Shown piece by piece: positions 1 through 64,000 of a stretch of 64,000 bases of DNA. The stretch is from IMG/VR virus record IMGVR_UViG_3300043775_001834, positions 1 to 64,000 of that record. One strand, written 5' to 3'. The stretch is from a virus. The notes beneath the pieces are model-generated. The model did no database searches and had not been told where the DNA came from. It saw only the letters and a program-made list of their open reading frames with translations. Positions within the stretch are counted from its first letter, which is position 1; each line of letters opens with the position of its first letter. Made by a program: the position numbers and the translations under genes.

Positions 1-2
1 GT

Positions 3-605
3 ATTCCCTCAGGTTGGACGCCTGTCGACAATCCTCATCAGAAAACCTCTCCTATAACTATACCACCTATATCGGTTGCACCTATACAAAATACCCGTAA
101 CAATAATGGAACCGGTGGAGGTGGAGGTGGATGTTTCATCGAAGGTACATATATCACATTACCAGATGGAATTAAAATGCTAATCGAAGAAGTAAAAGTT
201 GGAATGGAAATTTTAACGTATAATGAAGATTACGAAGAAAATGAAATAGGAATTGTAAAATCTCTAATACAACCTTCAGCATCTAAATTTATCTTATTAG
301 ATTTTACAGATGGAACTGGAATACAATGTACTCCTGAACATCCATTTTGGATTATTGATAAAGGTTGGAGTTCTTTCGATCCTACTTCTTCTATGGAATT
401 ACACGATTTAGAAGTAGCTCAATTAACTGAAGGAGATATTGCATTAAACGAATTTGAAGAGCAAATAGTAATCGAAGGAATTACAGAAATAAGCTATAAG
501 AAACCTGTTAAAGTTTACAACTTAGAAATAGAAGACAATCATACTTACTATGCAAATGGTATCTTAGTACATAATAAAATAGCTTCATCACTAGCATCAG
601 AATAA
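3..605 (+). CDS. 3' end of a (probably virion) protein ending in a Hint/intein-like autoprocessing domain; gene starts upstream of window
   Basis: Frame open from nt 3: ...NNNGTGGGGGG-CFIEGT (Cys at 132), block B CTPEHPF, terminal VYNLEIEDNHTYYANGILVHN followed by KIASSLASE*. Confidence 0.85.
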   Translation: MPSGWTPVDNPHQKTSPITIPPISVAPIQNTRNNNGTGGGGGGCFIEGTYITLPDGIKMLIEEVKVGMEILTYNEDYEENEIGIVKSLIQPSASKFILLDFTDGTGIQCTPEHPFWIIDKGWSSFDPTSSMELHDLEVAQLTEGDIALNEFEEQIVIEGITEISYKKPVKVYNLEIEDNHTYYANGILVHNKIASSLASE

Positions 606-606
606 T

Positions 607-1173
607 ATGATATTACAAAATAGAAACGACTTATTTAAAGTCGAGCTCCCAAAGACATTTATTCCTGAAGAAATCAAGAATAGATATTTGCCGTATATAC
701 AAAGAATGCCTACCCCGGTCAGAAATGTTTCAGACTTAGTAAATTATTCTATTCAATCTATTACGATACCTAATTTTAATTATTCTCCTATTGAACAAGT
801 TAAACCAGGTTATCAGGATGCAGCAAAAGGTACAACTCGTAAATTTAGACAGGCTTTATCTCCAGAGATGTTAATTGATAGAAATTTCACAGTAACTTTT
901 CAATTGCTTGATGGTAATGTTAATTATTGGATTATGTTAGAAACTTTCTTCTATTATTATAAATTCTCTACAACCAATCCTTATTCGGTTAATGTACCTA
1001 TTAGGATATTTGATGCAGAAGGTAATGCAATGTATTCTTCTATTTTTACTGATTGTTTATTTACTGGATTAAATCAATTTACGATGTCTTATTCTGAAAT
1101 AACTCCAGAATTTAGAACTTTTGAAGCTACTTTCGCCTTCAACGATATGCAAATAGACTTCCAATTACAATAA
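607..1173 (+). CDS. gp3: Tail completion/tube terminator protein, T4 gp3-like
   Basis: Pattern IQSITIP...FTVTFQLLD..NYW...IRIFD...FTDCLFTGLNQFTMSYSE...FEATFAF resembles the gp3/tube-fold family. Confidence 0.6.
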   Translation: MILQNRNDLFKVELPKTFIPEEIKNRYLPYIQRMPTPVRNVSDLVNYSIQSITIPNFNYSPIEQVKPGYQDAAKGTTRKFRQALSPEMLIDRNFTVTFQLLDGNVNYWIMLETFFYYYKFSTTNPYSVNVPIRIFDAEGNAMYSSIFTDCLFTGLNQFTMSYSEITPEFRTFEATFAFNDMQIDFQLQ

Positions 1174-1174
1174 A

Positions 1175-1182
1175 GATAAATA
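1175..1182 (+). promoter_or_regulatory. Late promoter variant GATAAATA
   Basis: Variant of the recurrent intergenic GATATATA motif, just upstream of ATG 1187. Confidence 0.5.
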
Positions 1183-1186
1183 CTAT

Positions 1187-1495
1187 ATGAAAACATTTAA
1201 TGAACTTAGAGCTCTTATAACTGAAGCAAACAAATTTTCTTCTCATGGATTTACATTTACTATCATGGGAGGTAAAGACCGAGACGGATCATATGTTAGT
1301 TTCTTACCTGACATCAAAACTCTCGATACTTATTCTAAAGATGAAATGGCAGGATGGATTGATTCAATCTTTAATAATATGGATTTCTTTAGAGATTGCA
1401 TGATTTGGGAAAAAAATCATGTTGCAGCCGGATTAGTTTTTCGCATTAACGCTAATTATTTAGCAGATTCATTACTAAAAGAATTCAAATCATAA
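1187..1495 (+). CDS. Hypothetical protein, possible internal head protein
   Basis: N-terminus MKTFNELRALITE resembles T4 IP capsid-targeting leader. Confidence 0.6.
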   Translation: MKTFNELRALITEANKFSSHGFTFTIMGGKDRDGSYVSFLPDIKTLDTYSKDEMAGWIDSIFNNMDFFRDCMIWEKNHVAAGLVFRINANYLADSLLKEFKS

Positions 1496-1857
1496 TGAGA
1501 ACATTTAAAGAATATCTTCTAGAAGAAGGTCGTTTTACTGAAGCAGAACTATTAGAACTGAACGAAAATTTAAAATCTGAGCTTACTCCTGAAGAACAAG
1601 CTAAAGTAGATGCTGCAATAGAAGCATTTTGTGCTGAATATATGAACAACAAATCTATTAAAGACCTTAACGAAGAACTTACTAACGAAGGATTTTTAGG
1701 ATCTATTTTCGGAGGTCTTACCGGTTTTGCTTTAGGTTCATCTATTGGGAAAATTATTGCTAATGTTTTAGGAATAGAAAAAGGCGTAGTTTATGATATG
1801 TTAACTAGTCGTTTAGTTGGTGCTGCTTTAGGTGCTGCTTTAGGCAAAAGAATATAA
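1495..1857 (+). CDS. Putative internal head protein with C-terminal glycine-zipper hydrophobic helices
   Basis: MRTFKEYLLEE leader; C-terminal GFLGSIFGGLTGFALGSSIG...LVGAALGAALG. Confidence 0.65.
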   Translation: MRTFKEYLLEEGRFTEAELLELNENLKSELTPEEQAKVDAAIEAFCAEYMNNKSIKDLNEELTNEGFLGSIFGGLTGFALGSSIGKIIANVLGIEKGVVYDMLTSRLVGAALGAALGKRI

Positions 1858-1858
1858 T

Positions 1859-2464
1859 ATGACTACAATAGGAATTGATTTCTCCATAAACTCTACTGCA
1901 GTAGCAATAAATAAAGATGGTAAACTTACTATCTTTTCGTTCGTTCCTAATTATCGTTCTGAACTTGCCGGATTTAAAATTCATAAAGCCTTATCTGATA
2001 TGATTAGTGTTATTTCTTACGAAAAAGGAGGTAACACTAAAGACGCGTTAGCCGATCAAAGAATAAAACTACAAAATGCTGACAATCTATCAGATCAAAT
2101 AATTGAAGCAATAAAACCTCACATAACAGAAAATCCAGAAATAAGAATCGAAGGATTCTCTTTCGGATCTAAAGGAAATTCATTTATCGATTTGGTATCA
2201 TTCAATACTTTCCTGAAAGTTAAGATTATTCAATCTTATGGCCATTGCATAGATGTGGTGCCACCAAAGTCTCTAAAGAAAATATACACCGGAAACGGAA
2301 ACGCTTCAAAATGTGATATGTTGCGTAAGTTCTTGGAAGTAAAAGACACTCCTTTCAAATTAAGACTTGTAGAATTAGGACTTGATCGAGCAGAGGAATT
2401 TACTCTACCAAAACCAATCGACGACATCATAGATTCAATTGCTTTGTCTTGGGTTTCACTATAA
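1859..2464 (+). CDS. RuvC-like Holliday junction resolvase
   Basis: IGIDFSINSTA, IRIEGFSFG, PPKSLKKIYTGNGNASK, DDIIDSIAL catalytic motifs. Confidence 0.85.
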   Translation: MTTIGIDFSINSTAVAINKDGKLTIFSFVPNYRSELAGFKIHKALSDMISVISYEKGGNTKDALADQRIKLQNADNLSDQIIEAIKPHITENPEIRIEGFSFGSKGNSFIDLVSFNTFLKVKIIQSYGHCIDVVPPKSLKKIYTGNGNASKCDMLRKFLEVKDTPFKLRLVELGLDRAEEFTLPKPIDDIIDSIALSWVSL

Positions 2465-2468
2465 CAAG

Positions 2469-2569
2469 CAAACCTTGGGTTTCCCTTGGCTTTGCCTCGG
2501 AATAAACTTCTTCAATTTCCTTGAATACAAGTAATCATTATATGACTTTAAGGCCTGTACTGTTTCATA
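2469..2569 (-). repeat. Copy A of a ~105-bp non-coding element (promoter plus CCRAGG repeats), inverted relative to copy B at 59482-59592
   Basis: Reverse complement aligns with copy B: TATGAAAC-N17-CATATAA-YGATTACTTGKATTCRAGGAAA...TTCCGAGG...GCCAAGG...CCRAGGTTTG. Confidence 0.85.
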
Positions 2570-2586
2570 AAGTCAATATATTTAAA

Positions 2587-2594
2587 GATATATA
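2587..2594 (+). promoter_or_regulatory. Late promoter GATATATA
   Basis: Recurrent intergenic motif. Confidence 0.65.
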
Positions 2595-2598
2595 CTAT

Positions 2599-2907
2599 AT
2601 GAAAACATTCTTAAACTACGCAGAATTCGTTGAATTAAACGAAGAAAATAAAAATCCACCAGATATTGGCTTATATAGTAAAGGTGGCCGAAGAGCTATT
2701 AAAGGAACTGGATATGTCGACAAAGAAAAGGCAGAATCTAGTTGTAAAAAATTAGATGCATTAAAAAATAAAGGTGAACATCAATGGGCTATGTCTATTG
2801 CTACTACAATGATGAACCGAGCAGAAAAGCATGAACATCAAACCGAAGGTATGAGAGATGCCATTAAGGTTTATAAAGAGTGGATCGAGAAAAACAAGAA
2901 AAAATAA
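2599..2907 (+). CDS. Hypothetical protein, putative internal head protein (start revised from 2521 to ATG 2599)
   Basis: MKTFLNYAEFVELNEE leader directly after GATATATA; upstream TTG extension runs through the non-coding element. Confidence 0.65.
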   Translation: MKTFLNYAEFVELNEENKNPPDIGLYSKGGRRAIKGTGYVDKEKAESSCKKLDALKNKGEHQWAMSIATTMMNRAEKHEHQTEGMRDAIKVYKEWIEKNKKK

Positions 2908-2932
2908 ATTTAGTTTGTAGATTTAAAATAAG

Positions 2933-3283
2933 ATGCTAAATCCAAATTTAATAAACTTTGAATCGTATAGAAATAACTATCAAGAGCTTTTAGGCAATAA
3001 AGAAGATTATTTTATATTTGTCAGAGCTTTAACCGAGAGGAATTACGATCTTTTCAAAAATATCATTAATCCTAAAAATTTAAAGAGAAGCTGGAAAGCT
3101 AATCATTTAGACCATATCTATTCAATATCCCAAGGATTCAAAGATAAAATGGATCCTTTTTTCTTGGCACATCCATGTAATTTACAAATGCTAAAAGCTC
3201 GAGAAAACAAAAAGAAAAATTCTAGATGTGGACATACCACAGAAGAGCTGAATGAAAAAATATCAAATTTTGGTGATGTTTGA
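2933..3283 (+). CDS. Small HNH (His-Me finger) nuclease-like protein
   Basis: HLDHIYSI...HPCNLQMLKARENKKK HNH pattern. Confidence 0.65.
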   Translation: MLNPNLINFESYRNNYQELLGNKEDYFIFVRALTERNYDLFKNIINPKNLKRSWKANHLDHIYSISQGFKDKMDPFFLAHPCNLQMLKARENKKKNSRCGHTTEELNEKISNFGDV

Positions 3284-3284
3284 T

Positions 3285-3313
3285 GAATCCAAGAGGATAT
3301 ATAATTCATATAA
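3285..3313 (+). promoter_or_regulatory. Replication-class promoter GAATC-N17-CATATAA with a nested late GATATATA (3296-3303), upstream of gp32
   Basis: Matches the motif pair seen before other replication genes. Confidence 0.6.
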
Positions 3314-3314
3314 C

Positions 3315-3452
3315 AAGTAAGTAAAGACCCTAATAACTAGTAAGTAAAATCGACTGATTAATTTTAGTCCGGAAGTAAGTTAAGAAAGTAGATTGAATCT
3401 ATCTAATAAGTAGGTCATATTAAATAAACAAAGTAAATAAAACGTAAGTAAA
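3315..3452 (+). promoter_or_regulatory. gp32 mRNA leader with 8 AAGTA repeats and small hairpins; putative autogenous translational operator
   Basis: AAGTA at 3315, 3319, 3342, 3373, 3386, 3408, 3431, 3446; hairpins GACTGA/TTAGTC and TAGAT/ATCTA. Confidence 0.5.
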
Positions 3453-4385
3453 ATGGAAAACAATTTCGACATCTTCAACATTGGCATCGACGCATACCAA
3501 GAAGAAGCAAAACCTGCATCAAAGAGCTCAGAGTTTAAAACTGACCCTAAGCTATCTAAAGACTCTATCTACAGAGCAATTGTACGATTCGTACCAAACA
3601 TCAAGAACCCTAAAAAATCTATCGTTAAGAAATTCTCCTATTGGTTAGAATTGCACGAAGGTGAAGGATTCTACGTTGACTGTCCTTCTTCGGTTAACGA
3701 AAAATCAGTAATTCAAGACACATTCTGGAAATTGTTCAAATCTGAATCAGCATTTGACAAAAAACAAGCAGAACACATCAAACGTAAAGAATACTACTAT
3801 TCTTATGTTGAGATTGTGAAAGACCCACAACGTCCTGAATTAGAAGGAACAATTCAAATTTTCAGATATCCAAAAGCTGTTAAAAAGCTAATCGATGCTC
3901 AAATCCAACCGGATGCTACTGAGATCGAAATGGGTACAACACCAACAAATATCTTCGATTTCTTCGATGGTAAAGATTTCTCAATCAAAGTTACACTTAA
4001 AGGCGGTTATTGGAATTATGACGAATGTAAATTCGCAACAGCTAATTCACCAATCTCGGTTAAAGGAGTTAAAATGGAAAACAACGCTGAATCTCGTAAC
4101 TTAATCCTTTCTTTATATGATGGATTACAACCACTTGAAGAATTTGACTTTAAACCATGGTCAGATGAACAAAGAGACAGAGTTAACAAATTCTTAGGTG
4201 AATTAATTGGTAATCCAGGTGCTGCATATTCTGCAGTAACTACACCGTCTACTCCTTCACAACCAAGTGCAGTAGCACAATCTGCTCCAGTTAAAACTCA
4301 AAACCTTGCTGAAGTATCTTCTGATGCTGTATCCGGTAATGATGGCGACATTGAAGATTGGTTAAAAGAGTTTGATATTAACTAA
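3453..4385 (+). CDS. gp32: Single-stranded DNA-binding protein (T4 gp32-like)
   Basis: AIVRFVP, YSYVEIVKDPQRPELEGTIQIFRY, FDFFDGKDFSIKV..GGYWNYDEC, acidic C-terminal tail. Confidence 0.9.
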   Translation: MENNFDIFNIGIDAYQEEAKPASKSSEFKTDPKLSKDSIYRAIVRFVPNIKNPKKSIVKKFSYWLELHEGEGFYVDCPSSVNEKSVIQDTFWKLFKSESAFDKKQAEHIKRKEYYYSYVEIVKDPQRPELEGTIQIFRYPKAVKKLIDAQIQPDATEIEMGTTPTNIFDFFDGKDFSIKVTLKGGYWNYDECKFATANSPISVKGVKMENNAESRNLILSLYDGLQPLEEFDFKPWSDEQRDRVNKFLGELIGNPGAAYSAVTTPSTPSQPSAVAQSAPVKTQNLAEVSSDAVSGNDGDIEDWLKEFDIN

Positions 4386-4405
4386 GATTTCTTATTTAAT
4401 AACTC

Positions 4406-4436
4406 AAAGGCATTCATTTCGATGAATGCCTTTTTT
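4406..4436 (+). terminator. Rho-independent terminator (UUCG loop)
   Basis: AAAGGCATTCAT-TTCG-ATGAATGCCTTT followed by T-run. Confidence 0.85.
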
Positions 4437-4447
4437 ACTCTCTACTC

Positions 4448-5530
4448 ATGGAATTAACAAAACAAAAACAAGACGAAATAACGGCAAAGGTTCAGAAAAT
4501 ACTCCTTAATAATTTTTCTGGTCCTAAATCTTCTATTAAAATAAATAGAGATCGAATCAATTTTGCATGTCCTTATTGTGGTGATGGTTCGGATATCCAT
4601 AAAAAGCGAGGAAATATCTATTGGAAATCGCTTTCCTTTCATTGTTATAATGGCGGTTGTCAAAAGCGTCATGCTAATGTCGTAGAATTTCTTAGAGACT
4701 TTGACCAATCAGTTACTAATAAAGACGATTTGATGTTCTTTCTTGATTATATTCGAGAAAATCAAGTAATCACACCTACAAAAGATTACATGGAACTTAC
4801 GGTCTTTGAAAATCTTAAAGAATATTCTATACCATTAGAATTAATTAAGAAAAAACTTAATTTAGTATCACCGAAAGATAATTTCAAAATTGAAAGATAT
4901 CTTAAAGGCAGATTTCTGCATAATAAACTAGAATATTTCTTATACGATCCTAAAGAAGAACAACTTTATATTTTCAATCTTACACCTGACAAACAACATA
5001 CTTTCGGTTGGCAGATTCGTAATTTTAAACCTAAACGAGAAAAATACGTAAGTTACAATATCGAAAAAATCAATCTATTGATATTAGACCGAGAATTAAA
5101 AATGCCAAATGACGAAGCAATCAGAATGAATACCCTAAGCATTTATTTTAATATTGCCCTTGTAGATTTTATGAAACCTGTTACAATTTTTGAAGGACCT
5201 ATCGATTCGATGTTATGTCCTAATTCTGTGTCTATTTCAGGATTAGATAAACCAACCGATATGTTCGATGAAATTCCAACAGTTAGATATTTATTTGACA
5301 ATGACCATGTAGGTCGTCGAAAAATGGAAGAAAAACTAAAACGAAGAAAAACTGTTTTTATGTGGAATAAGATAGTAAGAGACTTTAAAGTTCAACCTAG
5401 ATTAGCCGACATGAAAGAAGTTAAAGATTTTAACGACTTAATAAAGTACAGCTGGTTACAGAAAAACGATGCAGCAAGAAAATACAACGAATATTTTACG
5501 TCAAACCCTTTGGATATTAGATCAGTGTAA
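4448..5530 (+). CDS. gp61: DNA primase (T4 gp61-like)
   Basis: Zn finger NFACPYCGD...FHCYN; TOPRIM IFEGPIDS, FDND, KDFND. Confidence 0.9.
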   Translation: MELTKQKQDEITAKVQKILLNNFSGPKSSIKINRDRINFACPYCGDGSDIHKKRGNIYWKSLSFHCYNGGCQKRHANVVEFLRDFDQSVTNKDDLMFFLDYIRENQVITPTKDYMELTVFENLKEYSIPLELIKKKLNLVSPKDNFKIERYLKGRFLHNKLEYFLYDPKEEQLYIFNLTPDKQHTFGWQIRNFKPKREKYVSYNIEKINLLILDRELKMPNDEAIRMNTLSIYFNIALVDFMKPVTIFEGPIDSMLCPNSVSISGLDKPTDMFDEIPTVRYLFDNDHVGRRKMEEKLKRRKTVFMWNKIVRDFKVQPRLADMKEVKDFNDLIKYSWLQKNDAARKYNEYFTSNPLDIRSV

Positions 5531-5531
5531 A

Positions 5532-5744
5532 GTGGAAGAAGAACTTGATAAATTTGATAAACGAGTTGCCGATAGTAAAGGTAGCTTTAAATTGATAGTT
5601 GATTTTAATCAACTAGAAGTGGAATTCAAGGGAAAACAAATTGACATTGGTAGCATAAAATATAAAAAGAAAGAAAAACCTAAGACCAAGGAGGTAATAA
5701 ACTTTCGTAAAAAGAAATCAAAAAATTCTAGCGACTTATTCTAA
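5532..5744 (+). CDS. Small basic hypothetical protein (likely GTG start 5532)
   Basis: Fills gap between primase and uvsY; stop overlaps next ATG. Confidence 0.5.
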   Translation: MEEELDKFDKRVADSKGSFKLIVDFNQLEVEFKGKQIDIGSIKYKKKEKPKTKEVINFRKKKSKNSSDLF

Positions 5745-6190
5745 TGACAGACGAAGAACAAAAGGTATCTGACCTCGAAACGGCATTAGAAACTGAGAGA
5801 GGTGAATACGCTAGAAAGATTAGCGAAATCATTAAGATGATATACAAAATAGATCGAGTTGCAGAAGCTCAGGTCTTGATGTTGTCGTTTAGGCATATGA
5901 TGGTTGAGAAATTAGCCAAATATCGATCTGCGATATATAACAAGAAATCAAATGATGCAAACTTTAGAAAGCTTAGATATGAGTATTATAAGACTGCACA
6001 TAACATAAAATTAGACTATAAAGAAATAAACGACTTTATAAATTCTGATATGTCTTTAAGGATTAGACAAACTAGCCTTTTAGAAAATCAATTGACGTTC
6101 TATACACAATGTATTGAAACGTTAGATCGAATGGGGTATTCTATAAAAAATGTAGTTTCAATCGCTGAAATGAATCATAGAAACTCATAG
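5744..6190 (+). CDS. uvsY: Recombination mediator UvsY-like
   Basis: Helical, RYEYY...FINSD...FYTQCIETLDRMGYSIKN pattern; adjacent to uvsW. Confidence 0.7.
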   Translation: MTDEEQKVSDLETALETERGEYARKISEIIKMIYKIDRVAEAQVLMLSFRHMMVEKLAKYRSAIYNKKSNDANFRKLRYEYYKTAHNIKLDYKEINDFINSDMSLRIRQTSLLENQLTFYTQCIETLDRMGYSIKNVVSIAEMNHRNS

Positions 6191-6207
6191 AAAATAAAAT
6201 TTAACAT

Positions 6208-7200
6208 ATGCAGTGGGATCTAACGCATAATGACAAACTTTTAACTCTGACATCAGCCTCAGAAATAGAAATGGAGCAAATAAAGCTTTCATTTACTAGA
6301 GAAGCGGCTAATGCCAAATGGGATCCTCGAGTTAAAAAGGGATGGTGGGATGGTAAAATAAGCTACTTTAAAGGTGGTCGATATTTGCCTTCAGGCCTTT
6401 GGAATGAAGTCGTGAATGTTGGTAAACAATATAATTTTGAAGTAGGTATCAATGGAATTGAACGTAAATTCGATGCAGACATAAACAAAGAAGATTTTAC
6501 TGAATGGGTAAATCTTAAATTTGCTAATTCAGCTAGAAAGCCTAGAGATTATCAAATAGAAACTGCATTTCAAATCATCAAATACAAGAGCTGTTTGGCA
6601 GAATTAGCTACATCGGCAGGTAAGACATTGATTATTTTCATGGTAATTTCTTTTATGTTAGAAACTAGAAAGAGCCATAAAGTGCTAATGATCGTACCTA
6701 CGGTTGATTTAGTTGTTCAATCATCCGAAGACTTTTATGAATATAATACCGATTCGGTTAATATGAAACTACAAATACAACAAATATTTGCAGGATCTGT
6801 TATTAGAGATGGTGCTAATATTGTTGTAGGTACTTACCAATCTCTAGTTAAAAAAGACAAAGAATATTTTGATTCATTTGATACGGTTTTAGTTGACGAA
6901 TGTTTGCATCCGGATACTTTAATTTCTATGGCAGATGGAACTTCGAAAAAAATAACAGATGTTAAAGGTGGAGATTTAGTATTAACTACAAACGATAATA
7001 CTTTAGAAAAGGAAGCTAGAGTGGTCGATTTCGTTTATCATAATCTATCTAAAAATAATCAAATGTTTGAATTAGAGATGGAAGATGGAACCGTCTTGAG
7101 AGTAACTGGTAATCATAAAGTCAAATTAACTACAGGGAAATATAAAAGAGTTGATGAATTGACTTTGGATGACGAAATTTTAGAAAATAGATACATTTAA
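6208..7200 (+). CDS. uvsW: UvsW SF2 helicase N-terminal half fused to split-intein N-part (6901-7197)
   Basis: WDGKI, PRDYQ, ATSAGKT, IVPT, VGTYQS, VLVDE then CLHPDTLISMADG and VTGNHKV intein blocks A/B. Confidence 0.9.
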   Translation: MQWDLTHNDKLLTLTSASEIEMEQIKLSFTREAANAKWDPRVKKGWWDGKISYFKGGRYLPSGLWNEVVNVGKQYNFEVGINGIERKFDADINKEDFTEWVNLKFANSARKPRDYQIETAFQIIKYKSCLAELATSAGKTLIIFMVISFMLETRKSHKVLMIVPTVDLVVQSSEDFYEYNTDSVNMKLQIQQIFAGSVIRDGANIVVGTYQSLVKKDKEYFDSFDTVLVDECLHPDTLISMADGTSKKITDVKGGDLVLTTNDNTLEKEARVVDFVYHNLSKNNQMFELEMEDGTVLRVTGNHKVKLTTGKYKRVDELTLDDEILENRYI

Positions 7201-7203
7201 CCT

Positions 7204-7240
7204 TATGAGTTTAAATATATAAAATAAACAAACTCATATG
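7204..7240 (+). promoter_or_regulatory. Hairpin occluding the endonuclease start codon, with a late promoter (AATATATA 7214-7221) in its loop
   Basis: TATGAGTTT (7204-7212) pairs with AAACTCATA (7230-7238), which includes the A of ATG 7238. Confidence 0.65.
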
Positions 7241-8047
7241 ACGAAATCCGAAATTTATGAATATATTAATAAAAATAAGATGAAATTCTTAGGATCTAAT
7301 ATAGGCACATATGATGAGAAATTAGATAATTGGATAAGGTCTCAAGGATTTAAAATACCGGTATTTGGTTCACAAAATGTTTTCGATTATTTGACTGACG
7401 ATAAAGGTAAATTTTGTAACTGTGGAAAACCTAATAAGTTTGATACCTTTAGTCATGGTTATTCTAAATTTTGTTCGAAAGATTGTTTATATAAATGGAG
7501 GTCTGTTAATATGATTGGTGAAAAAAATAACATATACAAAGCAACACCAGAAACCCTAAAAGAAATGGGTAAAAAAAATAGCATACGTATAAAAAAATCT
7601 ATCGCTGAAGGAAAATTCACTCCATGTGTAACTAACTCGTGGGCAAAATCAAGATGCATTGTTGAAATTACTCAAGGAAATATTATTAATAAAATAAAAT
7701 GCAGATCTTCCTGGGATGCTTATTTCCAGATTAGAAATCCGGAATTATTATATGAAAGAATAAGAATTCCTTATGTTATAAAAAACGAATTACATAATTA
7801 CATAGTAGATTTTGTTGATATAAAAAATAAAATTATATATGAAATTAAACCTGAAGGTTTATGTGATTTAGAACTCAATCAAATAAAATTCAAAGCCGCT
7901 CTTGATTGGTGTGAAACTAATCAATACACCTTTAACATAATATCAAATGAATGGTTTGAAACTAATTATGATGAATCTTTATTAAAAGGCCAACCGGATG
8001 AATATAAAATAAAAAGATTATTAAAACAATTTAAAAATGAAAATTAA
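7238..8047 (+). mobile_element. Free-standing putative homing endonuclease (PD-(D/E)xK, TnsA/gp4-like C-terminal domain) between split-intein halves
   Basis: CNCG..FCSKDC Zn motif; RSSWD...YIVDF..IYEIKP nuclease motif; location inside fractured uvsW. Confidence 0.75.
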
Positions 8048-8981
8048 AAGTATAAAAAAAATAGATTATACTGGCGATGTTTATAATCTTCGAATAAAAT
8101 CAGAAGACGGTAAAAACCATAATTATTTTGCAAATGGCTTGAATGTTTCGAATTGTCATAAGGCAAAATCTCAATCGATCAAAACTATCTTAGAAAAATG
8201 TGAAAACGCTGATAGAAGATTTGGTCTTTCTGGTACAATTCCTAAAGAAGGATCTTTAGATAGATTGACTATTATGGCTTATACCGGACCTATAATTTCA
8301 TCTATTAGTGCAGATTTCTTAATTGAAAAGGGACATATCACTCCATGTGAAGTTTATGCAATAGAAATGGATTATGCACCACAAGAAGTAAAAGAAGGAT
8401 TTAAAGTTTTACATGCTAGATCTGAAGATGATAGAAAGAAATTGCTTAAACTTGAACAGGATTATGCAATACAATCAAATGCTAGGCTGCAATTTATTAC
8501 GGATATGATTTTAAAGAATCATAAAAACTCTCTTGTACTTTTCTTTAGAATCGAATACGGTAACAAAATCTATGATATGCTAAGACAGAAAACTGTAAGG
8601 AGAGTATTCTACATCGATGGTGGAACCGACAAAGATGTTCGTTCAAGTCATAAAGAAGGTCTCGAAGAAGGTGAAGGGAAAATTATGATTGCATCTTATG
8701 GTACATTCTCGACAGGTATCAATGTAACAAATATTCATACCATATATCTCACAGAATCATTCAAATCTGAGGTTATTATTCGTCAATCTATTGGTAGAGG
8801 ACTTAGAAAACATGAGGATAAAAAGAAGCTACTCATCATTGACTTTATAGATGATTTTAGAGTTGGACGATACAATAACTATCTATACAAACATGGTTTA
8901 GCTAGACAAGAAATCTATGACGATCAGAAGTTCCCTTTTCAAGTCAAGACCGTCGATGTAGGAAAGATATACAACACATAA
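8037..8981 (+). CDS. uvsW: Split-intein C-part (8037-8153) fused to UvsW C-terminal half
   Basis: MKIKSIKKIDYTGDVYNLRI...HNYFANGLNVSN|CHKAK restores DECH; GLSGT, ASYGTFSTGIN, QSIGRGLR helicase motifs. Confidence 0.9.
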   Translation: MKIKSIKKIDYTGDVYNLRIKSEDGKNHNYFANGLNVSNCHKAKSQSIKTILEKCENADRRFGLSGTIPKEGSLDRLTIMAYTGPIISSISADFLIEKGHITPCEVYAIEMDYAPQEVKEGFKVLHARSEDDRKKLLKLEQDYAIQSNARLQFITDMILKNHKNSLVLFFRIEYGNKIYDMLRQKTVRRVFYIDGGTDKDVRSSHKEGLEEGEGKIMIASYGTFSTGINVTNIHTIYLTESFKSEVIIRQSIGRGLRKHEDKKKLLIIDFIDDFRVGRYNNYLYKHGLARQEIYDDQKFPFQVKTVDVGKIYNT

Positions 8982-8988
8982 ACAATTA

Positions 8989-8996
8989 GATATATA
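8989..8996 (+). promoter_or_regulatory. Late promoter GATATATA
   Basis: Recurrent intergenic motif. Confidence 0.65.
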
Positions 8997-9017
8997 ATTA
9001 AAAAGTATCTAACTCTA

Positions 9018-9251
9018 ATGGCATTACTTAAATTTAAAGCCTTTTCTAAATCACTTAAGGAAGAAAAAATCCAAAAGGAATTAGACAAAAAGGCTTCTGA
9101 CTATAAAAAAATCTATTTAGAAAAACTTCAAACTTATGGAGTTACGGATGCTTCACATTTAAACGACGATCAGCTAGAAGAATTTTTAGAGAATATGAAG
9201 TCTTATCGAAATAAACCAACTATTCAATCAGAACCATCAGATATATTATAA
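9018..9251 (+). CDS. Small hypothetical protein (position of T4 uvsW.1; weak capsid-targeting-like leader)
   Basis: MALLKFKAFSKSLKEE; ORF after late promoter. Confidence 0.55.
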   Translation: MALLKFKAFSKSLKEEKIQKELDKKASDYKKIYLEKLQTYGVTDASHLNDDQLEEFLENMKSYRNKPTIQSEPSDIL

Positions 9252-10484
9252 ATGGCAGAAATTCAAACATTAAGAGATGTATTTCGTAAGGAAGGACTTC
9301 AATTTGTACATAAACTTTTCGATAATTTTGTAATAGTAAGCGAAAAGCTTAATGCGACTAGGTTTGCCTTCGAAAAAAATTCCGATGGGACTATCGAATT
9401 CTATCGTAAAGATGGGAAGATAACTGCTATCGAGAGAACTCTTAACCAAATATTTGAAGAGCCAATAAATTACATTCAAAGTCTTTCTCCTGAAATTATT
9501 AAAAAAATACCAGTAGGATATCGATATGGCTTTAGATATTTTCATTCAACTGAACCTATCTACATCAAATATGATAAACTTCCACTTAATGGTTTAACAC
9601 TTACCGACATCATAAAAATTGATGGAAATAAAAGTAAAGTTATCGATGATGTTGCAGTTCAAAATGGCATTGCTGATTTGCTTATGGTAGACAAACCACC
9701 AGTAATTTGGTATGGTAAACTAGACGACGTTCAGAAAACTAGATTAACGGATTATCTTAGAACTTCAGAGGAAAAACTACTAGAAAAATTTAAAACTACT
9801 TCGTTTACTAAATACTTTATTTCAATAGTTAATCCTTCGTTGAAGAAAACCGCCTTAAACGACGATATTGATAAACCAATTGACTCGATAATATTCAAAT
9901 TCATCGATGATTCTAATTCCGACATAGTATATGCAAAAGCGGTTGACCCTGTAATTCAACAAATAATTCGAACTAACGAAGAAGAAAGAGAACCTCAAGA
10001 TATGTATGGCATAATTTTGTCAGATATCGTTGAGTTCGTAAAAATCAACGGAATTAATAAGTATAAATTAGAAGATGGTTCATCTGACGAAAAATTCGTT
10101 AAGTTGATGTGTCTAATTTATAACGATTATATTAAAAAGAATGAATATAAATTTGAAGGTGTCGAATTAGATGCTCTTTCATTTACTAATATACCTAAAT
10201 TTGATTTGAATTCAGGTTTTATTCCTAATCTAGAAACTAGAGAATCAATTGCAAAATCTACAATAAATAAAAATTTATTTAAGATAATTGTTTCGTCGTT
10301 TTCTAAGCCTAAAAGAAAGCCAACCGGCACAATGACTCAATTGCTAATTGATGATTTAAAAACTCTTAGTGATAGGATAAAAACGAAAGTTGATATACTG
10401 AAACCTGTAACAAATGAAGGAATGATGACGTTCGAAGATTATTTAGCATTAAAGGAAGAAAAGACGAGAACGATCAAAGACTAA
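9252..10484 (+). CDS. RNA-ligase-like nucleotidyltransferase-fold protein (divergent)
   Basis: VSEKLNATRFAF resembles motif I (KxxG variant), FYRK, PPVIWYGKL, SIIFKF, YAKAVDP. Confidence 0.45.
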   Translation: MAEIQTLRDVFRKEGLQFVHKLFDNFVIVSEKLNATRFAFEKNSDGTIEFYRKDGKITAIERTLNQIFEEPINYIQSLSPEIIKKIPVGYRYGFRYFHSTEPIYIKYDKLPLNGLTLTDIIKIDGNKSKVIDDVAVQNGIADLLMVDKPPVIWYGKLDDVQKTRLTDYLRTSEEKLLEKFKTTSFTKYFISIVNPSLKKTALNDDIDKPIDSIIFKFIDDSNSDIVYAKAVDPVIQQIIRTNEEEREPQDMYGIILSDIVEFVKINGINKYKLEDGSSDEKFVKLMCLIYNDYIKKNEYKFEGVELDALSFTNIPKFDLNSGFIPNLETRESIAKSTINKNLFKIIVSSFSKPKRKPTGTMTQLLIDDLKTLSDRIKTKVDILKPVTNEGMMTFEDYLALKEEKTRTIKD

Positions 10485-10507
10485 ATATATAAAAAAACAA
10501 CAAAGAT

Positions 10508-11569
10508 ATGAATTTTACAAGAGACTTTTTAAATGAAGTTCTTATCTGTAGAGAATCTATAAAAGTACTTCTTAACGAAGGTACTGTTGTAACAATAAAT
10601 GCAGGAGATGAATTTACTCGCATAAATGATATTGTTGCGGTAAGTGAAAACTATGGTAAAGAAATAGAAGAACTAGCAGAACGTGTACAGATCAAAAGAA
10701 AATACGGTCAATATGGTTCCATGTCCGCAAATAGTTCTGCACCAGTTAGAGACAGAATAGTTGAATTTGTAGGTAAAAAATACTGCAATGAGGAAGAACT
10801 TCAAAATTTCTTACTTAAATTAGAAGAAGATCGAGGAACTTCTTTCAACCAAAAACAATGGTTTGATAGAAATCAAAAATATTTTCAATCATTTAAAAAT
10901 GAAGGTCAACAAGTATGGACCCTTTCTAAATTCGGTAAACGAGTACTAGAACACATATTAAAAAACAAAACAAAACCAATGGTAAACGAATCGAAAATTG
11001 GACTATTTAAGTTCACTACAATAAATGAATCAAAATCCGAACCTATTTTCGAAGGTTCAGTAAATTTAAGTAATCAATTTGCTTTAGTTCTTGTTGGTGG
11101 ATCTATTGGTGCTACAAAAACATTCCCAATTTTTGTTGGTAGAGATATGGGTAGCATAGTAGAAACTGGAGATGATAAAGATGCATTGGTTTCTGTTAAA
11201 AATCAAAGAAATAAAACACTAAGTCCTGGTGAAAAATCTTACTACGGAATGTCGTACAAAGTAATTGAATTGACTAAAAGCAAAGTAAAACAAATCAACA
11301 ACCTTATTGCTTTTCAAGATAAATCTGATGATGCAGAAGTTTCTGAATCAGAATTATTTGAAAGTCATGAAGAACAAATTAAGAAAGAATGCATTTCTAG
11401 ACTTTCTGAGTTCTTTGGTTGTTCTCCAGGTAATTTGTCGAAATTCAAATTTGATGGTAGTGATAACATCAAAGAACTTACTAAATCACTTAGATCTAGT
11501 AGTGATGTAGGAACTGAAGCTTATTATAAAGTAGCTATTGAAATGGCTAAAAAGGATTTAGGTCTATAA
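10508..11569 (+). CDS. Hypothetical protein, probable internal head protein
   Basis: Multiple FLNE/LLNE/VNE/INE putative gp21 sites; AATATATA at 10484. Confidence 0.55.
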   Translation: MNFTRDFLNEVLICRESIKVLLNEGTVVTINAGDEFTRINDIVAVSENYGKEIEELAERVQIKRKYGQYGSMSANSSAPVRDRIVEFVGKKYCNEEELQNFLLKLEEDRGTSFNQKQWFDRNQKYFQSFKNEGQQVWTLSKFGKRVLEHILKNKTKPMVNESKIGLFKFTTINESKSEPIFEGSVNLSNQFALVLVGGSIGATKTFPIFVGRDMGSIVETGDDKDALVSVKNQRNKTLSPGEKSYYGMSYKVIELTKSKVKQINNLIAFQDKSDDAEVSESELFESHEEQIKKECISRLSEFFGCSPGNLSKFKFDGSDNIKELTKSLRSSSDVGTEAYYKVAIEMAKKDLGL

Positions 11570-11913
11570 TGAGACTTAAAAAATTCAATGATTTTGTTAA
11601 TGAAGCTGAGGTTAGATATTCGATCGAAAGACTTCAATTAGCCAAAAGGACTTGGAGTTCTGATGATGAGGCAAAAGAAAAATTTGCTAAAAAGAATGAA
11701 GATGCTAAGAACATCAATGCATTTATGACTAAAGATGAAGAACGAGAAGAAACTTATCGCTTTATATCTTACGAAGAAGGAATCTCATTTAATATAATCT
11801 TACGAGAAAATGGAAAGGTTATTATTTCTAATTCATATCCTGACGAAGAGAAAAGAAATTTCGATCAAGATTGTAAACTAATAATAGGAAAAACAATTAA
11901 AACAAATGCCTAA
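11569..11913 (+). CDS. Putative internal head protein
   Basis: MRLKKFNDFVNEA leader. Confidence 0.65.
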   Translation: MRLKKFNDFVNEAEVRYSIERLQLAKRTWSSDDEAKEKFAKKNEDAKNINAFMTKDEEREETYRFISYEEGISFNIILRENGKVIISNSYPDEEKRNFDQDCKLIIGKTIKTNA

Positions 11914-12163
11914 TTATATACCATCATTTGATGAATATCTTAACGAATCTTCAGAAGATCGTAGAACACCTGAAGAAAAGATTCGAGATGGAATTGCCGC
12001 GTTAAAGCAATCAATAGACAAGCTACTGAATTCGTGTAAAGAGAATCCAGAAAAGATTCCGATATTTAAAGCTCAAATTGCAGTGCTAAACGCAAAAATT
12101 AATGTATTTAACGCACAAACTAATTTGCGAAGAGTACAAAAAAATTACACATATTCAAAATGA
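11906..12163 (+). CDS. Putative internal head protein
   Basis: MPNYIPSFDEYLNES leader. Confidence 0.65.
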   Translation: MPNYIPSFDEYLNESSEDRRTPEEKIRDGIAALKQSIDKLLNSCKENPEKIPIFKAQIAVLNAKINVFNAQTNLRRVQKNYTYSK

Positions 12164-12819
12164 AATTAACAACATACGAAGAATATCTAAATGAAAACAT
12201 AAATGAATTTGGCCCTTTAGCTGGTTCAGGTAATGTTCGAGCAGATGAACTAAATAACCTGCAACGAGAAGCTGCAAAGAAAAGTGAAAGAGGAGAAACT
12301 GTTTATATAGTAGGTGCTAAAAACGGATCTTATAAATTATCAAAATATTTCGAAAAGGGAAATACTTATGCAGCATATTATAACGGTATGCCGCAAGTAG
12401 TAGAAGGAATTTTAGAAAATGAAAATTTTTTAAATGAAGCTCTTAAAGACATTACGATAAGTGATACAGAAGCAGAAGAAATTTTTGACGAAATCAAGCG
12501 TCTTACTAAATTACATAAAGAAAAGGGATTTGTTTCCGGTGAAGTTTCCGTAGATGGATTCGCTAAATCTTCAGGAGCATTTGGATTAAATCCAGACGAT
12601 AAAAACCTTAAAATTGCTGGCATCTCTGCAACTACATTCGGAGTTTTTGCATGTATAACAACTCAAGCTAATATTGTAGTTTGTTATGTCACTTTAGGTT
12701 ACGATACGTTAAAGAAAAAATTAAAACTAGGAAGTTATTCTCTTACTTTTTATAGTGGTAGAGAATCTCATTTCAATCAAATAGCTAGACAATACAAAAA
12801 AACAATATACAACAAATAA
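12160..12819 (+). CDS. Putative internal head protein
   Basis: MKLTTYEEYLNENINE leader; internal ILENENFLNEA. Confidence 0.65.
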   Translation: MKLTTYEEYLNENINEFGPLAGSGNVRADELNNLQREAAKKSERGETVYIVGAKNGSYKLSKYFEKGNTYAAYYNGMPQVVEGILENENFLNEALKDITISDTEAEEIFDEIKRLTKLHKEKGFVSGEVSVDGFAKSSGAFGLNPDDKNLKIAGISATTFGVFACITTQANIVVCYVTLGYDTLKKKLKLGSYSLTFYSGRESHFNQIARQYKKTIYNK

Positions 12820-12820
12820 T

Positions 12821-13390
12821 ATGAAACACATACCTACATACGAAGAATTCGTAAACGAATCAGTACTAAACGAAGGAAGAGTTAAAGCAGCTACATTACT
12901 TCAAGAAATAATAGACGGTAATACTTCTAGAGCAGAAGGTATTAAAATGTCTAAAGACTTAGCTGAACACTATCTGTATTGGTTGAGAACTTCTCCTTAC
13001 GGCAAGAAAAATACAGATTTGCCTCTATATATGCTAATCAAAGCTTCATTTAATTGGGGTATTGAAAGACAATTAGATAAAAAATTAAAAGTAGAGCTAG
13101 ATACATTGAAAACTACAATCAACAAACCAATGAATGAAGGTTTTAATGCAAGCTATTGGGAAGGTTATCATGAAAAATCTGCAAAAATTCCAAATCCAAC
13201 GGATATGCAAATTCAACAAGAAGTAGAAGCTTCGGTTGAAGAATGGAACGATAATAATGAAAACGGGAAAGAGAATGAAGTAACTCCTGCAGGTGAAAAG
13301 AAAGTTTTAGCTCTTGCAAAACAATTCGTTAAAGCAAAAAAATATATTTGCTCAGATATTATTGATGCAATGATAGCTCAAGAATCATAA
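12821..13390 (+). CDS. Putative internal head protein
   Basis: MKHIPTYEEFVNESVLNEG leader. Confidence 0.65.
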   Translation: MKHIPTYEEFVNESVLNEGRVKAATLLQEIIDGNTSRAEGIKMSKDLAEHYLYWLRTSPYGKKNTDLPLYMLIKASFNWGIERQLDKKLKVELDTLKTTINKPMNEGFNASYWEGYHEKSAKIPNPTDMQIQQEVEASVEEWNDNNENGKENEVTPAGEKKVLALAKQFVKAKKYICSDIIDAMIAQES

Positions 13391-13396
13391 TAAATT

Positions 13397-13780
13397 ATGC
13401 CATCAGTATCACAATCACAACAACGATTAATGGGTCAGGCTTATGCTCTTAAAAAGGGAGATATTCAAGCTAAAGACATTGATGCAGAATATAGAAAACA
13501 AATACAAGATTTAGCAGATGGAATGTCTCTTAAAGATTTAAAAGATTTTGCAGAAACTAAACATAACGATTTACCTGTTACGAAAGAATCCAATGAACTG
13601 GATGAAAATTCTCCGGTTGCTACATTAAGTTCTGTTAATGGTATGGGTCCTATTGCACTACCTCAAGGAGATAAAATAGGAAGTGGAGATAATCCAAATC
13701 CTTCTTCTAAAAAGAAAAAAGCCTTTAAGAATTTCAAAGATTTTATTAAAGGACAAACAACGGTAAGGGCTGCCTTTTAA
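13397..13780 (+). CDS. DUF3008-like protein
   Basis: MPSVSQSQQRLMGQAYALKKG...MSLKDLKDFAETKHNDLP resembles DUF3008 pattern. Confidence 0.55.
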   Translation: MPSVSQSQQRLMGQAYALKKGDIQAKDIDAEYRKQIQDLADGMSLKDLKDFAETKHNDLPVTKESNELDENSPVATLSSVNGMGPIALPQGDKIGSGDNPNPSSKKKKAFKNFKDFIKGQTTVRAAF

Positions 13781-13816
13781 GGTTTGCGGCTCAAATAAAA
13801 AACTCTAAAATGGACG

Positions 13817-14038
13817 GTGATTATCCCAAGCAAAAAACCAAAAAAACTAACAAGAAAGCATGTTGCGACAACATTTCTTATATTAGCAACTTTCTTCAAC
13901 CCTCTTGGATTCGATGCCCTCTTCGCACTGATAATGAAGTGGACAGGCTCATTTTGGCTTACGGACAGTATATTCTATGCCCTATCACTATTATTTTTTG
14001 GAGCATATTACTTTATGTCTCGATCTAACAAAGACTGA
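13817..14038 (+). CDS. Small two-TM membrane protein
   Basis: Two hydrophobic segments, basic N-terminus. Confidence 0.6.
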   Translation: MIIPSKKPKKLTRKHVATTFLILATFFNPLGFDALFALIMKWTGSFWLTDSIFYALSLLFFGAYYFMSRSNKD

Positions 14039-14064
14039 ATCTCCTCGATTTTTCTTACATATAA
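14037..14064 (+). promoter_or_regulatory. Replication-class promoter GAATC-N16-CATATAA
   Basis: Upstream of dut/gp43A operon. Confidence 0.5.
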
Positions 14065-14082
14065 TGATAAAACAATGTCATT

Positions 14083-14526
14083 ATGAAATTCTTAAAAGTT
14101 AGAGATGTCAAAGATCCGTCAAGAGGCACTCCTCAATCTGCCGGCATCGACCTATTTATACCAAATGATTTCACTCCGCAATTTTTGCGTCCAGGTGATT
14201 CTATCTTAATTCCAGCAGGATTAAAAATTAATGTACCAGAAAATCACGTATTTATTATGATGAATAAATCTGGTGTAGCCACTAAAAAGCATCTCGACGT
14301 AGGTGCTTGTGTTATAGACGAAGATTACCAAGGAGAAATTCATATCCACTTAATGAATGTCGGTAATGATTCTACATCTTTAAGTCCAGGTGAAAAAATT
14401 GCTCAATGTTTACTTATGCCTATTGTATATGCACCGGTAGAAGTTGTAGAAGATGAAAATACTTTATGGAATGGCAAATCTACTGAAAGAGGCGAAGGTG
14501 GATTTGGTTCAACTGGAATTAATTAA
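14083..14526 (+). CDS. dut: dUTPase (trimeric)
   Basis: SAGIDL, KSGV, VIDEDYQGEI, KIAQ, RGEGGFGSTG motifs. Confidence 0.95.
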   Translation: MKFLKVRDVKDPSRGTPQSAGIDLFIPNDFTPQFLRPGDSILIPAGLKINVPENHVFIMMNKSGVATKKHLDVGACVIDEDYQGEIHIHLMNVGNDSTSLSPGEKIAQCLLMPIVYAPVEVVEDENTLWNGKSTERGEGGFGSTGIN

Positions 14527-14528
14527 TT

Positions 14529-14750
14529 ATGGAAAATTTAATAGCACCAGGCATAGATATTAAGAAAAATTCTATTGCTGTTATATGTGAAGCTGAAAAT
14601 TGTGGTAGTGAAACCTTCACCGAAGTAGTTTTTATGCGTAAAGTTTCTAAGCTAATTACCGGAGCACCAAAAGATTCATTTGTTCCAATTCCGACATTCC
14701 AATGTTCAAAATGCGGGCATATAAATAAAGAATTCATTCCTAAAATTTAA
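14529..14750 (+). CDS. Small zinc-ribbon protein
   Basis: CEAENC...CSKCGH. Confidence 0.65.
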   Translation: MENLIAPGIDIKKNSIAVICEAENCGSETFTEVVFMRKVSKLITGAPKDSFVPIPTFQCSKCGHINKEFIPKI

Positions 14751-14753
14751 TTA

Positions 14754-16139
14754 ATGATATTAGACGTAGAAAATAACGAAAGCGAATTAGTCATCTCCTA
14801 CTATGACAAAGAAGGTCGAGTTAAAATTAAAAAATTCGAAATCCCTCATATATTGAATTGGACTGTTTGTTCTATAACAGATCCTCGAAGAAATCCAGAT
14901 TTTCAGAATTGGGATGGCAAACCAGTTAAAAAGATTGCCGAAAAACGACTTAATAAATGGTCAGTTTACGAGTTCATTAATACTCTACCACCAGAAGAAA
15001 GAGAAGAACTTTCTGCATTAAACTTCCCTAAAGTACAATCAATAGATATTGAAACCGAAGTTATCGATGGATTCCCTAAACCTGAAATAGCTAGAGAAAG
15101 AATAACAACTATTGCGATTGCAACAGAATCAAATTCTACGTTAGTTCTCGGTTGGAAAAAAATATCTAAAGAGCAAGAAAAAGAAATTTTTGACAAACAT
15201 CGAGAATACCTTAAAGAATTCGGCGATTGGAATTTTAAATATATGTACTTTGAAGATGAGTACAATATGATGTATACTTTCATCAACAAATTTTTACCTA
15301 ATTTTTCATTAGCTATCGGCTGGAACTTTATGGGATTTGACTGGAAATATATTTCTAATCGATGCAAAAGATTAAATATCGATGTATCAAAAGCATCACC
15401 CTCTGGAAAACTACAAGGAAACGATCTAATACCATTACACATCGGAATTATCGATTATCTAGACGTCTATCGTAGATGGGATAGAACTGTAGCGATTAAA
15501 GAAAGCAATAAACTTGATTGGGTTGCTAATTCTGTGCTAGGTGTAACAAAATTACATTATAGTGGTACTTTACAGGAATTGTATGAAAATGACTATGATA
15601 AATACATTCTCTACAATGCCATAGATGCTGCGTTAGTGTGCTTAATTCACAAAAAATTAAAAACCCTTAACTCGGTATTGTCCGTTTCTTGTTTATGTGA
15701 TTTGTCTATTTATAAGGCTTCTTCTGCAGTAAATTTAACTGAAGCACTTTTATGGAAAGGTTATTTTAAAAGAAACATGGTAATTGCTGATAAGAAAGTA
15801 GATACACCAAAAGGTTCGTATGAAGGTGCTTATGTTAAAGAACCTGAAGCAGGTATGTTTAGAGCTGTAACATGTTTTGATTACGCTTCACTATACCCTT
15901 CAATTATGAGACAATTTAATGTTTCTCCGGAATCATTTATAACTAAAACACAAGATACAGACAAACTAGAAAAACATAAATCAGATTCGAACTTTATAGT
16001 TTCTACCACAGGTGCAATATATAATAATCAAGAAGTTTCCGTACTTAAGGAAATTCTTACTACGTTATATTCAGAGAGAAAGAGAAAAAAGAACATACAT
16101 TTGGAGATCGAACGAAAAATGTCAAAATTAAAAAATTAA
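14754..16139 (+). CDS. gp43: Family B DNA polymerase, N-terminal subunit (exonuclease plus motif A), gp43A
   Basis: DIET, GWNFMGFD, YNAID exo motifs; YEGAYV, FDYASLYPSIM; ends in fingers helix, lacks motifs B/C. Confidence 0.9.
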   Translation: MILDVENNESELVISYYDKEGRVKIKKFEIPHILNWTVCSITDPRRNPDFQNWDGKPVKKIAEKRLNKWSVYEFINTLPPEEREELSALNFPKVQSIDIETEVIDGFPKPEIARERITTIAIATESNSTLVLGWKKISKEQEKEIFDKHREYLKEFGDWNFKYMYFEDEYNMMYTFINKFLPNFSLAIGWNFMGFDWKYISNRCKRLNIDVSKASPSGKLQGNDLIPLHIGIIDYLDVYRRWDRTVAIKESNKLDWVANSVLGVTKLHYSGTLQELYENDYDKYILYNAIDAALVCLIHKKLKTLNSVLSVSCLCDLSIYKASSAVNLTEALLWKGYFKRNMVIADKKVDTPKGSYEGAYVKEPEAGMFRAVTCFDYASLYPSIMRQFNVSPESFITKTQDTDKLEKHKSDSNFIVSTTGAIYNNQEVSVLKEILTTLYSERKRKKNIHLEIERKMSKLKN

Positions 16140-16143
16140 ATTT

Positions 16144-17145
16144 ATGTCTAAACTATTCGAAGAGCGATTAGAATATAAGCCATTCGAATTTCCCGTTTAT
16201 TACACTGAAGGATGGCTTAAACAAGCACAATCATTTTGGTTACATACGGAAATCCAAATGCAAGGAGATGTCAAAGATTGGAAAGAGCATCTTAAAGAAC
16301 ACGAAAAAAATCTAGTAGGAAACATCTTATTAGGATTCGCTCAAACCGAATGTGCAGTTTCTGATTATTGGACAGGTATGGTAACTAAATGGTTTCCTAA
16401 ACACGAAATTAAACAAATGGCTATGCTATTTGGTTCTCAGGAAACAATTCATGCAGTTGCATATTCTTACCTAAATGAAACTTTAGGTCTCGATGATTTT
16501 GCTGCGTTTATGCACGAGCCAACTATTGCCGAAAAATTTGAATTTTTATTAGCAACTGAAAATGAGTATACTCATGAAGACTTATTAAAGTCAGCTAAAG
16601 CTAGAAAAGATGTTGCTAGATCTTTAGCAGTATTCTCGGCTTTTGCTGAAGGAGTTTCATTATACTCATCTTTTGCTGTTTTATATTCTTTTCAAATGAG
16701 GAATTTACTCAAAGGAATTGGTCAACAAATGAAATGGTCAGTTAGAGATGAGTCCTTACATTCAAAAATGGGATGTCAATTGTTTAGACATATGTGTGAG
16801 GAATATCCCGAATTGAAAGACTCAGTTCAATATGATGTCGAATATGCAGCTAAATTAATGGTGGAAATGGAACATCGTTTCATCGATAAAATATTCGAAG
16901 AAGGAGACTTAGAAAACTTAAAAGCTCGGGATGTTAAAAGTTTCATTTCACGAAGAGCAAATGAGAAATTAATGGAATTAGGTTATCAACCTAAATTTGA
17001 ATATGATATAGAATCAGCAAATGAGTTAGATTGGTTCTATCACCTTACTGGTGGATTAACACATACAGATTTTTTTGCTATTAGATCGACTGATTATGCA
17101 AAAGCCGGCGAAGAAGAAAACTGGTCAGATGATGAACTTTGGTAA
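16144..17145 (+). CDS. nrdB: Ribonucleotide reductase class Ia beta subunit
   Basis: QETIHAVAYS, FAEGVSLYSSF, RDESLH, HTDFF. Confidence 0.95.
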   Translation: MSKLFEERLEYKPFEFPVYYTEGWLKQAQSFWLHTEIQMQGDVKDWKEHLKEHEKNLVGNILLGFAQTECAVSDYWTGMVTKWFPKHEIKQMAMLFGSQETIHAVAYSYLNETLGLDDFAAFMHEPTIAEKFEFLLATENEYTHEDLLKSAKARKDVARSLAVFSAFAEGVSLYSSFAVLYSFQMRNLLKGIGQQMKWSVRDESLHSKMGCQLFRHMCEEYPELKDSVQYDVEYAAKLMVEMEHRFIDKIFEEGDLENLKARDVKSFISRRANEKLMELGYQPKFEYDIESANELDWFYHLTGGLTHTDFFAIRSTDYAKAGEEENWSDDELW

Positions 17146-17164
17146 AATTAAAATTATAAAATAA

Positions 17165-18973
17165 ATGAACATAAAAACAGAGACTGAAGAATTATTAGAA
17201 AAATTTGGATGGGAATTAGGAGTAGATATACCAATATGGGCAGCCACCGAAATCTATGTTAAAACGATTAGTAAAGGTTATTTGATAGGAAATGAAACTC
17301 CTAAAGATGCTTATTGGCGAGTTTGCACAACGGTAGCAAAAAGATTAGGTAAGCCAGAAATGGCTTCTAAGTTCTTTGATTATATTTGGAAAGGTTGGTT
17401 GAATTTAGCCACTCCTGTACTTTCAAATACTGGAACTGAAAGAGGATTACCTATTAGTTGTTTTGGTATTGATGTCGCCGATTCGATATACGATATTGGT
17501 AATAAGAATCTAGAGATGATGATTCTTGCAAAACATGGTGGCGGTGTTGGTGTTGGTATTAATCAAATTAGACCAGCAGGTACAAAAATTAAAGGAAATG
17601 GAACTTCTGATGGAGTTGTGCCTTTTTGTAAAATTTACGATTCAACTATACTAGCTACATCTCAAGGATCTGTTCGTAGAGGTGCTGCTTCAGTTAATAT
17701 CGATATTGAGCATGCTGATTTTTGGGAATGGCTAGAAATCAGAGAACCTAAAGGTGATGTGAATCGTCAATCTCTAAACTTACACCAATGTGTTGTTATC
17801 TCTGATGCATTTATGCAAAAGGTAGAATTAGGCGATAAAGAAGCGAGAGCTCGATGGACTGCAGTAATACGTAAAAGACGTGGAACTGGTGAGCCATATA
17901 TTATGTTTAAAGGCAATGTAAATAGAAACAATCCTGAAGCATACAACAAACATGGATTAAAAGTTTACATGACTAATATTTGTTCAGAAATTACATTACA
18001 TACTGATGAATCCCATTCATTTGTTTGTTGTTTATCTTCTATCAATTTAGCTAAATATGACGAATGGAAAGACACTGATTTGATTTATACTTCAACTTGG
18101 TTCTTAGATGGAGTAATGGAGGAATTCATTACGAAAGCTAAGTATATGAGAGGATTTGAAAATGCAGTAAGATCTGCAGAAAAGGGTAGAGCTTTAGGAC
18201 TTGGAGTTCTTGGATGGCATACTTATTTACAAGACAGAGGAATTCCTTTTGAAGGACTTCCTGCTCAATATGCTACTCGTAAAATATTTTCTCAATTCAA
18301 ATTAGAGTCAGAAAGAGCAAGTAGAGATATGGCAAGAGAATTTGGTGAACCTCTTTGGTGTGTTGGTACTGGAATGAGAAACACTCACACCAGAGCAATT
18401 GCACCTACAGTTTCGAATTCTAAACTTTCTGGTAATGTATCACCTGGAATTGAAGCGTGGGCAGCAAATGTATTTACTGAACAAACCGCTAAAGGTACGT
18501 TCATTCGTAAAAATCCTACACTAGAAAAATTCTTAAGGAAAATTAAAAAGAACTCAAAAGAAGTATGGGATCAGATTCTTACCGATGGTGGATCTGTACA
18601 AGGTTTAGATTTCTTAGATGATTGGTTCTTTATGGAAGGTGCTCTAATAAATTCTGAAAAGAAGGCAGAAATAGAAACTACACTAAATGCAGATATTTTT
18701 GTACCATTTAAAGATGTGTTTAAAACATTCAAAGAAATCAATCAATTAGAATTAGTTAAGCAAGCTGGATTACGTCAAACTTATGTCGATCAAGCAGTTT
18801 CTCTTAATTTAGCATTCCCTACTGAAGCTACTCCTAAATTTATCAATCAAGTTCATATGGAAGCTTATAAACAAGGAATCAAAACTCTTTATTATATGAG
18901 AACTGAATCTGTACTTAGAGGTGATATCGCTGCTAAAGCATTAGATGAGAATTGCCTGTCATGTGATGGATAG
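17165..18973 (+). CDS. nrdA: Ribonucleotide reductase class Ia alpha subunit (no ATP cone)
   Basis: PISCF, TNICSEI, VCCLSS, AIAPTVS, KTLYYMR, C-terminal CLSCDG. Confidence 0.95.
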   Translation: MNIKTETEELLEKFGWELGVDIPIWAATEIYVKTISKGYLIGNETPKDAYWRVCTTVAKRLGKPEMASKFFDYIWKGWLNLATPVLSNTGTERGLPISCFGIDVADSIYDIGNKNLEMMILAKHGGGVGVGINQIRPAGTKIKGNGTSDGVVPFCKIYDSTILATSQGSVRRGAASVNIDIEHADFWEWLEIREPKGDVNRQSLNLHQCVVISDAFMQKVELGDKEARARWTAVIRKRRGTGEPYIMFKGNVNRNNPEAYNKHGLKVYMTNICSEITLHTDESHSFVCCLSSINLAKYDEWKDTDLIYTSTWFLDGVMEEFITKAKYMRGFENAVRSAEKGRALGLGVLGWHTYLQDRGIPFEGLPAQYATRKIFSQFKLESERASRDMAREFGEPLWCVGTGMRNTHTRAIAPTVSNSKLSGNVSPGIEAWAANVFTEQTAKGTFIRKNPTLEKFLRKIKKNSKEVWDQILTDGGSVQGLDFLDDWFFMEGALINSEKKAEIETTLNADIFVPFKDVFKTFKEINQLELVKQAGLRQTYVDQAVSLNLAFPTEATPKFINQVHMEAYKQGIKTLYYMRTESVLRGDIAAKALDENCLSCDG

Positions 18974-18993
18974 GATTAATTATTAACAATTTC

Positions 18994-19026
18994 AAAGCGA
19001 AAGTCATTTATTTGATTTTCGCTTTT
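18994..19026 (+). terminator. Terminator hairpin after nrdA
   Basis: AAAGCGAAAGTCA...TGATTTTCGCTTTT. Confidence 0.65.
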
Positions 19027-19058
19027 GTTGTCTACATATAACTTAAAAATAAAATAGT

Positions 19059-19307
19059 ATGGCAAAAGTAGAGTATTATGTAGGCATTCTGCCTGAAGAT
19101 TTTAATAAATTTGAAGAGTATGTTGAGTATCTAAATGATGATGCTCATTGTGATTGGAAATTCAAAGTTGATGTACTAAACGAATTTGACGATCCTGATG
19201 GATATTACACATTTCAAATTCGAGGGTATTGGGATTCATATAATAAATTTCTTGAGCAATCAAAGAATAACGGTTTCGTCCGATCTCTTACTCATTACGA
19301 AGAATAA
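19059..19307 (+). CDS. Hypothetical acidic protein
   Basis: ORF preceded by CATATAA (19035) and A-rich leader. Confidence 0.6.
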   Translation: MAKVEYYVGILPEDFNKFEEYVEYLNDDAHCDWKFKVDVLNEFDDPDGYYTFQIRGYWDSYNKFLEQSKNNGFVRSLTHYEE

Positions 19308-19334
19308 AACCAAATAGCCAAAAATGGCATATAA
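19306..19334 (+). promoter_or_regulatory. Replication-class promoter AAAAC-N17-CATATAA
   Basis: Upstream of putative sliding clamp. Confidence 0.6.
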
Positions 19335-19357
19335 CAAATAACCTTAACATTTAAAGA

Positions 19358-20104
19358 ATGAAAATAAAAATTACTAAAGTATCAGTTCCTAATTTAATGT
19401 CTTTATGTAAAAAGATGTTGCTTATGGACACATCTATTTACTTGAATGTAGATCCAGACCATGTATGGTCAAGTGTATTTACGCCAACTAAAGATGTTGT
19501 AAAATCTATTCACTTGCCGGCAAAAGATGTATTTACATTTGATACGCCATTGACCGAAACAATTAAATTGTCGTTTCACTCTGGTCAAAAATTATTAAAT
19601 TGCCTTGGATATTTCGATCCACATAATTTAACTGCCGAAATTAGCGCATTTAAAGATGAAGATGATGGTATTGTATATGCCGAAAAAATTATCTTTAGAG
19701 ATAACCAACTTAAAATCGAAGTTTATTGTCAAGATATTTCTTTAGGTTTTACTGCAATGTCCGAAGACCAAATCAAACGAGCCTTCGATACTTCTTCAGA
19801 AAAATTCAAATTCAAACTTGCATCCGAAGATTTTAACAAACTTTTATCACTACAAACTTTAGATAAAAGTGAATTGTTTACAATTTATTCAGATGAACAA
19901 GGTGTTCACGTAAAATCAGAATCTTTTGATATCATTATCGATGACCATGTCAAAACCGTAAATGCACCTTCAGCAATTTTCAAATCATTCTTAGCAAGAG
20001 TTGACAAAGAAACATATGATGCAATTGTATGTGAAAACAAAATCTTGCTTATTTCTACTGAATCTAATTCAAAAATTGCTTTAAATTTAGCTATATTAGA
20101 TTAA
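19358..20104 (+). CDS. gp45: DNA polymerase sliding clamp (gp45-like)
   Basis: 248 aa, two-domain beta/alpha pattern (FKFKLASEDFNKLL), replication context. Confidence 0.55.
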   Translation: MKIKITKVSVPNLMSLCKKMLLMDTSIYLNVDPDHVWSSVFTPTKDVVKSIHLPAKDVFTFDTPLTETIKLSFHSGQKLLNCLGYFDPHNLTAEISAFKDEDDGIVYAEKIIFRDNQLKIEVYCQDISLGFTAMSEDQIKRAFDTSSEKFKFKLASEDFNKLLSLQTLDKSELFTIYSDEQGVHVKSESFDIIIDDHVKTVNAPSAIFKSFLARVDKETYDAIVCENKILLISTESNSKIALNLAILD

Positions 20105-20108
20105 TGCC

Positions 20109-20807
20109 ATGAGTAAGTACGAAAGAAACTTAATGCTAAAAGAAGTAAAAGATGGTACTCGAATTTATTATCGAGAAAATTCATCTGACTTATATGCTTA
20201 CTTAGAAAACCAATACAAATTACCCGATTTAACTCGTGAAGATGTAATGATGGATGTTGGTGCTAATATGGGTGATATTCCTCTAAGGTTTGCAAATAGA
20301 GTAGGTAAAATCTATAGTTATGAGCCAATACCAGAAACATTTGAGATTTTAAAAACGAATGTAGAAGCAAACGGTTATAATAACTGTGAGATTTCTAATT
20401 CAGCTATATCTGCTAATAATGGAAGCCTAACTATGTACTTAAATGATGCAGCTAAATGTTGCCATGTTACAGCTTCTATGTATAAAAGGAGAGTAAAAAC
20501 TCAAATCGAAGTTACGGTACCAGCTATTTCTTTTAGTGAAGAGGTTAGAAGGATAAAGCCTACTATCATCAAAATGGACATTGAAGGCGCAGAAATTGAC
20601 ATCCTTAATAACGTTGAAGATTCGGTATTTGATGGAGTTAGGATATTCTATGTTGAACTACATTTAGACAGAGACAAAGAATATGGAGTAGAATGGAATA
20701 TGCGAACCGGTGATAGATTCACTAAAATATTCGGACAAGGAGAAGAACAGGTAATAAGAGTCTTTAATAAACATGTTGCATCTATTTGGAAATTCCAAAG
20801 ACAATAA
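20109..20807 (+). CDS. FkbM-family SAM-dependent methyltransferase
   Basis: MMDVGANMG, YSYEP, IIKMDIEGAE. Confidence 0.85.
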   Translation: MSKYERNLMLKEVKDGTRIYYRENSSDLYAYLENQYKLPDLTREDVMMDVGANMGDIPLRFANRVGKIYSYEPIPETFEILKTNVEANGYNNCEISNSAISANNGSLTMYLNDAAKCCHVTASMYKRRVKTQIEVTVPAISFSEEVRRIKPTIIKMDIEGAEIDILNNVEDSVFDGVRIFYVELHLDRDKEYGVEWNMRTGDRFTKIFGQGEEQVIRVFNKHVASIWKFQRQ

Positions 20808-20825
20808 ACTGCATATAACTTAAAT

Positions 20826-22019
20826 ATGAATATAGAAAAACTTACATTAGAAGACATACAAAATTTAGATTTCTCGACTTTAAGTCCTGAAGAACTAAAT
20901 GAATTTAAGAATGAATCCTTAAGATGTGCATCTTCTGAGCAGGCGATAAAGCTCATCATTAATTCAATTTACGGTGCATTCGCAAACGAATATTTTCACT
21001 TCTATAACATTGCAATTGCAGAAACCGTAACATTACAAGGACAAGATGCTATTCGTTTTACCGAAGTAATGGTTGACAAGTACTTTAAAGAATTCTTTCA
21101 TAAAGATCGAGCTTTGTTAGAAAAATTAGGTGTTCCTGAAGGTGTTCAAGTAAAACCAATCAAAGGTCAAGTATGGAAATATACTGATACGGATTCGGGT
21201 TATCTTATTTTCGAAGAAGTTATGGATTCTGTTGAATGGCAAGGTACAGTTAAAGATTTTGTGTTAAATATTAATGCAAATCGACTTGCCGCATATATCA
21301 AAAAAGTATTAGATGATTATGCAAAACAACGTAATACTGAAAATTACTTGGATTTCGAGCTAGAAACAATTGCAGAAAATGCAATATGGGTTGCTAAAAA
21401 GAAATATATCCAAAACATCATATGGAAAGATGGTAAAGATTACGATAACCTATCTTATGTGAAAACTACAGGTCTAGAGATTATTCAATCATCAACTCCA
21501 GTATTTTGCAGACAAAAACTAACAGATGCTGTAAGATTTATTTTCACGAAGAAAAAAATCACACCTAAAGACAATGCAGAGTTAGTTAAAATTATCAAAG
21601 AAATAAAGAAAGAGTTTAAACTTTCAAACATTGAAAAAATATCAATGTCTCGAGGAATATCTGATTACAACAAATTCATCATCAACGACCAAACATCCTT
21701 TGAAATGAAATCAGGTTGTCCAATTCACGTCAGAGCAGGTGGTTATCATAACTATTTGCTTAATCAAGACCCAAAATTAAAAGGCAAATATCAATTGATA
21801 CAAGCTGGAGATAAAGTAAAATGGTATCATTCATCAGATCAATTCTGTGATGTATTTGCCTATACTTCTGGAAATTATCCTATTGAATTTGCACCTAAAA
21901 TAAACCTCGAACATCAATTCCAAAAAACCATTCTAGATCCTCTAAATCGAATCATTGTTCCTGCAGGGTTACCTCCACTCCACCCTTCGTTAGCGTATAC
22001 TATCGGGTCACTTTTTTAA
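20826..22019 (+). CDS. gp43: Family B DNA polymerase, C-terminal subunit (motifs B, C, thumb), gp43B
   Basis: EQAIKLIINSIYGAF, TVTLQGQ, YTDTDS, AKKKYI, GLEIIQSSTP; C-terminal clamp-binding-like SLF; own CATATAA promoter at 20812. Confidence 0.9.
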   Translation: MNIEKLTLEDIQNLDFSTLSPEELNEFKNESLRCASSEQAIKLIINSIYGAFANEYFHFYNIAIAETVTLQGQDAIRFTEVMVDKYFKEFFHKDRALLEKLGVPEGVQVKPIKGQVWKYTDTDSGYLIFEEVMDSVEWQGTVKDFVLNINANRLAAYIKKVLDDYAKQRNTENYLDFELETIAENAIWVAKKKYIQNIIWKDGKDYDNLSYVKTTGLEIIQSSTPVFCRQKLTDAVRFIFTKKKITPKDNAELVKIIKEIKKEFKLSNIEKISMSRGISDYNKFIINDQTSFEMKSGCPIHVRAGGYHNYLLNQDPKLKGKYQLIQAGDKVKWYHSSDQFCDVFAYTSGNYPIEFAPKINLEHQFQKTILDPLNRIIVPAGLPPLHPSLAYTIGSLF

Positions 22020-22063
22020 TAAAGAGGACTATTCTAGAAAACTAAAATAAAAGTAAGTAAAAC

Positions 22064-23248
22064 ATGAGTAAAGAGTATTCAATCTTAGAACTACAAAAGG
22101 AATTAAAGAAAATTAATCCATTTGGAGACGTCATCAGTAAAAATGACTTCTCAAAAATTTCTGAATGGATCGACACAGGAAACTACCACTTGAATGCGGT
22201 ATTTTCAGGCGATCTTTTCGGTGGAATCCCAAACAATCGAACTATCTGTTTAGCAGGTGAGTCAGGAACAGGTAAAACATTCTTGATGCTTAATATGGTA
22301 AGAGAAATGCAACAAAAAGGTTATTATGTGATTTATTACGACACTGAAGGTGCAGTAGATATCGATAATATTAAGAATTTTGGAGTAGATCCAGAAAAAT
22401 TCGATCATCAACCAATGTCAGATTTAGCTAGATTCCGTACATCAATTACAACTTTATGTAAGAAGATGATGGAAGCTAAAGAGAAAGGTCACAAAACTCC
22501 TAAAATCGCAATTTGCCTAGATTCATTAGGTATGCTTGCAACTACAAAGGAAATTGATGATGCACAATCAGGGAATAGTGCAGCCGATATGACTCGTGCT
22601 AAAATGGTTCGTTCTCTATTCCGTATCATTACTTCGGATTTAACTGGTCTCGGAATACCTTTCTTATTCACAAATCACACATACGCTTCTACTGGTATGT
22701 TTCCAACGATTAACCTTTCCGGTGGAGGTGGATTAGTTTATTCAGCTTCTGTAATTTTAGCTCTTTCAAAAGCTCAAATCAAAGAAGGTACTGTACAAAC
22801 TGGAATCATCGTATCAGTTAAAACTCTTAAGAATCGTTTTGGTAAACCAATTCCAATCAAATTCCATATTCGTTGGGATAAAGGTATGAACCGATTCATC
22901 GGGATGGAAGAGTATATTTCATGGGAAACTTGTGGAATTCAAAAAGGTAATATTATCACTCAAAAAGATTACGATAAACTTACTGAAAAGGATCGTCCAT
23001 CCGCTAAACCTTTCGAAATCGAAGGAGTAACTCATTACTTTGTAGCTAGAGATACTGCTCGTAATTTTATCGTTAAGCACTTAGGTAAAGGTGTAAGTCC
23101 TTACGAACTATTTAGTGAAACCGTATTTACGACAGAAGTTCTTACTGAAATCAACGAAAAGAAAATTAAATCTAAATTTAGCTATGGTATTGATGCTAAT
23201 GAAATTGAAGAATTTGAAGAATTCCTTATAGGAAGTGACGATGAATAA
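22064..23248 (+). CDS. uvsX: RecA-like recombinase UvsX
   Basis: AGESGTGKT, YDTEG, DSLGML, ADMTRAK, TNHTY, SGGGG. Confidence 0.9.
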   Translation: MSKEYSILELQKELKKINPFGDVISKNDFSKISEWIDTGNYHLNAVFSGDLFGGIPNNRTICLAGESGTGKTFLMLNMVREMQQKGYYVIYYDTEGAVDIDNIKNFGVDPEKFDHQPMSDLARFRTSITTLCKKMMEAKEKGHKTPKIAICLDSLGMLATTKEIDDAQSGNSAADMTRAKMVRSLFRIITSDLTGLGIPFLFTNHTYASTGMFPTINLSGGGGLVYSASVILALSKAQIKEGTVQTGIIVSVKTLKNRFGKPIPIKFHIRWDKGMNRFIGMEEYISWETCGIQKGNIITQKDYDKLTEKDRPSAKPFEIEGVTHYFVARDTARNFIVKHLGKGVSPYELFSETVFTTEVLTEINEKKIKSKFSYGIDANEIEEFEEFLIGSDDE

Positions 23249-23570
23249 AGATTCGATAAAAATAAAGTATTTGATGGGGTCATTTCGTGATGACCCTCAA
23301 TACCCTTCTCAAGAAGATTTTGAGTACCTAATACTTAATTGGTATTTCAATGAAGGTGGTAAAGATTTTATGGAATATCGTAGAATCGACGAAACCCAAA
23401 CTACAAATCCAGTTTTCACTGGTTCAATTCTTACCGAAAAACTTAATGGAGATGAAAAATTATCTAAATCCCTTATTGAAACTCTAATCGCTGAAGGTGT
23501 AATTCAAGTCCTCAAAGAAACTCGGTTTACTTCATACTACGAAATATTAAAAACCAAAATGCCTATTTAG
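23235..23570 (+). CDS. Hypothetical protein between uvsX and gp41
   Basis: ORF track; overlaps uvsX end. Confidence 0.55.
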   Translation: MTMNKDSIKIKYLMGSFRDDPQYPSQEDFEYLILNWYFNEGGKDFMEYRRIDETQTTNPVFTGSILTEKLNGDEKLSKSLIETLIAEGVIQVLKETRFTSYYEILKTKMPI

Positions 23571-23578
23571 GCATATTA
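23550..23578 (+). promoter_or_regulatory. Replication-class promoter AAAAC-N17-CATATTA
   Basis: Upstream of gp41. Confidence 0.5.
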
Positions 23579-23588
23579 AATAAAAACT

Positions 23589-24887
23589 ATGATTGGAGCA
23601 ACTGAATTTGAAAAGGTCTTCTATCTTTACACACTACAAAATCCTAAATATCTAAGAAACATTAGTGAAGCATTTTATGAAAATGACCAAATAGGTACAT
23701 TACATACAATTACTAAACAATTCTATGATAGATTTAATCAAGTTCCTTCACAAGAACAATTACAAATTGTAGCAAAGCAAGATAAATTTAAAGACGACGT
23801 TACAGAATCTATTATTAATTTAATATTTGATGAACCTATAGCTTCATACGATCAAGAATGGGTTGAAGAAACCTGTCAATCTTGGATTTTGTGGAAATCT
23901 TTAGATAAATCATTAATTGATACTTTAGAATATGTAAAAACAGTTAAAGTTAATCCAAACAATGTTAAGGAAATAATTCAAAAGGTTAAAACCTTGATTA
24001 ATGAGAGAAACAACATCACATTTAATCAAGACTTAGGTAAGAATTTCTTTGAAGCAGCTTCTCACATACCTGAAGCAAATTCAAAAATTACTACATGTCA
24101 TAATTGGATTGACCAATATACTGGTGGTTATCGTACAAAATCGCTTGTAATTTATGCAGGTGAACAAAACATTGGTAAATCTATATGGTTAGCTAATGAT
24201 GCAGTAAATTATGTTAAAGCCGGTTATGATGTTGCGGTAATTACTGCTGAAATGGCAGACATTGATTTTATTCATCGTATTGGTTCGAATTTACTTAATG
24301 TAAAAGTTTCTGAATATGAAAAATTATCAAAACAACCTAATTTCATTAAAGGCAGATTATCAAATTTAACGAATGGTGTGATTCCGCCAGGAAATCTTTT
24401 TGTTAAAGAATATCCAACTTCGCAAGCAACGGTTCCAGATATTGAAACTTACTTAAAGTAATTAGAAACAGTTAATGGAATAAAATTAAAGGCGATTATT
24501 ATTGACTATATCAATATTCTTGCAAATTACAGAAATCCAAATACCGAGAATACCTACATGAAAATCAAACAAATTGCTGAAGATTTAAGAGCAATGGCTG
24601 TAAGAAATGATTGGATAGTTATATCAGCAACGCAAATCAATAGAGGCGGTTATGATTCAACGGAAATCTCTCTAGGAAATATTGCAGAATCAGCAGGCCT
24701 TTCTCATACTGCCGATATCATTTATGGTATCATTCAAGATTCATCGATGCACATTAGTAATGAATATTGGTTGAAGCTATTGAAAGTGAGAAACGGATCA
24801 GGTAAAAACAGTCGATGCAGGTACAATATAGATTATTCATATATGAGACTTCTAGAAACTACCGACATCATAAACACATCAATTTAA
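23589..24887 (+). CDS. gp41: Replicative DnaB-like helicase (gp41) interrupted by one in-frame TAA at 24459-24461
   Basis: Walker A GEQNIGKS, ITAEM, VKEYPT; frame continues after TAA: LETVNGIKLKAIIIDYINIL (Walker B)...IAEDLRAMA, SATQINR, AESAGL. Confidence 0.85.
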
Positions 24888-24888
24888 T

Positions 24889-25359
24889 ATGATAAATCCA
24901 GAAGAAGTAATTCCGGATGAATTCGAGAACGACGGTCACAAAAAAGACAAGATATTTGATAATTCATACGATGAAATAGAGATCGATACATCGGAAATCA
25001 ATTTTGCAGTAGATCCAGCATATCAACCTAAAACTTATGAATATACTATCGACGAGAAAATGATTCTCGAAAAGGTAGAAGAAGTTTTATCGGAAGAAAC
25101 TAAATTTTCAAAGTTTCAAATACCTGATGAATTAGGAAATTACAGAAAAATGCACAAAAGTGACATAAACGAAATTTATCTTTATGTTACCACTAAATTA
25201 CCAAATGAACCCCGAATTGAAATATTCTCTATTGTATCTTCAATGTTTGATATAAATTCCGAGAAATTTTACGATTCATTATCAAACTCATTTAAAACTG
25301 AATTGATAACTGAATTAAGAGGTAGAGGTTATTTAAAAGATAGAAACACATTATTTTAG
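24889..25359 (+). CDS. Hypothetical acidic protein
   Basis: ORF track. Confidence 0.6.
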   Translation: MINPEEVIPDEFENDGHKKDKIFDNSYDEIEIDTSEINFAVDPAYQPKTYEYTIDEKMILEKVEEVLSEETKFSKFQIPDELGNYRKMHKSDINEIYLYVTTKLPNEPRIEIFSIVSSMFDINSEKFYDSLSNSFKTELITELRGRGYLKDRNTLF

Positions 25360-25362
25360 AAT

Positions 25363-26454
25363 ATGGAGATTAAAGCTAAAAGAGCATTTATTATATCCGA
25401 TACTCATTTAGGAGCTCGTTCGAATTCGGTCGAGTGGCTAGAAGTAATGCGTGACTGGTTCTATTCAGATTTTTTACCTAGAGTAGAGAAGGAATATCGA
25501 CCTGGAGATATTCTTATTCATTGTGGTGATGTTTTTGACAATCGACAATCGGTTAACTTATTAGTACTCCATGAAGGCATTAGATTGTTTGAAGAATTTT
25601 CAAGAATCTTTGCTGATGGAGTATATGTTATTGCCGGTAATCATGACGTAATGAGAAAAACAACAAATGATGTTTCATCTTTAGATTCTCTAAAATACAT
25701 TCCACGAATCAATATTATTAAGGAACCAGTAATTGCAGAAATTGGTGAAGTTAAAGCACTTTTTATGCCATGGAGAACTAATGATGAAGAAGAACGAGAA
25801 TGCATCAAATCATATAATGTTCATGAATTGCAATATTTATTCTGTCACACAAATATCCGAAATTTAAAGTTTGACAATAATCGAGATGTCGAAGAAGGCT
25901 TAAATATTTCTGAATTAAATGAATTTAAGCGAGTATATTCAGGACATATCCATTGGGGTCAATCCAGAAGAAACGTTACAATGGTTGGTAATCCATATCA
26001 AATGACTCGTTCAGATGCCGGAAACAAAAAAGGATTTTATATCTTAGATTTTGAAAATGCAGAAGAAACTTTCTGTGAAAATGAATATTCGCCTAAATTT
26101 GTTAGAGTATATTTGAATAAATTCTTAGATAAAACTACTAAGGAATTAGAAGATATATGTAGAAATAATAGAGTAGATTTGTATGTTCCTTCGAGTTTTT
26201 TAATTAAATATCAAATCAATCCTATCATCGATATTTTAAGTTTGATAACTAAAAAATTAGAAGTAATTCCATTTGAAGATGATTTGACATCAGACTTAGA
26301 TTTATCCGACGAAGTTGAACAATCATATAATATCTATGGTTTATGTGAAAGATATGTGAAAAATATATCTACCTTAGATGATACTACAAAAGAAAGAGTT
26401 TTGACAAAAATCAACACTTTATACACAAACGTAATAAAAGAAACACGAGATTAA
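25363..26454 (+). CDS. gp47: Recombination nuclease subunit (gp47/Mre11/SbcD-like)
   Basis: SDTHLG, GDVFD, GNHD, SGHIH metallophosphoesterase motifs. Confidence 0.92.
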   Translation: MEIKAKRAFIISDTHLGARSNSVEWLEVMRDWFYSDFLPRVEKEYRPGDILIHCGDVFDNRQSVNLLVLHEGIRLFEEFSRIFADGVYVIAGNHDVMRKTTNDVSSLDSLKYIPRINIIKEPVIAEIGEVKALFMPWRTNDEEERECIKSYNVHELQYLFCHTNIRNLKFDNNRDVEEGLNISELNEFKRVYSGHIHWGQSRRNVTMVGNPYQMTRSDAGNKKGFYILDFENAEETFCENEYSPKFVRVYLNKFLDKTTKELEDICRNNRVDLYVPSSFLIKYQINPIIDILSLITKKLEVIPFEDDLTSDLDLSDEVEQSYNIYGLCERYVKNISTLDDTTKERVLTKINTLYTNVIKETRD

Positions 26455-28124
26455 TGAGAATCGAATCAATATCTTTTAAGAATTTCAATTCATACGGCAA
26501 TCAATTACAACATATTGAATTTGCTGAAACCCGAGGAGATTTATATCTCCTTTTAGGTGGTAATGGCCATGGAAAATCAACGATAGCTGAAGTAATTACT
26601 TTTGCTCTATATGGTAGAATCGAAAAGAAAAACAAATCGGATTTACCAAATCGTATCAATAAAAATCTTTGGTGTAAGATAGTTCTTCGATGCAAAAATA
26701 AAAAAGTAGAAATCAGTAGAGGAGTTTCTCCTGGTTTATTTGAAGTACTTATTGATGGTCTACCATATGAGACTGCAGGTAATTCAAATGTACAAGATTA
26801 TTTAGAACTTGAAATGTTTGACATACCATATCAGGTCTTTAAAAATATTATTGTATTGTCCATTAACGATTTTAGATCGTTCCTTACGATGTCACCTGGA
26901 GACAAGAGAAACATCATCGATAGGCTCTTTGGCTTCACTTTAATTAATCAAATGAAAGATTCCGTAAGAAATGAGCGTAAAGAAATCCGAGAGCAAGTAA
27001 AAACTTTACAAGATGAATTAGGCGTTATTGAAGACGGAATTGAGTCTATCAATGAAAAAATCAAAAATCTAGAAGAAACTAAGAAAGAAGATAAAACTAA
27101 ATTAGCTCAAGAATTTAGAGATAAAATTGTTGAATTGATAGAGTCTAAAAAGAAAATTGAAGAAAATCTTACAAAATTAAAGGCAGCCGAAAAGAGCATA
27201 TCGAAAGTATTTGATGAAAAGAAAACCGAATTTGGTGCTTTAGGATATGAATTAAAATCTATCGACGAAAAAATAAACCTGTATGAAAATTCTCAATGTC
27301 CTACTTGCGGTTCGTCTTTTGATACTGCCGATCATATTCATACCCAAGAACTTTTATCAGAAAGCAAATCAGCTAAGAAAACAGAATTTGAAATACTAAA
27401 AGCTGACCTCACCGAAAGTAAAACTAAAATAGATTCAGTAAAAGAGAAAGTAAAAGAAATGGATTCTAGTATGACTAGAATAGGTATGTTAGTTAATCAA
27501 TACAAGAGAGAAGTAGAAAAAGCAGTAACCGAAAGTAAAGAATTAGATTCAGAATATCTTCAACAATTGGTAGTTGAAAATGTTACAAAAAGAGAAGATA
27601 AAAGAAAATCTCATTCGGCTAAATCAATGGAAGATAATTTCCTAGAAACAGTAGAAGCTGTACTCGGTGAAGACGGAGTTAAGAATTTAGCAATGAAGAC
27701 TATCTTACCTTCATTGAATCAAAACATCTCAAATATGAGTAAACAAATGCATTTACCATATTCGGTTAAATTTAATGACAAATTTGATTGTGTAATAAAT
27801 GCATTAGGCGAAGAGATTAATCCTCGAAGTATGTCAACCGGTGAAAGAAAGAAAGCAGATTTTATCATCATTATTGCTTTGTTAAAAATCCTTAAGATTA
27901 GATATCCTTCATTAAATATTCTTTTTTTAGATGAGATTTTCTCTTCGGTAGATTCTGCCGGTGTTTATGAGATTGTTAAAATCCTAAACGAAGTATCAAA
28001 AGAAAATAATCTGAACACTTGGGTAATTAATCATACGGAATTACCTATGGAGCTTTTTGATAAAAAGGTAGAAGCAATTAAAGAAGGTGGATTCTCAAAA
28101 CTTATCATAGAAAACATCACATAA
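26454..28124 (+). CDS. gp46: Recombination ATPase subunit (gp46/Rad50/SbcC-like)
   Basis: GGNGHGKST, CPTC zinc hook, MSTGE, FLDEIF. Confidence 0.92.
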   Translation: MRIESISFKNFNSYGNQLQHIEFAETRGDLYLLLGGNGHGKSTIAEVITFALYGRIEKKNKSDLPNRINKNLWCKIVLRCKNKKVEISRGVSPGLFEVLIDGLPYETAGNSNVQDYLELEMFDIPYQVFKNIIVLSINDFRSFLTMSPGDKRNIIDRLFGFTLINQMKDSVRNERKEIREQVKTLQDELGVIEDGIESINEKIKNLEETKKEDKTKLAQEFRDKIVELIESKKKIEENLTKLKAAEKSISKVFDEKKTEFGALGYELKSIDEKINLYENSQCPTCGSSFDTADHIHTQELLSESKSAKKTEFEILKADLTESKTKIDSVKEKVKEMDSSMTRIGMLVNQYKREVEKAVTESKELDSEYLQQLVVENVTKREDKRKSHSAKSMEDNFLETVEAVLGEDGVKNLAMKTILPSLNQNISNMSKQMHLPYSVKFNDKFDCVINALGEEINPRSMSTGERKKADFIIIIALLKILKIRYPSLNILFLDEIFSSVDSAGVYEIVKILNEVSKENNLNTWVINHTELPMELFDKKVEAIKEGGFSKLIIENIT

Positions 28125-28132
28125 GAAAGGTG

Positions 28133-28140
28133 GATATATA
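28133..28140 (+). promoter_or_regulatory. Late promoter GATATATA
   Basis: Recurrent intergenic motif. Confidence 0.65.
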
Positions 28141-28158
28141 CTAAAATAAATCCAATAA

Positions 28159-29364
28159 GTGTCAGCATACGATTTACATTTTAATAAAGATAATGTCGCT
28201 CTACGTAACATTATAGTAGGAAGCTTAGCTACCCTATCAAATCATATAGGGTGGAATAATCAAATAGGAACCTCAATCGAAAAAAAAGTTCCTATTAAGG
28301 TTCCTTTTTATTTTAGCACAACTGGATCAGAAAGATATTTAAACGACAATTTCCTTAATAATATAGATTTCGACCCTCAACTTTTACAAGCTGAATCATT
28401 TTATAATCAAATTCCCAGAGGGATTGTAGATTTCTCTTCATTTTCTATTGAAACTCAGGCCATTACTAACAAATATGTTAGAATGGACCATATTGTACAA
28501 GAGGATAATGGAACGTTAAATCAATACAATTCAGAAGCCTTTATGGTTCCTATTTTGATGTCTTTAAAAATTGAAATTTATGTAGATTCAATTTTAGATC
28601 AGCTTAAATGTTCAGAAGCAATTATTAGAACTTTCTATAAAGCAAAATCTTATAATGTAGATATCGGTTACACTAGAATTCCATGTCTTATGTTATTTCC
28701 TGATGAATTAACTCAAGAACGAGCAGTTGAATTTTCATTTACTGATAAAAAAGAATTCAAAATTATTTTTGATATCGACATTAAATCATATATTCCAGTA
28801 TTCAAAGATGGAACTATGATATTTGCTGGTAATAATATGGGCAATATTCAATCAAATATTTCAGTTTCTAGTGATATTCAAGTCTCTACTTCGTTAACGA
28901 CAAACGATCCAGGAAAAAGAATTACTGATAATGCTATATCATCAAATAGTAGCTCAGTTGGTGAAATGAGTGGTATAAATTCCGACCCTAATACTAACAG
29001 TTATATTGGGCAATCTGGATATAATTGGAAAGGAGTTTGGACCCCTGGTGCTACATACTCATCTACAACTACAATTCCGTTAGGAACTCCTACTCCAAAC
29101 GGTTTACCTACACCAGGACAAACTATCGGCGAAGGAGTAGAGATCGGAGTAATTGTAGGAGACTTGGTAGTTTATGATGGAGTATCATACAATTGTATTT
29201 CTGATATAACCGACGTAACTGATCCGGTAATTGCAGCATTACCACCGTCTTTAAATCCTACTTATTGGAGTCCTTACGTTGCTCCAGTAACCCCATATAA
29301 TAGACCATTAGGACCAATTCCTTCATGGCCAACCGGTGAAGACCCGTCAGTCACAAACACCTAA
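28159..29364 (+). CDS. gp15: Tail sheath stabilizer/terminator (gp15-like) with C-terminal Pro/Thr-rich and CBM-like extension
   Basis: HFN...LRNIIVG, IKVPFYF, IPRG, EAIIRTF; C-terminal WKGVWTPGATY...GDLVVYDGVSYNCI...YW. Confidence 0.6.
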   Translation: MSAYDLHFNKDNVALRNIIVGSLATLSNHIGWNNQIGTSIEKKVPIKVPFYFSTTGSERYLNDNFLNNIDFDPQLLQAESFYNQIPRGIVDFSSFSIETQAITNKYVRMDHIVQEDNGTLNQYNSEAFMVPILMSLKIEIYVDSILDQLKCSEAIIRTFYKAKSYNVDIGYTRIPCLMLFPDELTQERAVEFSFTDKKEFKIIFDIDIKSYIPVFKDGTMIFAGNNMGNIQSNISVSSDIQVSTSLTTNDPGKRITDNAISSNSSSVGEMSGINSDPNTNSYIGQSGYNWKGVWTPGATYSSTTTIPLGTPTPNGLPTPGQTIGEGVEIGVIVGDLVVYDGVSYNCISDITDVTDPVIAALPPSLNPTYWSPYVAPVTPYNRPLGPIPSWPTGEDPSVTNT

Positions 29365-29380
29365 CTAACATATTAACTAA

Positions 29381-29388
29381 GATATATA
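29381..29388 (+). promoter_or_regulatory. Late promoter GATATATA
   Basis: Recurrent intergenic motif. Confidence 0.65.
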
Positions 29389-29408
29389 AATAAAAATTTA
29401 GTCTATCA

Positions 29409-30407
29409 ATGTCAAACATTAAATCATACGAGCAATTCGTAAATGAGAATCTATTCGGTCAATATTCATATTACGGAGCCGGTTCTTTATTTCCTATTGT
29501 TCAAAAACTAGCATCTGAAGGAAAAAATCCTGAACAGATATACCTTTTCTTGACTACAATAGGAGTTGATGAAGAGAGAAAAATAAGCGTACTTAAAAAA
29601 GTATTCTTAAACGAATCAATAGACGCTAATACATTAAGTGAAGCATCTAGAAGTAAATTCAAAGGAAAAACTGCACATGACCTTTATACTCAAATGAATG
29701 GAAAAACATTTGAAGTTTTTATTAAAAATGATTGGTATAGCGTAGATCCAGAAGAATTAAAAGGTGAAAAGGGAACTTCATTTACCGGATATACTAGAGA
29801 TGGATCAGATTATGGATTCGATGTTAAAGATATAGATTTTATTCAAGAATCTAAAGAAGTTAGCGAAGGTGGTCTTTATGAAGAAGACGATATCCTTAAA
29901 GCTGATACGAAAGATTTAGCAAAAGGAATTGCACCTGATAAAGCTAAAGCCGACGATGAAGTAAAAGATGCAATCGACAAATTAAAAAATGACGATAAAG
30001 AAAAGAAAGCTACAGAAGAAAAACCAGAGAGTGAAGTTCCTGATGAAACTGCAAAAATCGAAGCTTTAAAAGATGCTTTAAAGGATGCTCAGAAAATGGA
30101 AAAAATCAAAAAGATTCTTTCTGAATCTATGGGTTTTGATATGACTGGTCTTGAAGATGAAGTTCTAGAATCTGTTTTAGAATATCATAAAGTTCTTGAG
30201 AAATTATCTCAAACCGAAAGAGATAAATTGAAACCTACGGATTTTGTATTTCCTGATCGTAAATCCTGGCCAATACATGATGAGAAACATGCAAAAACTG
30301 CATTAGTTTGGGCTACATGGCCACAATATGCAGACTTGAAAAAACAAGTAGTTGCATCGGTTTTAAAAAGATATCCTAACCTTAAAGACGTAGGAGCTGC
30401 TAAATAA
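29409..30407 (+). CDS. Putative internal head protein, multi-module
   Basis: MSNIKSYEQFVNE leader; several internal LNE/LSE/LE sites; C-terminal RDKLKPTDFVFPDRKSWPIHDEKHA module. Confidence 0.65.
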   Translation: MSNIKSYEQFVNENLFGQYSYYGAGSLFPIVQKLASEGKNPEQIYLFLTTIGVDEERKISVLKKVFLNESIDANTLSEASRSKFKGKTAHDLYTQMNGKTFEVFIKNDWYSVDPEELKGEKGTSFTGYTRDGSDYGFDVKDIDFIQESKEVSEGGLYEEDDILKADTKDLAKGIAPDKAKADDEVKDAIDKLKNDDKEKKATEEKPESEVPDETAKIEALKDALKDAQKMEKIKKILSESMGFDMTGLEDEVLESVLEYHKVLEKLSQTERDKLKPTDFVFPDRKSWPIHDEKHAKTALVWATWPQYADLKKQVVASVLKRYPNLKDVGAAK

Positions 30408-30416
30408 TATAACGAT

Positions 30417-30749
30417 ATGAACACAATATTAAGTTTTAAAGAATTTATTAATGAAGCCGATGAAGTATCGGTTGATAAAATTTTAACATCTGCCGAAAAG
30501 AAAAAACTTAAAAACGCTTTTGAATCCGTTATAACCGGAGTAGATAAATTAACATTTAAAAAAGATGGTACTATCGTAGGTAAACGAGGATATTTTTACA
30601 GACATGGTCAATCACCTCAAAGTGTTGCGGATAAATTAAAAGGAGCTTTAAGCAGTCAAGGAATTGAAATACAAATTGTTGATTCATATGATGATTTTAA
30701 ACCTTGGCCTAAAGATAGTAACTTTGTAGTTGTATTTAAAATAATATAA
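30417..30749 (+). CDS. Putative internal head protein
   Basis: MNTILSFKEFINEA leader. Confidence 0.65.
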   Translation: MNTILSFKEFINEADEVSVDKILTSAEKKKLKNAFESVITGVDKLTFKKDGTIVGKRGYFYRHGQSPQSVADKLKGALSSQGIEIQIVDSYDDFKPWPKDSNFVVVFKII

Positions 30750-30752
30750 AAC

Positions 30753-31430
30753 ATGAATAATTTACCTTCATATGAAGATTTCATCTTAGAGTCATTAATC
30801 CTTGAAGCTACTCAAAAAGACTTACAAAGAATTAACGATATCGTTACAAAATCAAAAGGCGATGAATCTAAAATGTTAATGTTAGCTAACACTATGTGTA
30901 AGTTAATTACTGATAAAAATAAAGCATTTGATAGAGGAGTTGCTGCCGATCAAATACTTGGATCTGGACATCCGGTAACAAAAGTATTTTTCGATAGAGC
31001 TGCTGGATTAGGAATGGATGTTGATAAATCAATGAATTCTGTTCATGTCTTACCCGGTTCAAAAAGACCTTCATCTGAACAATTCAAAACTTCTAGACAA
31101 TTTACTGGAGGTTATAGAGGTGGTGGTTGTGCTATTTTACCGTGTGGTAGTTTAAATCTTACTTCTGGTGAAAATAAATATTTCAACGTTAAAACTAACG
31201 GTTCTTCTACTATTGAAGTTTGGAAAACTAATGGTGATGAAAAATATAGAGCAGTAATCACAGCTGGTTCTAATCCATTATGGCAAATAGGAACTCAAGG
31301 ACATTTCAGTCACGATCAAACCGGAAGACCGTTATTTACTGGTACTATGGTAGATTACATTGAATCTGCACACATGGAAGCATTAATACCTCTTTATGGT
31401 AAATCTATTACATGTGCTGTGTATAAATAA
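30753..31430 (+). CDS. Putative internal head protein
   Basis: MNNLPSYEDFILESLILEA leader. Confidence 0.65.
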   Translation: MNNLPSYEDFILESLILEATQKDLQRINDIVTKSKGDESKMLMLANTMCKLITDKNKAFDRGVAADQILGSGHPVTKVFFDRAAGLGMDVDKSMNSVHVLPGSKRPSSEQFKTSRQFTGGYRGGGCAILPCGSLNLTSGENKYFNVKTNGSSTIEVWKTNGDEKYRAVITAGSNPLWQIGTQGHFSHDQTGRPLFTGTMVDYIESAHMEALIPLYGKSITCAVYK

Positions 31431-31457
31431 TAAAATACAAAAAAACCAATATAAAAC

Positions 31458-33122
31458 ATGTCAAAATTAAAAACTACTTTTGATTCTGCATCTCTTAAAG
31501 CTAAATTCTCTGAATTACTTGAAAGTATCGACAGAAACAATACATCGAAATTGATTGTCGAAAGACACTATGGTAACATAGCTTCATTAGAAATTGCTGA
31601 AGGTTCTGTTTCTGCTAAAGATGCTTATGCTGAATTAATCGGTAAAGGTGTTGAACAAAACAGAGCTAAACATATTGCTACCGCTTCAACTTTATCAGAA
31701 GCTAAAACTCAAATCGCAGATTCTTATCTTTTAGGTAGAATAGCTATTCTTGAGTCAGCAATCAAAGAATTGAATGCTTATTCTTGGATGCCACAAATTA
31801 AAACTTTCATCACAGAAGGACAAGAATTTATCAAAGCTAATCAAATTTATATTCTTATTGAATCTATAATTAGAGACTTAGAATTAGATAGAAACAAAGC
31901 TTATTACACAAAAGCTATTAATTCTCTTAGAGAAGCTTCTAATGCTGAAAATCCTACATTTGCAGTAATTGAAGGTTTAGAAACAGAAGTTTGGATTCCT
32001 ATCGTTAAAAGACTTTACGAGTATTGTTCAGCTCAAAAAGGAGAAGTTAATGGACAAAATCCTAACTTTAAAGTTCAAAAAATATATTCACCAATCGAAA
32101 CTATTGATGAAAATACTTTTGCTTTTTATTCTTCAGGTAAATTCTTAGAAATTAAAGGAAACACAATTTCAGAATCAGCTTTTACTGGTAATAACGATTT
32201 CAATTCTTTAGTTAAGATTACTGAATCTTCTAAATTTGGAGATAATCAAATGAGAATGTACCCTAATCCTAATTCAGTATTAGATATCACATTTGGTGAA
32301 CAACCTAAAGTTACACTCAATGGTAAACTTGTTGAATCTACTTCACTTGCTACTCAATTAGTTACTTCTGGCTTCGTTAGATTTAATGAACAAGATAAAC
32401 TTGCTCTTATTCAAAGAGCAGTAAATGAAGGTTCTAAAGTTAAAGAACTTGATTTCGGTTATAAAGTAATTTCTTCAGTTTTTGAAGGTCTTTCAGTTTC
32501 TATATTCAATGTTGAGGATAGAGTATTTGTACAAAAGATAAACAAAGGAATGAAAGAAAATTCTCTTGTTGAAGCTTCTTCGGCTAATGAAGCAGTTGAA
32601 ATGGTAAAAGATTTTATGAATTATGATATAACTGAATCGTTATCTCATTTAGTTGAAAATGAAAAAGCTGAAATTTCTAGAAAAAATGCTGAACTTGGAA
32701 AAGTTGAAAGTAGAATCAAATTTATCATCGAAAAACTTGCTGATATAGATGCTGCGGAAAGAACTTTAGGAAAATCAGAATTTATCGATCAAGCAAAACA
32801 ATTGCTAGAATCTCAAATTAAAGAACAAAACGTAATTCTTGCCAAATTAAAAGGTGAGGTTGTTGAAGGCGTTGAAACTCCTTTCTTACCTAAAGCTGGT
32901 GAAACCGCAGTTCCTGGAACAATTCCAGTACAATCAGTTGCAGATTTAGTTGCAGGTAAAGAATATACAATTAAAGGTGCTGCAGGTTACATATTTGTAG
33001 GTGATGCTGATGGAGCTTATATATTCAATCAGAAAAATCTTGAAACTAACTCACAACCTTTGCATATGACTGAGATAGAGGTGCTTGCCGCAATTAAAAA
33101 CGGCGAAATCACTTGCTGTTAA
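31458..33122 (+). CDS. Large hypothetical virion/prohead-associated protein
   Basis: TATAAATA at 31422; codon use similar to capsid gene; many ITE/VNE/LVE sites. Confidence 0.55.
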   Translation: MSKLKTTFDSASLKAKFSELLESIDRNNTSKLIVERHYGNIASLEIAEGSVSAKDAYAELIGKGVEQNRAKHIATASTLSEAKTQIADSYLLGRIAILESAIKELNAYSWMPQIKTFITEGQEFIKANQIYILIESIIRDLELDRNKAYYTKAINSLREASNAENPTFAVIEGLETEVWIPIVKRLYEYCSAQKGEVNGQNPNFKVQKIYSPIETIDENTFAFYSSGKFLEIKGNTISESAFTGNNDFNSLVKITESSKFGDNQMRMYPNPNSVLDITFGEQPKVTLNGKLVESTSLATQLVTSGFVRFNEQDKLALIQRAVNEGSKVKELDFGYKVISSVFEGLSVSIFNVEDRVFVQKINKGMKENSLVEASSANEAVEMVKDFMNYDITESLSHLVENEKAEISRKNAELGKVESRIKFIIEKLADIDAAERTLGKSEFIDQAKQLLESQIKEQNVILAKLKGEVVEGVETPFLPKAGETAVPGTIPVQSVADLVAGKEYTIKGAAGYIFVGDADGAYIFNQKNLETNSQPLHMTEIEVLAAIKNGEITCC

Positions 33123-33137
33123 AAACAAATTTCAATT

Positions 33138-33359
33138 ATGAAACTATCCACATTTGATGAATGGTTAAATGAATCGAAATCAGATGAATTTGTAAATGCT
33201 ACACTAACATCTCCTTTTAAAATGATTAAAAAAGGAGATGTAGTTAAAGTAAATGCTTTACAATACACTAAGAGTGGAGATTCTGATAAAATAGAAATCA
33301 TTTTGCCTAATGGGAAATCTGAATTAATAGATAAAAAGTTTTTAGTAGTTAAATTCTAA
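33138..33359 (+). CDS. Putative internal head protein (small, beta-rich)
   Basis: MKLSTFDEWLNES leader. Confidence 0.6.
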   Translation: MKLSTFDEWLNESKSDEFVNATLTSPFKMIKKGDVVKVNALQYTKSGDSDKIEIILPNGKSELIDKKFLVVKF

Positions 33360-33371
33360 AACCTCAAATCA

Positions 33372-33731
33372 ATGTCAATTTACGTAAAACCAAAAGAACT
33401 CTACGAGGAAATATGCATTTCCTTAAAACAAGAAAAATTAACCAAGAAGGCAGAAGAAATGCTTATCTTAATTGCATATCGAGCTAATACGAGATTAACG
33501 TATGAAGATCCGATGGACCGAGAAGATTGTATAGCTTTTGCCCTTTTGGATTTGTTTAAATACTGGAAATCATTTAAGCCAGAAAAAACTAAAAACGCAT
33601 TTTCCTATTTTACTCAAATAGCTAAAAATGGATATGCTAAAGGATGGAATAAATTACATCCAGGAAAATACAAAGGAACTATATCTCTAAGTGGAGGTAA
33701 TGGTGATTCCGAAGGTATTTATTCCGTTTAA
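33372..33731 (+). CDS. gp55: Late transcription sigma factor (T4 gp55-like)
   Basis: YVKPKELY, LILIA, REDCIA, FKPEKTKNAFSYFTQIA parallels gp55 YVNNKEL...FDETKYKNPHAYITQ. Confidence 0.8.
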   Translation: MSIYVKPKELYEEICISLKQEKLTKKAEEMLILIAYRANTRLTYEDPMDREDCIAFALLDLFKYWKSFKPEKTKNAFSYFTQIAKNGYAKGWNKLHPGKYKGTISLSGGNGDSEGIYSV

Positions 33732-33744
33732 AATAACAACCGCG

Positions 33745-34272
33745 ATGAATCGTCTTTTAAAATTTGCTGATTTTGTTAATGAGGCAGTTAGCTTAGCTAA
33801 ATTAAATCGAGTATATGCTATGACTCCGGAATGGTGGTCAGCTTGGAAGCTTGAAAATATAGAAAAGTACAATTTTGAACAGGATGCCTTTTCGAAAACT
33901 TTTAATGTATATGATGTAAATAAGAAATTAGTTTTTGTTTTTGATTATGCTAGAAGTAAAATATTTACTAACGAAACACCTTCTACTTTTATTCTTCATG
34001 ACGAATTAACTCAAGAAGAAATGAATAAAGTTAAGGATAAAGCAGAAAAAATACAAAATCCTGAAGCTTTAGATGCTCAAAAAGATTTAAAAAGGGAATT
34101 AGAAAAAAATCCACCTAAGAAAAAAGAAGGCAAAGAAGTTGAAGAAGCTGAAATGGTCGGTACCGGAACATTAAATCCTGTATCTGCTGCAGATTCAAAT
34201 CCTAAAGTTACTGGATATAGAAACACCACCGATTCTGCATCTGGAGGAAGTTACCCAACATATATTGGATAA
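33745..34272 (+). CDS. Putative internal head protein (start revised to ATG 33745)
   Basis: MNRLLKFADFVNEA leader. Confidence 0.6.
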   Translation: MNRLLKFADFVNEAVSLAKLNRVYAMTPEWWSAWKLENIEKYNFEQDAFSKTFNVYDVNKKLVFVFDYARSKIFTNETPSTFILHDELTQEEMNKVKDKAEKIQNPEALDAQKDLKRELEKNPPKKKEGKEVEEAEMVGTGTLNPVSAADSNPKVTGYRNTTDSASGGSYPTYIG

Positions 34273-34303
34273 ATATAAAAAACAAAAACAATAATAAATT
34301 AAA

Positions 34304-34660
34304 ATGAAAAAATTATTATCATTTGACGAGTTCGTAAACGAACATTACAAAATTCAAGAAGCTACCGACGCTGATGGATTTGACCCACAAAATACTACCG
34401 GAGTAGATCCAACAGGACCAGCTTTAACTTCTGTTTCTGAATTACTTCCTGGTAAAGAATATGTTATCACTGTAGATGATACTGTTAATACTGATATGAT
34501 ATATCAAGGTGTAACTGATGGAGTTCACATTTTTAATGGTGAAGATAAAGCTAATGATATTCAGTATACTGATACTGAAATTGCTGATGTTATCGCTAAA
34601 GGTGGATTTGTACAAGTTTTAGAAGGTAATTCTTCTGAAAGTGTAGCTACTGAAGAGTAA
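34304..34660 (+). CDS. Putative internal head protein; shares a module with C-terminus of 31458-33122
   Basis: MKKLLSFDEFVNE leader; SVSELLPGKEYVI...YQGVTDGVHIFN; GATAAATA at 34268. Confidence 0.6.
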   Translation: MKKLLSFDEFVNEHYKIQEATDADGFDPQNTTGVDPTGPALTSVSELLPGKEYVITVDDTVNTDMIYQGVTDGVHIFNGEDKANDIQYTDTEIADVIAKGGFVQVLEGNSSESVATEE

Positions 34661-34668
34661 TTTAAACT

Positions 34669-35145
34669 ATGCATTCAATAAAAAGTAATAAACCTTCTAA
34701 AAAATCAGGGTTTATTCAAGGATATTTCAATATTAACGAATGCAAAAAATATTCAGGAAGTGGTCCTATCATATATCGATCTTCGTGGGAAAAGAAATTT
34801 TGTCTATATTGTGAAAGAAATCCGGAGATACTTAGTTGGTCTTCGGAATCTTTTTCAATCCCTTATTTTCTTCCGTTGGACAACAAATATCATAAATACT
34901 TCCCTGACTACATATTGAGGCTTTCTAGTGGTGAAATTATCATCGTAGAAATTAAACCAAAAGCTCAATTACTAAAGCCAACTTTACCTGTTAGAAAAAC
35001 CGCTAAGGCATTAAATTCCTATAAATGGAGTTACGAAACTTGGATTACTAATCTAAGTAAAAAGAATGCCGCTGAAGCCTATTCTAAAGCTAGAGGTTGG
35101 AAATTCATATATGTTACGGAAGATTTTTTCAAAGGTAAATCATGA
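34669..35145 (+). CDS. gp4: Head completion nuclease (T4 gp4-like)
   Basis: KYSG..PIIYRSSWE, WSSE, YFPDY, EIKPK, N..K..AA. Confidence 0.85.
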   Translation: MHSIKSNKPSKKSGFIQGYFNINECKKYSGSGPIIYRSSWEKKFCLYCERNPEILSWSSESFSIPYFLPLDNKYHKYFPDYILRLSSGEIIIVEIKPKAQLLKPTLPVRKTAKALNSYKWSYETWITNLSKKNAAEAYSKARGWKFIYVTEDFFKGKS

Positions 35146-35885
35146 ATCCAGTATTAGACTTTTTACAAGACATCATTAAGTTACTTACTCTGCAATCTAA
35201 AATGGGTTCAGATAAAGAAGAAGAAGTAATTAATAATTCCAAGGATGCATACAAATGGCTGATGGATCAGATGAAGGATTCTAGAAATACTCGGGTTCAA
35301 ATCAATAAAGATTCAGGATTCCAAAAGGGTAAGATTTACATTTTTAAATATAACGCAAAACATAAATCTACTTTAGATTATTGGGATAAACATCCAATAG
35401 TTTTGTGTTTAGGTATGATTAATACTTCTAAAGGAAAACTAATGATAGGTTTAAATATTAGTTGGTATCCGCCAGCTGCTAGAAAATATATCGTAGAAAA
35501 GATTAGACTTATGTATAAGCCAGGTTATTCTTCTGCAATTAAGGCTAAATCCTTAAAAGCTAATGAGCAACCTCCGATTGCTCTCGATTTATACTCTTTA
35601 CAAACTGCTCTCGATCAAGTTGGTCTATCGTTTGCTTTAAGGCAATACATTCCTTCATTAGTAATTTCACCGAAAGTCTGTATATGTTATGAAGATTGGG
35701 ATAAAGCAGTACAACTCGATCAACCTAGAATATTTCCTGAACTTATGATAAATGCTTCAGGTACTAGTTTAAGTAGTATTTATGAAGATTATGAGAAACA
35801 TATTCAATATCTACGTAATAATAGAGGCGAGATTAAAGCATCTAGAGATATTGCTAAAAAGAAAAATAAATACACTTTTCTATAG
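35142..35885 (+). CDS. gp2: DNA end protector protein (T4 gp2-like)
   Basis: GKIYIFKYNAKHK..LDYWDKHPIV, GLNISWYPP. Confidence 0.8.
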   Translation: MNPVLDFLQDIIKLLTLQSKMGSDKEEEVINNSKDAYKWLMDQMKDSRNTRVQINKDSGFQKGKIYIFKYNAKHKSTLDYWDKHPIVLCLGMINTSKGKLMIGLNISWYPPAARKYIVEKIRLMYKPGYSSAIKAKSLKANEQPPIALDLYSLQTALDQVGLSFALRQYIPSLVISPKVCICYEDWDKAVQLDQPRIFPELMINASGTSLSSIYEDYEKHIQYLRNNRGEIKASRDIAKKKNKYTFL

Positions 35886-35932
35886 TAATCATTTCAACAC
35901 GAATATATACTTAAACCCATAATAATAAACTT

Positions 35933-37546
35933 ATGCCAGGATTTGTAAATAGAGACGAAACCTCAAACGGTAAACCAACACCAGCTTCGAGAAACATCGT
36001 CAGTAAAGCACTTAAATCATTATCTTCCTTCGGGATGATGTATGATGATATGGTGCTGAAGAATTCTAAAGCTATCGGTATCAATGAAGACCAATATGGT
36101 TGGAGACTTGATCCGAGAAATGTTGCTGGAGGTGAATATGATGATTATGCACTTTTTGCTAATTTGTCAATGACCGACATCAATCTTCGTAAATCAATTT
36201 CCATCTTTGATAAATCATACCCTAAGAAAAGAGAAGACCTTAGAAAATTCGCTATCCAAGATGAGATAGAAGATATTCTTGATACTCTTTGTGATGAGTG
36301 TGTAGTTTATGACGACAAAAATTACTTTTGTATGCCATTATCTTTTGATGATGATACATTAGAACCTACAACATTAGAAGCAGTTAAAATCGCTTTAGAT
36401 ACTAATTTTAAAAGAATCTATCAATATTTTGGATTCAATAATGATATTGCCGCTTGGTCTTATTTTAGAAAATGGTTAGTTGATGGTTATCTTGCATTTG
36501 AGATAATCTATGACAAAGAACAATCTCGAATCATCGGATTCAAAGAACTTGATCCGATAAATCTTGAACCTGGAATTGACAAAGAAGGTAAGAAAATTTG
36601 GAAACAATTTAAAGGTATGCCAAATAAAGAGAGAGTTGTTTATGATTCTCAGGTTATTTACATCTCTTATGCTAACGTTAATACCGTAAATCGAGTTTCT
36701 TATGTTGAAAGACTTATTCGTTCTTTTAACTTACTTAGGATTATGGAACACTCAAGAGTTATTTGGGCTACCGTTAATGCTTCGTTTAAAACTAAGTTCG
36801 TAATTCCAGTTGGTGGTAAATCGAAAACTAGAGCAAAACAATCTCTTGGAGTTTTAATGCAAAACTACAGAGAGCAAATAGATTTTGATACTGAATCAGG
36901 CGAATTAAAAGTTAATGGTAAAGCAATGATGCCATTTAACAAAGAATATTGGTTACCATCAGGTGATGCTGGTGAACCTACAATTGAGACTATCGGAAAC
37001 GATGGTCCAGACCTTTCAGATACTGATGCTCTTAAATATTTCAGAGAGAAATTAATTAAAGTATCTAAAATTCCACTTTCTCGTTTTGATATGGAATCCC
37101 CACCTTCATGGGAAATGAATGCTGAGGGTATGACTAGAGATGAGATTAAATTTGGACGTTTTGTTACTCGTTTACGTTCAGTTTTTCAAGAAATACTTAC
37201 AAAACCACTTTGGATTCAAATGTGTTTGGACTTCCCTGAAATAAAGGAAGATGATGCATTTAAAGCCCAAATCGGGGTAAAATACAACACAATGAACATC
37301 TTTGAAGAGATGAAAGAAATCGAAATCTTACAGAAAAGATTAGATTTCGTAACTTCAATGAAAGATGGTCTTGTTGATACAGATGCAAACATGAATGAAA
37401 TAAAATACTTTGCATCGGAATTCTTAATTCAAAGATTCTTAGGTTTATCCAACGACGATTTACGTCTTAATAAGAAACTAAAAGGTATCGAAGATGTAGA
37501 AAGAAGAGAAGCTGCAAAAAAGGATGCCGAAGCAACTGGAATGTAA
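35933..37546 (+). CDS. gp20: Portal vertex protein
   Basis: FRKWLVDG, LDP, NLLRIME, EYWLP, KYFREKL..VSKIPLSR, TRDEIKFGRFVTRLR; AATATATA at 35902. Confidence 0.92.
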   Translation: MPGFVNRDETSNGKPTPASRNIVSKALKSLSSFGMMYDDMVLKNSKAIGINEDQYGWRLDPRNVAGGEYDDYALFANLSMTDINLRKSISIFDKSYPKKREDLRKFAIQDEIEDILDTLCDECVVYDDKNYFCMPLSFDDDTLEPTTLEAVKIALDTNFKRIYQYFGFNNDIAAWSYFRKWLVDGYLAFEIIYDKEQSRIIGFKELDPINLEPGIDKEGKKIWKQFKGMPNKERVVYDSQVIYISYANVNTVNRVSYVERLIRSFNLLRIMEHSRVIWATVNASFKTKFVIPVGGKSKTRAKQSLGVLMQNYREQIDFDTESGELKVNGKAMMPFNKEYWLPSGDAGEPTIETIGNDGPDLSDTDALKYFREKLIKVSKIPLSRFDMESPPSWEMNAEGMTRDEIKFGRFVTRLRSVFQEILTKPLWIQMCLDFPEIKEDDAFKAQIGVKYNTMNIFEEMKEIEILQKRLDFVTSMKDGLVDTDANMNEIKYFASEFLIQRFLGLSNDDLRLNKKLKGIEDVERREAAKKDAEATGM

Positions 37547-37575
37547 TTGAATTTCCATTGTTTCCAAACGTCATT

Positions 37576-37583
37576 GATATATA
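37576..37583 (+). promoter_or_regulatory. Late promoter GATATATA
   Basis: Recurrent intergenic motif. Confidence 0.65.
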
Positions 37584-37602
37584 ACTAAAAATAGAAGCCA
37601 TA

Positions 37603-39516
37603 ATGAGCAATAATAAATATCTACTTGTATTAGAAAGATCGGAAGGAAATCTTACATCTTCTAAGGATGGAGATAAATATGTGTTGGAAGGTGTTTTCAC
37701 CGAAATAGGCATTAGAAACAAGAATAATCGTATTTACGATGAAGCTGAGTTAATGCCACACATACAAGACTTACAAGAAAAACTTAAAGGTAATAAATTA
37801 CTTGGAGAACTTGACCACCCTAAATCTTTTGATATATCGTTAAAGAATGCTTCGCATATTATTGAAGACATTCAATACGATAAAGCTAGCAAAAAAGTTA
37901 CTGGTAGAATCAGATTACTTAATACTGATGCTGGAAAACAAGCAATGGCATTAGTAGATGCTGGTGTACCTCTTCATATTTCATCTAGAGCTGCCGGTGT
38001 TGTTGAATCTAATGGCCATGTTAAAATTAAAAAAATGTTTACTTATGATTTAGTTGCAGATCCTGGATTTGCTAATGCCGAATTAAAAAGAGTAAACGAA
38101 TCTTTTGGATTAGACAATGATTCATTGACTCAGATCTACGAAATAGAATCTGATTTGAGTGAATCTGATATGCCAGTTTTAATCTATCAACAAGAAGAAA
38201 CACCCCAAACCACAATAAACGAAACAAAAAACGACAAAATGGATCCTAAAAAATACATTACCGTTGAAGATTTTAACGAATATACTAAACATGTTAAAAA
38301 CGAAGTAGAAAATCTTAAAAAGTCTTTAACCGAATCATCAGCTAAAGATTCTTCATCTGTTAATGAAGGATTGATACGTTACACCGAAGAAACTGCAAAA
38401 AGAGTTAATCAAATTAATTCTTATGTTGAAAAACTAGCAGAATCAGTTGATGGTTTAATTTCTCATAATGATTATATCATTGAAAACCTTGAAAGAGTTA
38501 AAAACTATGCTGAATTAGTTGGTGAAAAATCTAATCAAGGAATTAACTACTCAGAAAAACTTTCTGAATCAGTTGACCACTTAATTGAGTATACTAAATT
38601 AGTTGCTGAAATGAGCGATAGAGGTATTGAATATACTAAAGTAGTTGCAGAAAAAGCAGATCAAGGAATTGAATTTAGTAAATATCTTGCTAACGAATCT
38701 AATTCACGTTGGACTTATCAACAACATATGAATGAACAATTAGATAATGTAATTTCTCATAATGATTATATTGTTGAAGGTACATCATCAATCATTGAAT
38801 ATACTGAATACTTAAAAGAAAATACTCAAAATCTTGCAGGTTACCTTAATCATATCGTTAAAGAAATTAATGAAGGTAAAGTTACTGGTTTAGAAAATGC
38901 TGAATCGATTGATGAAAACGCTATCGTATATTCCACTCCAAATAGGTCAATCTTAGCTAAGGTTGAAGGTAACGAAGAAGATGCATTCGAAAAATCTTTA
39001 ACTGACAAATTGAATACTATTTTAGAAAGCGCTAAATCAGTTAACGAATCAGTAGATGCTAACAAATTACACTTCTTAAATTTCCTATCAGAAAATAAAA
39101 GAAATCAATTTGAGTCATTAACTCCTGAGAAAAAAGACGAAGTTATTGCAGCTTTTGAAGGTAATAAATTTTATGGATCAGTTGATGCTGAAAGATTATA
39201 CGAATCAGTATTTATTGGATTTAAACCGGTTACAAATTGGTTAACTAATATTCCTGCTAAATATAAAGATTCTTGGAATGGTTTAAATGAATCACAAAAG
39301 AATGCTATTAAGGCTCAAGCTTCAGTAAAAGTTTTAGATAACCAATATAAAATCGATGATTTCTGGGCTACCAGAGATTTAAGATCTGTAAAAGTTGATG
39401 CTCCATTAAATGAAGGTGCTGCACCGGCAATTGTTAATGAGTCTGCAGAATATAAAACTCCAGCTAATTATATGGACACTGTACAGGCTGAATTAAGAAG
39501 AAGATTTAACAGATAA
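37603..39516 (+). CDS. gp21: Prohead protease (gp21) fused to coiled-coil scaffold (gp22-like)
   Basis: LEGVF, NKNNRIY, LGELDHP, ISSRAAG, YDLVADPG; then 14-aa periodic helical repeats. Confidence 0.85.
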   Translation: MSNNKYLLVLERSEGNLTSSKDGDKYVLEGVFTEIGIRNKNNRIYDEAELMPHIQDLQEKLKGNKLLGELDHPKSFDISLKNASHIIEDIQYDKASKKVTGRIRLLNTDAGKQAMALVDAGVPLHISSRAAGVVESNGHVKIKKMFTYDLVADPGFANAELKRVNESFGLDNDSLTQIYEIESDLSESDMPVLIYQQEETPQTTINETKNDKMDPKKYITVEDFNEYTKHVKNEVENLKKSLTESSAKDSSSVNEGLIRYTEETAKRVNQINSYVEKLAESVDGLISHNDYIIENLERVKNYAELVGEKSNQGINYSEKLSESVDHLIEYTKLVAEMSDRGIEYTKVVAEKADQGIEFSKYLANESNSRWTYQQHMNEQLDNVISHNDYIVEGTSSIIEYTEYLKENTQNLAGYLNHIVKEINEGKVTGLENAESIDENAIVYSTPNRSILAKVEGNEEDAFEKSLTDKLNTILESAKSVNESVDANKLHFLNFLSENKRNQFESLTPEKKDEVIAAFEGNKFYGSVDAERLYESVFIGFKPVTNWLTNIPAKYKDSWNGLNESQKNAIKAQASVKVLDNQYKIDDFWATRDLRSVKVDAPLNEGAAPAIVNESAEYKTPANYMDTVQAELRRRFNR

Positions 39517-39539
39517 TAAATTATATTTTTAAATTATTT

Positions 39540-39569
39540 CAAAAACTCATCAGAAATGGTGAGTTTTTG
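39540..39569 (+). terminator. Terminator hairpin
   Basis: CAAAAACTCATCA-GAAA-TGGTGAGTTTTTG. Confidence 0.7.
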
Positions 39570-39599
39570 TGCTAGAAATAAAAAATCTAAGGCGACTTA

Positions 39600-39607
39600 G
39601 ATATATA
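39600..39607 (+). promoter_or_regulatory. Late promoter GATATATA of major capsid gene
   Basis: Recurrent intergenic motif. Confidence 0.7.
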
Positions 39608-39685
39608 CTTAAACGCTAAATACTGCTAAAACACAAAAAGCATCAGCGTAAAAATCAAAACACAAAACAAAATAAAACATTTTAA

Positions 39686-41308
39686 ATGTATTTAATTAAC
39701 GAACAAGAAATATTCGGTAAATGGGCTCCAATCATTGAGTCTACTACAGGAATTCAAGAGCGTTCTAGAGTAGAGTGGATGTCTAAATACTGTCATTACC
39801 ATGAATTGTATGAAAACAATAACTTAGCTCAATTAGGCGCAGTAAACGGTATGGGAGCTACAAGATTCCCTGACAGTCCTGGAAGTCAATCTGCTTTCGC
39901 AGACCAAACTACAGGTTCAGGTGATAAAGCTCACACACTTCTTCCATTAGCAATGCAAGTTGCTGCTCAAACTATCGGTCTTGACTTGGTACCAGTTGTA
40001 CCAATGCCTGGTCCAATGGGTGTATTAACATATTTAGACTTCGTATATGCTGGTGGTCAAACATCTTCTACTACAAATGCTCCATTGTTAATCAAAATAA
40101 ACTACGGTTCTACTGCAGTTCCTGCATTCGTAGTTGGTGGAACTTCTGCTGCTACTAATGGTGTTACTCTTGCTTATGTTGGAGCTTCACGTTTAGATGG
40201 TTATCCAATCTTCCACGTTAGAGGTACTCTTTCTGGTGCTACAATCCTTGCAACTTATGCTACTATCTTAGGTGCTTCTGGTATCTCTGGTGTAACTGGT
40301 GCTTCTACTGGATTAAACGTAGAATTAGTAAAAGCTTTAGAAGACCACATTACCGGTTTCTCAGGTACTGCTTTAACAAGCAATGATTATACAGGTTCTG
40401 ATATTAACGATCCTTACTCTAGAAGTTTAGGTGAGTCTACTATGGACAATGTAATGAACTTAAGTCTTTTCAACAAATCAGTTGAAGCTAAAACTTTCCA
40501 AGTTGCAGCTGCTGTTACTAGAGAGCAAGTTCAAGATTTGAAACAATTCGGAGTAGATGCTGTATCTCAAGTAGAATCAGTACTTATCAATGAATTGACT
40601 CAATCAATCAACAAAAACATCCTTTCTAGATTATTTGCTCTTGGAGAAACTAACCACAAAAATGTTGTTAATTCTCAAGGAATCAACTTCTTCTTGAACA
40701 TTGGTGCTACTTCAGTTGTTGTATCAGGTACATCTGCTAACACTCAAACTAACTTTGGTGCTTACATCCAAGATACTACTCTTAGAGCTGCAACTATTCT
40801 TGCTTCTGAGGTTACAAACTCAGCTTCTGAGAATCTTTCAACTCGTCAGAGAAAAATTATGTCTAAGATCCTTGCAATCGCTAACCTTATTGCAATTAGA
40901 GGTCGTAGAGGACCAGCTACTTTCATCGTTACAAACGGTCAAGTATGTTCTGCTCTTCAAGATATAGCTGGTTTCGTTCCTGCTCCTATGGCTAATACTA
41001 TTAACCAAATGAGTGGTTCACTTTACCCAATTGGAACTGTTGCAGGTCTTGCTATCTACAACGATCCTAACATGGCTTGGAACGATACTCGTTTCTTAGT
41101 TGGACGTAAAGGTGATGGTAACTCTCCAGGTTTAGTATTCATGCCTTACTTAATGGCTGAATCAGTACAAACAATTGCTGAAGGAACTATGGCTCCTAAA
41201 GTTGCTGTTAAATCAAGATACGCTTTAGTTGAAGCTGGTTTCCACCCAGAAACTATGTATATCACTTCAGGTGTATTTATGTCTAGCCTTCTTGGTTCTT
41301 TAGTATAA
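39686..41308 (+). CDS. gp23: Major capsid protein (T4 gp23-like)
   Basis: KWAPIIE, DLVPVVPMPGPMG, KSVEAKT, EQVQDLK, RGPATFIV, VFMPY, PKVAVKSRYAL. Confidence 0.93.
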   Translation: MYLINEQEIFGKWAPIIESTTGIQERSRVEWMSKYCHYHELYENNNLAQLGAVNGMGATRFPDSPGSQSAFADQTTGSGDKAHTLLPLAMQVAAQTIGLDLVPVVPMPGPMGVLTYLDFVYAGGQTSSTTNAPLLIKINYGSTAVPAFVVGGTSAATNGVTLAYVGASRLDGYPIFHVRGTLSGATILATYATILGASGISGVTGASTGLNVELVKALEDHITGFSGTALTSNDYTGSDINDPYSRSLGESTMDNVMNLSLFNKSVEAKTFQVAAAVTREQVQDLKQFGVDAVSQVESVLINELTQSINKNILSRLFALGETNHKNVVNSQGINFFLNIGATSVVVSGTSANTQTNFGAYIQDTTLRAATILASEVTNSASENLSTRQRKIMSKILAIANLIAIRGRRGPATFIVTNGQVCSALQDIAGFVPAPMANTINQMSGSLYPIGTVAGLAIYNDPNMAWNDTRFLVGRKGDGNSPGLVFMPYLMAESVQTIAEGTMAPKVAVKSRYALVEAGFHPETMYITSGVFMSSLLGSLV

Positions 41309-41329
41309 TCTTTATGCTTCATATATTTC

Positions 41330-41361
41330 AAAGAGCTCTTCTCACGAAGAGCTCTTTTTTT
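41330..41361 (+). terminator. Rho-independent terminator after capsid gene
   Basis: AAAGAGCTCTTC-TCAC-GAAGAGCTCTTT followed by T-run. Confidence 0.9.
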
Positions 41362-41376
41362 GTCACAAATTCTAGA

Positions 41377-41384
41377 GATATATA
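41377..41384 (+). promoter_or_regulatory. Late promoter GATATATA
   Basis: Recurrent intergenic motif. Confidence 0.65.
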
Positions 41385-41410
41385 ATTAAATTGAATAGTA
41401 ACCCTATATT

Positions 41411-41956
41411 ATGACCTTTATTCTACCTACAAATGTTCTCGGTATACAAAACGAGATGAAAAACTATAAACAATTATGTTTACAGTATGATTATACTCCA
41501 GCACAAAAAGAATATGAAGATATTGTTAGATTCATATTGTTATTTTCTGGAGACGGAATCAGCGAATCTATAATAAATGAAAATTCATCAACACTAGATT
41601 ATCTTTATGAGTCTTTTATAGAGGACCTAAACGAAGCTCATTCATCAACCGATGGAGAAGCTGAATGGGACACCGCAGCTGGAGCAGCAATTGGTACAGT
41701 TAAAAAGGCTGGTGCAATAGCAACTGCTGGTGCAGTAGCAGTAGGAGCTGGAGCAGTTTTAGCAGCTGCGAGTATTGGTTCTTGGATTTCTTATATGTTT
41801 AAGAAGGGTAAAGTTAAAAAGGCAGTAAATAAAGAATATGATGCCGCAGACACACAACTTAATGATTATGCAAAAATATATCAACTCAAATCAAAAAAAG
41901 CAGAGTTAGAAGGAAGAGAAGCTCCTAAAGGTGATTTTCCGGGATATCCAGGCTAA
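41411..41956 (+). CDS. Late protein with long Ala/Gly-rich hydrophobic segment
   Basis: IINE/DLNE sites then AAGAAIG...AGAVAVGAGAVLAAASIG. Confidence 0.6.
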   Translation: MTFILPTNVLGIQNEMKNYKQLCLQYDYTPAQKEYEDIVRFILLFSGDGISESIINENSSTLDYLYESFIEDLNEAHSSTDGEAEWDTAAGAAIGTVKKAGAIATAGAVAVGAGAVLAAASIGSWISYMFKKGKVKKAVNKEYDAADTQLNDYAKIYQLKSKKAELEGREAPKGDFPGYPG

Positions 41957-41966
41957 TATTATAAAT

Positions 41967-43304
41967 ATGAAAACTAATACTATATTTGAAAATCTTCTAC
42001 TTTCCATGTATGAGAAGGCTATTAACGAAAATGAAGAGGTAGATGCCATTACAAAAAAGATTACCGATCTTCGAGCTGAACTTGAAAAAATGAAAGGAGA
42101 TACCGGAGATTCTGCTACATCTAAAAGAGTAAATATCAATAGCGAAATAGATAAACTCGGTAAGGAAAAAGAAGAAGCAAAGAAAAATTCTGAAGATACA
42201 CCTGATGAGGAACCTGAAGAAGATAATAGCAAAGAAATAGAAGCTCAAAAGAAACATATTTCTGATTTAGAAGATAAAATCGAAACTACTAAAGAAAAGG
42301 CAAAAGATCCTAAAAGTCCTCTAAATAATCCTAAAGTTTTACAAAAAGCATTAGAACCCGAAGAAGCTAAATTAAGTGAACTTAAAAATAAATTAGCAGA
42401 TTTAGAAAAAACTACAAAGAAGCCCGAAACTAAAACCGGAACTGAAGTTGAACCGGAAAAGAAAGTTGAACCTGAAAAGAAACTTGAACCTGAAACTGAA
42501 GGTGAACCTGGAGAGAAAGAAGATGAAGGTGATGCAGAAATGAAAGCAAAAAATAAAGAGGCAATTGAGAAGTTAGATGCTCAAATTAAATCTTTAGAAA
42601 AGACTTATGATGATAAAAAGGAATCTACTACCGAGCTTATCAATGCAGCAAAAGAAACTACTGATAAATTAGCTTCTAGCGATATGTTAAAAACTCTAGT
42701 GTCTAAAACTCGTTTAGAAAATAAACTAAAATATCAGAAAAAGATTTTATCAATCGTTGAAGACGATAAAGCTAGAAAAGAATTGTCAGAAATTGTTAAA
42801 AAAGAAGAAGCTGCTTTATCAAAATTGAATACTGAAATCGAAGATGCTCAAAAGAAAGCCGACGAAAAAGGTAAAGACAATCCTGAATATCAAGAGGCAA
42901 AAGAAGCTGCTAAGAAAGCTGATCTTCCTGATTCAACTAAAGATACTGAAAAACGAGGTAATAAAGATATCGATTCTTCGGAAATTGAAGATAGAGACAA
43001 AGATGCAATGATACAATATAAGCTTAAAATTGCATTAGAAAAACAAAAGGGAATATCTACCGCTTGGCAGAAGAAGCAAGATGAAGTAGCAGAAACAGAA
43101 GACGAAGATAAAAAAGCTTCTCTTCAAAAAGCCGCTGACGCTATTGAAAAGAATTTAGATGCTATTAAAACTAGAATAGAAAATCTTGAAAACGGTATTG
43201 ATGAGGCGTCAGATACAGAAATTTGGACTATCATGGCAATGATAAATTTAGTTGAGCAACAAATTGAAAATTTCAGTAACGAATTCATTCCTTTGAATGG
43301 CTAA
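41967..43304 (+). CDS. Highly charged K/E-rich coiled-coil protein (start revised to ATG 41967)
   Basis: Composition; AINE site near N-terminus. Confidence 0.6.
   Translation: MKTNTIFENLLLSMYEKAINENEEVDAITKKITDLRAELEKMKGDTGDSATSKRVNINSEIDKLGKEKEEAKKNSEDTPDEEPEEDNSKEIEAQKKHISDLEDKIETTKEKAKDPKSPLNNPKVLQKALEPEEAKLSELKNKLADLEKTTKKPETKTGTEVEPEKKVEPEKKLEPETEGEPGEKEDEGDAEMKAKNKEAIEKLDAQIKSLEKTYDDKKESTTELINAAKETTDKLASSDMLKTLVSKTRLENKLKYQKKILSIVEDDKARKELSEIVKKEEAALSKLNTEIEDAQKKADEKGKDNPEYQEAKEAAKKADLPDSTKDTEKRGNKDIDSSEIEDRDKDAMIQYKLKIALEKQKGISTAWQKKQDEVAETEDEDKKASLQKAADAIEKNLDAIKTRIENLENGIDEASDTEIWTIMAMINLVEQQIENFSNEFIPLNG
42447..42494 (+). repeat. 18-bp coding tandem repeat (VEPEKK, about 2.7 copies)
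   Basis: GTTGAACCGGAAAAGAAA GTTGAACCTGAAAAGAAA CTTGAACCTGAA. Confidence 0.8.
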
Positions 43305-43806
43305 TTATCATATAAAAAGACAGAACTTAGGTAAAACTCCTACTAAATATGGAATCGTACTTAAAGGACTTCCACCTAGGCATCAACGAATATTAAAGGA
43401 AAATCCAGTAATTAAGAAATATGCTGATGATGACCTTTTCATTAATGCCATATTTAGGATCGAAGATGGGAGAATAAGAGTATCTCATTTGAATCGGCCA
43501 TTTGTTCAACCAGGGTCAAAAGACATATCATCTTATTCATCCGTTAAAGACTCATATAAAGTATTTGATTGGAACTGTGCTTATTGCAATAAAGAAATTC
43601 AATCTCGAATAGACACATATGTTCCGAGTAATTTTACTTGTGAAAAATGTTTCAAATACTACCTTAAGGGTAATGAAAAAATTGACCAACGAGTTATTGA
43701 ATCTTCATTAGCTTTTACCGAAAAATGTAAGAGAATGATGATAGATAATCAGAAATCATTCATAAAATATATACGAAAAAATGAAAAACCGTCTCGCATA
43801 CTTTAA
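43297..43806 (+). CDS. Hypothetical Zn-finger protein
   Basis: CAYC...CEKC. Confidence 0.6.
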   Translation: MANYHIKRQNLGKTPTKYGIVLKGLPPRHQRILKENPVIKKYADDDLFINAIFRIEDGRIRVSHLNRPFVQPGSKDISSYSSVKDSYKVFDWNCAYCNKEIQSRIDTYVPSNFTCEKCFKYYLKGNEKIDQRVIESSLAFTEKCKRMMIDNQKSFIKYIRKNEKPSRIL

Positions 43807-45277
43807 CGAATTTGTAATTAATGAGGCTGTAAAACCGGCACCAAAAAATCCTGTTAAAATTGTACTTCTTTCCAATATTAGTGAGGAATCATACACTGTT
43901 CCTGCAGTTGATAAAGAATGTAAAAAACGTGGAATCGAATTCCGCATCATTGATGTTAATACATGTTCATTGACTAAAAGCTCAGATGGAGATTATTTTA
44001 CTATCGTTGATAAAACCAAGAAACCTTTTAAAATAGATTCAGAAGATACTGCAATTTTAACTCGTAGAGGAATCGTTAGAAATACTTATACTCGAGATAT
44101 TGTATCTCAATTAGAAGATAATAATTTCTTTGTAGTAAACACTTTAAGTTCAGTTTTAGCTTGTGAAAACAAATACGTTACTTCAAAAATACTTATGGAT
44201 GCCGGTCTTCCGGTTCCTAAAATGGCAATGGTCGATGGAGAAGATTCCATTGAACCGGCAGTCGAACAAGTTGGTGGCAATTTTCCGGTAATCCTTAAAA
44301 TGCTTTCCGGTTCACAAGGAATTGGAGTTTCTATTATAGATTCATTAGCATCTCTTAAATCAGTATTACAAACTTTATGGAAAGTCGATCCAACCGTAGA
44401 AACTCTTATACAAGAAAAGATCGAATCAGAATATGATTTACGTATTCACGTTTTAACTAAGCGTTTCAATTCACCTAGACCGGAAGATACTGATTCGGTA
44501 CTTTTAGGTTATATGAGAAGAAACAAAGTTGATAAAGACTTTAGAACTAACTACTCATTAGGCGGTTCAGTTGAAAAAACCAAATTAACACCAGAACAAG
44601 AAAGAATTGCGATCGAATCGGCTAAGGCAGTAGGTTGTAATTGGTGTGGAGTTGATATTATTGTTGATGAGAAAACTGGTAAAAACTATGTACTAGAAGT
44701 TAATTCATCTCCAGGTACACAAGGATTAAAAAAGGCTACTGGTGTAGATGTTATTAAAGACATCATCGATTTTCTATCAGATAGACAAAATTGGATTCGT
44801 TCACGTAGAATTATTGGATTTAGAGAAGTAATTACAATTCCTGGAATTGGTGATATTGTTTCTAAGTTCGATACTGGTAATGGTTCACTTTCATGTTCAT
44901 TAACTTATGATAAAATGAAAATTAGTGAAGATGGCAAACAATGTAATTGGGAATTGAACGGTAAAAAATATGTGCATCAGATAATTGGAATTTCTAATGC
45001 AGAAGTTGGTAATGATATTGATGAAAGACCTATTATAGAAATGGATATCGCATTTGCTGGTAAAACTTACAAAGAAGTTCAAGTTTCATTAGTTAATAGA
45101 ATCGACAAATCTACTAAATTTTTAGTAAATAGGAAATTCATGGAAAGAATTGGTTGTTCAGTATCGCCATATAAAACTTTCGTAGTAACTTCATTTGATG
45201 GTGAATATCATCCAGGTGAAGCTAAAGGAAGTGCACATGCTGGAATAACATTTGAAAATAAAAAAACAAAGAAATAA
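43781..45277 (+). CDS. rimK: RimK-family ATP-grasp ligase fused to C-terminal retropepsin-like (RimB-type) protease, with capsid-targeting-like leader
   Basis: NKY, GLPVPK, FPVILK..GSQGIGV, IQE, DLR, FRTNYSLGG, GVDII, LEVNSSPG; C-terminal KFDTGNG (44870), ERPII, SLVNR...FLVNRKF. Confidence 0.85.
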   Translation: MKNRLAYFNEFVINEAVKPAPKNPVKIVLLSNISEESYTVPAVDKECKKRGIEFRIIDVNTCSLTKSSDGDYFTIVDKTKKPFKIDSEDTAILTRRGIVRNTYTRDIVSQLEDNNFFVVNTLSSVLACENKYVTSKILMDAGLPVPKMAMVDGEDSIEPAVEQVGGNFPVILKMLSGSQGIGVSIIDSLASLKSVLQTLWKVDPTVETLIQEKIESEYDLRIHVLTKRFNSPRPEDTDSVLLGYMRRNKVDKDFRTNYSLGGSVEKTKLTPEQERIAIESAKAVGCNWCGVDIIVDEKTGKNYVLEVNSSPGTQGLKKATGVDVIKDIIDFLSDRQNWIRSRRIIGFREVITIPGIGDIVSKFDTGNGSLSCSLTYDKMKISEDGKQCNWELNGKKYVHQIIGISNAEVGNDIDERPIIEMDIAFAGKTYKEVQVSLVNRIDKSTKFLVNRKFMERIGCSVSPYKTFVVTSFDGEYHPGEAKGSAHAGITFENKKTKK

Positions 45278-45684
45278 TGAGTAAACTACCTACATATGAA
45301 GAATTCTTAAACGAATCTACATCATTAGCGGTTGGCGGAGAACATTGGAATGTGTATATTGCTAACAAAGACACAGAAGTTAAAAATATCAAAGGAACTA
45401 GAAAGGTAAAAGTATCAGTTGGAACTGTAATAAGTGCTGCTGGAGGTGGATATTGGGTAAACATCGATCGTAGTGTTGAAACTGGAATCGAGTCTCTTGA
45501 AGGCAACCCAGATTTTGATGTCCTTAACGATTCAACTTGGCCTAAAACTGTTGAACTAACTAAGGAAATAGAAAAATGGGCAAGAGATACTGATCGTCTT
45601 ATGCAAAGAGACCCTAAAAAGGCACAATCGGTTATCAATAATCGAAACCGAGTTATAGAAGACATTAAAAAATTATTAAAGTAA
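45277..45684 (+). CDS. Putative internal head protein
   Basis: MSKLPTYEEFLNES leader. Confidence 0.65.
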   Translation: MSKLPTYEEFLNESTSLAVGGEHWNVYIANKDTEVKNIKGTRKVKVSVGTVISAAGGGYWVNIDRSVETGIESLEGNPDFDVLNDSTWPKTVELTKEIEKWARDTDRLMQRDPKKAQSVINNRNRVIEDIKKLLK

Positions 45685-45685
45685 T

Positions 45686-45913
45686 ATGGAACACTTACCT
45701 ACATTCAATGAATTCGTAAACGAAAAAGCTGAGAACTATATGACGATAGAAAATCTTAAAACTATCAAAAGAAATGTAGAAATTCTTTTAGCTATGGATC
45801 CCATTAAAATAGACGAAATCTTAAAGAATGGGCATGATTGGGCAGAAGACCACATTTCAGTAGCAAACGAAAACTTAGACCAAGTAACAAAATTCTTTAC
45901 TAACGAACAATAA
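45686..45913 (+). CDS. Putative internal head protein
   Basis: MEHLPTFNEFVNE leader. Confidence 0.65.
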   Translation: MEHLPTFNEFVNEKAENYMTIENLKTIKRNVEILLAMDPIKIDEILKNGHDWAEDHISVANENLDQVTKFFTNEQ

Positions 45914-45940
45914 ATTGTTAATAACTTTTTGAAAATAATT

Positions 45941-45970
45941 AATCCGACATTTCCTAGTGTCGGATTTTTT
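45941..45970 (+). terminator. Terminator hairpin
   Basis: AATCCGACA...TGTCGGATT followed by T-run. Confidence 0.75.
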
Positions 45971-45972
45971 GC

Positions 45973-46008
45973 TTATATTTACATATCTAATTAAAACTAC
46001 ACATTATG
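45973..46008 (+). promoter_or_regulatory. Early promoter/leader cassette, copy 1
   Basis: TTATATTTACATATCTAATTAAAACTACACATTATG; resembles Bacteroidota -7 TAnnTTTG. Confidence 0.7.
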
Positions 46009-46296
46009 TCAAATCAAAATTCATTATTCACGTCAGTTAAAACATTTTTAAACGAACGTAACGATCAACAATTTAAGGTATCGGATTTAATCAAACATAC
46101 TACCGGTATTGAAAATGTTACTAATTGGAAGAGATGGAACAATAATCCTGGATATCGTACTCGTCAATATCTATCAAATTTACGAAGATTAGAATTTATC
46201 AAAAACGTTAAATATGGAGTTTGGGAAGTAATCAAACCAATACCACCAGATTTCAATTCAACTTCTATGAATATTGCTCTTAACTACATATACTAA
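46006..46296 (+). CDS. Early hypothetical protein (winged-helix-like)
   Basis: TRQYLSNLRRLEFIKNVKYGVW wHTH-like end. Confidence 0.55.
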   Translation: MSNQNSLFTSVKTFLNERNDQQFKVSDLIKHTTGIENVTNWKRWNNNPGYRTRQYLSNLRRLEFIKNVKYGVWEVIKPIPPDFNSTSMNIALNYIY

Positions 46297-46301
46297 ATAT
46301 T

Positions 46302-46475
46302 ATGAAAGGATTTAACGAACCTAAAAATTGGAATTTTTACATTACAATAAATAGCATAGAAACTCTTGTTGCTACTAAATATTGCAAATGTCCTTCACTT
46401 ACTAAGATTTGGAAAGAACTTGAATATAGGCTTTCATATGAATCAGAAGTTAAAAGCATAAAATGGTGTCTATAA
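46302..46475 (+). CDS. Small early hypothetical protein (57 aa, not in ORF track)
   Basis: MKGFNEPKNWNFYITINSIETLVATKYCKCPSLTKIWKELEYRLSYESEVKSIKWCL* fills the gap exactly. Confidence 0.55.
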   Translation: MKGFNEPKNWNFYITINSIETLVATKYCKCPSLTKIWKELEYRLSYESEVKSIKWCL

Positions 46476-46520
46476 ATTGTTAATAACTTTATTGAAATAA
46501 ATTTCCATGTTTCAGATTAT

Positions 46521-46560
46521 TTGATTAAATTTACATATCTAATTAAAACTACACATTATG
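46521..46560 (+). promoter_or_regulatory. Early promoter/leader cassette, copy 2
   Basis: TTGATTAAATTTACATATCTAATTAAAACTACACATTATG. Confidence 0.7.
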
Positions 46561-47034
46561 ATGACAGAATCACAAATCCACGAACAAAAAGAACTTGAAT
46601 CTAAATTAGCTCATAACTATGAGTTGTCTCATCGAGAGAACATGCTTCTCATATATTCAGATTTCCATAAAGATGCTTATGGTTTTCGTCCTCGTACTAT
46701 TAATGTATATGCCTTAACTACTGAGGAGTTAGAGGCCGATTTTGATCGTTTCGAACAGGTTTGTGCTGATAATCGTGAAGAGGAATTGGCTGCTGAATTT
46801 GAAGCGGATAAAGCCTTCCAAAACCTTATTACTAATACTATCCAAATAGGTGCTAGTGATGAGATTACTGCCTTACGTTGGATCGCTGAAGGTGCGGTAG
46901 AACAATACGGTTATGATTATGAGCACTTCCTTTGGAACCGAGGTATTTTATACTCAGCTTACGGTAAAAGAATTGCCCAGAGAATTGCTCCTATCTGGGG
47001 TAAAGCATTGTTCCAATATGAAAAGGCTGCATAA
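46558..47034 (+). CDS. Early hypothetical phage protein
   Basis: YSDFHKDAYGFRPR motif seen in phage early proteins. Confidence 0.65.
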   Translation: MMTESQIHEQKELESKLAHNYELSHRENMLLIYSDFHKDAYGFRPRTINVYALTTEELEADFDRFEQVCADNREEELAAEFEADKAFQNLITNTIQIGASDEITALRWIAEGAVEQYGYDYEHFLWNRGILYSAYGKRIAQRIAPIWGKALFQYEKAA

Positions 47035-47080
47035 TTTTTAATAAATTTTTAACACTTTAATTTTTTTAGTTTCCTCAATA

Positions 47081-47120
47081 TTGATTATATTTACATATCT
47101 AAATAAAATAAAGAAACATG
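47081..47120 (+). promoter_or_regulatory. Early promoter/leader cassette, copy 3
   Basis: TTGATTATATTTACATATCTAAATAAAATAAAGAAACATG. Confidence 0.7.
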
Positions 47121-47249
47121 ATTATATCAACCGAACTAGCTGAAAAATTAATAGCAACAGGAAGACTTCTTTTTGGAGATTATTTCATTAACCTAGAAGG
47201 AGAATACTATATTACTCGTAAAAAACTTAATAAAATCAAAACATCGTGA
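47118..47249 (+). CDS. Small early peptide (43 aa, not in ORF track)
   Basis: MIISTELAEKLIATGRLLFGDYFINLEGEYYITRKKLNKIKTS*, directly after cassette 3. Confidence 0.5.
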   Translation: MIISTELAEKLIATGRLLFGDYFINLEGEYYITRKKLNKIKTS

Positions 47250-47344
47250 AACAAAATGTAAAAGATAATCTAGTGATGGCAGTATTCTGTATTATTGTTA
47301 TAATAATCACAACTATAATTGCTCATTTTTCGCCTGTAATGTAA
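47246..47344 (+). CDS. Possible 32-aa single-TM peptide (GTG start overlapping previous stop)
   Basis: MKQNVKDNLVMAVFCIIVIIITTIIAHFSPVM*. Confidence 0.35.
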   Translation: MKQNVKDNLVMAVFCIIVIIITTIIAHFSPVM

Positions 47345-47530
47345 TGTAAAGAATTCTATTTTATCTCTAAAATATGGTTTGCTAGCAATATTATAACATT
47401 AAACTAGATGAAACTCTAATCCTCATACACTAGCCGGAACATTAGATAAAATGGTTAAAGATAAAATTAAAGCAAAGTGTTAAAACTTTAACAAAATTTT
47501 AACACTTTAGATTTTCACGATACAAACATA

Positions 47531-47570
47531 TTGATTATATTTACATATCTAATTAAAACTTCATATTATG
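47531..47570 (+). promoter_or_regulatory. Early promoter/leader cassette, copy 4
   Basis: TTGATTATATTTACATATCTAATTAAAACTTCATATTATG. Confidence 0.7.
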
Positions 47571-47768
47571 ACAAATCCAACATCTAAACGAGCAATTTAC
47601 CTTTTATTAACTCTGGCTTCTATGCTATGTACCTACTCTACGTTAACTGGCGATTTACAAAAAACAATTCACTTTACCGGAATTGCAAATGAAATGGCAT
47701 TCGTTATGGTCTCATTTATGTTATCTATCGGATTTGCTTATTTAACCATTTCTAAAATCGAAGAATAA
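47568..47768 (+). CDS. Small two-TM early membrane protein
   Basis: Two hydrophobic segments. Confidence 0.6.
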   Translation: MTNPTSKRAIYLLLTLASMLCTYSTLTGDLQKTIHFTGIANEMAFVMVSFMLSIGFAYLTISKIEE

Positions 47769-48173
47769 ATGAAAACTGAAAGATTACAAGTAAGAGCAAG
47801 ACAAGCAAGAAGAAAAATTACAAAATTGTTTACTGTATTTTCAAACGATGAGTTAATTGAAGATAAACAAATTGATTGTTTGCGTATCGTTAATAAGTTG
47901 ATTTGCGAGCCTAACACTATTTTACGATATATCTTCGACAAGAAAAAATATACGGTAGAAACTTCGAAATATTATGTTCAAATTTTCGATAAATTTATCA
48001 TCCTCCAAAACGGTAAATTTTCTTATCATGTAGATTTACCTGAGAAAAGTATAGACGAAGTCAAGTCTCTTTTTAATCGAGTAATTGAAAGACGAGATAA
48101 AATCTCTCAACAAAAATACAATGATCGAACTGCTAAAAATCTTAAAGAAGTTTTAGCGGAGCTAAATTCATAA
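47769..48173 (+). CDS. Hypothetical protein
   Basis: ORF track. Confidence 0.6.
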   Translation: MKTERLQVRARQARRKITKLFTVFSNDELIEDKQIDCLRIVNKLICEPNTILRYIFDKKKYTVETSKYYVQIFDKFIILQNGKFSYHVDLPEKSIDEVKSLFNRVIERRDKISQQKYNDRTAKNLKEVLAELNS

Positions 48174-48180
48174 ATTTGTT

Positions 48181-48209
48181 AATACTTTTAAAGGATTATT
48201 AGCATATAA
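48181..48209 (+). promoter_or_regulatory. Replication-class promoter AATAC-N17-CATATAA
   Basis: Upstream of clamp loader. Confidence 0.55.
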
Positions 48210-48227
48210 TAACTCTAAACTATTTAT

Positions 48228-49181
48228 ATGAATCCTAAAAAAGCTCTATGGACTGAAAGATATCGTCCATCCACATTAGATGAATTGATATTACCTGAAA
48301 GAATTGCAACCAAACTTCGTAATGGGTTGTATATGAATTTCTTATTTCATAGTTCTCCAGGTACAGGCAAAACATCAACGGCAAAAGCTATTTCAAAAGA
48401 CAATCCAACTATGTATATCAATTGTTCGGTTGAAACCGGAGTTGATACTGTTCGTACGAAAATATCCGAATTCTGTTCTACTTTGTCTGTTATTGATGGT
48501 GAAAGAAAATTAAAAGTGGTTATATTAGATGAGTTCGATGGTGTCTCTGATGCATACATGAAAGCTTTACGTGGTACAATCGAACAATTCGAAAAAACTG
48601 CTCGTTTTATTGCTACTTGCAACTACATTAATAAAATTCCTGACAACATTCAATCTCGTTTCGAATGTTTTAATTTTGATTTCTCTGAAGAAGAAGAAAT
48701 TGAAATTGAAAAGAAATACTATAAGCGAGTTTATGATATCATCAAAGCCGAAGGTATGGATATCGAGAAAGAAGCGTTAGTTGAATTAGTTAAACGTAAG
48801 TTTCCGGATTTACGATCAATCATTAACATCTTACAAGGTTATCATGCAGAAGGTAAAACTAAAATCACTGCAGAAGATGTTAAAAAATTCCACGGAGTTT
48901 TCAAAGACCTTTACGAACATATCTTTAATCCTGCAAATGACGAAGTTAAAAACTATCAATACTTAGTTTCTAATTACTCATCAAAAGTAGATGATGTGGT
49001 TCAATCATTAGGTACAGATTTCATAGAATACATTCAATTAGAACGTCCTCAGTTAATGAGAAAAGCCGGTGAAATATGTTATGAAGTTAATAGACATTCA
49101 TATGAACTTAGATTTGTTATTGATCCGGTAATTTGTATGTTGTCCTTGGTTTATCGTATACAACATATTGTTCGTTCATAG
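48228..49181 (+). CDS. gp44: Clamp loader AAA+ subunit (gp44/RFC-like)
   Basis: LWTERYRP, PGTGKT, ILDEFD, FIATCN, SRF, FPDLR. Confidence 0.92.
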   Translation: MNPKKALWTERYRPSTLDELILPERIATKLRNGLYMNFLFHSSPGTGKTSTAKAISKDNPTMYINCSVETGVDTVRTKISEFCSTLSVIDGERKLKVVILDEFDGVSDAYMKALRGTIEQFEKTARFIATCNYINKIPDNIQSRFECFNFDFSEEEEIEIEKKYYKRVYDIIKAEGMDIEKEALVELVKRKFPDLRSIINILQGYHAEGKTKITAEDVKKFHGVFKDLYEHIFNPANDEVKNYQYLVSNYSSKVDDVVQSLGTDFIEYIQLERPQLMRKAGEICYEVNRHSYELRFVIDPVICMLSLVYRIQHIVRS

Positions 49182-49203
49182 GATAGATAAAAGAAAAGAA
49201 CAT

Positions 49204-49803
49204 ATGCCTGCAAGCAATCAACAAATATTTTTAGTTAATGGAATCATCGTGGATTTCTTCGGAAATCCAATAAATATATTTTCTTCAAGATCTGCTGGAG
49301 CAACTGGTCCGATAGGAGCAACTGGCGAAGCTGGATTACCTGGAGTTACTGGACCTGCTGGATCTACTGCAGCTACTTCTAAATTCATTAAAGAATGGAT
49401 TACCGCAGGCAATGAACGCCTAATTATTACTGCTGAAGAAATTAATCCAATAATGTTAGCCTCAGGGAATACTCAAGAACAAATAAGTTATGACCAAAAT
49501 TACAGTTATTATAACTATTATGGTGGTAATCCATCAAGTTCATCTAGTTTAACTTCGCCTTATTCATCTGGGTTTTTAATCGATGAAATTAGTCAATCTT
49601 TAGCAGACATCCAAATTCAATTATGGCGAGTTAATTCAGCGTTCATAGATCCGGAAACTGAAAGTAGCTCATCAACTTTTTGGGAATTAATTAGTCCTAA
49701 TGATTATTCGGTAAACGTAAATGCAAACACTGGAGCTATTTATATCAATTTAACTTACCGATTAGTAAATTCTACTAGAACTCGAGCGGTTGTTATTTGT
49801 TAA
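49204..49803 (+). CDS. Protein with short collagen-like Gly-X-Y tract, probably late/structural (start revised to ATG 49204)
   Basis: GATGPIGATGEAGLPGVTGPAG; GATAGATA at 49182. Confidence 0.55.
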   Translation: MPASNQQIFLVNGIIVDFFGNPINIFSSRSAGATGPIGATGEAGLPGVTGPAGSTAATSKFIKEWITAGNERLIITAEEINPIMLASGNTQEQISYDQNYSYYNYYGGNPSSSSSLTSPYSSGFLIDEISQSLADIQIQLWRVNSAFIDPETESSSSTFWELISPNDYSVNVNANTGAIYINLTYRLVNSTRTRAVVIC

Positions 49804-49845
49804 TAACTTTCTATTAAAATATTTCTAAATAACAACTAATATTGT

Positions 49846-49853
49846 TATATTTG
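49846..49853 (+). promoter_or_regulatory. Bacteroidota-type -7 element TATATTTG (early promoter of rnh operon)
   Basis: Exact TAnnTTTG match; same upstream TGTTAATAAC box as cassettes 1-2. Confidence 0.65.
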
Positions 49854-49877
49854 TATAACACATTAAACAAAAACATT

Positions 49878-51146
49878 ATGACAGGTAAATATACCTTAGA
49901 ATTCGATGCTAATTTTTGGCTACATAAAACATTCCATATCGGTCAAAAAATTAAACAAGGCAAACCTTTTAATTTTATCGACGAACCTGAAGAAGATAAA
50001 AATCTATTGTTATGGAAATTATCTGTCGATTTTGCTGCTGAAATAAAACGTTTCGAAGGAATTACTCATCGAATCGTTTATACTATCGATTCAAGCTCAT
50101 GGCGTAAATCATATCATCCAACTGCCGAATACAAAGGAAATCGTATTAAAACCAATGAAATTAATTGGTCTATGATTTATGAAGTTCATGACGAATTTGC
50201 AAAATCACTTGAAAAACTAGGTGTTATTATTTCTCGAGTTAAAGGTGCCGAAGCCGACGATTTAATATTTGCTTGGTCTTCGTACTTAAATCAAAATGGT
50301 CAAAATGCTTTAATTATTTCAGGTGATAATGATTTACTTCAATTAGTAAATAAAGACAATTCATCAGGAGCTAATACAGTTTATTACAATAAATTCGACA
50401 AAGACCTACACGTTTTTCCAGGATTTAAACAATGGATCGAAGTCGAAGAAATGCCTACTGATATTTTCAACTTACCTAAAGACATCATATCAAATGCAAA
50501 GTCTCATCTCAAAGATATCGTTAAGTTAAATAAAATGAAATTAGATGAAGTCAATGTTAATGAATTTGTCTTCAGAAAAATCCTAGTAGGAGATTCAGGC
50601 GATAATGTTCCACCATTACATACTACAATTAAAACTGATAAATCAGGTAAAGAACGAACATTCAAAGTAACCGATACTCATGCCGCTGCAATTATGGCAG
50701 AATTTAAAGATGATAAAATTTACATCAATCAATCACACTTCTTTAATGAAGAATATATCGATCAAATCGTTTCTATTGCTCAACGAGTAATTAAAATCGA
50801 CAAACCATTAGCCGAAATTAAAGAACGATGGTTATTGAATCGAGATTTAATGATGCTACATAAACGTTGCATTCCTGAAAAGGTCTTAAGCGATATGTTC
50901 GAACACATCGAATCTATTCCATTAAGTTCTTTCTCTGCAATGGCTTTACATTCACTTATGAGTAAAGATAAAATTCTTGAAGGTACCACATACACAAAAG
51001 AAAAAGCCGAATCATTTAATGAGTCAGGAATTTTTAGATCGGCAATGCCAAAATCTGATCCGATGGTAAATAAAGATGTAGTAATAACTTCAACTCCTGC
51101 AGGTGATGGATTCAATCCTTCATTTTGGGAAGACTTAATGAAATAA
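49878..51146 (+). CDS. rnh: T4 RNase H-like 5'-3' exonuclease (start revised to ATG 49878)
   Basis: SWRK..YKGNR, EADD, SGDNDL, GDSGDNVP. Confidence 0.85.
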   Translation: MTGKYTLEFDANFWLHKTFHIGQKIKQGKPFNFIDEPEEDKNLLLWKLSVDFAAEIKRFEGITHRIVYTIDSSSWRKSYHPTAEYKGNRIKTNEINWSMIYEVHDEFAKSLEKLGVIISRVKGAEADDLIFAWSSYLNQNGQNALIISGDNDLLQLVNKDNSSGANTVYYNKFDKDLHVFPGFKQWIEVEEMPTDIFNLPKDIISNAKSHLKDIVKLNKMKLDEVNVNEFVFRKILVGDSGDNVPPLHTTIKTDKSGKERTFKVTDTHAAAIMAEFKDDKIYINQSHFFNEEYIDQIVSIAQRVIKIDKPLAEIKERWLLNRDLMMLHKRCIPEKVLSDMFEHIESIPLSSFSAMALHSLMSKDKILEGTTYTKEKAESFNESGIFRSAMPKSDPMVNKDVVITSTPAGDGFNPSFWEDLMK

Positions 51147-51147
51147 T

Positions 51148-51525
51148 ATGTCACATTATAAACATGCAAATATAAAGAATCTCCCTAGCAACCCTAAGGA
51201 GATTTTTGATTATGCACTGAGTAAATCTTACGATTCATGGGTTGATGAAAAGAGTACGGCAGATAATCCAGGATATGCTACTAGAAAACCTAGTAAATTA
51301 ACGTATGAAGAAGCTTTCAAAATCATTCAAGCAAATAAACCACATTGGGTAGTTTCTTTTCGCAATATCTATCATATAAGTACTACAGAAAATGATTATT
51401 GGGAATTCGGTGGATGTAATATCAAAGCCAATGATTATGGTGAAGTTTTCATTTGGATAAAAGTTACCATTGAAGAAGCCTTAAAAATATTTGAAAAATT
51501 TAATTTAGAAGTAAATGAATATTGA
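51148..51525 (+). CDS. Hypothetical protein
   Basis: ORF track. Confidence 0.6.
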   Translation: MSHYKHANIKNLPSNPKEIFDYALSKSYDSWVDEKSTADNPGYATRKPSKLTYEEAFKIIQANKPHWVVSFRNIYHISTTENDYWEFGGCNIKANDYGEVFIWIKVTIEEALKIFEKFNLEVNEY

Positions 51526-51916
51526 TATAGAAGATAATAAAACACTCATCATCAGAAAGTTCGAAGAACTTAAAGGTCAATTCGTTATTAATGCAAGTTG
51601 GGAAATTGAAAGATTAGTAGCAGTCGGTGAAGATGATATGGACTACTATTGGATAACCTATGATGGTAGAAAATTACGATGGAATACTTGCGTTGGTGGA
51701 CTTATGCCACTAAAGGGATATTTGAGAAATGAAGATTATGATGAATTAGTTAGATTAGCTCAACTTAATCATTGGGATCAAGTAACTCGATGGGGTCATC
51801 CGAACATTGAAAAGGCTGAGAAATTCGGCAGAGACCACAAAAATGAATTATTAACACTACCAGAAAATCATAGGTTCTTAACTGAGGTTTGCTGGGAATT
51901 AACAAAAATAGAATAA
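51515..51916 (+). CDS. Hypothetical protein
   Basis: ORF track. Confidence 0.6.
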   Translation: MNIDIEDNKTLIIRKFEELKGQFVINASWEIERLVAVGEDDMDYYWITYDGRKLRWNTCVGGLMPLKGYLRNEDYDELVRLAQLNHWDQVTRWGHPNIEKAEKFGRDHKNELLTLPENHRFLTEVCWELTKIE

Positions 51917-52186
51917 ATGGACTACTTAATTTTATCGATTATCGTTGGCATTTATATTTTAGGATATGTTTCAATGCTTGGTTTTTTAATTACCTTTGGT
52001 AAGAAATTTGGATTCGATAAATATGATTCTAGCAGAATTCGAAGCTATTCTGATTACGAAGATTATGATAGCAATGCAGAAGCCTACGTTTCATGGTCTT
52101 TTGCATGGCCTATTTTAGTTCCCTTTCATATAATCTATTTCTTATATACTAGTCTCGTAAATAAAATAAAAAAATACACAAATTAA
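51917..52186 (+). CDS. Membrane protein
   Basis: Two hydrophobic segments, WP motif. Confidence 0.6.
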   Translation: MDYLILSIIVGIYILGYVSMLGFLITFGKKFGFDKYDSSRIRSYSDYEDYDSNAEAYVSWSFAWPILVPFHIIYFLYTSLVNKIKKYTN

Positions 52187-52187
52187 T

Positions 52188-52406
52188 ATGGAAGATTTTG
52201 CAAAAACCCGAGTAGGAAAAAAATTCTTAGAAATGGACATTCCTAAATTAGCCGATGCGTTAGAAAAACTAGCTGAGGCTATGACTGAATCTAATAAAAT
52301 CGAAGAAAAGAAATTAGTATTAGAACAAAAAAGATTCCTAAACGAAAAACGTAATTCAAATGCTAAAAATACTGAATCGCTTCAGGAAAACTGGGCAAAC
52401 AAATAG
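52188..52406 (+). CDS. Hypothetical protein
   Basis: ORF track. Confidence 0.55.
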   Translation: MEDFAKTRVGKKFLEMDIPKLADALEKLAEAMTESNKIEEKKLVLEQKRFLNEKRNSNAKNTESLQENWANK

Positions 52407-52671
52407 TTGCACTCTCTGCAATGGCAAAAAATGTAGTGAAAAATGTTTGCCTGAGGTAATTGATGAAATAGAAACCGAAAGAAATTTCTATTTGTCACCT
52501 GAACAAAATGCTAAGTTTGTTGCATGGCAGAGAACAAAAACACTTAAATACATTGGTGCTATCGGTGGCCATTTCTCAGTAGAATTTATGATGACCGGAA
52601 TTGGTGAATTTGTCGTAGCAAAATGTGTCGACGGAACCGAATTAAATTTAACCGAATACGATAAACTTTAA
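52360..52671 (+). CDS. Hypothetical protein
   Basis: ORF track; GAIGG motif. Confidence 0.55.
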   Translation: MLKILNRFRKTGQTNSCTLCNGKKCSEKCLPEVIDEIETERNFYLSPEQNAKFVAWQRTKTLKYIGAIGGHFSVEFMMTGIGEFVVAKCVDGTELNLTEYDKL

Positions 52672-52675
52672 AAAT

Positions 52676-53494
52676 ATGCCAGAATTACCAGAAGTCGCTC
52701 GCACCGCTTTATCATTGAATAGTGCAATTCAAGGAAAAAAATTACAAGAAGTAATAGTTCACTCAGGACGATATGCCAAGCATGGTAATCCTGTTGGATT
52801 AGACCAATTCAGAGAAGAATTACCTGCGAATATAGACAAAGTCGAATTTTGCGGTAAGCTTATAGTATTTGAATTTACCGGAAAGACTGGTAAAAAATGG
52901 TGGGTTTGGAATACTTTAGGCATGTCTGGTGGATGGCGATACCAACATTCAAAACACGGTCACGTTGAATTTAAGACTGCAGATGGCTCAGTTTTCTTTA
53001 CTGATGCTCGTAATTTTGGTACAATGAAGTTCGTTGATAACGAAGTAGAAACAAAAAAGAAAAAATCTTCAATCGGTCCTAATCATTTAGCCGATGTAAT
53101 ATCTGACGACCTTTTCAAAAATCGTTTGATGAAATATAAAAACAAAACTTTGCCAGAAGTACTAATGAATCAAGGATTGATAGGTGGTATAGGTAATTAT
53201 ATCAAAGCCGAAATTTTATATCGAGCTAAATTATCACCAAATCGAATTGTAGATTCTCTATCTCTTCAAGATTTCACAAATCTAAATAAGGCAACTAAGG
53301 AAGTTGTTCAAAACTCATTTGCTAATCGAGGAGCATCGATCAAAACTTATAAAAGTATGGACGGAGAAGATGGAGATTTTGTATTTTCATTTAAAGTATA
53401 CGGAAGAGAAACGTGTGAAAACGGTTTTGAAGTAGTAAGAGAATTAACTCGAGATGGAAGGACCACGCATTGGGTTCCTGAAATACAAATATAG
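52676..53494 (+). CDS. mutM: Fpg/Nei-family DNA glycosylase/AP lyase, zinc-less finger type
   Basis: MPELPEV, GK, LGMSG, DARNFG, H2TH GIGNYIKAEIL, VYGR, GRTTHWVPEIQ. Confidence 0.9.
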   Translation: MPELPEVARTALSLNSAIQGKKLQEVIVHSGRYAKHGNPVGLDQFREELPANIDKVEFCGKLIVFEFTGKTGKKWWVWNTLGMSGGWRYQHSKHGHVEFKTADGSVFFTDARNFGTMKFVDNEVETKKKKSSIGPNHLADVISDDLFKNRLMKYKNKTLPEVLMNQGLIGGIGNYIKAEILYRAKLSPNRIVDSLSLQDFTNLNKATKEVVQNSFANRGASIKTYKSMDGEDGDFVFSFKVYGRETCENGFEVVRELTRDGRTTHWVPEIQI

Positions 53495-53905
53495 ATGGAA
53501 TCAAAAAAGCCAGATATCGTAGTATGGAACGAAAAAGATGGATATGATGCAAAGCTAAAGGCATATCCTACAAGTGCTTCCAGTCCAGGATTTGATTTAC
53601 CTAATGTACCTTTATTTAGAACACAATCATCTAAAAAAATGATGAATGTTTTTAATCGAGAGAAAGAGGAAATTAAAGAAAAAATCGAAAAGCTATACGA
53701 AGAGTATAATACATCGATAATGGTATGGGAATCTAAAATATCTTTTGAGCCTATCGTAGGAAAATCTTATTTCTTATATACTTTTAAAGGTGAATTGACA
53801 TTGTCATTAATAGGTCCAACTGAATGGAATCGAAGAGAAGATTTTATTGGCGAATTTATTTTAAATTCTGATAATAAGTGGATAGAACGTAAAACTAAAA
53901 TATAA
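53495..53905 (+). CDS. DUF2452-like protein
   Basis: YPTSASSP, FEPIVGKSYFLY, LSLIGPTEW pattern. Confidence 0.6.
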   Translation: MESKKPDIVVWNEKDGYDAKLKAYPTSASSPGFDLPNVPLFRTQSSKKMMNVFNREKEEIKEKIEKLYEEYNTSIMVWESKISFEPIVGKSYFLYTFKGELTLSLIGPTEWNRREDFIGEFILNSDNKWIERKTKI

Positions 53906-54264
53906 TGGAAGTAGTCGAAGGACCCTTAGAGGTTAGCCAACATAAATCGGCTAAATTACACAAAAGAATTAAGAAAGAATTTAAAAATGCTAGCAATCTA
54001 GAAATATGGGAAGGGATTCGAGATAATTTTATCTTTGGATTTCTTGGTGCTATTTTAGTTGTGTTTATTTCTACGAAAACCGATATCGCAGTCCTCGTCG
54101 GCTATTTAGTTTACTATTTCTTTATGGGTAGAATTGTTAATCGTCCTAAATATGTAACTGAATTAGGAAAGCTAATTGTATTTCCTTTGCCATCTGCACT
54201 AGGTGCATTTACCGGCTATAAATTATCTTTATTTTTTATCGACTTAATCAATCAAATATCTTAA
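53905..54264 (+). CDS. Membrane protein (about 3 TM)
   Basis: Hydrophobic segments. Confidence 0.6.
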   Translation: MEVVEGPLEVSQHKSAKLHKRIKKEFKNASNLEIWEGIRDNFIFGFLGAILVVFISTKTDIAVLVGYLVYYFFMGRIVNRPKYVTELGKLIVFPLPSALGAFTGYKLSLFFIDLINQIS

Positions 54265-54282
54265 TTCATTCATATAATAAAC

Positions 54283-54693
54283 ATGGAACTATTCGATTTT
54301 ATGAAGGTAATCTTCTCAAACCCTAAGCAATATTCAACAATTAAAAACTCGGAAAAAGAACGTCATTTCTTTATGACTCAACGTTTTTTTTCCGTGAAGC
54401 ACCCCACAACAGCTCAATCATTAAATCGAAACGGCATCACCGGTTGGGCTGTTGTAGATTTATGGCAAATCGTGGGTTCTCGCTTTCAAAGGGTTCCAGG
54501 TTGGATATATACTAAAACGAAGAAAGCTCCGACTGAAAAAATATGGAAACCTAATCCGGAAGTTGCAAAGCTATGGATGGAACGAAATGGACTTGGTGAA
54601 CGAGAATTAAATCTCGCAATCAAATTCAATCCAGAAGAAATGAAACGTACTTTTACTTTGATCGAAAAACAGATCGATACTAGTGTCAGATAA
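54283..54693 (+). CDS. Probable clamp loader small subunit (gp62-like)
   Basis: MELFDFM, FFMTQRFFS, WIYTK pattern and size; CAATC-N17-CATATAA promoter at 54249-54277. Confidence 0.45.
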   Translation: MELFDFMKVIFSNPKQYSTIKNSEKERHFFMTQRFFSVKHPTTAQSLNRNGITGWAVVDLWQIVGSRFQRVPGWIYTKTKKAPTEKIWKPNPEVAKLWMERNGLGERELNLAIKFNPEEMKRTFTLIEKQIDTSVR

Positions 54694-55345
54694 ACTTGAT
54701 TTTACAGATATTGACGAAATGATTGAACCGCTTATTTTAGAGATTTACCTAAATAGTAATAATTATAAGGATCGTTTGTTAATAACCGATCTAAAAAAGA
54801 AGGCTCAAATCGTAAAATTACCAATGATTGATGATTCGTCTTTCTATGTAAAATCCGAAGAAGTTAGCGATATTCTATATGAAAAACATCGAAAAGATAT
54901 CAAGAATTACCAATCGACTCCAGTATCTACATTTATAGAATCTGCAAATTCAGTATTTTATATTGAAGCCATTCTCAGAGAATTTGATTCATTAAAGTAC
55001 TTTAAAGTTAACGTATCAGATAAAAGCATATCCAGAGATACATCTAACCTATTTGAATATAAAATCATGCATTCAAAAATGGACTTGGCTAATTCGGTTG
55101 ACGATGATTTTTTAGAAATGTGCGTTACAGTATTTAAAAACATAGGCATATATCGTACCTCTACATTTTACCCACAGCCTTATCTAGAAGTATCAATCCG
55201 AGATTTATTTTATAAACTCATAGATTATCGAGAGCAATTCGACAAAGAAGACGACGAGTACTTAGACGTAGTAGATATTATGATGATGTTCGGAAACAAA
55301 TTAGAACGAGATAATGCTACTTGTCTGGTAATATTGCAAAAATAA
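54683..55345 (+). CDS. Hypothetical protein
   Basis: ORF track. Confidence 0.6.
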   Translation: MSDKLDFTDIDEMIEPLILEIYLNSNNYKDRLLITDLKKKAQIVKLPMIDDSSFYVKSEEVSDILYEKHRKDIKNYQSTPVSTFIESANSVFYIEAILREFDSLKYFKVNVSDKSISRDTSNLFEYKIMHSKMDLANSVDDDFLEMCVTVFKNIGIYRTSTFYPQPYLEVSIRDLFYKLIDYREQFDKEDDEYLDVVDIMMMFGNKLERDNATCLVILQK

Positions 55346-55391
55346 GAGGAACTTTTAGTATAAATAACTAAACAAAAATCTTATTTACGAT

Positions 55392-55778
55392 ATGCCTGGT
55401 ACAGATCCTAAAATAGAGGAAATCTTAAATTCTCTTAAATTAATTACTGAGAAATTACCAAATGGTGAATTAGAAAGCATCAAAAGAGTAATGGATTCCT
55501 TTTCTAACACTCAATCCGAAATTAAAGAAGACCTTGAATATTTCAAAAAGCGTCTTTTTAATCCAGATGATGGAGTAATTGTTAGAATAAACAAAAATAC
55601 GGAATCTATTGCTAGATACGAAGATGATATCGATCAAATAGTTGATATCAAAAATCGTGTAGATAATTTAGAAAAATGGCAAGGTGGAGTTAATAAAGCT
55701 TTATGGTTTGTATTTACTTCGATTGCTGGTTTAGTTATCGCACTTATATTTTCTTTGATTACGGTAAAAACAAAATAA
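55392..55778 (+). CDS. Coiled-coil protein with C-terminal TM helix (holin/XhlA-like)
   Basis: RVDNLEKWQ then hydrophobic helix; TATAAATA at 55359. Confidence 0.45.
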   Translation: MPGTDPKIEEILNSLKLITEKLPNGELESIKRVMDSFSNTQSEIKEDLEYFKKRLFNPDDGVIVRINKNTESIARYEDDIDQIVDIKNRVDNLEKWQGGVNKALWFVFTSIAGLVIALIFSLITVKTK

Positions 55779-55782
55779 ATAA

Positions 55783-57651
55783 ATGCGTTATAGCTACGAG
55801 TTTATCTCAAATAACCTTACGTATAATGCCGGTGATACTCTATTAATAGACTTCGCAAATTACTTTCCTTACGTTAAATCTATTGAATCAATTAAATTTG
55901 ATTTATCTCCACTAGAAACTAATGACAATGGTCATGATATTTTTATTAGATGGACATATGATATTCAACAATTAGATAGAGCAGTAGGAAAGCCTCATGT
56001 TGTATGGTCAGCATGGGAACAAATAACTGAGCTAGGTATTCAAGGTGAATTTTCAAGAAGAATTTTTAATAAAATTGTTAGACAAACAAATCCTTATACC
56101 GAAAGAAATTCAGATTCGTTTGACCTTCAAATTAGGTTGGTTAGGAGAGGAACTTCTAGTGGAGGTCGACAATTAAACAATATTACTATTGATGTAACCG
56201 ACGGTTGGATTCCAGAAGAACCGGCAATACCTGTAATAACAAAAGGTGGTTGCAAAGCCACATCATGTCCTACTACCAATTTTGGTACCGGAGTTACAAT
56301 TGCATGTGATTCTAATTTATTTAGACCATATGATATGATGGGTCCAGCTATTAAGTTATACCATGAAATGGCTTGTTCAGTATCAGAAATGTTCGGACAT
56401 TGTGTTAGATATTTCAAAACTGAGGCTAATTTAGAATCGGCAGACCCAATCCTTAAAGAATATTCGTTGTATACGGTAACTGACGTAAAAGACATCAAAA
56501 TATTACTTCCTGACAACAATATCCCGGATAACGCTATTAATTTCCTACCATATGACATGGACTTTGGTGAAAGTTTAGAAGTTCATATTGTTAGAGAACA
56601 CTTCCACCGAGCCTTTGGTGATGATAATTTACCAGAACAAAAAGATTACATTTATTTTCCTTTACTTGATAGAATATTCGAAGTTCATTCGAGCTATTTG
56701 TTTAGAGATTTTATGGCTGATCAAGTTTATTACAAATTGAGCTTATATAAATGGCAAGATAAATTGAATGTAATGAGAGAAAATCCAGAAATCGATCAAT
56801 ACGTAGATAGCATACATACTAGTTTAGATGAAGTTTTAGATGCAGAGATTCAAAAAGAATATATTGAAATCACTAAACCGCAGCATTATCAAACGATAGC
56901 TATTGGTGGATACGATCATATTAGAAGTCATATTAACGAAAATTTAATAATCGAAACAAAAGACTTAACTAATTATTTTACGGTAGTTGGTAAATATTTC
57001 TACGATTTAACTAAAGGAATGACATGGCACGACATTGCAGCTCAATACAAGCAATTAGTTAATCGAGGTGACAATGACAACACTTCCTTTACGATGTGGT
57101 TTAAACCTCAGCATTTATCTAGTAGCACAAATACTTATGATACTTTAATTGAAGGTTTCAATGAATCTGAAAATAAAGGATTTCAAATCAATTTAGATTA
57201 TAATGGACAATCCGCATCGAGTATAACTGTTAAATCTAATGCACATACTTTGAAATTTGAAAAGAATTTCCCTACATTAAGTAATAATGATTGGTATGGT
57301 CTTTGTGTTAATCACATGAATGAATTTGGTCAGATTGCAGTTTATATTTGGAAGATGGGCTATGATTCTACAATGCCACCTAGAGGACAACAGAAAACTA
57401 CTAATTTACAATTGATATTCTCTGAGGTAATCGATATCAATTATAAAGAAGCTATTAATCCAACAAATACGCCTTTCTTATTAAGAGCTGGTACAATATA
57501 CTTAACAAATATCAGAGTTTGGAATGAATCAATTGAGGAAGAAAAACAACCTATTATGCTAAATCAATATGTTGTTAAAGACAACGATTTTGGATTAATA
57601 ATTGACAATGCCGTACCACCAATAAAATTAGTCAGGGAGTATGTTCGTTAA
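55783..57651 (+). CDS. gp14: Neck protein (gp14-like core) with N- and C-terminal extensions (LamG-like C-terminus)
   Basis: FGHCVRYF...DPILKE, PEQKDYIYFPLLDRIFEV parallels gp14 PKEGDLIYFP..LFEI; SFTMWFKP...NIRVWN. Confidence 0.65.
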   Translation: MRYSYEFISNNLTYNAGDTLLIDFANYFPYVKSIESIKFDLSPLETNDNGHDIFIRWTYDIQQLDRAVGKPHVVWSAWEQITELGIQGEFSRRIFNKIVRQTNPYTERNSDSFDLQIRLVRRGTSSGGRQLNNITIDVTDGWIPEEPAIPVITKGGCKATSCPTTNFGTGVTIACDSNLFRPYDMMGPAIKLYHEMACSVSEMFGHCVRYFKTEANLESADPILKEYSLYTVTDVKDIKILLPDNNIPDNAINFLPYDMDFGESLEVHIVREHFHRAFGDDNLPEQKDYIYFPLLDRIFEVHSSYLFRDFMADQVYYKLSLYKWQDKLNVMRENPEIDQYVDSIHTSLDEVLDAEIQKEYIEITKPQHYQTIAIGGYDHIRSHINENLIIETKDLTNYFTVVGKYFYDLTKGMTWHDIAAQYKQLVNRGDNDNTSFTMWFKPQHLSSSTNTYDTLIEGFNESENKGFQINLDYNGQSASSITVKSNAHTLKFEKNFPTLSNNDWYGLCVNHMNEFGQIAVYIWKMGYDSTMPPRGQQKTTNLQLIFSEVIDINYKEAINPTNTPFLLRAGTIYLTNIRVWNESIEEEKQPIMLNQYVVKDNDFGLIIDNAVPPIKLVREYVR

Positions 57652-57676
57652 TCGGAGGTATTCCATTATCATTCTG

Positions 57677-57684
57677 GATATATA
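57677..57684 (+). promoter_or_regulatory. Late promoter GATATATA of GIY-YIG endonuclease
   Basis: Recurrent intergenic motif. Confidence 0.65.
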
Positions 57685-57696
57685 AAATAAAACTTT

Positions 57697-58563
57697 ATGT
57701 TTTATTGCTATATATTACTAGATCCTACTAAGCCAGGAATTTATCAATATGAAAATTTCAAATTTGATTTCGAACCCTTTTATGTAGGTAAAGGCAAATC
57801 AAATAGAATTAATTCTCATGATAAAATAAAAGATACAAAGACTCATAAAGGAGCAAAAATACAGAAGATTAAAAAATTAGAGTTAGAAGTTATTAAAATC
57901 AAATTATTTGAAAATTTAACTGAATCAACATCTTTTGAATTAGAGGTATCAACTATTTCTATTATTGGTAGAAAAGACAAATCTAAAGGCCCTTTACTTA
58001 ATTTAACTGATGGAGGTGAAGGTACTTCAGGTAAAATTTACACTAAAGAAGAAAAATTGCATAAATCAATTAAATCAAAAGAATGGTGGTTTTTATTAAA
58101 AGAGGATAGAATTAGTTATGAAGATTATATTAAAAAACTATCATCCGGAGTATCAAAAGCTCAAACCGGAGTTCCTTATGAAATTAGATATGGAGATCGA
58201 GCCGAAGAAATAAGAATTAAAAAATCTGAATGGACTAAAGAAAATTTTCATAGAACTGGATTAGGTCAAATGGATTTTAAAGGAGAGAATAATCCTATGT
58301 TCGGTAAATCTATAAAAGATATATGGATTGAAAAATATGGCATAGAAGAAGCTGAAATCAAACATAAAGAGTGGATCGCTAATAAATCTGGTAAAATTCC
58401 TCATAATAAATTAAATATTCAAATTTCTCAAAAAGATAAAGAAGGTAATTTAATAAAAATATGGAACGGATATCCGGAAGGATTTTCTAAACCGAATATA
58501 TGTAAAGCTCTCAAAGGTGAAAGAAAATTTGCTAATGGATTTATATGGGAATATGTTAGATAA
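57697..58563 (+). mobile_element. Free-standing GIY-YIG homing endonuclease with NUMOD-type DNA-binding modules
   Basis: FYCYILLDP...FYVGKG..R, LE, LLNLTDGGEG; GENNPMFGK; NICKALKG...GFIWEY. Confidence 0.85.
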
Positions 58564-58581
58564 ATAAATAAAGAAATAATT

Positions 58582-58857
58582 ATGAAACATATACTAACAT
58601 TCGAAGAATTCTTAAACGAATCAACGATAAAAGAAAGCGCAGAAGCATTCAACATATCTACGATAAAAATAAAAGATGTTGTAGAATTAACAAATACTAG
58701 GACTGGTGATGTAGGACAATACACGGTAAAGAAAATACATGGTGGTTCAAGTAATATCAAAGAGATTGAATTATTGAACCGTAGTAAACAACCTCTAATT
58801 TTGTATTATAGTAAAGAACGTGGCCTACAAAACTTTAAAGGAGATACTTACAAATAA
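58582..58857 (+). CDS. Putative internal head protein
   Basis: MKHILTFEEFLNES leader; GATAAATA at 58559. Confidence 0.65.
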   Translation: MKHILTFEEFLNESTIKESAEAFNISTIKIKDVVELTNTRTGDVGQYTVKKIHGGSSNIKEIELLNRSKQPLILYYSKERGLQNFKGDTYK

Positions 58858-58868
58858 AAGAAATAATC

Positions 58869-59417
58869 ATGAAACATTTACTAACATTTGGTGAGTTCTT
58901 AAATGAAGCTAAATCTATCTCTGATTTATCTTCTAGAGATGAACAGCCTATGATTAAAGGAATTGCTGAAATTATTAATCGAGTAAAAGATCCTGTAAAT
59001 AAAAGAGAAATGGTAGATGCATCAATCGAAGATTTTAAGAGAGAAGGAATTAACTTTGATTATGAAGAATTTAGAGATATTTGCAACGAAGAATTAATAA
59101 ATGAAGCAACTGATATTAAATTTGACGCTAAAGAATTTTTATCTGATTTAGAATCGAAAAACATAATAGATACAGGTGGGTATTTGTCATCAACTGGCAA
59201 CGGAGCTCGAGGAAAAAATAAATTATTCATTACTTCGTCTAAATATCAAGACTATGATGATTTCAATGCCATTATAAAAAATACATATAAAACAGTAGGT
59301 TCTACTTCTATGTCATCTGACGTATATACAAATGGAAAAATTCATTTTTTCTTTTATCCTACTAGAGGAAATGGAAATTATGAAATAGTAATTAGGAGAA
59401 AAAATTACAAAAGATAA
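58869..59417 (+). CDS. Putative internal head protein
   Basis: MKHLLTFGEFLNEA leader; internal LINEA. Confidence 0.65.
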   Translation: MKHLLTFGEFLNEAKSISDLSSRDEQPMIKGIAEIINRVKDPVNKREMVDASIEDFKREGINFDYEEFRDICNEELINEATDIKFDAKEFLSDLESKNIIDTGGYLSSTGNGARGKNKLFITSSKYQDYDDFNAIIKNTYKTVGSTSMSSDVYTNGKIHFFFYPTRGNGNYEIVIRRKNYKR

Positions 59418-59438
59418 CCACATATAAGCCATATAATG

Positions 59439-59476
59439 ATGTGCAAGAGACTTTTTAAGTTTTTTGCACATTTTTT
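59439..59476 (+). terminator. Terminator hairpin
   Basis: ATGTGCAAGAGACT...AGTTTTTTGCACAT followed by T-run. Confidence 0.75.
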
Positions 59477-59481
59477 GATTA

Positions 59482-59592
59482 TATGAAACTCGGCCACTCT
59501 CGAGGTCATATAACGATTACTTGGATTCGAGGAAAATGATATATCTAGTTCCGAGGTAAGCCCAGCCGAGCCAAGGACCCAACCGAGGTTTG
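59482..59592 (+). repeat. Copy B of the non-coding promoter-plus-CCRAGG element (inverted copy A at 2469-2569)
   Basis: GAAAC (59485)-N17-CATATAA (59507), then CGATTACTTGGATTCGAGGAAA...TTCCGAGG...GCCAAGG...CCGAGGTTTG. Confidence 0.85.
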
Positions 59593-59599
59593 TAATAAG

Positions 59600-59607
59600 G
59601 ATATATA
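59600..59607 (+). promoter_or_regulatory. Late promoter GATATATA of terminase operon
   Basis: Recurrent intergenic motif. Confidence 0.65.
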
Positions 59608-59627
59608 ATACAATACTACAAGATTAT

Positions 59628-60260
59628 ATGGAAGAAAACAACCAAGACCCTATTAGAAAATCAATAGAAGATTTATTAAGAGAAGATAGCACACAAGGGC
59701 TACCGGCTCAATCAGTAGGGCTTCCTGCATTTTTACCTTCAGAACCTATGGATTATGACGAATTGAAAACTTCTTCAATGACCAAATCCAAAAAGGTAAT
59801 GGGTTCCTTACTTAAATTTTATCTTTCACAAGAGTTGATAGATAAAAACGAATACATTCGAGCAAAAGCTAATCTAGAAATAACCACTCTATCTTCATTA
59901 ATACAACAAATGGAAATGTCGGAAAGGGCAATCACTATTTTGATGCGGAGTATTGATACCGGAGAAACTTCACCTCGTATGTTTGAGGTTTTAGGAGGTT
60001 TACAAAAGACTTTATTAGATATAATGAAACATCAAACTCTTCATATGATGGCAGCTGAGGAAAATATGAAAAAAATGAGAAGAGATATCGATATCTATCA
60101 AAATACTATAAATACTACTACCGCAAAAATAGAACAACAAGGAACTCAAACATCTAGAGGTACTCGAAATTTAATGAGAGAAATTCAAGCTGAATTAGGC
60201 AACGAAGAACCTGAAGTAGATCCTTACGATTTTGATTCTGAAGAACAAAACGAAATATGA
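59628..60260 (+). CDS. gp16: Terminase small subunit (gp16-like)
   Basis: SPRMFEVLGGL parallels gp16 SPRHMEVFATL; upstream of TerL. Confidence 0.65.
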   Translation: MEENNQDPIRKSIEDLLREDSTQGLPAQSVGLPAFLPSEPMDYDELKTSSMTKSKKVMGSLLKFYLSQELIDKNEYIRAKANLEITTLSSLIQQMEMSERAITILMRSIDTGETSPRMFEVLGGLQKTLLDIMKHQTLHMMAAEENMKKMRRDIDIYQNTINTTTAKIEQQGTQTSRGTRNLMREIQAELGNEEPEVDPYDFDSEEQNEI

Positions 60261-60961
60261 AAAACTTAGATATTGCTAGCACTTTTCTTAAATTTGGAGA
60301 TTTTCAACGAAAAGGTCATATGGAAAAAGAGCTAGATCCTCGACAAATAACTAGAATCAATGACGAAAATTCTGCTTATAAATCCTCTTCAATTTACTTA
60401 ACTTTTGATTTATGTCCTTCTCATAGTTTGGACATGAAAGTTATTAAATGGTTAGAAGATAATAAAGCCGGTGCAACTTTTTTTGTTAATGTTGATTGGC
60501 TTAATGTTAATAAAGATGAAGACTTTTCATTCTTAACTAATCCGCAATTTACGATAGGTGGACATGGTTTTAAACATGTCGATAATCTAAAGCAATCAAA
60601 TTTTCAACAGGCATTAGATATTCATGCATGTTATGACGATTTGAGTAAAAGATTTAAAGAACTTATTAAATGGTATCGAGTTCCTTTTGGACATCCAACT
60701 GAAACTACATTTAAAGAACTTTCTAAATTAGGCTTAAAGTGTGCATCTTGGTCCGGACCGGTTCTTGATAGAGAGGCTAAAGAAATATCACAAAAAAATG
60801 AGAAAGAATACCAAACTTTCTTCGATCTTAGTTTAAGATCTGGAGATTTGCTGATTCTACATGCAAACGGCACTGGTATTGATACAATCGAAATACTTGA
60901 GAAATTAAAGAAAATTGCTCAAGAACGAGGGTATATTTTTGACAAACTCCCAAATGTTTAA
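60257..60961 (+). CDS. Polysaccharide deacetylase (NodB/CE4-like)
   Basis: YLTFD, ATFFV, HGFKH, YRVPFG, ILHANG. Confidence 0.8.
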   Translation: MKNLDIASTFLKFGDFQRKGHMEKELDPRQITRINDENSAYKSSSIYLTFDLCPSHSLDMKVIKWLEDNKAGATFFVNVDWLNVNKDEDFSFLTNPQFTIGGHGFKHVDNLKQSNFQQALDIHACYDDLSKRFKELIKWYRVPFGHPTETTFKELSKLGLKCASWSGPVLDREAKEISQKNEKEYQTFFDLSLRSGDLLILHANGTGIDTIEILEKLKKIAQERGYIFDKLPNV

Positions 60962-62753
60962 GGTAAAAGAATATAAAGAAGATAAACAAAAAGATGACGG
61001 TAGAGTAATTTGGACAACTGAAAAGGTCTATAAATTACTTGACGCCATGGAAGAAGGTTATCAAGCTTCAGATCATCCATTCTATGAAGGAGATCCAAAC
61101 TATAAAAAGGGCAATATAGTTTACGAATACACTGATATGGAGTATGACGAAATTAAAAGATGCGCTAAAGACATCATTCACTTTGCAAATACTTATTGCC
61201 AAGTAATGACGGATGAAGGTTATATGAAAATACAACTTCGTCCATATCAAGAAACCGTACTTAAATCCTATCAAGACAATCGATGGAGCATATTTGTTGC
61301 ACCACGTCAGATAGGTAAAACAATTACTTCGTCTATATTTTTGACTTGGTATCTCTTATTTCACTTTGATAAAAACGTACTTCTTATGTCGAATAAGGGT
61401 GCTACAACAAAAGAAATTATGGATAAAATTAAGGCAATTATGGAAGGACTTCCATTTTTCCTTAAACCAGGTGTACTTAAAAAAGACGTAATGACTATGA
61501 TGTTCGATAATCGATGTCGAATCATAGGACAAAATACTACAAAAACTGGCGGTATTGGTTTTACTATCCATCTTTTATTTTTAGATGAGTTTGCTCATAT
61601 TCCTGAAGGAATTAAACGTCCTTTCTATGAAAACGTTTATCCTACACTATCCTCATCGAAAATTTCAAGAATGATTATTACTTCAACTCCTAATGGATTC
61701 GATTTATTCCAGGAGCTGTATCAAGGAGCTATCGATGGAGCTAATGAATACACTCCGTTAAGGGTAGATTGGTGGGATGTTCCAGGAAGAGATGAAGCAT
61801 GGAGAGCTAGAGAGATTGGTAACTTAGGTTCCGAAGAAGCTTTTAATCAACAATATGGCTGCCAATTCTTATCATCATCTTCATTATTACTTACATCTGA
61901 GCAGATAAATAAGTTAGTAAAAGAAGAGAAGGAATTTGAGTTTAGGGAAATAGATACTTTAGATGATTTATGTATTGATTACTCTCAATTAAAATGGGAT
62001 CCAGACTTTGACGTTGATGATATCGAAGATAAATCTAATTTCTTTATTTGTACGATTGATTTAGCAGAAGGAATAGGTAGAGATTATACGATTTTGAATA
62101 TTTTTAAAGTAGTTCCTTTGCGTGAATTTGATATGGATGCATTAGTTGCACCAGGTCACGTTTCAGATTTCTTTGGATTAGAACAAGTAGGTATTTTTAG
62201 ATCAAATATTCATAATCTAGGAGAATTTGCAAAAATACTTTATTGTCTGTCAGTTAAATATTTCTTTCAAGATAATTTGCGCCTGATTATTGAATATAAC
62301 ACATATGGATCAACTTTAATTAAACACTTAACTACATTATATCCTGCAAGTAATGATTTTGATGAAGAAACTTTAGTAAAATACACTCATCGTTTAGGAA
62401 ATAAAACAAAAGAATTTGGTGTTAGGATAAATAGAGAGAACAAGATGCTATACTGTGAAAAGTTAAAGCAATGTGTGCAAAAAGGACAATTGATAATTAA
62501 AGATCCTAGAACAATTCTAGAAGCTAAGATGTTTTCAAGAAATCCAAATGGTACATATTCAGCTCAAACCGGAAACGATGATTGTGTAATGTCATGTGTA
62601 ACTGCTTCGTCGTTTTTTGAAACTTTAGATTACAATGAAATTATTGAAGAGTATTTTGATAATATTGACGAAGAATTACAAAATAAAATAGACTTAATCT
62701 TAGAAAATTCCGATCCAGGTGAAGACGAAGATTTTTATAGTTCTATGTTTTAA
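60954..62753 (+). CDS. gp17: Terminase large subunit (start revised to ATG 60954)
   Basis: LRPYQ, PRQIGKT, LDEFAHI, TSTPNG, DLAEGIGRDY, NDDCVMS. Confidence 0.93.
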   Translation: MFKVKEYKEDKQKDDGRVIWTTEKVYKLLDAMEEGYQASDHPFYEGDPNYKKGNIVYEYTDMEYDEIKRCAKDIIHFANTYCQVMTDEGYMKIQLRPYQETVLKSYQDNRWSIFVAPRQIGKTITSSIFLTWYLLFHFDKNVLLMSNKGATTKEIMDKIKAIMEGLPFFLKPGVLKKDVMTMMFDNRCRIIGQNTTKTGGIGFTIHLLFLDEFAHIPEGIKRPFYENVYPTLSSSKISRMIITSTPNGFDLFQELYQGAIDGANEYTPLRVDWWDVPGRDEAWRAREIGNLGSEEAFNQQYGCQFLSSSSLLLTSEQINKLVKEEKEFEFREIDTLDDLCIDYSQLKWDPDFDVDDIEDKSNFFICTIDLAEGIGRDYTILNIFKVVPLREFDMDALVAPGHVSDFFGLEQVGIFRSNIHNLGEFAKILYCLSVKYFFQDNLRLIIEYNTYGSTLIKHLTTLYPASNDFDEETLVKYTHRLGNKTKEFGVRINRENKMLYCEKLKQCVQKGQLIIKDPRTILEAKMFSRNPNGTYSAQTGNDDCVMSCVTASSFFETLDYNEIIEEYFDNIDEELQNKIDLILENSDPGEDEDFYSSMF

Positions 62754-62774
62754 CCCAAATTTCATCTAATGGAT

Positions 62775-62782
62775 GATATATA
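62775..62782 (+). promoter_or_regulatory. Late promoter GATATATA of tail sheath
   Basis: Recurrent intergenic motif. Confidence 0.7.
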
Positions 62783-62801
62783 ATAAAAAAATAATAGCAA
62801 T

Positions 62802-64000
62802 ATGGCAATTTCACCATCATTACAACAGTTCAAGTCTTCAGGTGTTTATCGACTTGAATTTGACAAGAGCCAAATCACTAACATCCCTTCTGAGACTATA
62901 CGTCTTATTATCGGATTCTCTAAAAAAGGACCTTTTAATACACCAGTATTTGTACAGGATTCAGTATTTTTTAAATCTGTTTTCGGCGAAATCGACACAG
63001 TATTAGAAAGAAAAGGTTCATATTTCCACAGAACAGTTTTAACTTGTTTGGATAGAGGACCAGTGATCGTTCTTAACTTACTTAAGTTAGATGACACATT
63101 AGATACTTCTAATTTTCAATCAATTTCTACTTGTTCTACTGATGACAATGCACTAGTTGATACAGCACCAGTTTCTTCATTCTTTAATAAAGATAAATTC
63201 TGGTTTACTGATCCTGCTGCTTTAGTTCAATCAGCTGCAACTAACGGAAGTACTAATTCTCAGCGTTTGCTTAATTATGCAAATGTTGGTAGAAAACCTG
63301 TTTCTGTAATTACTAGAAAATCTGATATTCTTGGATTTGATGTAATCGCTAAAGATTGGTTTTCTGTAGGTCAAGTTCCATTCTTTATGAATGAAAATGA
63401 TTACATTTCAGATTATCTTGTTGATGTAATTGTAGTTGAAGGAGATTTCTCTAACTATACAACATTATCTATCGATCCAATTTTCGGATCATTTTTTAAT
63501 AATACTGGACTTAAAAAATCTTACACCGACCAATACGGTTTTGTGAGAGATGGATTAACTGAATTCCTTTCTTTACCTCAAGTTAATGTACTTGGAGTTT
63601 ATACTGGAGCAATGATTCCTGACTTCCAAGATAAAAATGGAAACAACATTTACATCCAAGATTTAGTTAACCTTGAAACTTCAAGAACTGGAGTTTTAAT
63701 GGCATTAAATCCTAACGCATATGACGATCAGCCTTATAACTTAGGTGGAGCTTCAAGATATATTTCTGGTGATTTAATTGATACTATAGGTCATACCATA
63801 GAATCAGAGCAACCTGGTGCACTTAATTTCTTATCATATTATGGTGGAATTCAAGAAGATTTATCTTATAATAAAGTTTCTGGAGCTACTGCGGTAGTAT
63901 TTAATACTTTATCAGTAGGTGCAACAACTGGAGTTGTTGCTAACGCATTATATTCTGCATCGACTGCAATTCAAGGAGCTACTGGATATACATCAGCTGG
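62802..64000 (+). CDS. gp18: Tail sheath protein (gp18-like), runs off window end; absent from ORF track
   Basis: MAISPSLQQFKSSGVYRLEFDKS...IIGFSKKGPFNTPVFV...FG is a typical sheath N-terminus. Confidence 0.85.
   Translation, partial: MAISPSLQQFKSSGVYRLEFDKSQITNIPSETIRLIIGFSKKGPFNTPVFVQDSVFFKSVFGEIDTVLERKGSYFHRTVLTCLDRGPVIVLNLLKLDDTLDTSNFQSISTCSTDDNALVDTAPVSSFFNKDKFWFTDPAALVQSAATNGSTNSQRLLNYANVGRKPVSVITRKSDILGFDVIAKDWFSVGQVPFFMNENDYISDYLVDVIVVEGDFSNYTTLSIDPIFGSFFNNTGLKKSYTDQYGFVRDGLTEFLSLPQVNVLGVYTGAMIPDFQDKNGNNIYIQDLVNLETSRTGVLMALNPNAYDDQPYNLGGASRYISGDLIDTIGHTIESEQPGALNFLSYYGGIQEDLSYNKVSGATAVVFNTLSVGATTGVVANALYSASTAIQGATGYTSA

Follow-up and report, generated by a model that had tools for sequence, protein, structure and literature searches.

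A multi-copy, promoter-driven non-coding cassette in distant T4-type phages

The replication origins ori(uvsY) (oriF) and ori(34) (oriG) of phage T4 are middle promoters whose transcripts form priming R-loops. These MotA-dependent sigma-70 promoters are orphan or shared promoters of the replication-recombination gene class and are followed by an AT-rich unwinding element; their transcripts are non-coding for the purposes of the origin, several such sites are dispersed over the genome, and to our knowledge they share no conserved sequence. Promoter-proximal transcribed elements, which are present in several copies and in opposite orientations, are represented by nutL/nutR of phage lambda and putL/putR of HK022. 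They contain defined hairpins, are sited ahead of the operons they serve and are almost identical within a phage, but different between phages. Phage T7 has gene-less promoters of its own (phiOL, phiOR and 1.1A/B), which are read by a single-subunit polymerase and located at the genome ends and the primary origin, and T7 transcription serves replication and packaging. In T4-type phages, PeSLs are repeated intergenic promoter cassettes able to recombine, i.e. numerous early promoters flanking variable small ORFs. Promoters read by ECF sigma factors are characterized by an AAC-containing -35 box and a fixed spacing, and SigW of Bacillus subtilis reads TGAAAC-N16-CGTA. Here, we analysed an intergenic cassette that occurs in two inverted copies in a viral contig from IMG/VR, and compared it with its counterparts in related phages and with these described systems.

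Two inverted copies in the genome of a distant T4-type phage

The window, i.e. the whole stretch of DNA analysed here, comprises the first 64 kb of a 77.6-kb contig (32% GC, CheckV completeness estimate 25%), in which a single coding strand holds nearly all genes. The phage is of a distant T4 type and encodes a RuvC-like Holliday-junction resolvase (1859-2464, plus strand; phrog_159, E = 4.8e-14), gp32 (3453-4385), a primase (4448-5530), a UvsY-like protein together with a DNA helicase interrupted by an endonuclease gene (5744-8981; helicase halves in the ORFs 6208-7200 and 8037-8981, endonuclease gene between them at 7238-8047) and a T4-type large terminase (TerL, 60915-62753). A dUTPase, a two-part DNA polymerase, a DnaB-like helicase and a clamp loader are also encoded in the contig. 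The nearest cultured relatives of TerL belong to Tenacibaculum and Flavobacterium phages, Sphingomonas phage PAU and the Lak megaphages, and the nearest database record is LR756500.1, a 462-kb uncultured phage with 42% identity. Since Shine-Dalgarno motifs are near-absent 5' of the phage genes (2% compared to 7% in the background) and host-type promoters of the form TAnnTTTG are present in the genome, a Bacteroidota host is likely, and the group of huge T4-like phages carrying the cassette probably infects Bacteroidota.

The two parts of the DNA polymerase (14754-16139 and 20826-22019) lie about 4.7 kb apart, each preceded by CATATAA, and the genes between them include a 248-aa ORF without a family match. 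Positions 3-605, truncated by the window edge, code for the C-terminal part of a protein in which a Gly run is followed by a Hint/intein-like segment (CFIEGT...VHN). Small ORFs at 12790-12874, 34273-34342, 45263-45739, 58551-58635 and 58838-58907 share a start motif of approximately MK(H/T)(I/L)(L/P)T(F/Y)EEF(L/V)NE, which corresponds to the families D1, D2 and D4 of the repeat finder and resembles an N-terminal targeting leader such as the capsid-targeting sequence of T4, while the proteins are otherwise unrelated. At 45925-47558, four near-identical intergenic cassettes end in TTGATTATATTTACATATCTAATTAAAA, a TAnnTTTG-like host-type promoter, and each is followed by a small gene; similar host-type promoter cassettes are located before 49878, 67175 and 69466.

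A preliminary description of the window had aligned the reverse complement of positions 2469-2569 with positions 59482-59592. We could reproduce this alignment, which covers a promoter-like part and about 75 nt downstream of it. Copies A and B have TGAAAC-N17-CATATAA and a conserved downstream stretch in common, and the described difference between a divergent spacer and a conserved downstream part is indeed found in both of them. When the whole 77.6-kb contig was scanned, the exact pattern TATGAAAC-N17-CATATAA was found at these two sites only. A shared 21-mer (GATTACTTGKATTCRAGGAAA, up to three mismatches) also matched copies A and B only, at a chance expectation of 0.01 and with none of 100 shuffles reaching two matches, and a family profile search of the contig returned the two copies (E = 1.5e-11 and 1.8e-11) and nothing else.

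Copy A (2469-2569, minus strand) occupies the intergenic stretch from the stop codon of the RuvC-like gene (2464), whose 3' end faces the copy, to the next plus-strand ATG (2599); its position bears out that it is antisense and points into the RuvC-like gene. It consists of a -35-like box TGAAAC with the ECF-type AAC motif (2562-2567), a 17-nt spacer of fixed length and free sequence (2545-2561), a -10-like box CATATAA (2538-2544) and a conserved 45-nt core (2493-2537; TGATTAC TTGTATTCAAGG AAA ...TTCCGAGG), all on the minus strand. The core is identical in the orthologous copies of relatives, whereas the spacer and the flanks differ. Three CCRAGG units (2473-2500, minus strand), which are, as originally noted, exactly 11 nt apart (2500-2495, 2489-2484 and 2478-2473), form a lineage-specific tail that is missing from the clades of the relatives G002 and G004 introduced below.

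Copy B (59482-59592, plus strand) has the same architecture, with the -35-like box TGAAAC at 59484-59489, the -10-like box CATATAA at 59507-59513, the conserved 45-nt core at 59514-59558 and a GC-rich tail with CCGAG/CCAAGG units at 59559-59592, in which the CCRAGG units are unevenly spaced. Just 5' of it, an intrinsic terminator-like hairpin with a T-run (59438-59472, plus strand) ends the upstream unit. Downstream, a motif resembling a late-class promoter (GATATATAAT, 59600-59609, plus strand) is located between copy B and the gene of a 210-aa acidic protein (59628-60260, plus strand). Because of this motif, which recurs upstream of 29409, 37603, 41411, 57697, 62802 and 71297, i.e. presumably of late genes, we conclude that the 210-aa gene has its own promoter. 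The gene lies two genes upstream of TerL and has no family match, so that it is terS-like by position only. The neck-region gene on the other side of copy B (622 aa, 55783-57651) has a weak match to 'head closure Hc2' (E = 9.4e-05) as its only PHROG match. Between the neck gene and the terS-like gene, which are adjacent in relatives, we further found a 288-aa ORF (57697-58563), which is probably a homing endonuclease according to a GIY-YIG-like N-terminus judged by eye, and two small leader-tagged ORFs (58582-59417). A tandem pair of CATATAA (59421-59436) directly follows the stop codon of the ORF 58869-59417, just 5' of the terminator hairpin, and may be what is left of the promoter located directly 5' of the terS-like gene where relatives lack the cassette.

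A dispersed cassette family in large relatives

A search for further copies in the full contig and in related genomes, as it had been suggested, revealed a conserved multi-copy family, for which exact-pattern scans of IMG/VR and metagenome contigs followed by filtering yielded 35 distinct members. The element is therefore not a pair, as initially assumed: close relatives hold a third copy, which is located outside this contig. Based on contigs that are 80-91% complete, the copy number is exactly three in the relatives G001, G002, G004 and G006 (207-294 kb). In the near-identical relative G001 (294 kb), copy C is located at about 102.8 kb, copy B at 225.7 kb and copy A at 282.1 kb, and in G002 (246 kb) copies A, B and C are located at 47.9, 101.8 and 191.1 kb, respectively; the copies are dispersed and unclustered, with distances of 54-123 kb between them. 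G004 (254 kb) and G006 (207 kb) represent a more distant clade with the -35 box TGAATC. Two copies are present in a 144-kb fragment (G003), and two were found in LR756500.1, which are mutually inverted, 210 kb apart and identical in a 36-nt core. A profile search of the genomes recovered exactly these copies and no weaker matches, and a looser pattern scan of viral contigs gave mostly chance matches in coding sequences.

Some metagenome contigs end in or right after a cassette, at the -10 box or the spacer (the start of L021, and L060, which is the end of the 144-kb fragment, G003:142810-144480). Identical cores are expected to break assemblies and explain why those of these phages break at cassette sites. 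The 'direct terminal repeat' of G002 (1-69 and 246013-246081) is a 69-bp collagen-like repeat coding for GXY; it is therefore no proof of complete ends, and the record may be incomplete or non-circular.

Neither the two boxes (-35: TGAAAC, or TGAATC in the one clade; -10: CATATAA) nor the 17-nt spacing vary among the 35 members. Over 40 bp upstream of the -35 box the AT content is 84%, and the 17-nt spacer is unconserved and rather GC-rich. CATATAA is followed by Y-N-N-TTAC and then by a core of the form ..GG.TT.CRAGG(T)AAA..(G/A)ATAYAGT..TC(A)RGG. The conserved block begins no more than 3 nt from the -10 box, upstream of any likely start site, and conservation across all clades stops about 36-45 nt in. 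GC-rich repeat tails are present in some lineages only, e.g. as a 20-nt doublet in L011 or as 11-12-nt units in L028. The CCRAGG array, which had been regarded as iteron-like, is confined to the lineage of the window, with other repeats in other lineages and no GC-rich repeats in G002, and a family-wide array of at least three direct repeats of about 17-22 bp, as in iteron-type origins, was not found, the units of the window lineage being only 6 nt long. From this lineage-specific distribution we conclude that 'iterons' are not a defining feature of the family.

The genomic context differs between the copies. Copy A is found after the RuvC-like gene, at a distance of 26-67 nt from the stop codon and in antisense orientation throughout, an arrangement that is conserved in G002, G004 and LR756500.1, with one extra gene intervening in G004. 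It heads the replication module, which includes gp32, the primase, the UvsY-like protein and the split DNA helicase, and is oriented divergently to the first gene there. Copy B is located between the neck-region gene and the 210-aa terS-like gene. Its orientation is sense in the clade of the window as well as in G002, whereas the G004 clade has it inverted; many relatives lack it and have just CATATAA and about 20 nt before the terS-like gene. Copy C is located in sense orientation upstream of an endolysin gene in the clades of the window and of G002, but the lysins are unrelated by their N-terminal motifs (chitinase-like in G001, peptidase-like in G002), and in the G004 clade the third copy precedes a 154-aa gene instead of the endolysin gene. 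Overall, about half of all copies fire against the sole coding strand. An intrinsic terminator precedes the sense B copies, antisense copies lie immediately next to the stop codon of the gene before them, and a separate late promoter is located between sense cassettes and the gene that follows.

The 45-nt core is 76-100% identical within a genome (45 of 45 positions in G004), compared to 60-73% between genomes, and the inverted copy B of the G004 clade is still identical to its paralogues at 45 of 45 positions. The spacer, in contrast, which is located only 7 nt from the core and between invariant boxes, is 18-71% identical even between paralogues, and between close orthologues it diverges faster than the adjacent intergenic DNA. 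Copy C of G001 is a mosaic with an A-like middle between a B-like 5' end and a B-like tail, and variants of the B type are present in some A copies, e.g. in L012. These mosaics indicate that short tracts are exchanged between copies. Exchange within the long identical block, halted by the diverged spacer, can explain the concerted evolution, for which co-evolution with a shared partner is an alternative. Judged by these comparisons, the cassette is real, under selection and non-coding.

Promoter class and properties of the downstream region

The promoter had been assigned to a replication class. This assignment is supported by looser versions (NAWWC-N17-CATATAA) in front of replication genes, among them those of gp32, the clamp loader and the helicase, but the exact TATGAAAC-N17-CATATAA is unique to the element within the contig. 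GAATC-N17-CATATAA is located upstream of gp32 (3285-3313, plus strand), and further examples start at 19306, 23550, 48181 and 54249. A weaker two-block promoter also precedes the 248-aa ORF, which has no PHROG match, and another gene, and CATATAA alone is located 12-36 nt before the dUTPase and both DNA polymerase parts. The cassettes represent the ECF-type promoters with the best consensus, and in half of the cases there is no gene for them to serve.

Relatives encode a 200-aa sigma factor of the ECF superfamily (87 bits compared to a cut-off of 42.9, best models SigW), the gene of which lies outside our contig (G001:201598-202200, minus strand, and G002:124199-124807, plus strand) and is preceded by TGTTAATAAC ... 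TTATTATATTTGTA, a TAnnTTTG host-type promoter. This protein is a candidate for the sigma factor of middle genes. The cassette has an AAC-bearing -35 box and a fixed spacing in the 16-17-nt range, and recognition by the ECF sigma factor of the relatives is predicted; we thus consider the promoter to be probably read by the phage's own ECF-type (SigW-like) sigma factor. Another protein of 119 aa (33372-33731), which matches sigma region 2 alone with 19 bits, i.e. below the cut-off, is likely to be the counterpart of the T4 late sigma factor gp55. The temporal programme of the phage would lead from host-type promoters via ECF-type promoters to a late class with the motif GATATATAAWA.

Neither copy contains a convincing ORF, as had been stated before; a 64-aa antisense ORF (2430-2236) has no start codon in relatives. 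No ATG is present in the cassettes of copy A, G002, L018 and L022, and readings as a small ORF (MIYLVPR-stop in copy B, 'M I stop' in L028 and L034) were rejected as not conserved. In agreement with the earlier statement that no known RNA family can be assigned, the window had no Rfam match at the gathering threshold, and permissive scans of both copies remained at chance level. A search for tRNA and tmRNA genes found none, and no intrinsic terminator was detected downstream of either copy. Minimum free energies were not better than those of shuffled sequences on either strand (z-scores of -0.55 to +0.46), and RNAalifold predicted zero pairs in a consensus fold of 14 members. The CUUG/CRAG mini-hairpin that had been proposed as conserved in both copies could not be substantiated, since it lacked covariation among 31 distinct sequences and its score was reached by 247 of 500 shuffles. 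Its arms form direct rather than inverted repeats in several clades, and the hairpin is lineage-specific. A TTAC/GTAA stem is 84% paired among the 31 distinct sequences, but no pair is changed on both sides. Pairing of the GC-rich spacer with its own core or tail was no better than that of the spacers of other copies (244 and 340 of 2000 permutations) and was rejected, as was a pairing of AAACTCGG with CCGAGGTTT closing a 105-nt domain, which fits copy B only; in copy A it is reduced to AAAC/GTTT, and a partner is missing in copy C and in other lineages. No complementarity to the core longer than 14 nt, i.e. no target in trans, was found in G001 or G002.

The region +60 to +100 contains 52-57% AT compared to about 65-68% in the flanks, and a GC-enriched patch is located 25-65 nt after the start, within an AT-rich genome. 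In contrast to ori(uvsY) and ori(34), the promoter is followed by GC-enriched DNA and not by a DNA-unwinding element. The transcribed strand is unmarked with respect to an R-loop-prone composition, with a purine fraction of 0.57 compared to 0.55 in the background and a GC skew of 0.26 compared to 0.08 +/- 0.27. The cumulative GC skew, which had been named as a check for an origin, is monotonic and does not inflect at the copies; for a phage that is coded on one strand and replicates by recombination, however, the test has little power. In the tail, C exceeds G on average (skew of -0.15 compared to +0.08 in the background).

Two further ideas on the element were discarded: a link to bS21-encoding lake phages (PMC9723584), as no S21 gene is present in G000, G001, G002 and G004; and a mimic of CRISPR repeats, as the core has neither repeat-like termini nor an Rfam CRISPR match. 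A role of the Shine-Dalgarno-like RAGG as a ribosome bait would be attractive in view of the scarcity of such motifs 5' of the phage genes, but it is speculative, as the motif strength is not conserved across clades.

Possible roles of the cassette and comparison with described systems

The orientation of the cassette relative to its neighbours is not conserved and the sense copies are followed by a separate late promoter; therefore, the cassette is not simply the promoter and leader of its neighbour, and we consider it very probable that it is an autonomous unit. A transcription-primed replication origin and a small RNA, between which the preliminary description had left the choice, both stand as the leading readings. 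We infer that the cassettes are transcribed by the sigma factor assigned above and, only tentatively, that the three units are transcription-primed replication origins, by analogy a functional counterpart of the middle-promoter origins of T4. In such a scenario, the orphan promoters would fire together with the promoters of the replication genes and give rise to a short untranslated transcript, which would stay hybridised to the GC-enriched downstream stretch as an R-loop and prime leading-strand synthesis, and the conserved core could be the site that is recognised or processed by the replication machinery of the phage. An origin is favoured by a promoter of the replication class, by copy A heading the replication module, by a GC-enriched stretch that could hold a hybrid, by the T4-type replication and recombination genes and by the dispersal of the copies, whose distances of 54-123 kb suit a chromosomal role in cis. 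The missing downstream unwinding element, the unremarkable strand composition and the lack of a skew signal argue against it. Moreover, a conserved core is not predicted by the T4 model, given origins that share no sequence, and an RNA gene would leave the same pattern of a conserved transcribed region next to a free promoter spacer.

The cassettes could also represent paralogous genes for a small non-coding RNA, or for a cis-antisense RNA, with the 45 nt as the functional 5' part, a reading that we regard as only slightly less likely than the origin. The transcript would be made together with the replication genes and receive its 3' ends by Rho or by processing, and convergent transcription from copy A would also keep the RuvC-like resolvase silent as long as branched intermediates are needed. 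Besides the conserved transcribed part next to a drifting promoter spacer, this reading would account for the irrelevance of the orientation relative to neighbouring genes, for the concerted evolution of the paralogues with mosaic exchange and for the constant and very old antisense position of copy A 26-67 nt from the RuvC-like stop codon, from the clade of the window out to LR756500.1; the excess of C over G in the tail is what is expected of a Rho entry site. However, no copy is followed by a terminator, no fold exceeds shuffled sequences or yields consensus pairs, neither candidate stem covaries, and core complementarity of more than 14 nt elsewhere in G001 or G002 as well as an Rfam match are lacking. 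In addition, the copies are dispersed instead of being arranged in tandem, and conservation sets in at most 3 nt from the -10 box, before any likely start site.

This last feature, a block that begins at the edge of the -10 box and spans the start site, is compatible with a promoter-proximal loading or operator site for a phage-specific factor, either a nut/qut-like modifier of RNA polymerase or a repressor, which we nevertheless consider improbable. The cassettes would then serve as portable transcription switches or as insulators between modules, and convergent transcription would stop read-through in places without a terminator. Every copy is located at a border of gene modules, with a terminator 5' of the sense B copies and the antisense copies abutting the upstream stop codon, and, as with nutL/nutR of lambda, copies from one genome are near-identical, whereas those from different lineages are not. 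Yet operon antitermination would be pointless for the roughly half of the copies that oppose the only coding strand, a conserved hairpin is missing and no candidate gene for the factor travels with the element, and the identity within a genome could result from gene conversion in the long identical block without any partner.

It is very unlikely that the cassettes are selfish or neutral mobile promoter units without a dedicated function, which are spread by recombination like the PeSLs of T4. The presence, absence or inversion of the element at the B site among relatives, the mosaic structure of the copies and the stem-loop that is often located 5' of copy B are compatible with mobility. But the copy number is three in four large relatives (two copies found in LR756500.1), the context of copy A is conserved across phages whose TerL proteins are only 42% identical, the core is strictly conserved while flanks and spacer drift, and a recombination-proficient phage would be expected to lose repeats of 60-150 bp that bring no benefit.

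Least probable of all are pac-like sites for packaging initiation, bound by the small terminase and coupled to the transcription complex: packaging is transcription-dependent in T7 and gp17 contacts gp55 in T4, copy B always adjoins the terS-like gene in either orientation, copy A adjoins a resolvase gene that is needed to clear branches before packaging, and some tails have short repeats phased at about 11 bp, but each genome has three sites in mixed orientation (at least two in LR756500.1) with only one beside the terS-like gene, the repeats are missing in G002, many relatives with a terS-like gene have no element upstream of it, the promoter is of the replication-gene and not of the late class, and contigs ending at the element (L021, L060) are the usual output of assemblers at repeats.

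Extending the origin reading to the phage group, the two to three concertedly evolving, ECF-read cassettes of the huge T4-like phages of Bacteroidota might be sequence-defined starts of replication, or of another transcription-licensed process, e.g. packaging, with the 45-nt core being recognised by a phage factor; this generalisation is speculative and we regard it as doubtful. If true, it would establish a conserved family of origins for the first time outside the enterobacterial T4 model, in uncultivated huge Bacteroidota phages, for which hardly any origins or other non-coding elements have been described. Origins of this kind would imply that priming from replication-class promoters as in T4 is ancient and yet able to use a conserved, recognisable sequence, and an RNA would add a new family to the phage RNAs, unusual in its fixed copy number. 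In either case the cassette is easily recognised, conserved in genomes from 207 kb to 462 kb and tied to a phage-encoded ECF sigma factor. It thus provides a handle on the apparent temporal programme from host-type via ECF-type to late promoters and, in each genome, three defined places for studying the start of replication or the action of a phage RNA.

As in ori(uvsY)/oriF and ori(34)/oriG of T4, the cassettes are orphan or shared promoters of the replication-recombination class, dispersed as several sites per genome and followed by a non-coding sequence, and they occur together with a T4-type set of gp32, primase, DnaB-like helicase, clamp loader, UvsY-like protein and a DNA helicase that may be UvsW. 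The promoter is, however, ECF-like, so that the match in class is an analogy and does not extend to MotA dependence; the downstream part is GC-enriched and contains a shared 45-nt core, and the AT-rich tract (84%) is located upstream of the -35 box instead of downstream. With nut and put sites the cassettes share the promoter-proximal position, the opposite orientations and the identity of copies within, but not between phages, but they contain no supported hairpin and half of them face against genes. Like the T7 promoters they are gene-less and phage-specific, whereas the T7 sites are not known to share a conserved transcribed core. In common with PeSLs they are repeated intergenic promoter cassettes able to recombine, but there are only three copies at conserved sites, with a downstream core and with a promoter class unlike that of the host-type TAnnTTTG cassettes at 45925-47558. 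The TGAAAC box with the AAC hallmark, the fixed spacing of 16-17 nt and the SigW-like sigma factor of close relatives resemble SigW-type ECF promoters, but the -10 box is (GT)CATATAA instead of CGTA, and the sigma factor is encoded by the phage and appears to drive a whole temporal gene class. The closest systems, i.e. the T4 origins, the lambda nut sites and the orphan promoters of T7, function similarly in part, but each fails at least one defining feature tested, and no described family matches the cassette, which in kind is an orphan promoter-driven non-coding unit.

Follow-up and report, generated by a model that had tools for sequence, protein, structure and literature searches.

The uvsW helicase gene of a large T4-related phage is broken within its motif II by an insert that is very probably a mobile cassette, combining a two-piece class-1 intein, predicted to rejoin the helicase by trans-splicing, with a gene for a TnsA-like nuclease, predicted to drive homing. 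The locus lies in the window, a stretch of 64,000 nucleotides from IMG/VR virus record IMGVR_UViG_3300043775_001834. The original prediction had seen here a uvsW gene fractured at its DExH box by a naturally split intein, with a free-standing endonuclease gene between the intein halves. This reading is upheld by the contrast between empty and occupied sites, the invariance of the predicted splicing residues, the linkage of a +1 Cys to the cassette, the pattern of purifying selection and the occurrence of contiguous mini-inteins.

Anatomy of the interrupted uvsW gene

The locus consists of three ORFs lying in three different frames, each ending in a TAA stop (Table 1). ORF1 (6208-7200, 330 aa) carries UvsW residues 1-231 followed by the 99-aa N-terminal intein piece, IntN, whose Cys1 codon occupies 6901-6903. 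ORF3 (8037-8981, 314 aa) opens with the 39-aa C-terminal piece, IntC, ending in NVSN, and then continues from CHKAK with the remainder of UvsW, so that the junction reads VSN|C. ORF2, the nuclease gene, overlaps ORF3 by 11 nt (8037-8047). Both intein pieces, with the Cys and TGNH of the first and the VSN preceding a Cys in the second, as well as the overlap, thus lie where they had been proposed to be.

Table 1. Features of the fractured uvsW locus, in positions of the window
Feature	Positions	Strand	Description
uvsW N-extein	6208..6900	+	Residues 1-231; UvsW_N domain and helicase motifs I-II; ends in VLVDE
IntN	6901..7200	+	99 aa from Cys1 (CLHPDT...); block B TGNH; stop TAA at 7198-7200
Inverted repeat	7204..7240	+	TATGAGTTT / AAACTCATA; 3' arm extends to the A of the ORF2 ATG
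ORF2	7238..8047	+	269 aa; free-standing putative homing endonuclease; phrog_15427 'endonuclease', 1.8e-25
IntC	8037..8153	+	39 aa (MKIK...VYNL...NHNYFANGLNVSN); terminal Asn, penultimate Ser; ATG overlaps the end of ORF2
uvsW C-extein	8154..8981	+	From the +1 Cys (TGT) of CHKAK; helicase motifs III-VI; 275 aa and stop

The N-extein matches the Pfam entries UvsW_N (PF21241; 29.4 bits, cut-off 25.3), ResIII and DEAD. In alignments with T4 UvsW (PDB 2oca; also 1rif), residues 20-235 of the T4 protein correspond to ORF1 residues 20-233, and residues 232-502 of 2oca to ORF3 residues 38-308 (E 8e-36). Given these alignment limits, both exteins are collinear with T4 UvsW and abut exactly at DE|CH of motif II. 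In the PHROG collection, each uvsW half together with its intein piece constitutes a separate family; these families, along with a Pfam Hint match above cut-off on IntN, indicate that the locus is far beyond what chance would produce. An assembly artefact is excluded because the entire arrangement recurs at 99% identity in an assembly from another metagenome (L005).

The insert spans exactly 6901-8153 (1253 nt) and follows directly on the Glu codon of motif II. Intein-less uvsW alleles were looked for and found in three relatives (L006-L008), about 93% identical in DNA, whose uninterrupted genes represent empty sites. Homology to these alleles is 93% at the nucleotide level up to base 6900 and resumes at 8154/8156; the empty-allele junction reads ...GTTGATGAA|ACTCAT..., and that of L008 ...GTTATTGTTGATGAA|ACTCATAAGGCG.... 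Such presence and absence at one precise site in near-identical genomes, taken with the evidence for mobility, is the pattern by which a homing gene would be recognized.

The residue after the junction is tied to the cassette: in the window's phage clade the empty alleles have DETH and the occupied allele has Cys+1 (DECH). Across 118 scored homologues, fractured ones included, Cys+1 is found in 20/20 fractured alleles as against 5/98 intein-less alleles, the latter reading DETH (76), DESH (9), DEVH (8) or DECH (5). Trans-splicing had been proposed to restore VLVDE-CHKAK. The joint itself agrees with the exact abutment of the exteins on T4 UvsW; however, since the clade's intein-less alleles are DETH, the predicted splicing would produce a DECH box unlike the clade's usual motif, rather than a restoration.

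As regards composition, the cassette has a GC content of 25-30% against 33% in the exteins. Differences of the exteins from the empty allele amount to 9 in 72 nt at the site (12.5%) versus 131/1521 overall (8.6%); of the 8 amino-acid differences, 2 lie no more than 4 residues from the junction. A tract of co-conversion here was considered and rejected as not significant, only the clustering of the amino-acid changes being suggestive.

A two-piece class-1 intein

IntN matches the Pfam Hint entry (32.6 bits; cut-off 29.7) and the DnaB mini-intein 4o1r, while for IntC the Pfam entry Intein_splicing matches at positions 122-153 (E 0.009). Neither Cys1 nor TGNH shows any variation in 34 distinct IntN homologues, and the terminal Asn of IntC is likewise without variation across homologues. 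Contiguous cis mini-intein alleles occur at the identical site (P0262, P0279, P0332); P0262 aligns over residues 8-142 of the 142-residue mini-intein 4o1r (E 1.8e-6), with the contiguous mini-intein at the uvsW site matching that structure end to end. We take the two pieces of the window for the halves of a class-1 intein, the split falling in the usual endonuclease-insertion loop.

IntC departs from the canonical form at two positions. The penultimate His of block G, which is usual in class-1 inteins and not obligatory, is absent and replaced by Ser, and block F reads VYNL, with an Asn where Asp is usual, as it does in at least 90% of the members. Substitutions of the penultimate His or the block-F Asp are associated with slower C-terminal steps in some inteins. 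The Ser had been singled out from the start and is indeed present, but with the IntC endings among the family loci being VSN (59), VAN (3), VKN (1) and AHN (2), it is a conserved trait of the lineage (59/65) rather than a peculiarity of the window's copy.

We posit that ORF1 and ORF3 would be translated separately and that IntN, acidic at a net charge of -5, and IntC, basic at +3, would then associate into a complete HINT fold. Cys1 would start the reaction with an N-S acyl shift, attack by Cys+1 would yield a branched intermediate, and the terminal Asn would cyclize without a penultimate His, leaving the exteins ligated into a UvsW of 506 residues whose motif II reads DECH.

The same two departures favor a different fate for the protein, in which the intein halves are splicing-dead and act as a non-covalent dimerization module that holds the UvsW fragments together. 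A precedent is the NrdA of Aeromonas phage Aeh1, reported to be split by a homing endonuclease and to be assembled from its fragments by interaction domains, without ligation (PMC3045599). We regard such an arrangement as improbable for uvsW. Mere association would render superfluous the invariant Cys1, block-B Thr and His, terminal Asn and Cys+1, and the last of these is strictly tied to the intein in a clade that otherwise has Thr. Moreover, with the break inside motif II, an extra domain of 138 residues would occupy the ATPase active site, and the contiguous alleles (P0262 and others) would be functional only if spliced.

A predicted TnsA-like nuclease and the spread of the cassette

The N-terminal part of the ORF2 product has a Cys4 zinc knuckle (C60, C62, C79, C83) and a helical region, and its C-terminal part a TnsA-like PD-(D/E)xK domain with E173, D191 and E202-x-K204. 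These four residues are invariant in a 35-sequence alignment of the family, in which no His, such as the EDxHD motif would call for, is found among the invariant or at least 90%-conserved columns. The match to Pfam TnsA-like_N (PF08722) scores 25.2 bits, slightly under the cut-off of 26.5; many of the 182 homologues have a precomputed match to the same entry. An AF2 model of ORF2 (pLDDT 92) was compared with known structures in a whole-library VIA search, which ranked TnsA (1t0f_A, Z 9.9) above Vsr (6.1) and I-Bth0305I (3r3p, 5.7), the TnsA match covering ORF2 residues 115-269 with 141 residues aligned at an rmsd of 4.0. Foldseek alone gave no match for the model at E <= 0.001. ORF2 gave no match to GIY-YIG, and its sequence has no detectable similarity to I-Bth0305I (3r3p). 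By its modelled fold and its invariant residues, ORF2 is best described as a predicted TnsA-like PD-(D/E)xK enzyme, not a GIY-YIG or EDxHD nuclease. A likeness to I-CreI was rejected as chance: it came down to weak local PDB profile matches (E 0.06-1, over the YIVDFVD...EIKP stretch), while the model is that of an alpha/beta nuclease with TnsA as its best match.

This protein would cut the intein-less uvsW of co-infecting relatives, with a specificity presumably directed at the empty site, and repair templated by the occupied allele would copy the cassette in, which amounts to homing. The distribution of the cassette fits such a history: it is present in about 65 IMG/VR loci, in Lak megaphages and in the cultured phages Salmonella S16 and Proteus PM2; it also occurs at the same motif in a DinG/XPD-like helicase, and the ORF2 nuclease family additionally splits terminase genes. 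In several pairs, the dS of the cassette is 2-5 times below that of the flanking exteins. Besides the contiguous alleles, IntN-nuclease fusions occur as natural intermediates, and in three loci (L013, L014, L015) the halves lie 1.5-4.3 kb apart with unrelated genes, and no nuclease gene, between them.

Judging from dN/dS values of 0.05-0.31 for IntN, 0.02-0.17 for IntC and 0.08-0.25 for the nuclease, the intein halves and the nuclease are under purifying selection. This bears on a second alternative, namely that uvsW is simply inactivated and that the cassette and half-genes are decaying selfish DNA in phages that tolerate the loss of UvsW. In T4, UvsW is not strictly essential and uvsW mutants are viable, and the cassette is polymorphic among close relatives, both of which favor decay; for the former reason, the viability of S16 is no proof of splicing either. 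Nevertheless, we hold decay to be less probable still than a non-covalent assembly. Both extein halves are intact ORFs with all the helicase motifs, free of frameshifts and internal stops across about 65 loci; extein dN/dS is 0.06-0.43 in many independent cassette-bearing lineages (pairs with unsaturated dS); and the halves are kept even after the nuclease gene has been lost.

Finally, a contiguous UvsW might also arise if a group I or group II intron removed the insert from the RNA, or if ribosomes shifted frame or hopped across it, and group I introns with endonuclease genes often interrupt phage genes. This is scarcely credible here: a scan of 6000-9200 against Rfam with E values allowed up to 1 gave no family match, canonical intein blocks are encoded at both ends of the insert in the reading frames of the adjoining exteins, stops separate the ORFs, and the halves in some relatives are kilobases apart. 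The original prediction had named RNA-level joining of ORF1 and ORF3 as the outcome that would speak against it, and no such intron was found in that interval.

The region around the nuclease gene offers some hints of regulation. The inverted repeat upstream of ORF2 folds as RNA at -7.9 kcal/mol (z -1.8), only marginally above shuffled sequence; the loop is A/T-rich and similar to the T4 late-promoter box, and in three other loci (L030, L032, L089) comparable stems of divergent sequence precede the nuclease gene and surround a TATAAATAAAATAAA loop. This hairpin might conceivably have a regulatory role, perhaps as part of a late promoter. In most loci the nuclease gene overlaps the IntC ORF by 4 or 11 nt, an arrangement that could allow translational coupling. 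When the late-promoter-like motif of the loop was searched for in fuzzy form over all loci, the search proved far too permissive in AT-rich DNA to give anything usable, and a scan for sigma-70 promoters and terminators found no enrichment of the former and none of the latter.

Relationship to known intein and nuclease systems

Fractured genes of this type were described by Dassa et al. (2009; PMC2677866) for the host types gp41, IMPDH, DnaE, NrdA, NrdJ, ligase, terminase and one unnamed protein, among them gp41-1, gp41-8, NrdJ-1, NrdA-2 and IMPDH-1. The uvsW locus is identical to these in layout, with a host N-half with IntN, a free-standing endonuclease ORF and an IntC with the host C-half in a single locus of a phage DNA-metabolism gene. 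Its IntN (99 aa) and IntC (39 aa) fall within their ranges of 88-105 and 33-54, and it shares with them the break at the canonical insertion loop, the complementary charges of the halves, a hairpin upstream of the endonuclease ORF and overlapping ORFs (PMC2677866). It differs from them in its host and site (motif II of UvsW), in a nuclease that is neither GIY-YIG nor Vsr-like, and in the penultimate Ser (PMC2677866).

The closest counterparts are in cultured phages. Salmonella S16 (gp114, gp114.1 and gp115), its relatives STP4-a, SEA1 and CF-SP2, and Proteus PM2 (gp180-182) carry this cassette in their uvsW genes, likewise at DE|CH, with an IntN, nuclease and IntC homologous to those of the window. 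Similarity is only about 34% over the whole of ORF1 and about 30% for the nuclease, and, unlike the VSN of the window, their IntC ends in AHN|C with the normal penultimate His. Their records read 'DNA helicase / hypothetical protein / DNA helicase', leaving the intein unannotated. The pair had originally been put forward as a new one. While it is absent from the searchable literature, the cassette was already deposited in GenBank (S16, STP4-a, PM2, Lak megaphages) and represented by two PHROG families. No description of a UvsW intein was found in open-access text, so that an earlier one may exist elsewhere; the locus is real, and apparently an undescribed instance of a known fractured-gene type.

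The cyanobacterial DnaE inteins (Ssp/Npu) are a further parallel, being canonical class-1 split inteins with Cys1 and Cys+1 and the same split loop, with trans-splicing known for DnaE and predicted here. They show no close sequence relationship to the window's intein, and their halves are encoded at distant places of a cellular genome, whereas those of the window flank a putative endonuclease gene in a phage; the three dispersed loci (L013, L014, L015) come nearer to DnaE in lacking an associated endonuclease and having other genes between the halves.

In the case of the nuclease, ORF2 shares with I-Bth0305I and the EDxHD group an association with inteins or introns, a DNA-binding region at the N terminus and, in the C-terminal part, a restriction-enzyme-like fold (PMC3239194). 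It differs in its canonical PD-(D/E)xK site, the lack of a conserved His and TnsA as its nearest solved fold (PMC3239194). TnsA, the endonuclease subunit of the Tn7 transposase (1t0f, 1f1z), is the best fold match and has the same acidic/Lys active-site pattern. In contrast to TnsA, however, neither a transposon context nor TnsB/C partners accompany ORF2, its nuclease domain is combined with a zinc knuckle and an N-terminal domain of helices, and its family resides in split inteins or between the halves of essential phage genes. This PD-(D/E)xK family is a likely additional class of homing endonucleases.

In more general terms, the evidence is evenly poised on whether these loci form a large, hitherto undescribed family of helicase motif-II split-intein cassettes, which would owe their mobility to intein-associated homing endonucleases of a new, TnsA-like class, move between non-orthologous SF2 helicases (UvsW and a DinG/XPD-like FeS helicase) by targeting the DNA of the DExH box, splice without a penultimate His, and preserve all stages from a cis mini-intein to a dispersed trans-spliced gene. 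To the few naturally split inteins on record the cassette contributes a new host gene and, with motif II of SF2 helicases, a new site of insertion. Its alleles make up an unusually complete gene-fracture series: the empty site, the cis mini-intein, the IntN-nuclease fusion, the three-ORF fracture and the nuclease-less halves kilobases apart. This series is the pathway proposed by Dassa et al. (PMC2677866). The dozens of natural variants could be searched for trans-splicing that is fast or orthogonal where the exteins supply Cys+1 and Asp-Glu(-1), and since the cassette sits unannotated in cultured phages (S16, PM2), it is directly testable at the bench.

The uvsW locus and its insertion point

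The locus is a uvsW helicase gene broken at motif II, with the architecture of a "fractured gene" as described by Dassa et al., 2009 (PMC2677866). Its three ORFs lie in separate frames, each closed by a TAA stop (see Table). The Hint module of ORF1 begins at residue 232 and scores above the Pfam gathering threshold; ORF3 opens with a weak match to the C-terminal Intein_splicing domain of Pfam, followed by Helicase_C. Alignment to solved structures pairs residues 20-235 of T4 UvsW with residues 20-233 of ORF1, and residues 232-502 with residues 38-308 of ORF3; therefore, the exteins abut exactly between the Glu and Cys of motif II (DE|CH). The original prediction of a three-ORF uvsW at 6208-8981 with a DExH-box break is thus borne out in every observed element by the ORF listing, sequence, Pfam and T4 UvsW alignment. 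This includes the 99-aa IntN (CLHPDT...TGNH...) with its Cys at 6901, the 39-aa IntC ending in NVSN before Cys+1, with Ser at the penultimate position, and the 11-nt overlap between the endonuclease gene and ORF3.

Features of the locus and of comparison contigs (L-numbers)
Feature	Position	Length	Strand	Content
Window ORF	4448-5530	360 aa		no Pfam match at E <= 0.001
Window ORF	5744-6190	148 aa		no Pfam match at E <= 0.001
ORF1	6208-7200	330 aa	same as ORF2, ORF3	UvsW_N, ResIII, DEAD domains, then Hint module
Insert	6901-8153	1253 nt		not a multiple of three
Inverted repeat	7204-7240	9 bp		ORF1-ORF2 spacer
ORF2	7238-8047	269 aa	same as ORF1, ORF3	nuclease gene
ORF3	8037-8981	314 aa	same as ORF1, ORF2	IntC, then Helicase_C
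Window ORF	9252-10484	410 aa		no Pfam match at E <= 0.001
L013	4973-8963			cargo between uvsW halves
L014	4973-6428			cargo between uvsW halves
L015	5003-8966			cargo between uvsW halves
L022	3453-6750			Lak-B4 cassette
L027	2028-4877			phiR1-RT g166-g168
L030	~1960-2000			hairpin
L032	~2470-2510			hairpin
L071	1324-2478			DinG-like N-half with second intein
L089	~2350-2385			hairpin

Scanning IMG/VR with ORF1 recovered a 99% identical copy of the entire arrangement from another metagenome (L005), as well as three contigs (L006-L008) with the intein-less uvsW alleles that had been proposed as a check. Their DNA is 93% identical to the window upstream and 85-88% downstream, and their uvsW is uninterrupted; homology ends at 6900 and restarts at 8154/8156, which therefore delimits the insert. 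The empty and occupied alleles differ at 8 of ~505 aligned extein residues, two of them at the junction (I228L and T232C; VIVDE-THKAK versus VLVDE|CHKAK). Among 118 scored ORF3 homologues, Cys occupies the +1 position in 20/20 fractured alleles, and the intein-less forms read DETH (76), DESH (9), DEVH (8) or DECH (5). A functional intein would need just such close linkage to its +1 nucleophile. GC content is 30% in IntN, 26% in ORF2 and 25% in IntC, and higher in the exteins (33%).

Conservation of the split intein

Cys1 and TGNH are without variation across 34 distinct IntN sequences, as is the terminal Asn across 56 distinct aligned IntC-type sequences. The penultimate IntC residue is Ser in 59 of the 65 loci scored (Ala in 3, His in 2, Lys in 1), and is therefore a conserved lineage trait rather than a product of decay. 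Pairwise dN/dS (IntN 0.05-0.31, IntC 0.02-0.17, nuclease 0.08-0.25) indicates constraint equal to that on the exteins. IntN (net charge -5) and IntC (+3) carry complementary charges, as reported for natural split inteins (PMC2677866).

IntN alone, searched against 1.8 billion representative proteins, matched mostly ~330-aa N-halves. It also matched UvsW proteins of 649-655 aa (P0262, P0279, P0332) with a contiguous mini-intein at the same site, in which homologous IntN-like and IntC-like segments are bridged by a short linker. This mini-intein aligns end-to-end with the DnaB mini-intein 4o1r (residues 8-142 of 142, E 1.8e-6), which argues that the window's IntN and IntC would together form one complete HINT domain; the predicted split point is the canonical endonuclease-insertion loop. 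The P0262 mini-intein also matches PDB 6y75 and 6tmm over its full length (E 2.5e-6, residues 9-146); these solved chains of 150-156 aa are deposited as 'NAD(P)(+)--arginine ADP-ribosyltransferase' and could represent an intein released from it. In P0257, P0292 and P0376, the UvsW N-half and IntN are in-frame with a TnsA-like nuclease in a single 592-746 aa protein, midway between a bifunctional intein and the three-ORF fractured gene.

Elsewhere the halves lie further apart: by 4.3 kb in L013 and L015, around 202-aa and 693-aa ORFs with tail-fibre-like PHROG matches, and by 1.5 kb in L014, around three small ORFs without matches. There is no nuclease gene between the halves in these three contigs, where the fracture has turned into an ordinary gene-insertion site. 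The retention of all splicing residues in such separated halves would be hard to explain without trans-splicing. The same contigs keep the synteny of the 148-aa ORF immediately 5' of uvsW.

For halves that assemble non-covalently and are never ligated, phage Aeh1 offers a precedent in its split NrdA, but such assembly of UvsW would not explain why the nucleophiles are invariant and Cys+1 is linked to the intein. RNA-level joining of ORF1 and ORF3, raised with the original prediction as one result that would count against it, is excluded as far as these methods allow: the Rfam check of 6000-9200 (E up to 1) gave no match, the insert ends are in-frame intein ends, and kilobases of genes separate the halves in some relatives. 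Pseudogenization of uvsW is contradicted by exteins that are intact and constrained in dozens of lineages.

The nuclease and the mobility of the cassette

Alongside the split intein, ORF2 encodes a nuclease with 182 detectable homologues. In a 35-sequence alignment the invariant residues are those of a zinc knuckle (C60, C62, C79, C83), an NSW/RSSW region, and E173, D191 and E202-x-K204. In a confident AlphaFold model (pLDDT 92), the C-terminal domain (residues 115-269) best matches TnsA (Z 9.9, 141 residues, rmsd 4.0), followed by Vsr (Z 6.1) and I-Bth0305I (Z 5.7). The Vsr-like homing endonucleases are defined by an EDxHD motif (PMC3239194), and this identity was rejected because the alignment holds no conserved His. 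Judged by its conserved residues, the putative active site fits a canonical PD-(D/E)xK. This TnsA-like partner differs from the GIY-YIG and Vsr-like endonucleases, the only ones reported in the fractured genes of Dassa et al. (PMC2677866).

In Yersinia phage phiR1-RT (g166-g168), the ORF2-family nuclease g167 lies between halves of the large terminase, broken at ...IYIDE|CVSKDT... by an atypically split intein (IntN only ~45 aa, with a long C-piece). Members also adjoin the terminase gene in T4-like phages of E. coli and Salmonella, and Campylobacter phages have the family too. That a nuclease recurs at conserved sites of more than one essential gene is the hallmark of a homing endonuclease, the putative role of this family.

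An IMG/VR profile scan with the ORF2 family gave 80 loci, ~56 of which have IntN-nuclease-IntC within uvsW. Nine carry the same cassette in a DinG/XPD-like helicase (with a FeS Cys cluster and Helicase_C_2 domain), at VDE|CH of motif II; in ~10 the nuclease gene is present with no detectable intein. In the nuclease tree, seven DinG-borne copies group in a single well-supported clade that sits among UvsW-borne clades, implying that the cassette moved at least once from one helicase to a non-orthologous one, at the DExH-box sequence common to both. The DinG-borne copy L071 (IMGVR_UViG_3300014499_000031) falls outside this clade; its DinG-like gene holds two inteins, the motif-II split one and a contiguous one in the Walker A/P-loop (...NHN|SGKSY...). 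In several locus pairs the cassette dS is 2-5 times below that of the flanking exteins, as in L057 versus L059 (IntN 0.41, nuclease 0.43, IntC 0.21; exteins 2.2 and 1.1). Even in loci where UvsW shares just 29-31% identity with that of the window, identity is 82-84% for IntC and 50-53% for the nuclease.

Distribution and expression features

PHROG families already match both parts: phrog_16259 the N-half with its IntN, and phrog_9690 the C-half with its IntC. By tblastn, the same three-gene layout occurs in Salmonella phage S16 (gp114, gp114.1, gp115), its relatives and Proteus phage PM2, where the records call the three genes just helicase, hypothetical protein and helicase; translated junctions in cultured-phage copies read ...MMNDE|CFDGDT... 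and ...ALAHN|CHLATG.... The predicted new split-intein pair in a helicase is thus new in part: the cassette was already in GenBank, unannotated, in phages such as S16, while the UvsW motif-II site, the Ser-penultimate lineage, the TnsA-like partner and the spread to a second helicase all appear undescribed in the open literature searched. Prevotella Lak megaphages also carry the cassette, with TAG read as Gln and an IntC end of ISN|CH. The Lak-B4 copy is readable only with TAG=Gln (8 in-frame TAG codons in the nuclease ORF alone) and is a clean illustration of Lak recoding; its nuclease has 413 aa, with an N-terminal region ~140 aa longer than that of ORF2.

The 37-nt ORF1-ORF2 spacer holds an inverted repeat whose 3' arm extends to the A of the ORF2 ATG (-7.9 kcal/mol, z -1.8). 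Across the window, L030, L032 and L089, stem sequences differ and enclose a near-identical TATAAATAAAATAAA loop just 5' of the nuclease start codon, which we take to resemble the T4 late-promoter box. These four examples, with weak statistics, may reflect a conserved hairpin and late-promoter switch. The window's hairpin parallels those noted 5' of nuclease genes by Dassa et al. (PMC2677866). In most loci the end of the nuclease gene runs 4 or 11 nt into the start of the IntC ORF, which suggests translational coupling.

What the first reader, a model, noticed from the sequence alone, without database searches (positions are those of the whole stretch)
43781..45277. Capsid-tagged RimK ligase fused to a RimB-like protease: a possible injected writer-eraser of glutamylation
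Seen: leader MKNRLAYFNEFVINE|A, a complete RimK-type ATP-grasp domain and a C-terminal DTG aspartic-protease-like domain, flanked by other tagged genes. Established: RimK adds glutamates to ribosomal protein S6; Pseudomonas RimB is a poly-glutamate-trimming protease, and the bacterial fusions I know have the protease N-terminal. Inference: the phage packages an enzyme that can remodel host ribosome (or other protein) glutamylation immediately on entry, before phage gene expression.
Basis: partly seen in the sequence, partly recalled or inferred. Interest (0 to 1): 0.8.

Follow-up and report, generated by a model that had tools for sequence, protein, structure and literature searches.

The report
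Head-tagged phage RimK-RimB glutamylation enzyme
A large uncultured T4-related phage encodes one protein that joins a glutamate-adding ligase (RimK type) to a glutamate-tail-cutting protease (RimB type) behind a short tag like the one phage T4 uses to load proteins into its head, so the enzyme is probably carried in the virion and delivered with the DNA, although packaging, activity and target are untested.

Summary
ORF 43781-45277 (+, 498 aa) has four parts:
- a 15-residue leader;
- a RimK-family ATP-grasp ligase (above NCBIfam's family cut-off; fold match to RimK, TM 0.90);
- a C-terminal PF05618 retropepsin-like domain with an invariant DTG (family profile against RloA2/DUF785 structures, E 1e-11 to 1e-9; fold confirmed).

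The leader motif heads 16 unrelated ORFs on this 77.6-kb phage fragment, against about 0.3 expected by chance. The fragment also encodes a T4-type portal, an S77 prohead protease fused to scaffold, and a gp23-like capsid protein.

More than 550 IMG/VR contigs carry the same ligase-then-protease fusion. 44 of 58 distinct copies begin with a lineage-matched leader.

The Yersinia phage YerA41 homolog was detected in purified virions by LC-MS/MS.

Packaging is therefore well supported but indirect. Ejection into the host, and ribosomal protein S6 as target, remain analogy.

The architecture is not new. Phage RimK with C-terminal DUF785 was reported from marine metagenomes in 2008, and haloarchaea have the same domain order. 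I found no paper describing the head-targeting leader on these phage RimK proteins.

This scan has already flagged the same family in at least 24 other genomes.

The parts
43781..45277 (+). Whole ORF, 498 aa: leader, RimK-family ligase and retropepsin-like protease
43781..43825 (+). Residues 1-15, capsid-targeting-like leader MKNRLAYFNEFVINE. Predicted prohead-protease cut after I13-N14-E15, before A16.
   Evidence: Motif shared by 16 ORFs. N14, E15 and A16 are nearly invariant in homologs while residues 17-25 vary. Disordered in the model, pLDDT below 50. T4 gp21 cuts after L/I-x-E (PMC9026906).
43856..44143 (+). Residues 26-121, pre-ATP-grasp (RimK_N-like) domain
   Evidence: PF18030 24.2 bits, just below its cut-off. 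TIGR00768 covers residues 26-330. Foldseek match to RimK.
44165..44773 (+). Residues 129-331, RimK-type ATP-grasp catalytic domain. K173, the G-rich loop SGSQGIGV, R255/N257, D292, E306 and N308 are invariant in homologs.
44801..45190 (+). Residues 341-470, PF05618 (RimB/Rlo/DUF785) retropepsin-like domain
44870..44878 (+). D364-T365-G366, predicted catalytic Asp motif (KFDTGNG)
   Evidence: Invariant in alignments A1 and A2. Aligns with the DTG of RloA2. RimB D31 of DTG is required for activity (PMC11957791).
45191..45274 (+). Residues 471-498, C-terminal tail with conserved Y476 and G488-I489-x-F491 in closer relatives. Role unknown; possibly a dimer-interface strand.
   Evidence: short strand at 489-491 in the models
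37603..39516 (+). Context: T4-type prohead protease (Peptidase_S77) fused to a scaffold-like region with three internal leader-like motifs
   Evidence: PF03420 47.6 bits, cut-off 27; internal motifs
39686..41308 (+). Context: gp23-like major capsid protein
   Evidence: PF07068 124.6 bits; 57% identical to a 462-kb uncultured phage and 36% to Lak phages
35933..37546 (+). Context: T4-like portal (gp20)
   Evidence: PF07230 245 bits
45277..45684 (+). Downstream leader-tagged ORF (MSKLPTYEEFLNES...). Its start overlaps the fusion's stop by 1 nt.
45686..45913 (+). Second downstream leader-tagged ORF (MEHLPTFNEFVNEK...)
41330..41357 (+). Terminator-like hairpin after the capsid gene; upstream boundary of the gene block that holds the fusion
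45941..45966 (+). Terminator-like hairpin after the tagged ORFs; downstream boundary of the block

Best explanation
The gene encodes a bifunctional enzyme that is cargo of the phage head.

Shown by sequence and fold:
- an intact RimK-family alpha-L-glutamate ligase, joined through a short linker to an intact PF05618 retropepsin-like aspartic protease of the RimB/Rlo kind;
- ahead of both, a disordered 15-residue leader of the type that heads at least 16 unrelated proteins of this phage.

Inferred from T4 biology:
- The leader (aromatic, x, x, aromatic, aliphatic, then x-E) binds the assembling scaffold core.
- The phage's S77 (gp21-type) prohead protease removes it after I-N-E15.
- This leaves a mature protein of about 54 kDa (residues 16-498) inside the DNA-filled head, and it leaves with the DNA at the next infection.

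Inferred from Pseudomonas RimK/RimB:
- In the cell, with ATP and glutamate, the ligase adds alpha-linked glutamates to a C-terminal Glu of a protein, or polymerises free glutamate.
- The fused protease, active only as a dimer formed between subunits of the ligase oligomer, stimulates the ligase and cuts runs of about six or more glutamates.
- The net output is then limited, dynamic Glu tails and/or free poly-alpha-glutamate, with heavy ATP use.

My odds:
- domain assignments: about 0.97;
- head targeting and processing: about 0.75;
- ejection into the host: about 0.55;
- host ribosomal protein S6 as the main target: about 0.3.
For: Domains: RimK; retropepsin-like. Catalytic residues are invariant across relatives down to 53% identity over the whole protein, and down to 32% identity for the protease domain.

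Head machinery of T4 type lies in the same contig: portal, S77 protease plus scaffold, and gp23-like capsid protein.

Leader:
- 16 N-terminal copies against about 0.3 expected.
- Conservation is at the peptide level.
- Three copies lie inside the scaffold protein, as expected of a protease and core-interaction motif.
- Spacing of the aromatic, aromatic, aliphatic and Glu positions matches the mapped determinants of the T4 capsid-targeting sequence: targeting residues 4 and 7, processing residues 8 and 10. gp21 cuts after L/I-x-E (PMC9026906).

Comparative:
- More than 556 IMG/VR contigs encode the fusion.
- 44 of 58 distinct copies have the leader pattern in the first 30 residues, against 1.1% of interior windows. 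Most of the rest have near-matches.
- The leader type follows that of neighbouring tagged genes in each lineage.
- Distant 50%-identity cluster representatives also carry it.

Experimental, in a relative: YerA41 g112 / YerA41_066 (473 aa, 33% identical over 86% of the query) is among 63 proteins found by LC-MS/MS in purified virions.

T4 precedent: proteins fused to the capsid-targeting sequence, including beta-galactosidase, are packaged and delivered into the host.

Gene position: in about 20 loci the fusion lies within 6 kb downstream of the capsid and protease genes. Here it sits in a tight same-strand block bounded by terminator-like hairpins.
Against: - There are no virion data for this phage.
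- The YerA41 virion list also holds ribonucleotide reductase, polymerases and helicases, so contamination is possible. That gene is middle-expressed, and its N-terminus does not fit the leader pattern.
- The window's leader has one extra residue (FVINE rather than FVNE).
- In Mosig and Melnitz phages the gene sits among replication genes next to regA, not head genes.
- The ligase does not reach the S6-ligase equivalog cut-off, and scores similarly against cofactor ligases MptN and CofF.
- The host is unknown.
- No promoter was identified.
- The window's own C-terminal domain is sub-threshold for PF05618. It is assigned through its family profile and fold.
Confidence: 0.6

Rival explanations
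1. Cytoplasmic auxiliary enzyme, not cargo. The protein works in the infected cell late in infection, for example by remodelling ribosomes or glutamate pools. The N-terminal motif has another role or is irrelevant for this protein, and any virion presence is incidental.
For: - Cyanophage RimK genes (S-RIM12) have no leader and no protease, and sit among metabolic genes.
- Mosig, Melnitz and the GOS contigs place rimK beside regA and replication genes.
- The YerA41 gene is middle-expressed, and that virion list includes obvious cytoplasmic enzymes.
Against: - The leader is retained on this enzyme across lineages from 31% to 97% identity, and co-varies with each lineage's leader type.
- Even the protease-less Melnitz RimK has it.
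- The motif is otherwise confined to N-termini and the scaffold.
Confidence: 0.17
2. Packaged, but it acts inside the prohead or head rather than in the next host. The prohead protease leaves every fragment with a C-terminal Glu, which is the kind of end RimK extends. The ligase-protease pair could build and trim poly-Glu on scaffold fragments or co-packaged cargo, or make free poly-Glu as an internal polyanion.
For: - All predicted cleavage products end in ...E.
- A tagged neighbour (34304-34660) and 31 of 52 of its homologs end in Glu, many exactly at a [LIV]-x-E site.
- RimK plus RimB makes free poly-alpha-Glu in vitro.
Against: - It needs ATP and glutamate inside proheads, and there is no precedent for that.
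- No conserved acidic-tailed partner lies next to the gene.
- T4 cargo with such leaders is ejected and acts in the host.
Confidence: 0.08
3. The ligase acts on a non-protein acceptor, such as a cofactor or a hypermodified DNA base, as MptN and CofF do on cofactors. The protease-like domain would then be a binding or regulatory module.
For: - NCBIfam scores for MptN (131 bits) and CofF (94 bits) equal or exceed the S6-ligase equivalog (91.5 bits).
- YerA41 has an uncharacterised thymidine hypermodification of about 1 kDa.
Against: - The YerA41 modification looks like an oligosaccharide.
- The family is spread over many phages with no sign of such DNA modification.
- The invariant DTG and the RimB-like fold point to a peptide substrate.
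- RimK-RimB pairing is a conserved protein-directed system in bacteria.
Confidence: 0.05

Closest known systems
Putative marine phage RimK with C-terminal DUF785 (GOS contigs; Monier, Claverie and Ogata 2008, PMC2530865)
   Same: Same family and same architecture: ATP-grasp RimK followed by DUF785/PF05618. They lie on T4-like phage contigs, more than 100 of them, and form a clade distinct from bacterial RimK.
   Different: That paper did not recognise DUF785 as a protease. It did not note an N-terminal leader or packaging, and it proposed only a general role in translation. The present copy is in a jumbo phage of about 300 kb, related to Lak-like phages and next to the head genes.
Pseudomonas RimK / RimB of the RimABK system (PMC4741518, PMC7343187, PMC11957791; RimK structures 7qyr, 7qys)
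   Same: Same two enzyme families. The ligase fold matches at TM 0.90. The protease has the DTG whose Asp is essential in RimB.
   Different: There they are separate proteins, with a c-di-GMP-linked RimA; here they form one chain with no RimA. About 26% identity in the ligase. The target is shown to be S6 in Pseudomonas and is unknown here. The Pseudomonas system has no leader and no virion link.
Bacterial RimBK hybrid (Desulfotalea psychrophila DP2392; mostly Flavobacteriales and Rhodobacterales)
   Same: A single-chain fusion of the same two domains. The RimB part is proteolytically active on poly-Glu S6.
   Different: The domain order is protease then ligase; here it is ligase then protease. 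No leader. RimBK did not glutamylate Pseudomonas S6 in vitro.
T4 internal proteins IPI-III and Alt, with the capsid-targeting sequence and gp21 processing
   Same: A short N-terminal tag with the same spacing of aromatic, aromatic, aliphatic and Glu positions. A T4-type S77 protease, scaffold, portal and capsid protein. Many unrelated cargo proteins share the tag.
   Different: The cargo is a RimK/RimB enzyme, not a small basic protein or an ADP-ribosyltransferase. The tag consensus ends in N-E. Nothing here has been shown experimentally.
Yersinia phage YerA41 g112 / YerA41_066 ('putative ribosomal protein modification protein', annotated structural protein)
   Same: Homolog with both domains (33% identity over 86% of the query; FDTGN present). 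Detected in purified virions by LC-MS/MS.
   Different: Its N-terminus does not fit the leader pattern. It is middle-expressed. The authors did not describe the protease domain or a targeting signal.
RloA2 (PA0462), RloA (Pfl01_1762) and Lpg0085 (PF05618 structures 9g59, 9g58, 2pma)
   Same: Best sequence-profile and fold matches of the C-terminal domain.
   Different: Those are free-standing periplasmic proteases linked to osmotic stress, with DTGA rather than DTGN. They are not fused to a ligase.

Membership tests
RimK family alpha-L-glutamate ligase (TIGR00768 / PF08443) | Scores above the curated family cut-off | tested here: met
   TIGR00768 161.3 bits against cut-off 143.4; PF08443 117.9 bits against 21
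RimK family alpha-L-glutamate ligase (TIGR00768 / PF08443) | Pre-ATP-grasp plus ATP-grasp fold | tested here: met
   Foldseek against RimK 7qys: TM 0.90 normalised to the target, E 1e-23
RimK family alpha-L-glutamate ligase (TIGR00768 / PF08443) | ATP/Mg-binding residues of the ATP-grasp site are conserved | tested here: met
   K173, SGSQGIGV loop, E211/E212, R255/N257, D292, E306 and N308 align with Pseudomonas RimK and are invariant in 19 relatives
Ribosomal protein S6--L-glutamate ligase (equivalog NF007764) | Scores above the equivalog cut-off | tested here: not met
   91.5 bits against cut-off 331, so S6 specificity cannot be assigned
Ribosomal protein S6--L-glutamate ligase (equivalog NF007764) | Adds Glu to the C-terminus of S6 | not testable with these tools
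   Needs biochemistry; the host and its S6 are unknown
PF05618 retropepsin-like proteases (RimB / Rlo / DUF785) | Matches the family profile | tested here: inconclusive
   The window's sequence alone scores 14.3 bits against cut-off 27, and NCBIfam RloA2 gives E 2e-5. But a profile of 24 relatives hits 9g59, 9g58 and 2pma at 1.4e-11 to 1e-9, and 16 of 24 relatives hit PF05618.
PF05618 retropepsin-like proteases (RimB / Rlo / DUF785) | D-T/S-G catalytic motif | tested here: met
   D364-T365-G366 is invariant and aligns with the DTG of RloA2
PF05618 retropepsin-like proteases (RimB / Rlo / DUF785) | Retropepsin fold | tested here: met
   A pLDDT-90 model matches RloA2 and Lpg0085 (TM 0.73-0.78 normalised to the target), then HIV-1 protease
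PF05618 retropepsin-like proteases (RimB / Rlo / DUF785) | Homodimer that forms one active site; cleaves runs of Glu | not testable with these tools
   No multimer modelling or assay was available
Bacterial RimBK hybrid | RimB domain N-terminal to RimK | tested here: not met
   The order here is RimK (26-331) then protease (341-470) (for RimBK)
T4-type capsid-targeting-sequence cargo | Short N-terminal tag with targeting aromatics and an aliphatic-x-Glu processing site | tested here: met
   F8, F11, V12/I13 and E15. The consensus is shared with 15 other ORFs.
T4-type capsid-targeting-sequence cargo | Genome encodes a gp21-type (S77) prohead protease and a scaffold core | tested here: met
   PF03420 47.6 bits at 37603-39516, with a coiled scaffold-like C-terminal part
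T4-type capsid-targeting-sequence cargo | Protein is present in virions with the tag removed, and is ejected | not testable with these tools
   The only data are the YerA41 homolog's detection in virions

The most novel reading that the evidence does not exclude
The ligase's real acceptors are the Glu-COOH ends that the prohead protease itself creates on scaffold fragments and co-packaged cargo. The fused protease trims the poly-Glu tails it builds. That would be a protein-modification cycle inside the phage head, or on cargo just after ejection. Alternatively the pair makes free poly-alpha-glutamate as a polyanion. Either way the target would not be host ribosomal protein S6.
Probability: 0.08. 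Interest if true: 0.85.

Novelty: new variant of a known kind. Interest (0 to 1): 0.6.

Why it matters
If the enzyme is packaged and ejected, it would be a virion-delivered glutamylation machine acting before any phage gene is expressed. That would be a new class of injected host-takeover enzyme, alongside T4 Alt.

It would also give a physiological context for the poorly understood RimK/RimB system, and for the poly-alpha-glutamate it makes.

The family is abundant: more than 550 viral contigs, spanning pelagiphages to jumbo phages. At least two cultured phages carry it (YerA41 and Mosig), so the question is directly testable.

It also extends the T4 capsid-targeting principle to a distant jumbo-phage clade with a large tagged cargo set.

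Tried and rejected
- **T4 late promoter.** TATAAATA is not enriched (10 found, 14 expected). The copy nearest the gene, at 41960, overlaps the ATG at 41967, so it cannot serve that ORF. The sigma-70 scan is below shuffle expectation. I make no promoter claim.
- **A phage-encoded substrate with an S6-like ...EE tail.** Tagged ORF 34304-34660 ends in TEE. Its homologs mostly end at a [LIV]-x-E site or in non-acidic residues. The tail is better read as a C-terminal propeptide than as a dedicated acceptor.
- **A conserved partner gene.** Only the untagged 169-aa zinc-finger-like ORF upstream (43297-43806) is conserved next to the fusion, in 21 loci. It is not RegA.
- **Fusion restricted to viruses?** A strict-pattern scan of 185,579 species genomes found no close relative. 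A KFDTGNG-encoding DNA pattern scan found 5 true relatives among 120 loci: short or phage-like contigs binned in Bacteroidota or Firmicutes MAGs, and a Bacteroidota form with a degenerate ligase. The literature also reports the same domain order in Halobacteria. The order is therefore not unique to phages.
- **YerA41 DNA hypermodification as the ligase product.** The modification appears to be an oligosaccharide.
Full report
**What is there.**
The window is the first 64 kb of a 77.6-kb IMG/VR virus fragment that CheckV rates about 25% complete. A 294-kb IMG/VR contig carries a 97%-identical copy of the gene. The phage has a T4-type head module on the same strand:
- a gp20-like portal at 35933-37546 (PF07230, 245 bits);
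- an S77 prohead protease fused to a scaffold-like region at 37603-39516 (PF03420, 47.6 bits, cut-off 27);
- a gp23-like major capsid protein at 39686-41308 (PF07068, 124.6 bits).

The capsid protein is 57% identical to that of a 462-kb uncultured phage and 36% identical to those of Lak megaphages.

**Ligase domain.**
- Pfam gives RimK (PF08443) at residues 129-331, E 5e-34, and a near-threshold RimK_N at 26-121.
- NCBIfam's RimK-family model TIGR00768 scores 161.3 bits, above its 143.4 cut-off.
- The S6-ligase equivalog scores only 91.5 against 331. That is no better than MptN (131 bits), LysX (102) or CofF (94).
- The domain aligns with Pseudomonas and E. coli RimK structures at E 1e-24 to 1e-21.
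- A full-length model (pLDDT 80.8) superposes on RimK 7qys with TM 0.90 normalised to the target.
- The ATP-grasp signature residues (K173, SGSQGIGV, R255/N257, D292, E306, N308) are invariant in 19 relatives down to 53% identity.

It is therefore a competent RimK-family alpha-L-glutamate ligase. Its acceptor cannot be read from the sequence.

**Protease domain.**
- On its own, the window's C-terminal 158 residues are sub-threshold for PF05618 (14.3 bits, cut-off 27).
- I fetched relatives from IMG/VR and aligned 24 C-terminal domains at 32-70% identity.
- Their profile hits the three solved PF05618 proteins over the whole domain: RloA2 9g59, RloA 9g58 and Lpg0085 2pma, at E 1.4e-11 to 1e-9. 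The DTG motifs are aligned.
- 16 of the 24 hit PF05618 individually.
- A model built from that alignment (pLDDT 90.2) matches the same structures, and then dozens of HIV-1 protease entries.
- K362, D364, T365, G366, N367 and G368 are invariant.

This is the RimB/Rlo retropepsin-like family. In Pseudomonas RimB the Asp of the DTG is essential (PMC11957791).

**Leader.**
- The pattern aromatic-x-x-aromatic-aliphatic-x(1-2)-Glu starts 16 ORFs of the contig. Examples are MKHIPTYEEFVNES, MSKLPTYEEFLNES and MEHLPTFNEFVNEK.
- There are 9 internal matches in 23,567 residues: one is itself an alternative N-terminus, three lie in the scaffold protein, and five are unrelated. About 0.3 N-terminal matches are expected by chance.
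- Codons under the motif vary synonymously, so the peptide is what is conserved, not an RNA element.
- None of the other tagged ORFs has a recognisable domain.
- The fusion's leader has one extra residue (FVINE instead of FVNE). Close homologs have the canonical form (YFSDFVNEA, SYEDFLNEA). In all of them N14-E15-A16 is nearly invariant, while the following linker varies.
- The leader is disordered in the model.
- In T4, the first 10 residues of IPIII suffice for head targeting. Residues 4 and 7 govern targeting and residues 8 and 10 govern processing. gp21 cuts after L/I-x-E. Tag fusions as large as beta-galactosidase are packaged and delivered to the host (PMC9026906; PMC3012670).
- The spacing of the four key positions here is the same.

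**Comparative evidence.**
- More than 556 IMG/VR contigs, up to 430 kb, encode the ligase-then-protease fusion.
- Among 58 distinct copies, 44 match the leader pattern within the first 30 residues, against 1.1% of interior 30-residue windows. Most of the remainder are near-matches.
- The leader type changes with lineage: VLDFWSFLNEA, HFENFQMITEA, KFNDFIFES, VPKFKQFITE. It resembles the leaders of neighbouring tagged genes in the same contigs.
- A profile search of 1.84 billion cluster representatives found 2,442 proteins with the domain. Among the best 150, the most common complete form is about 440-515 aa with the domain at the C-terminal end, and many of these again have the leader.
- Pelagibacter phage Mosig has the fusion with MQVQPFKNYLEEA.
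- Methylophilales phage Melnitz has a leader-bearing RimK that stops at the domain junction.
- Cyanophage S-RIM12 RimK has neither leader nor protease.
- In about 20 loci the fusion lies within 6 kb downstream of the capsid and protease genes.
- In the window it sits in a tightly packed same-strand block (41411-45913) between two terminator-like hairpins.

**Experimental support in a relative.**
Yersinia phage YerA41's homolog is 473 aa and 33% identical over 86% of the query. GenBank annotates it 'structural protein'. In the paper it is g112, 'putative ribosomal protein modification protein'. It is one of 63 proteins identified by LC-MS/MS in purified particles. The caveats are real:
- that list also includes ribonucleotide reductase and replication enzymes;
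- the gene is middle-expressed;
- its N-terminus does not fit the leader pattern.

**Likely mechanism.**
Shown: two intact catalytic domains, a head-targeting-type leader, and T4-type head machinery.

Inferred:
- The leader docks the protein into the scaffold core.
- The S77 protease removes it after INE15.
- The mature protein of about 54 kDa stays in the head and exits with the DNA.

For the chemistry, the best guide is Pseudomonas.
- RimK glutamylates S6.
- RimB cuts runs of about six or more Glu regardless of the carrier protein.
- RimB also stimulates RimK ATPase four-fold, and is required for free poly-alpha-glutamate synthesis.
- With both present, net S6 glutamylation is suppressed.

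A covalent fusion therefore predicts short or dynamic tails, free poly-Glu and ATP consumption, rather than a simple write/erase switch. S6 remains a reasonable but unproven target, at about 0.3.

**Comparison with what is known.**
The architecture was published in 2008. Monier, Claverie and Ogata found more than 100 GOS contigs with phage-type RimK, several with C-terminal DUF785 (PF05618). They noted the N-terminal arrangement in bacteria and the C-terminal arrangement in Halobacteria (PMC2530865). I was led to this paper by earlier notes of this scan and checked it myself.

The bacterial RimBK hybrid has the opposite order. My literature searches turned up no paper that describes:
- the head-targeting leader on these phage RimK proteins;
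- a link between that leader and the YerA41 virion data;
- the DUF785 domain of phage RimK read as a RimB-type protease.

This scan has flagged the same family in at least 24 other genomes, with follow-up reports reaching the same reading. I did not use those as evidence.

**Verdict.**
The tag and probable packaging are supported. Injection and the S6 target are not shown.
- The protein is a new functional variant (virion-targeted) of a known enzyme pair, in a family whose domain architecture is already on record.

Noticed in passing
window 1495, 11569, 11906, 12160, 12821, 29409, 30417, 30753, 33138, 33745, 34304, 45277, 45686, 58582, 58869 (ORF starts): Fifteen further ORFs begin with the same leader. 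The ten scanned have no Pfam domain at gathering score. The RimK-RimB fusion is the only tagged ORF here with recognisable enzyme domains.
   Followed up: partly
window 37603-39516: The prohead protease is fused to a long scaffold-like region that holds three internal leader-like motifs (GIEFSKYLANE, IIEYTEYLKE, LHFLNFLSE). These are probably self-cleavage or core-interaction sites. The capsid protein also starts MYLINE.
   Followed up: partly
window 34304-34660: This tagged 118-aa ORF ends ...QVLEGNSSESVATEE. 31 of 52 homologs end in Glu, many exactly at ...VQE. That suggests a C-terminal propeptide after a protease site, so the mature cargo would end in Glu-COOH.
   Followed up: partly
L073:908-3073, L074, L080; P0204, P0217: Relatives of 696-725 aa carry an extra N-terminal domain of about 300 aa with a GRFxPPxxGH motif (nucleotidyltransferase-like by eye; no Pfam hit at 1e-3) ahead of RimK and PF05618. 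They also have a leader-like start.
   Followed up: partly
L141:6454-7662, L196, L198 (Bacteroidota MAG contigs): Proteins of about 400 aa have an intact KFDTGNG retropepsin domain behind a degenerate ATP-grasp. They give no PF08443 hit, the G-loop and EVN motif are lost, and there is no leader.
   Followed up: partly
P0109, P0098, P0024 (homologs of the fusion): P0109 carries two leaders in tandem, with an 84-aa leader-headed module fused upstream. P0098 runs on into a next leader at its C-terminus. P0024, P0033 and P0037 (about 571 aa) have a C-terminal extension of about 75 aa with a PF18905 hit.
   Followed up: no
window 43297-43806: An untagged 169-aa ORF with a weak treble-clef zinc-finger hit overlaps the fusion's start by 26 nt. 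It is conserved immediately upstream in 21 related loci. It is not RegA.
   Followed up: partly
L200 (ONIZ01000001.1, 410-kb scaffold labelled uncultured Firmicutes RUG343); L202 (11-kb contig in a Paludibacteraceae MAG): Contigs in species-representative 'genomes' encode leader-bearing fusions. They may be phage sequence binned or deposited as bacterial.
   Followed up: no
L002 (Pelagibacter phage Mosig) 503-712 and 5908-7293: Mosig encodes a ribosomal protein S21 homolog about 5 kb from its RimK-RimB fusion, which lies next to regA. That places two ribosome- or translation-linked genes in one region.
   Followed up: no
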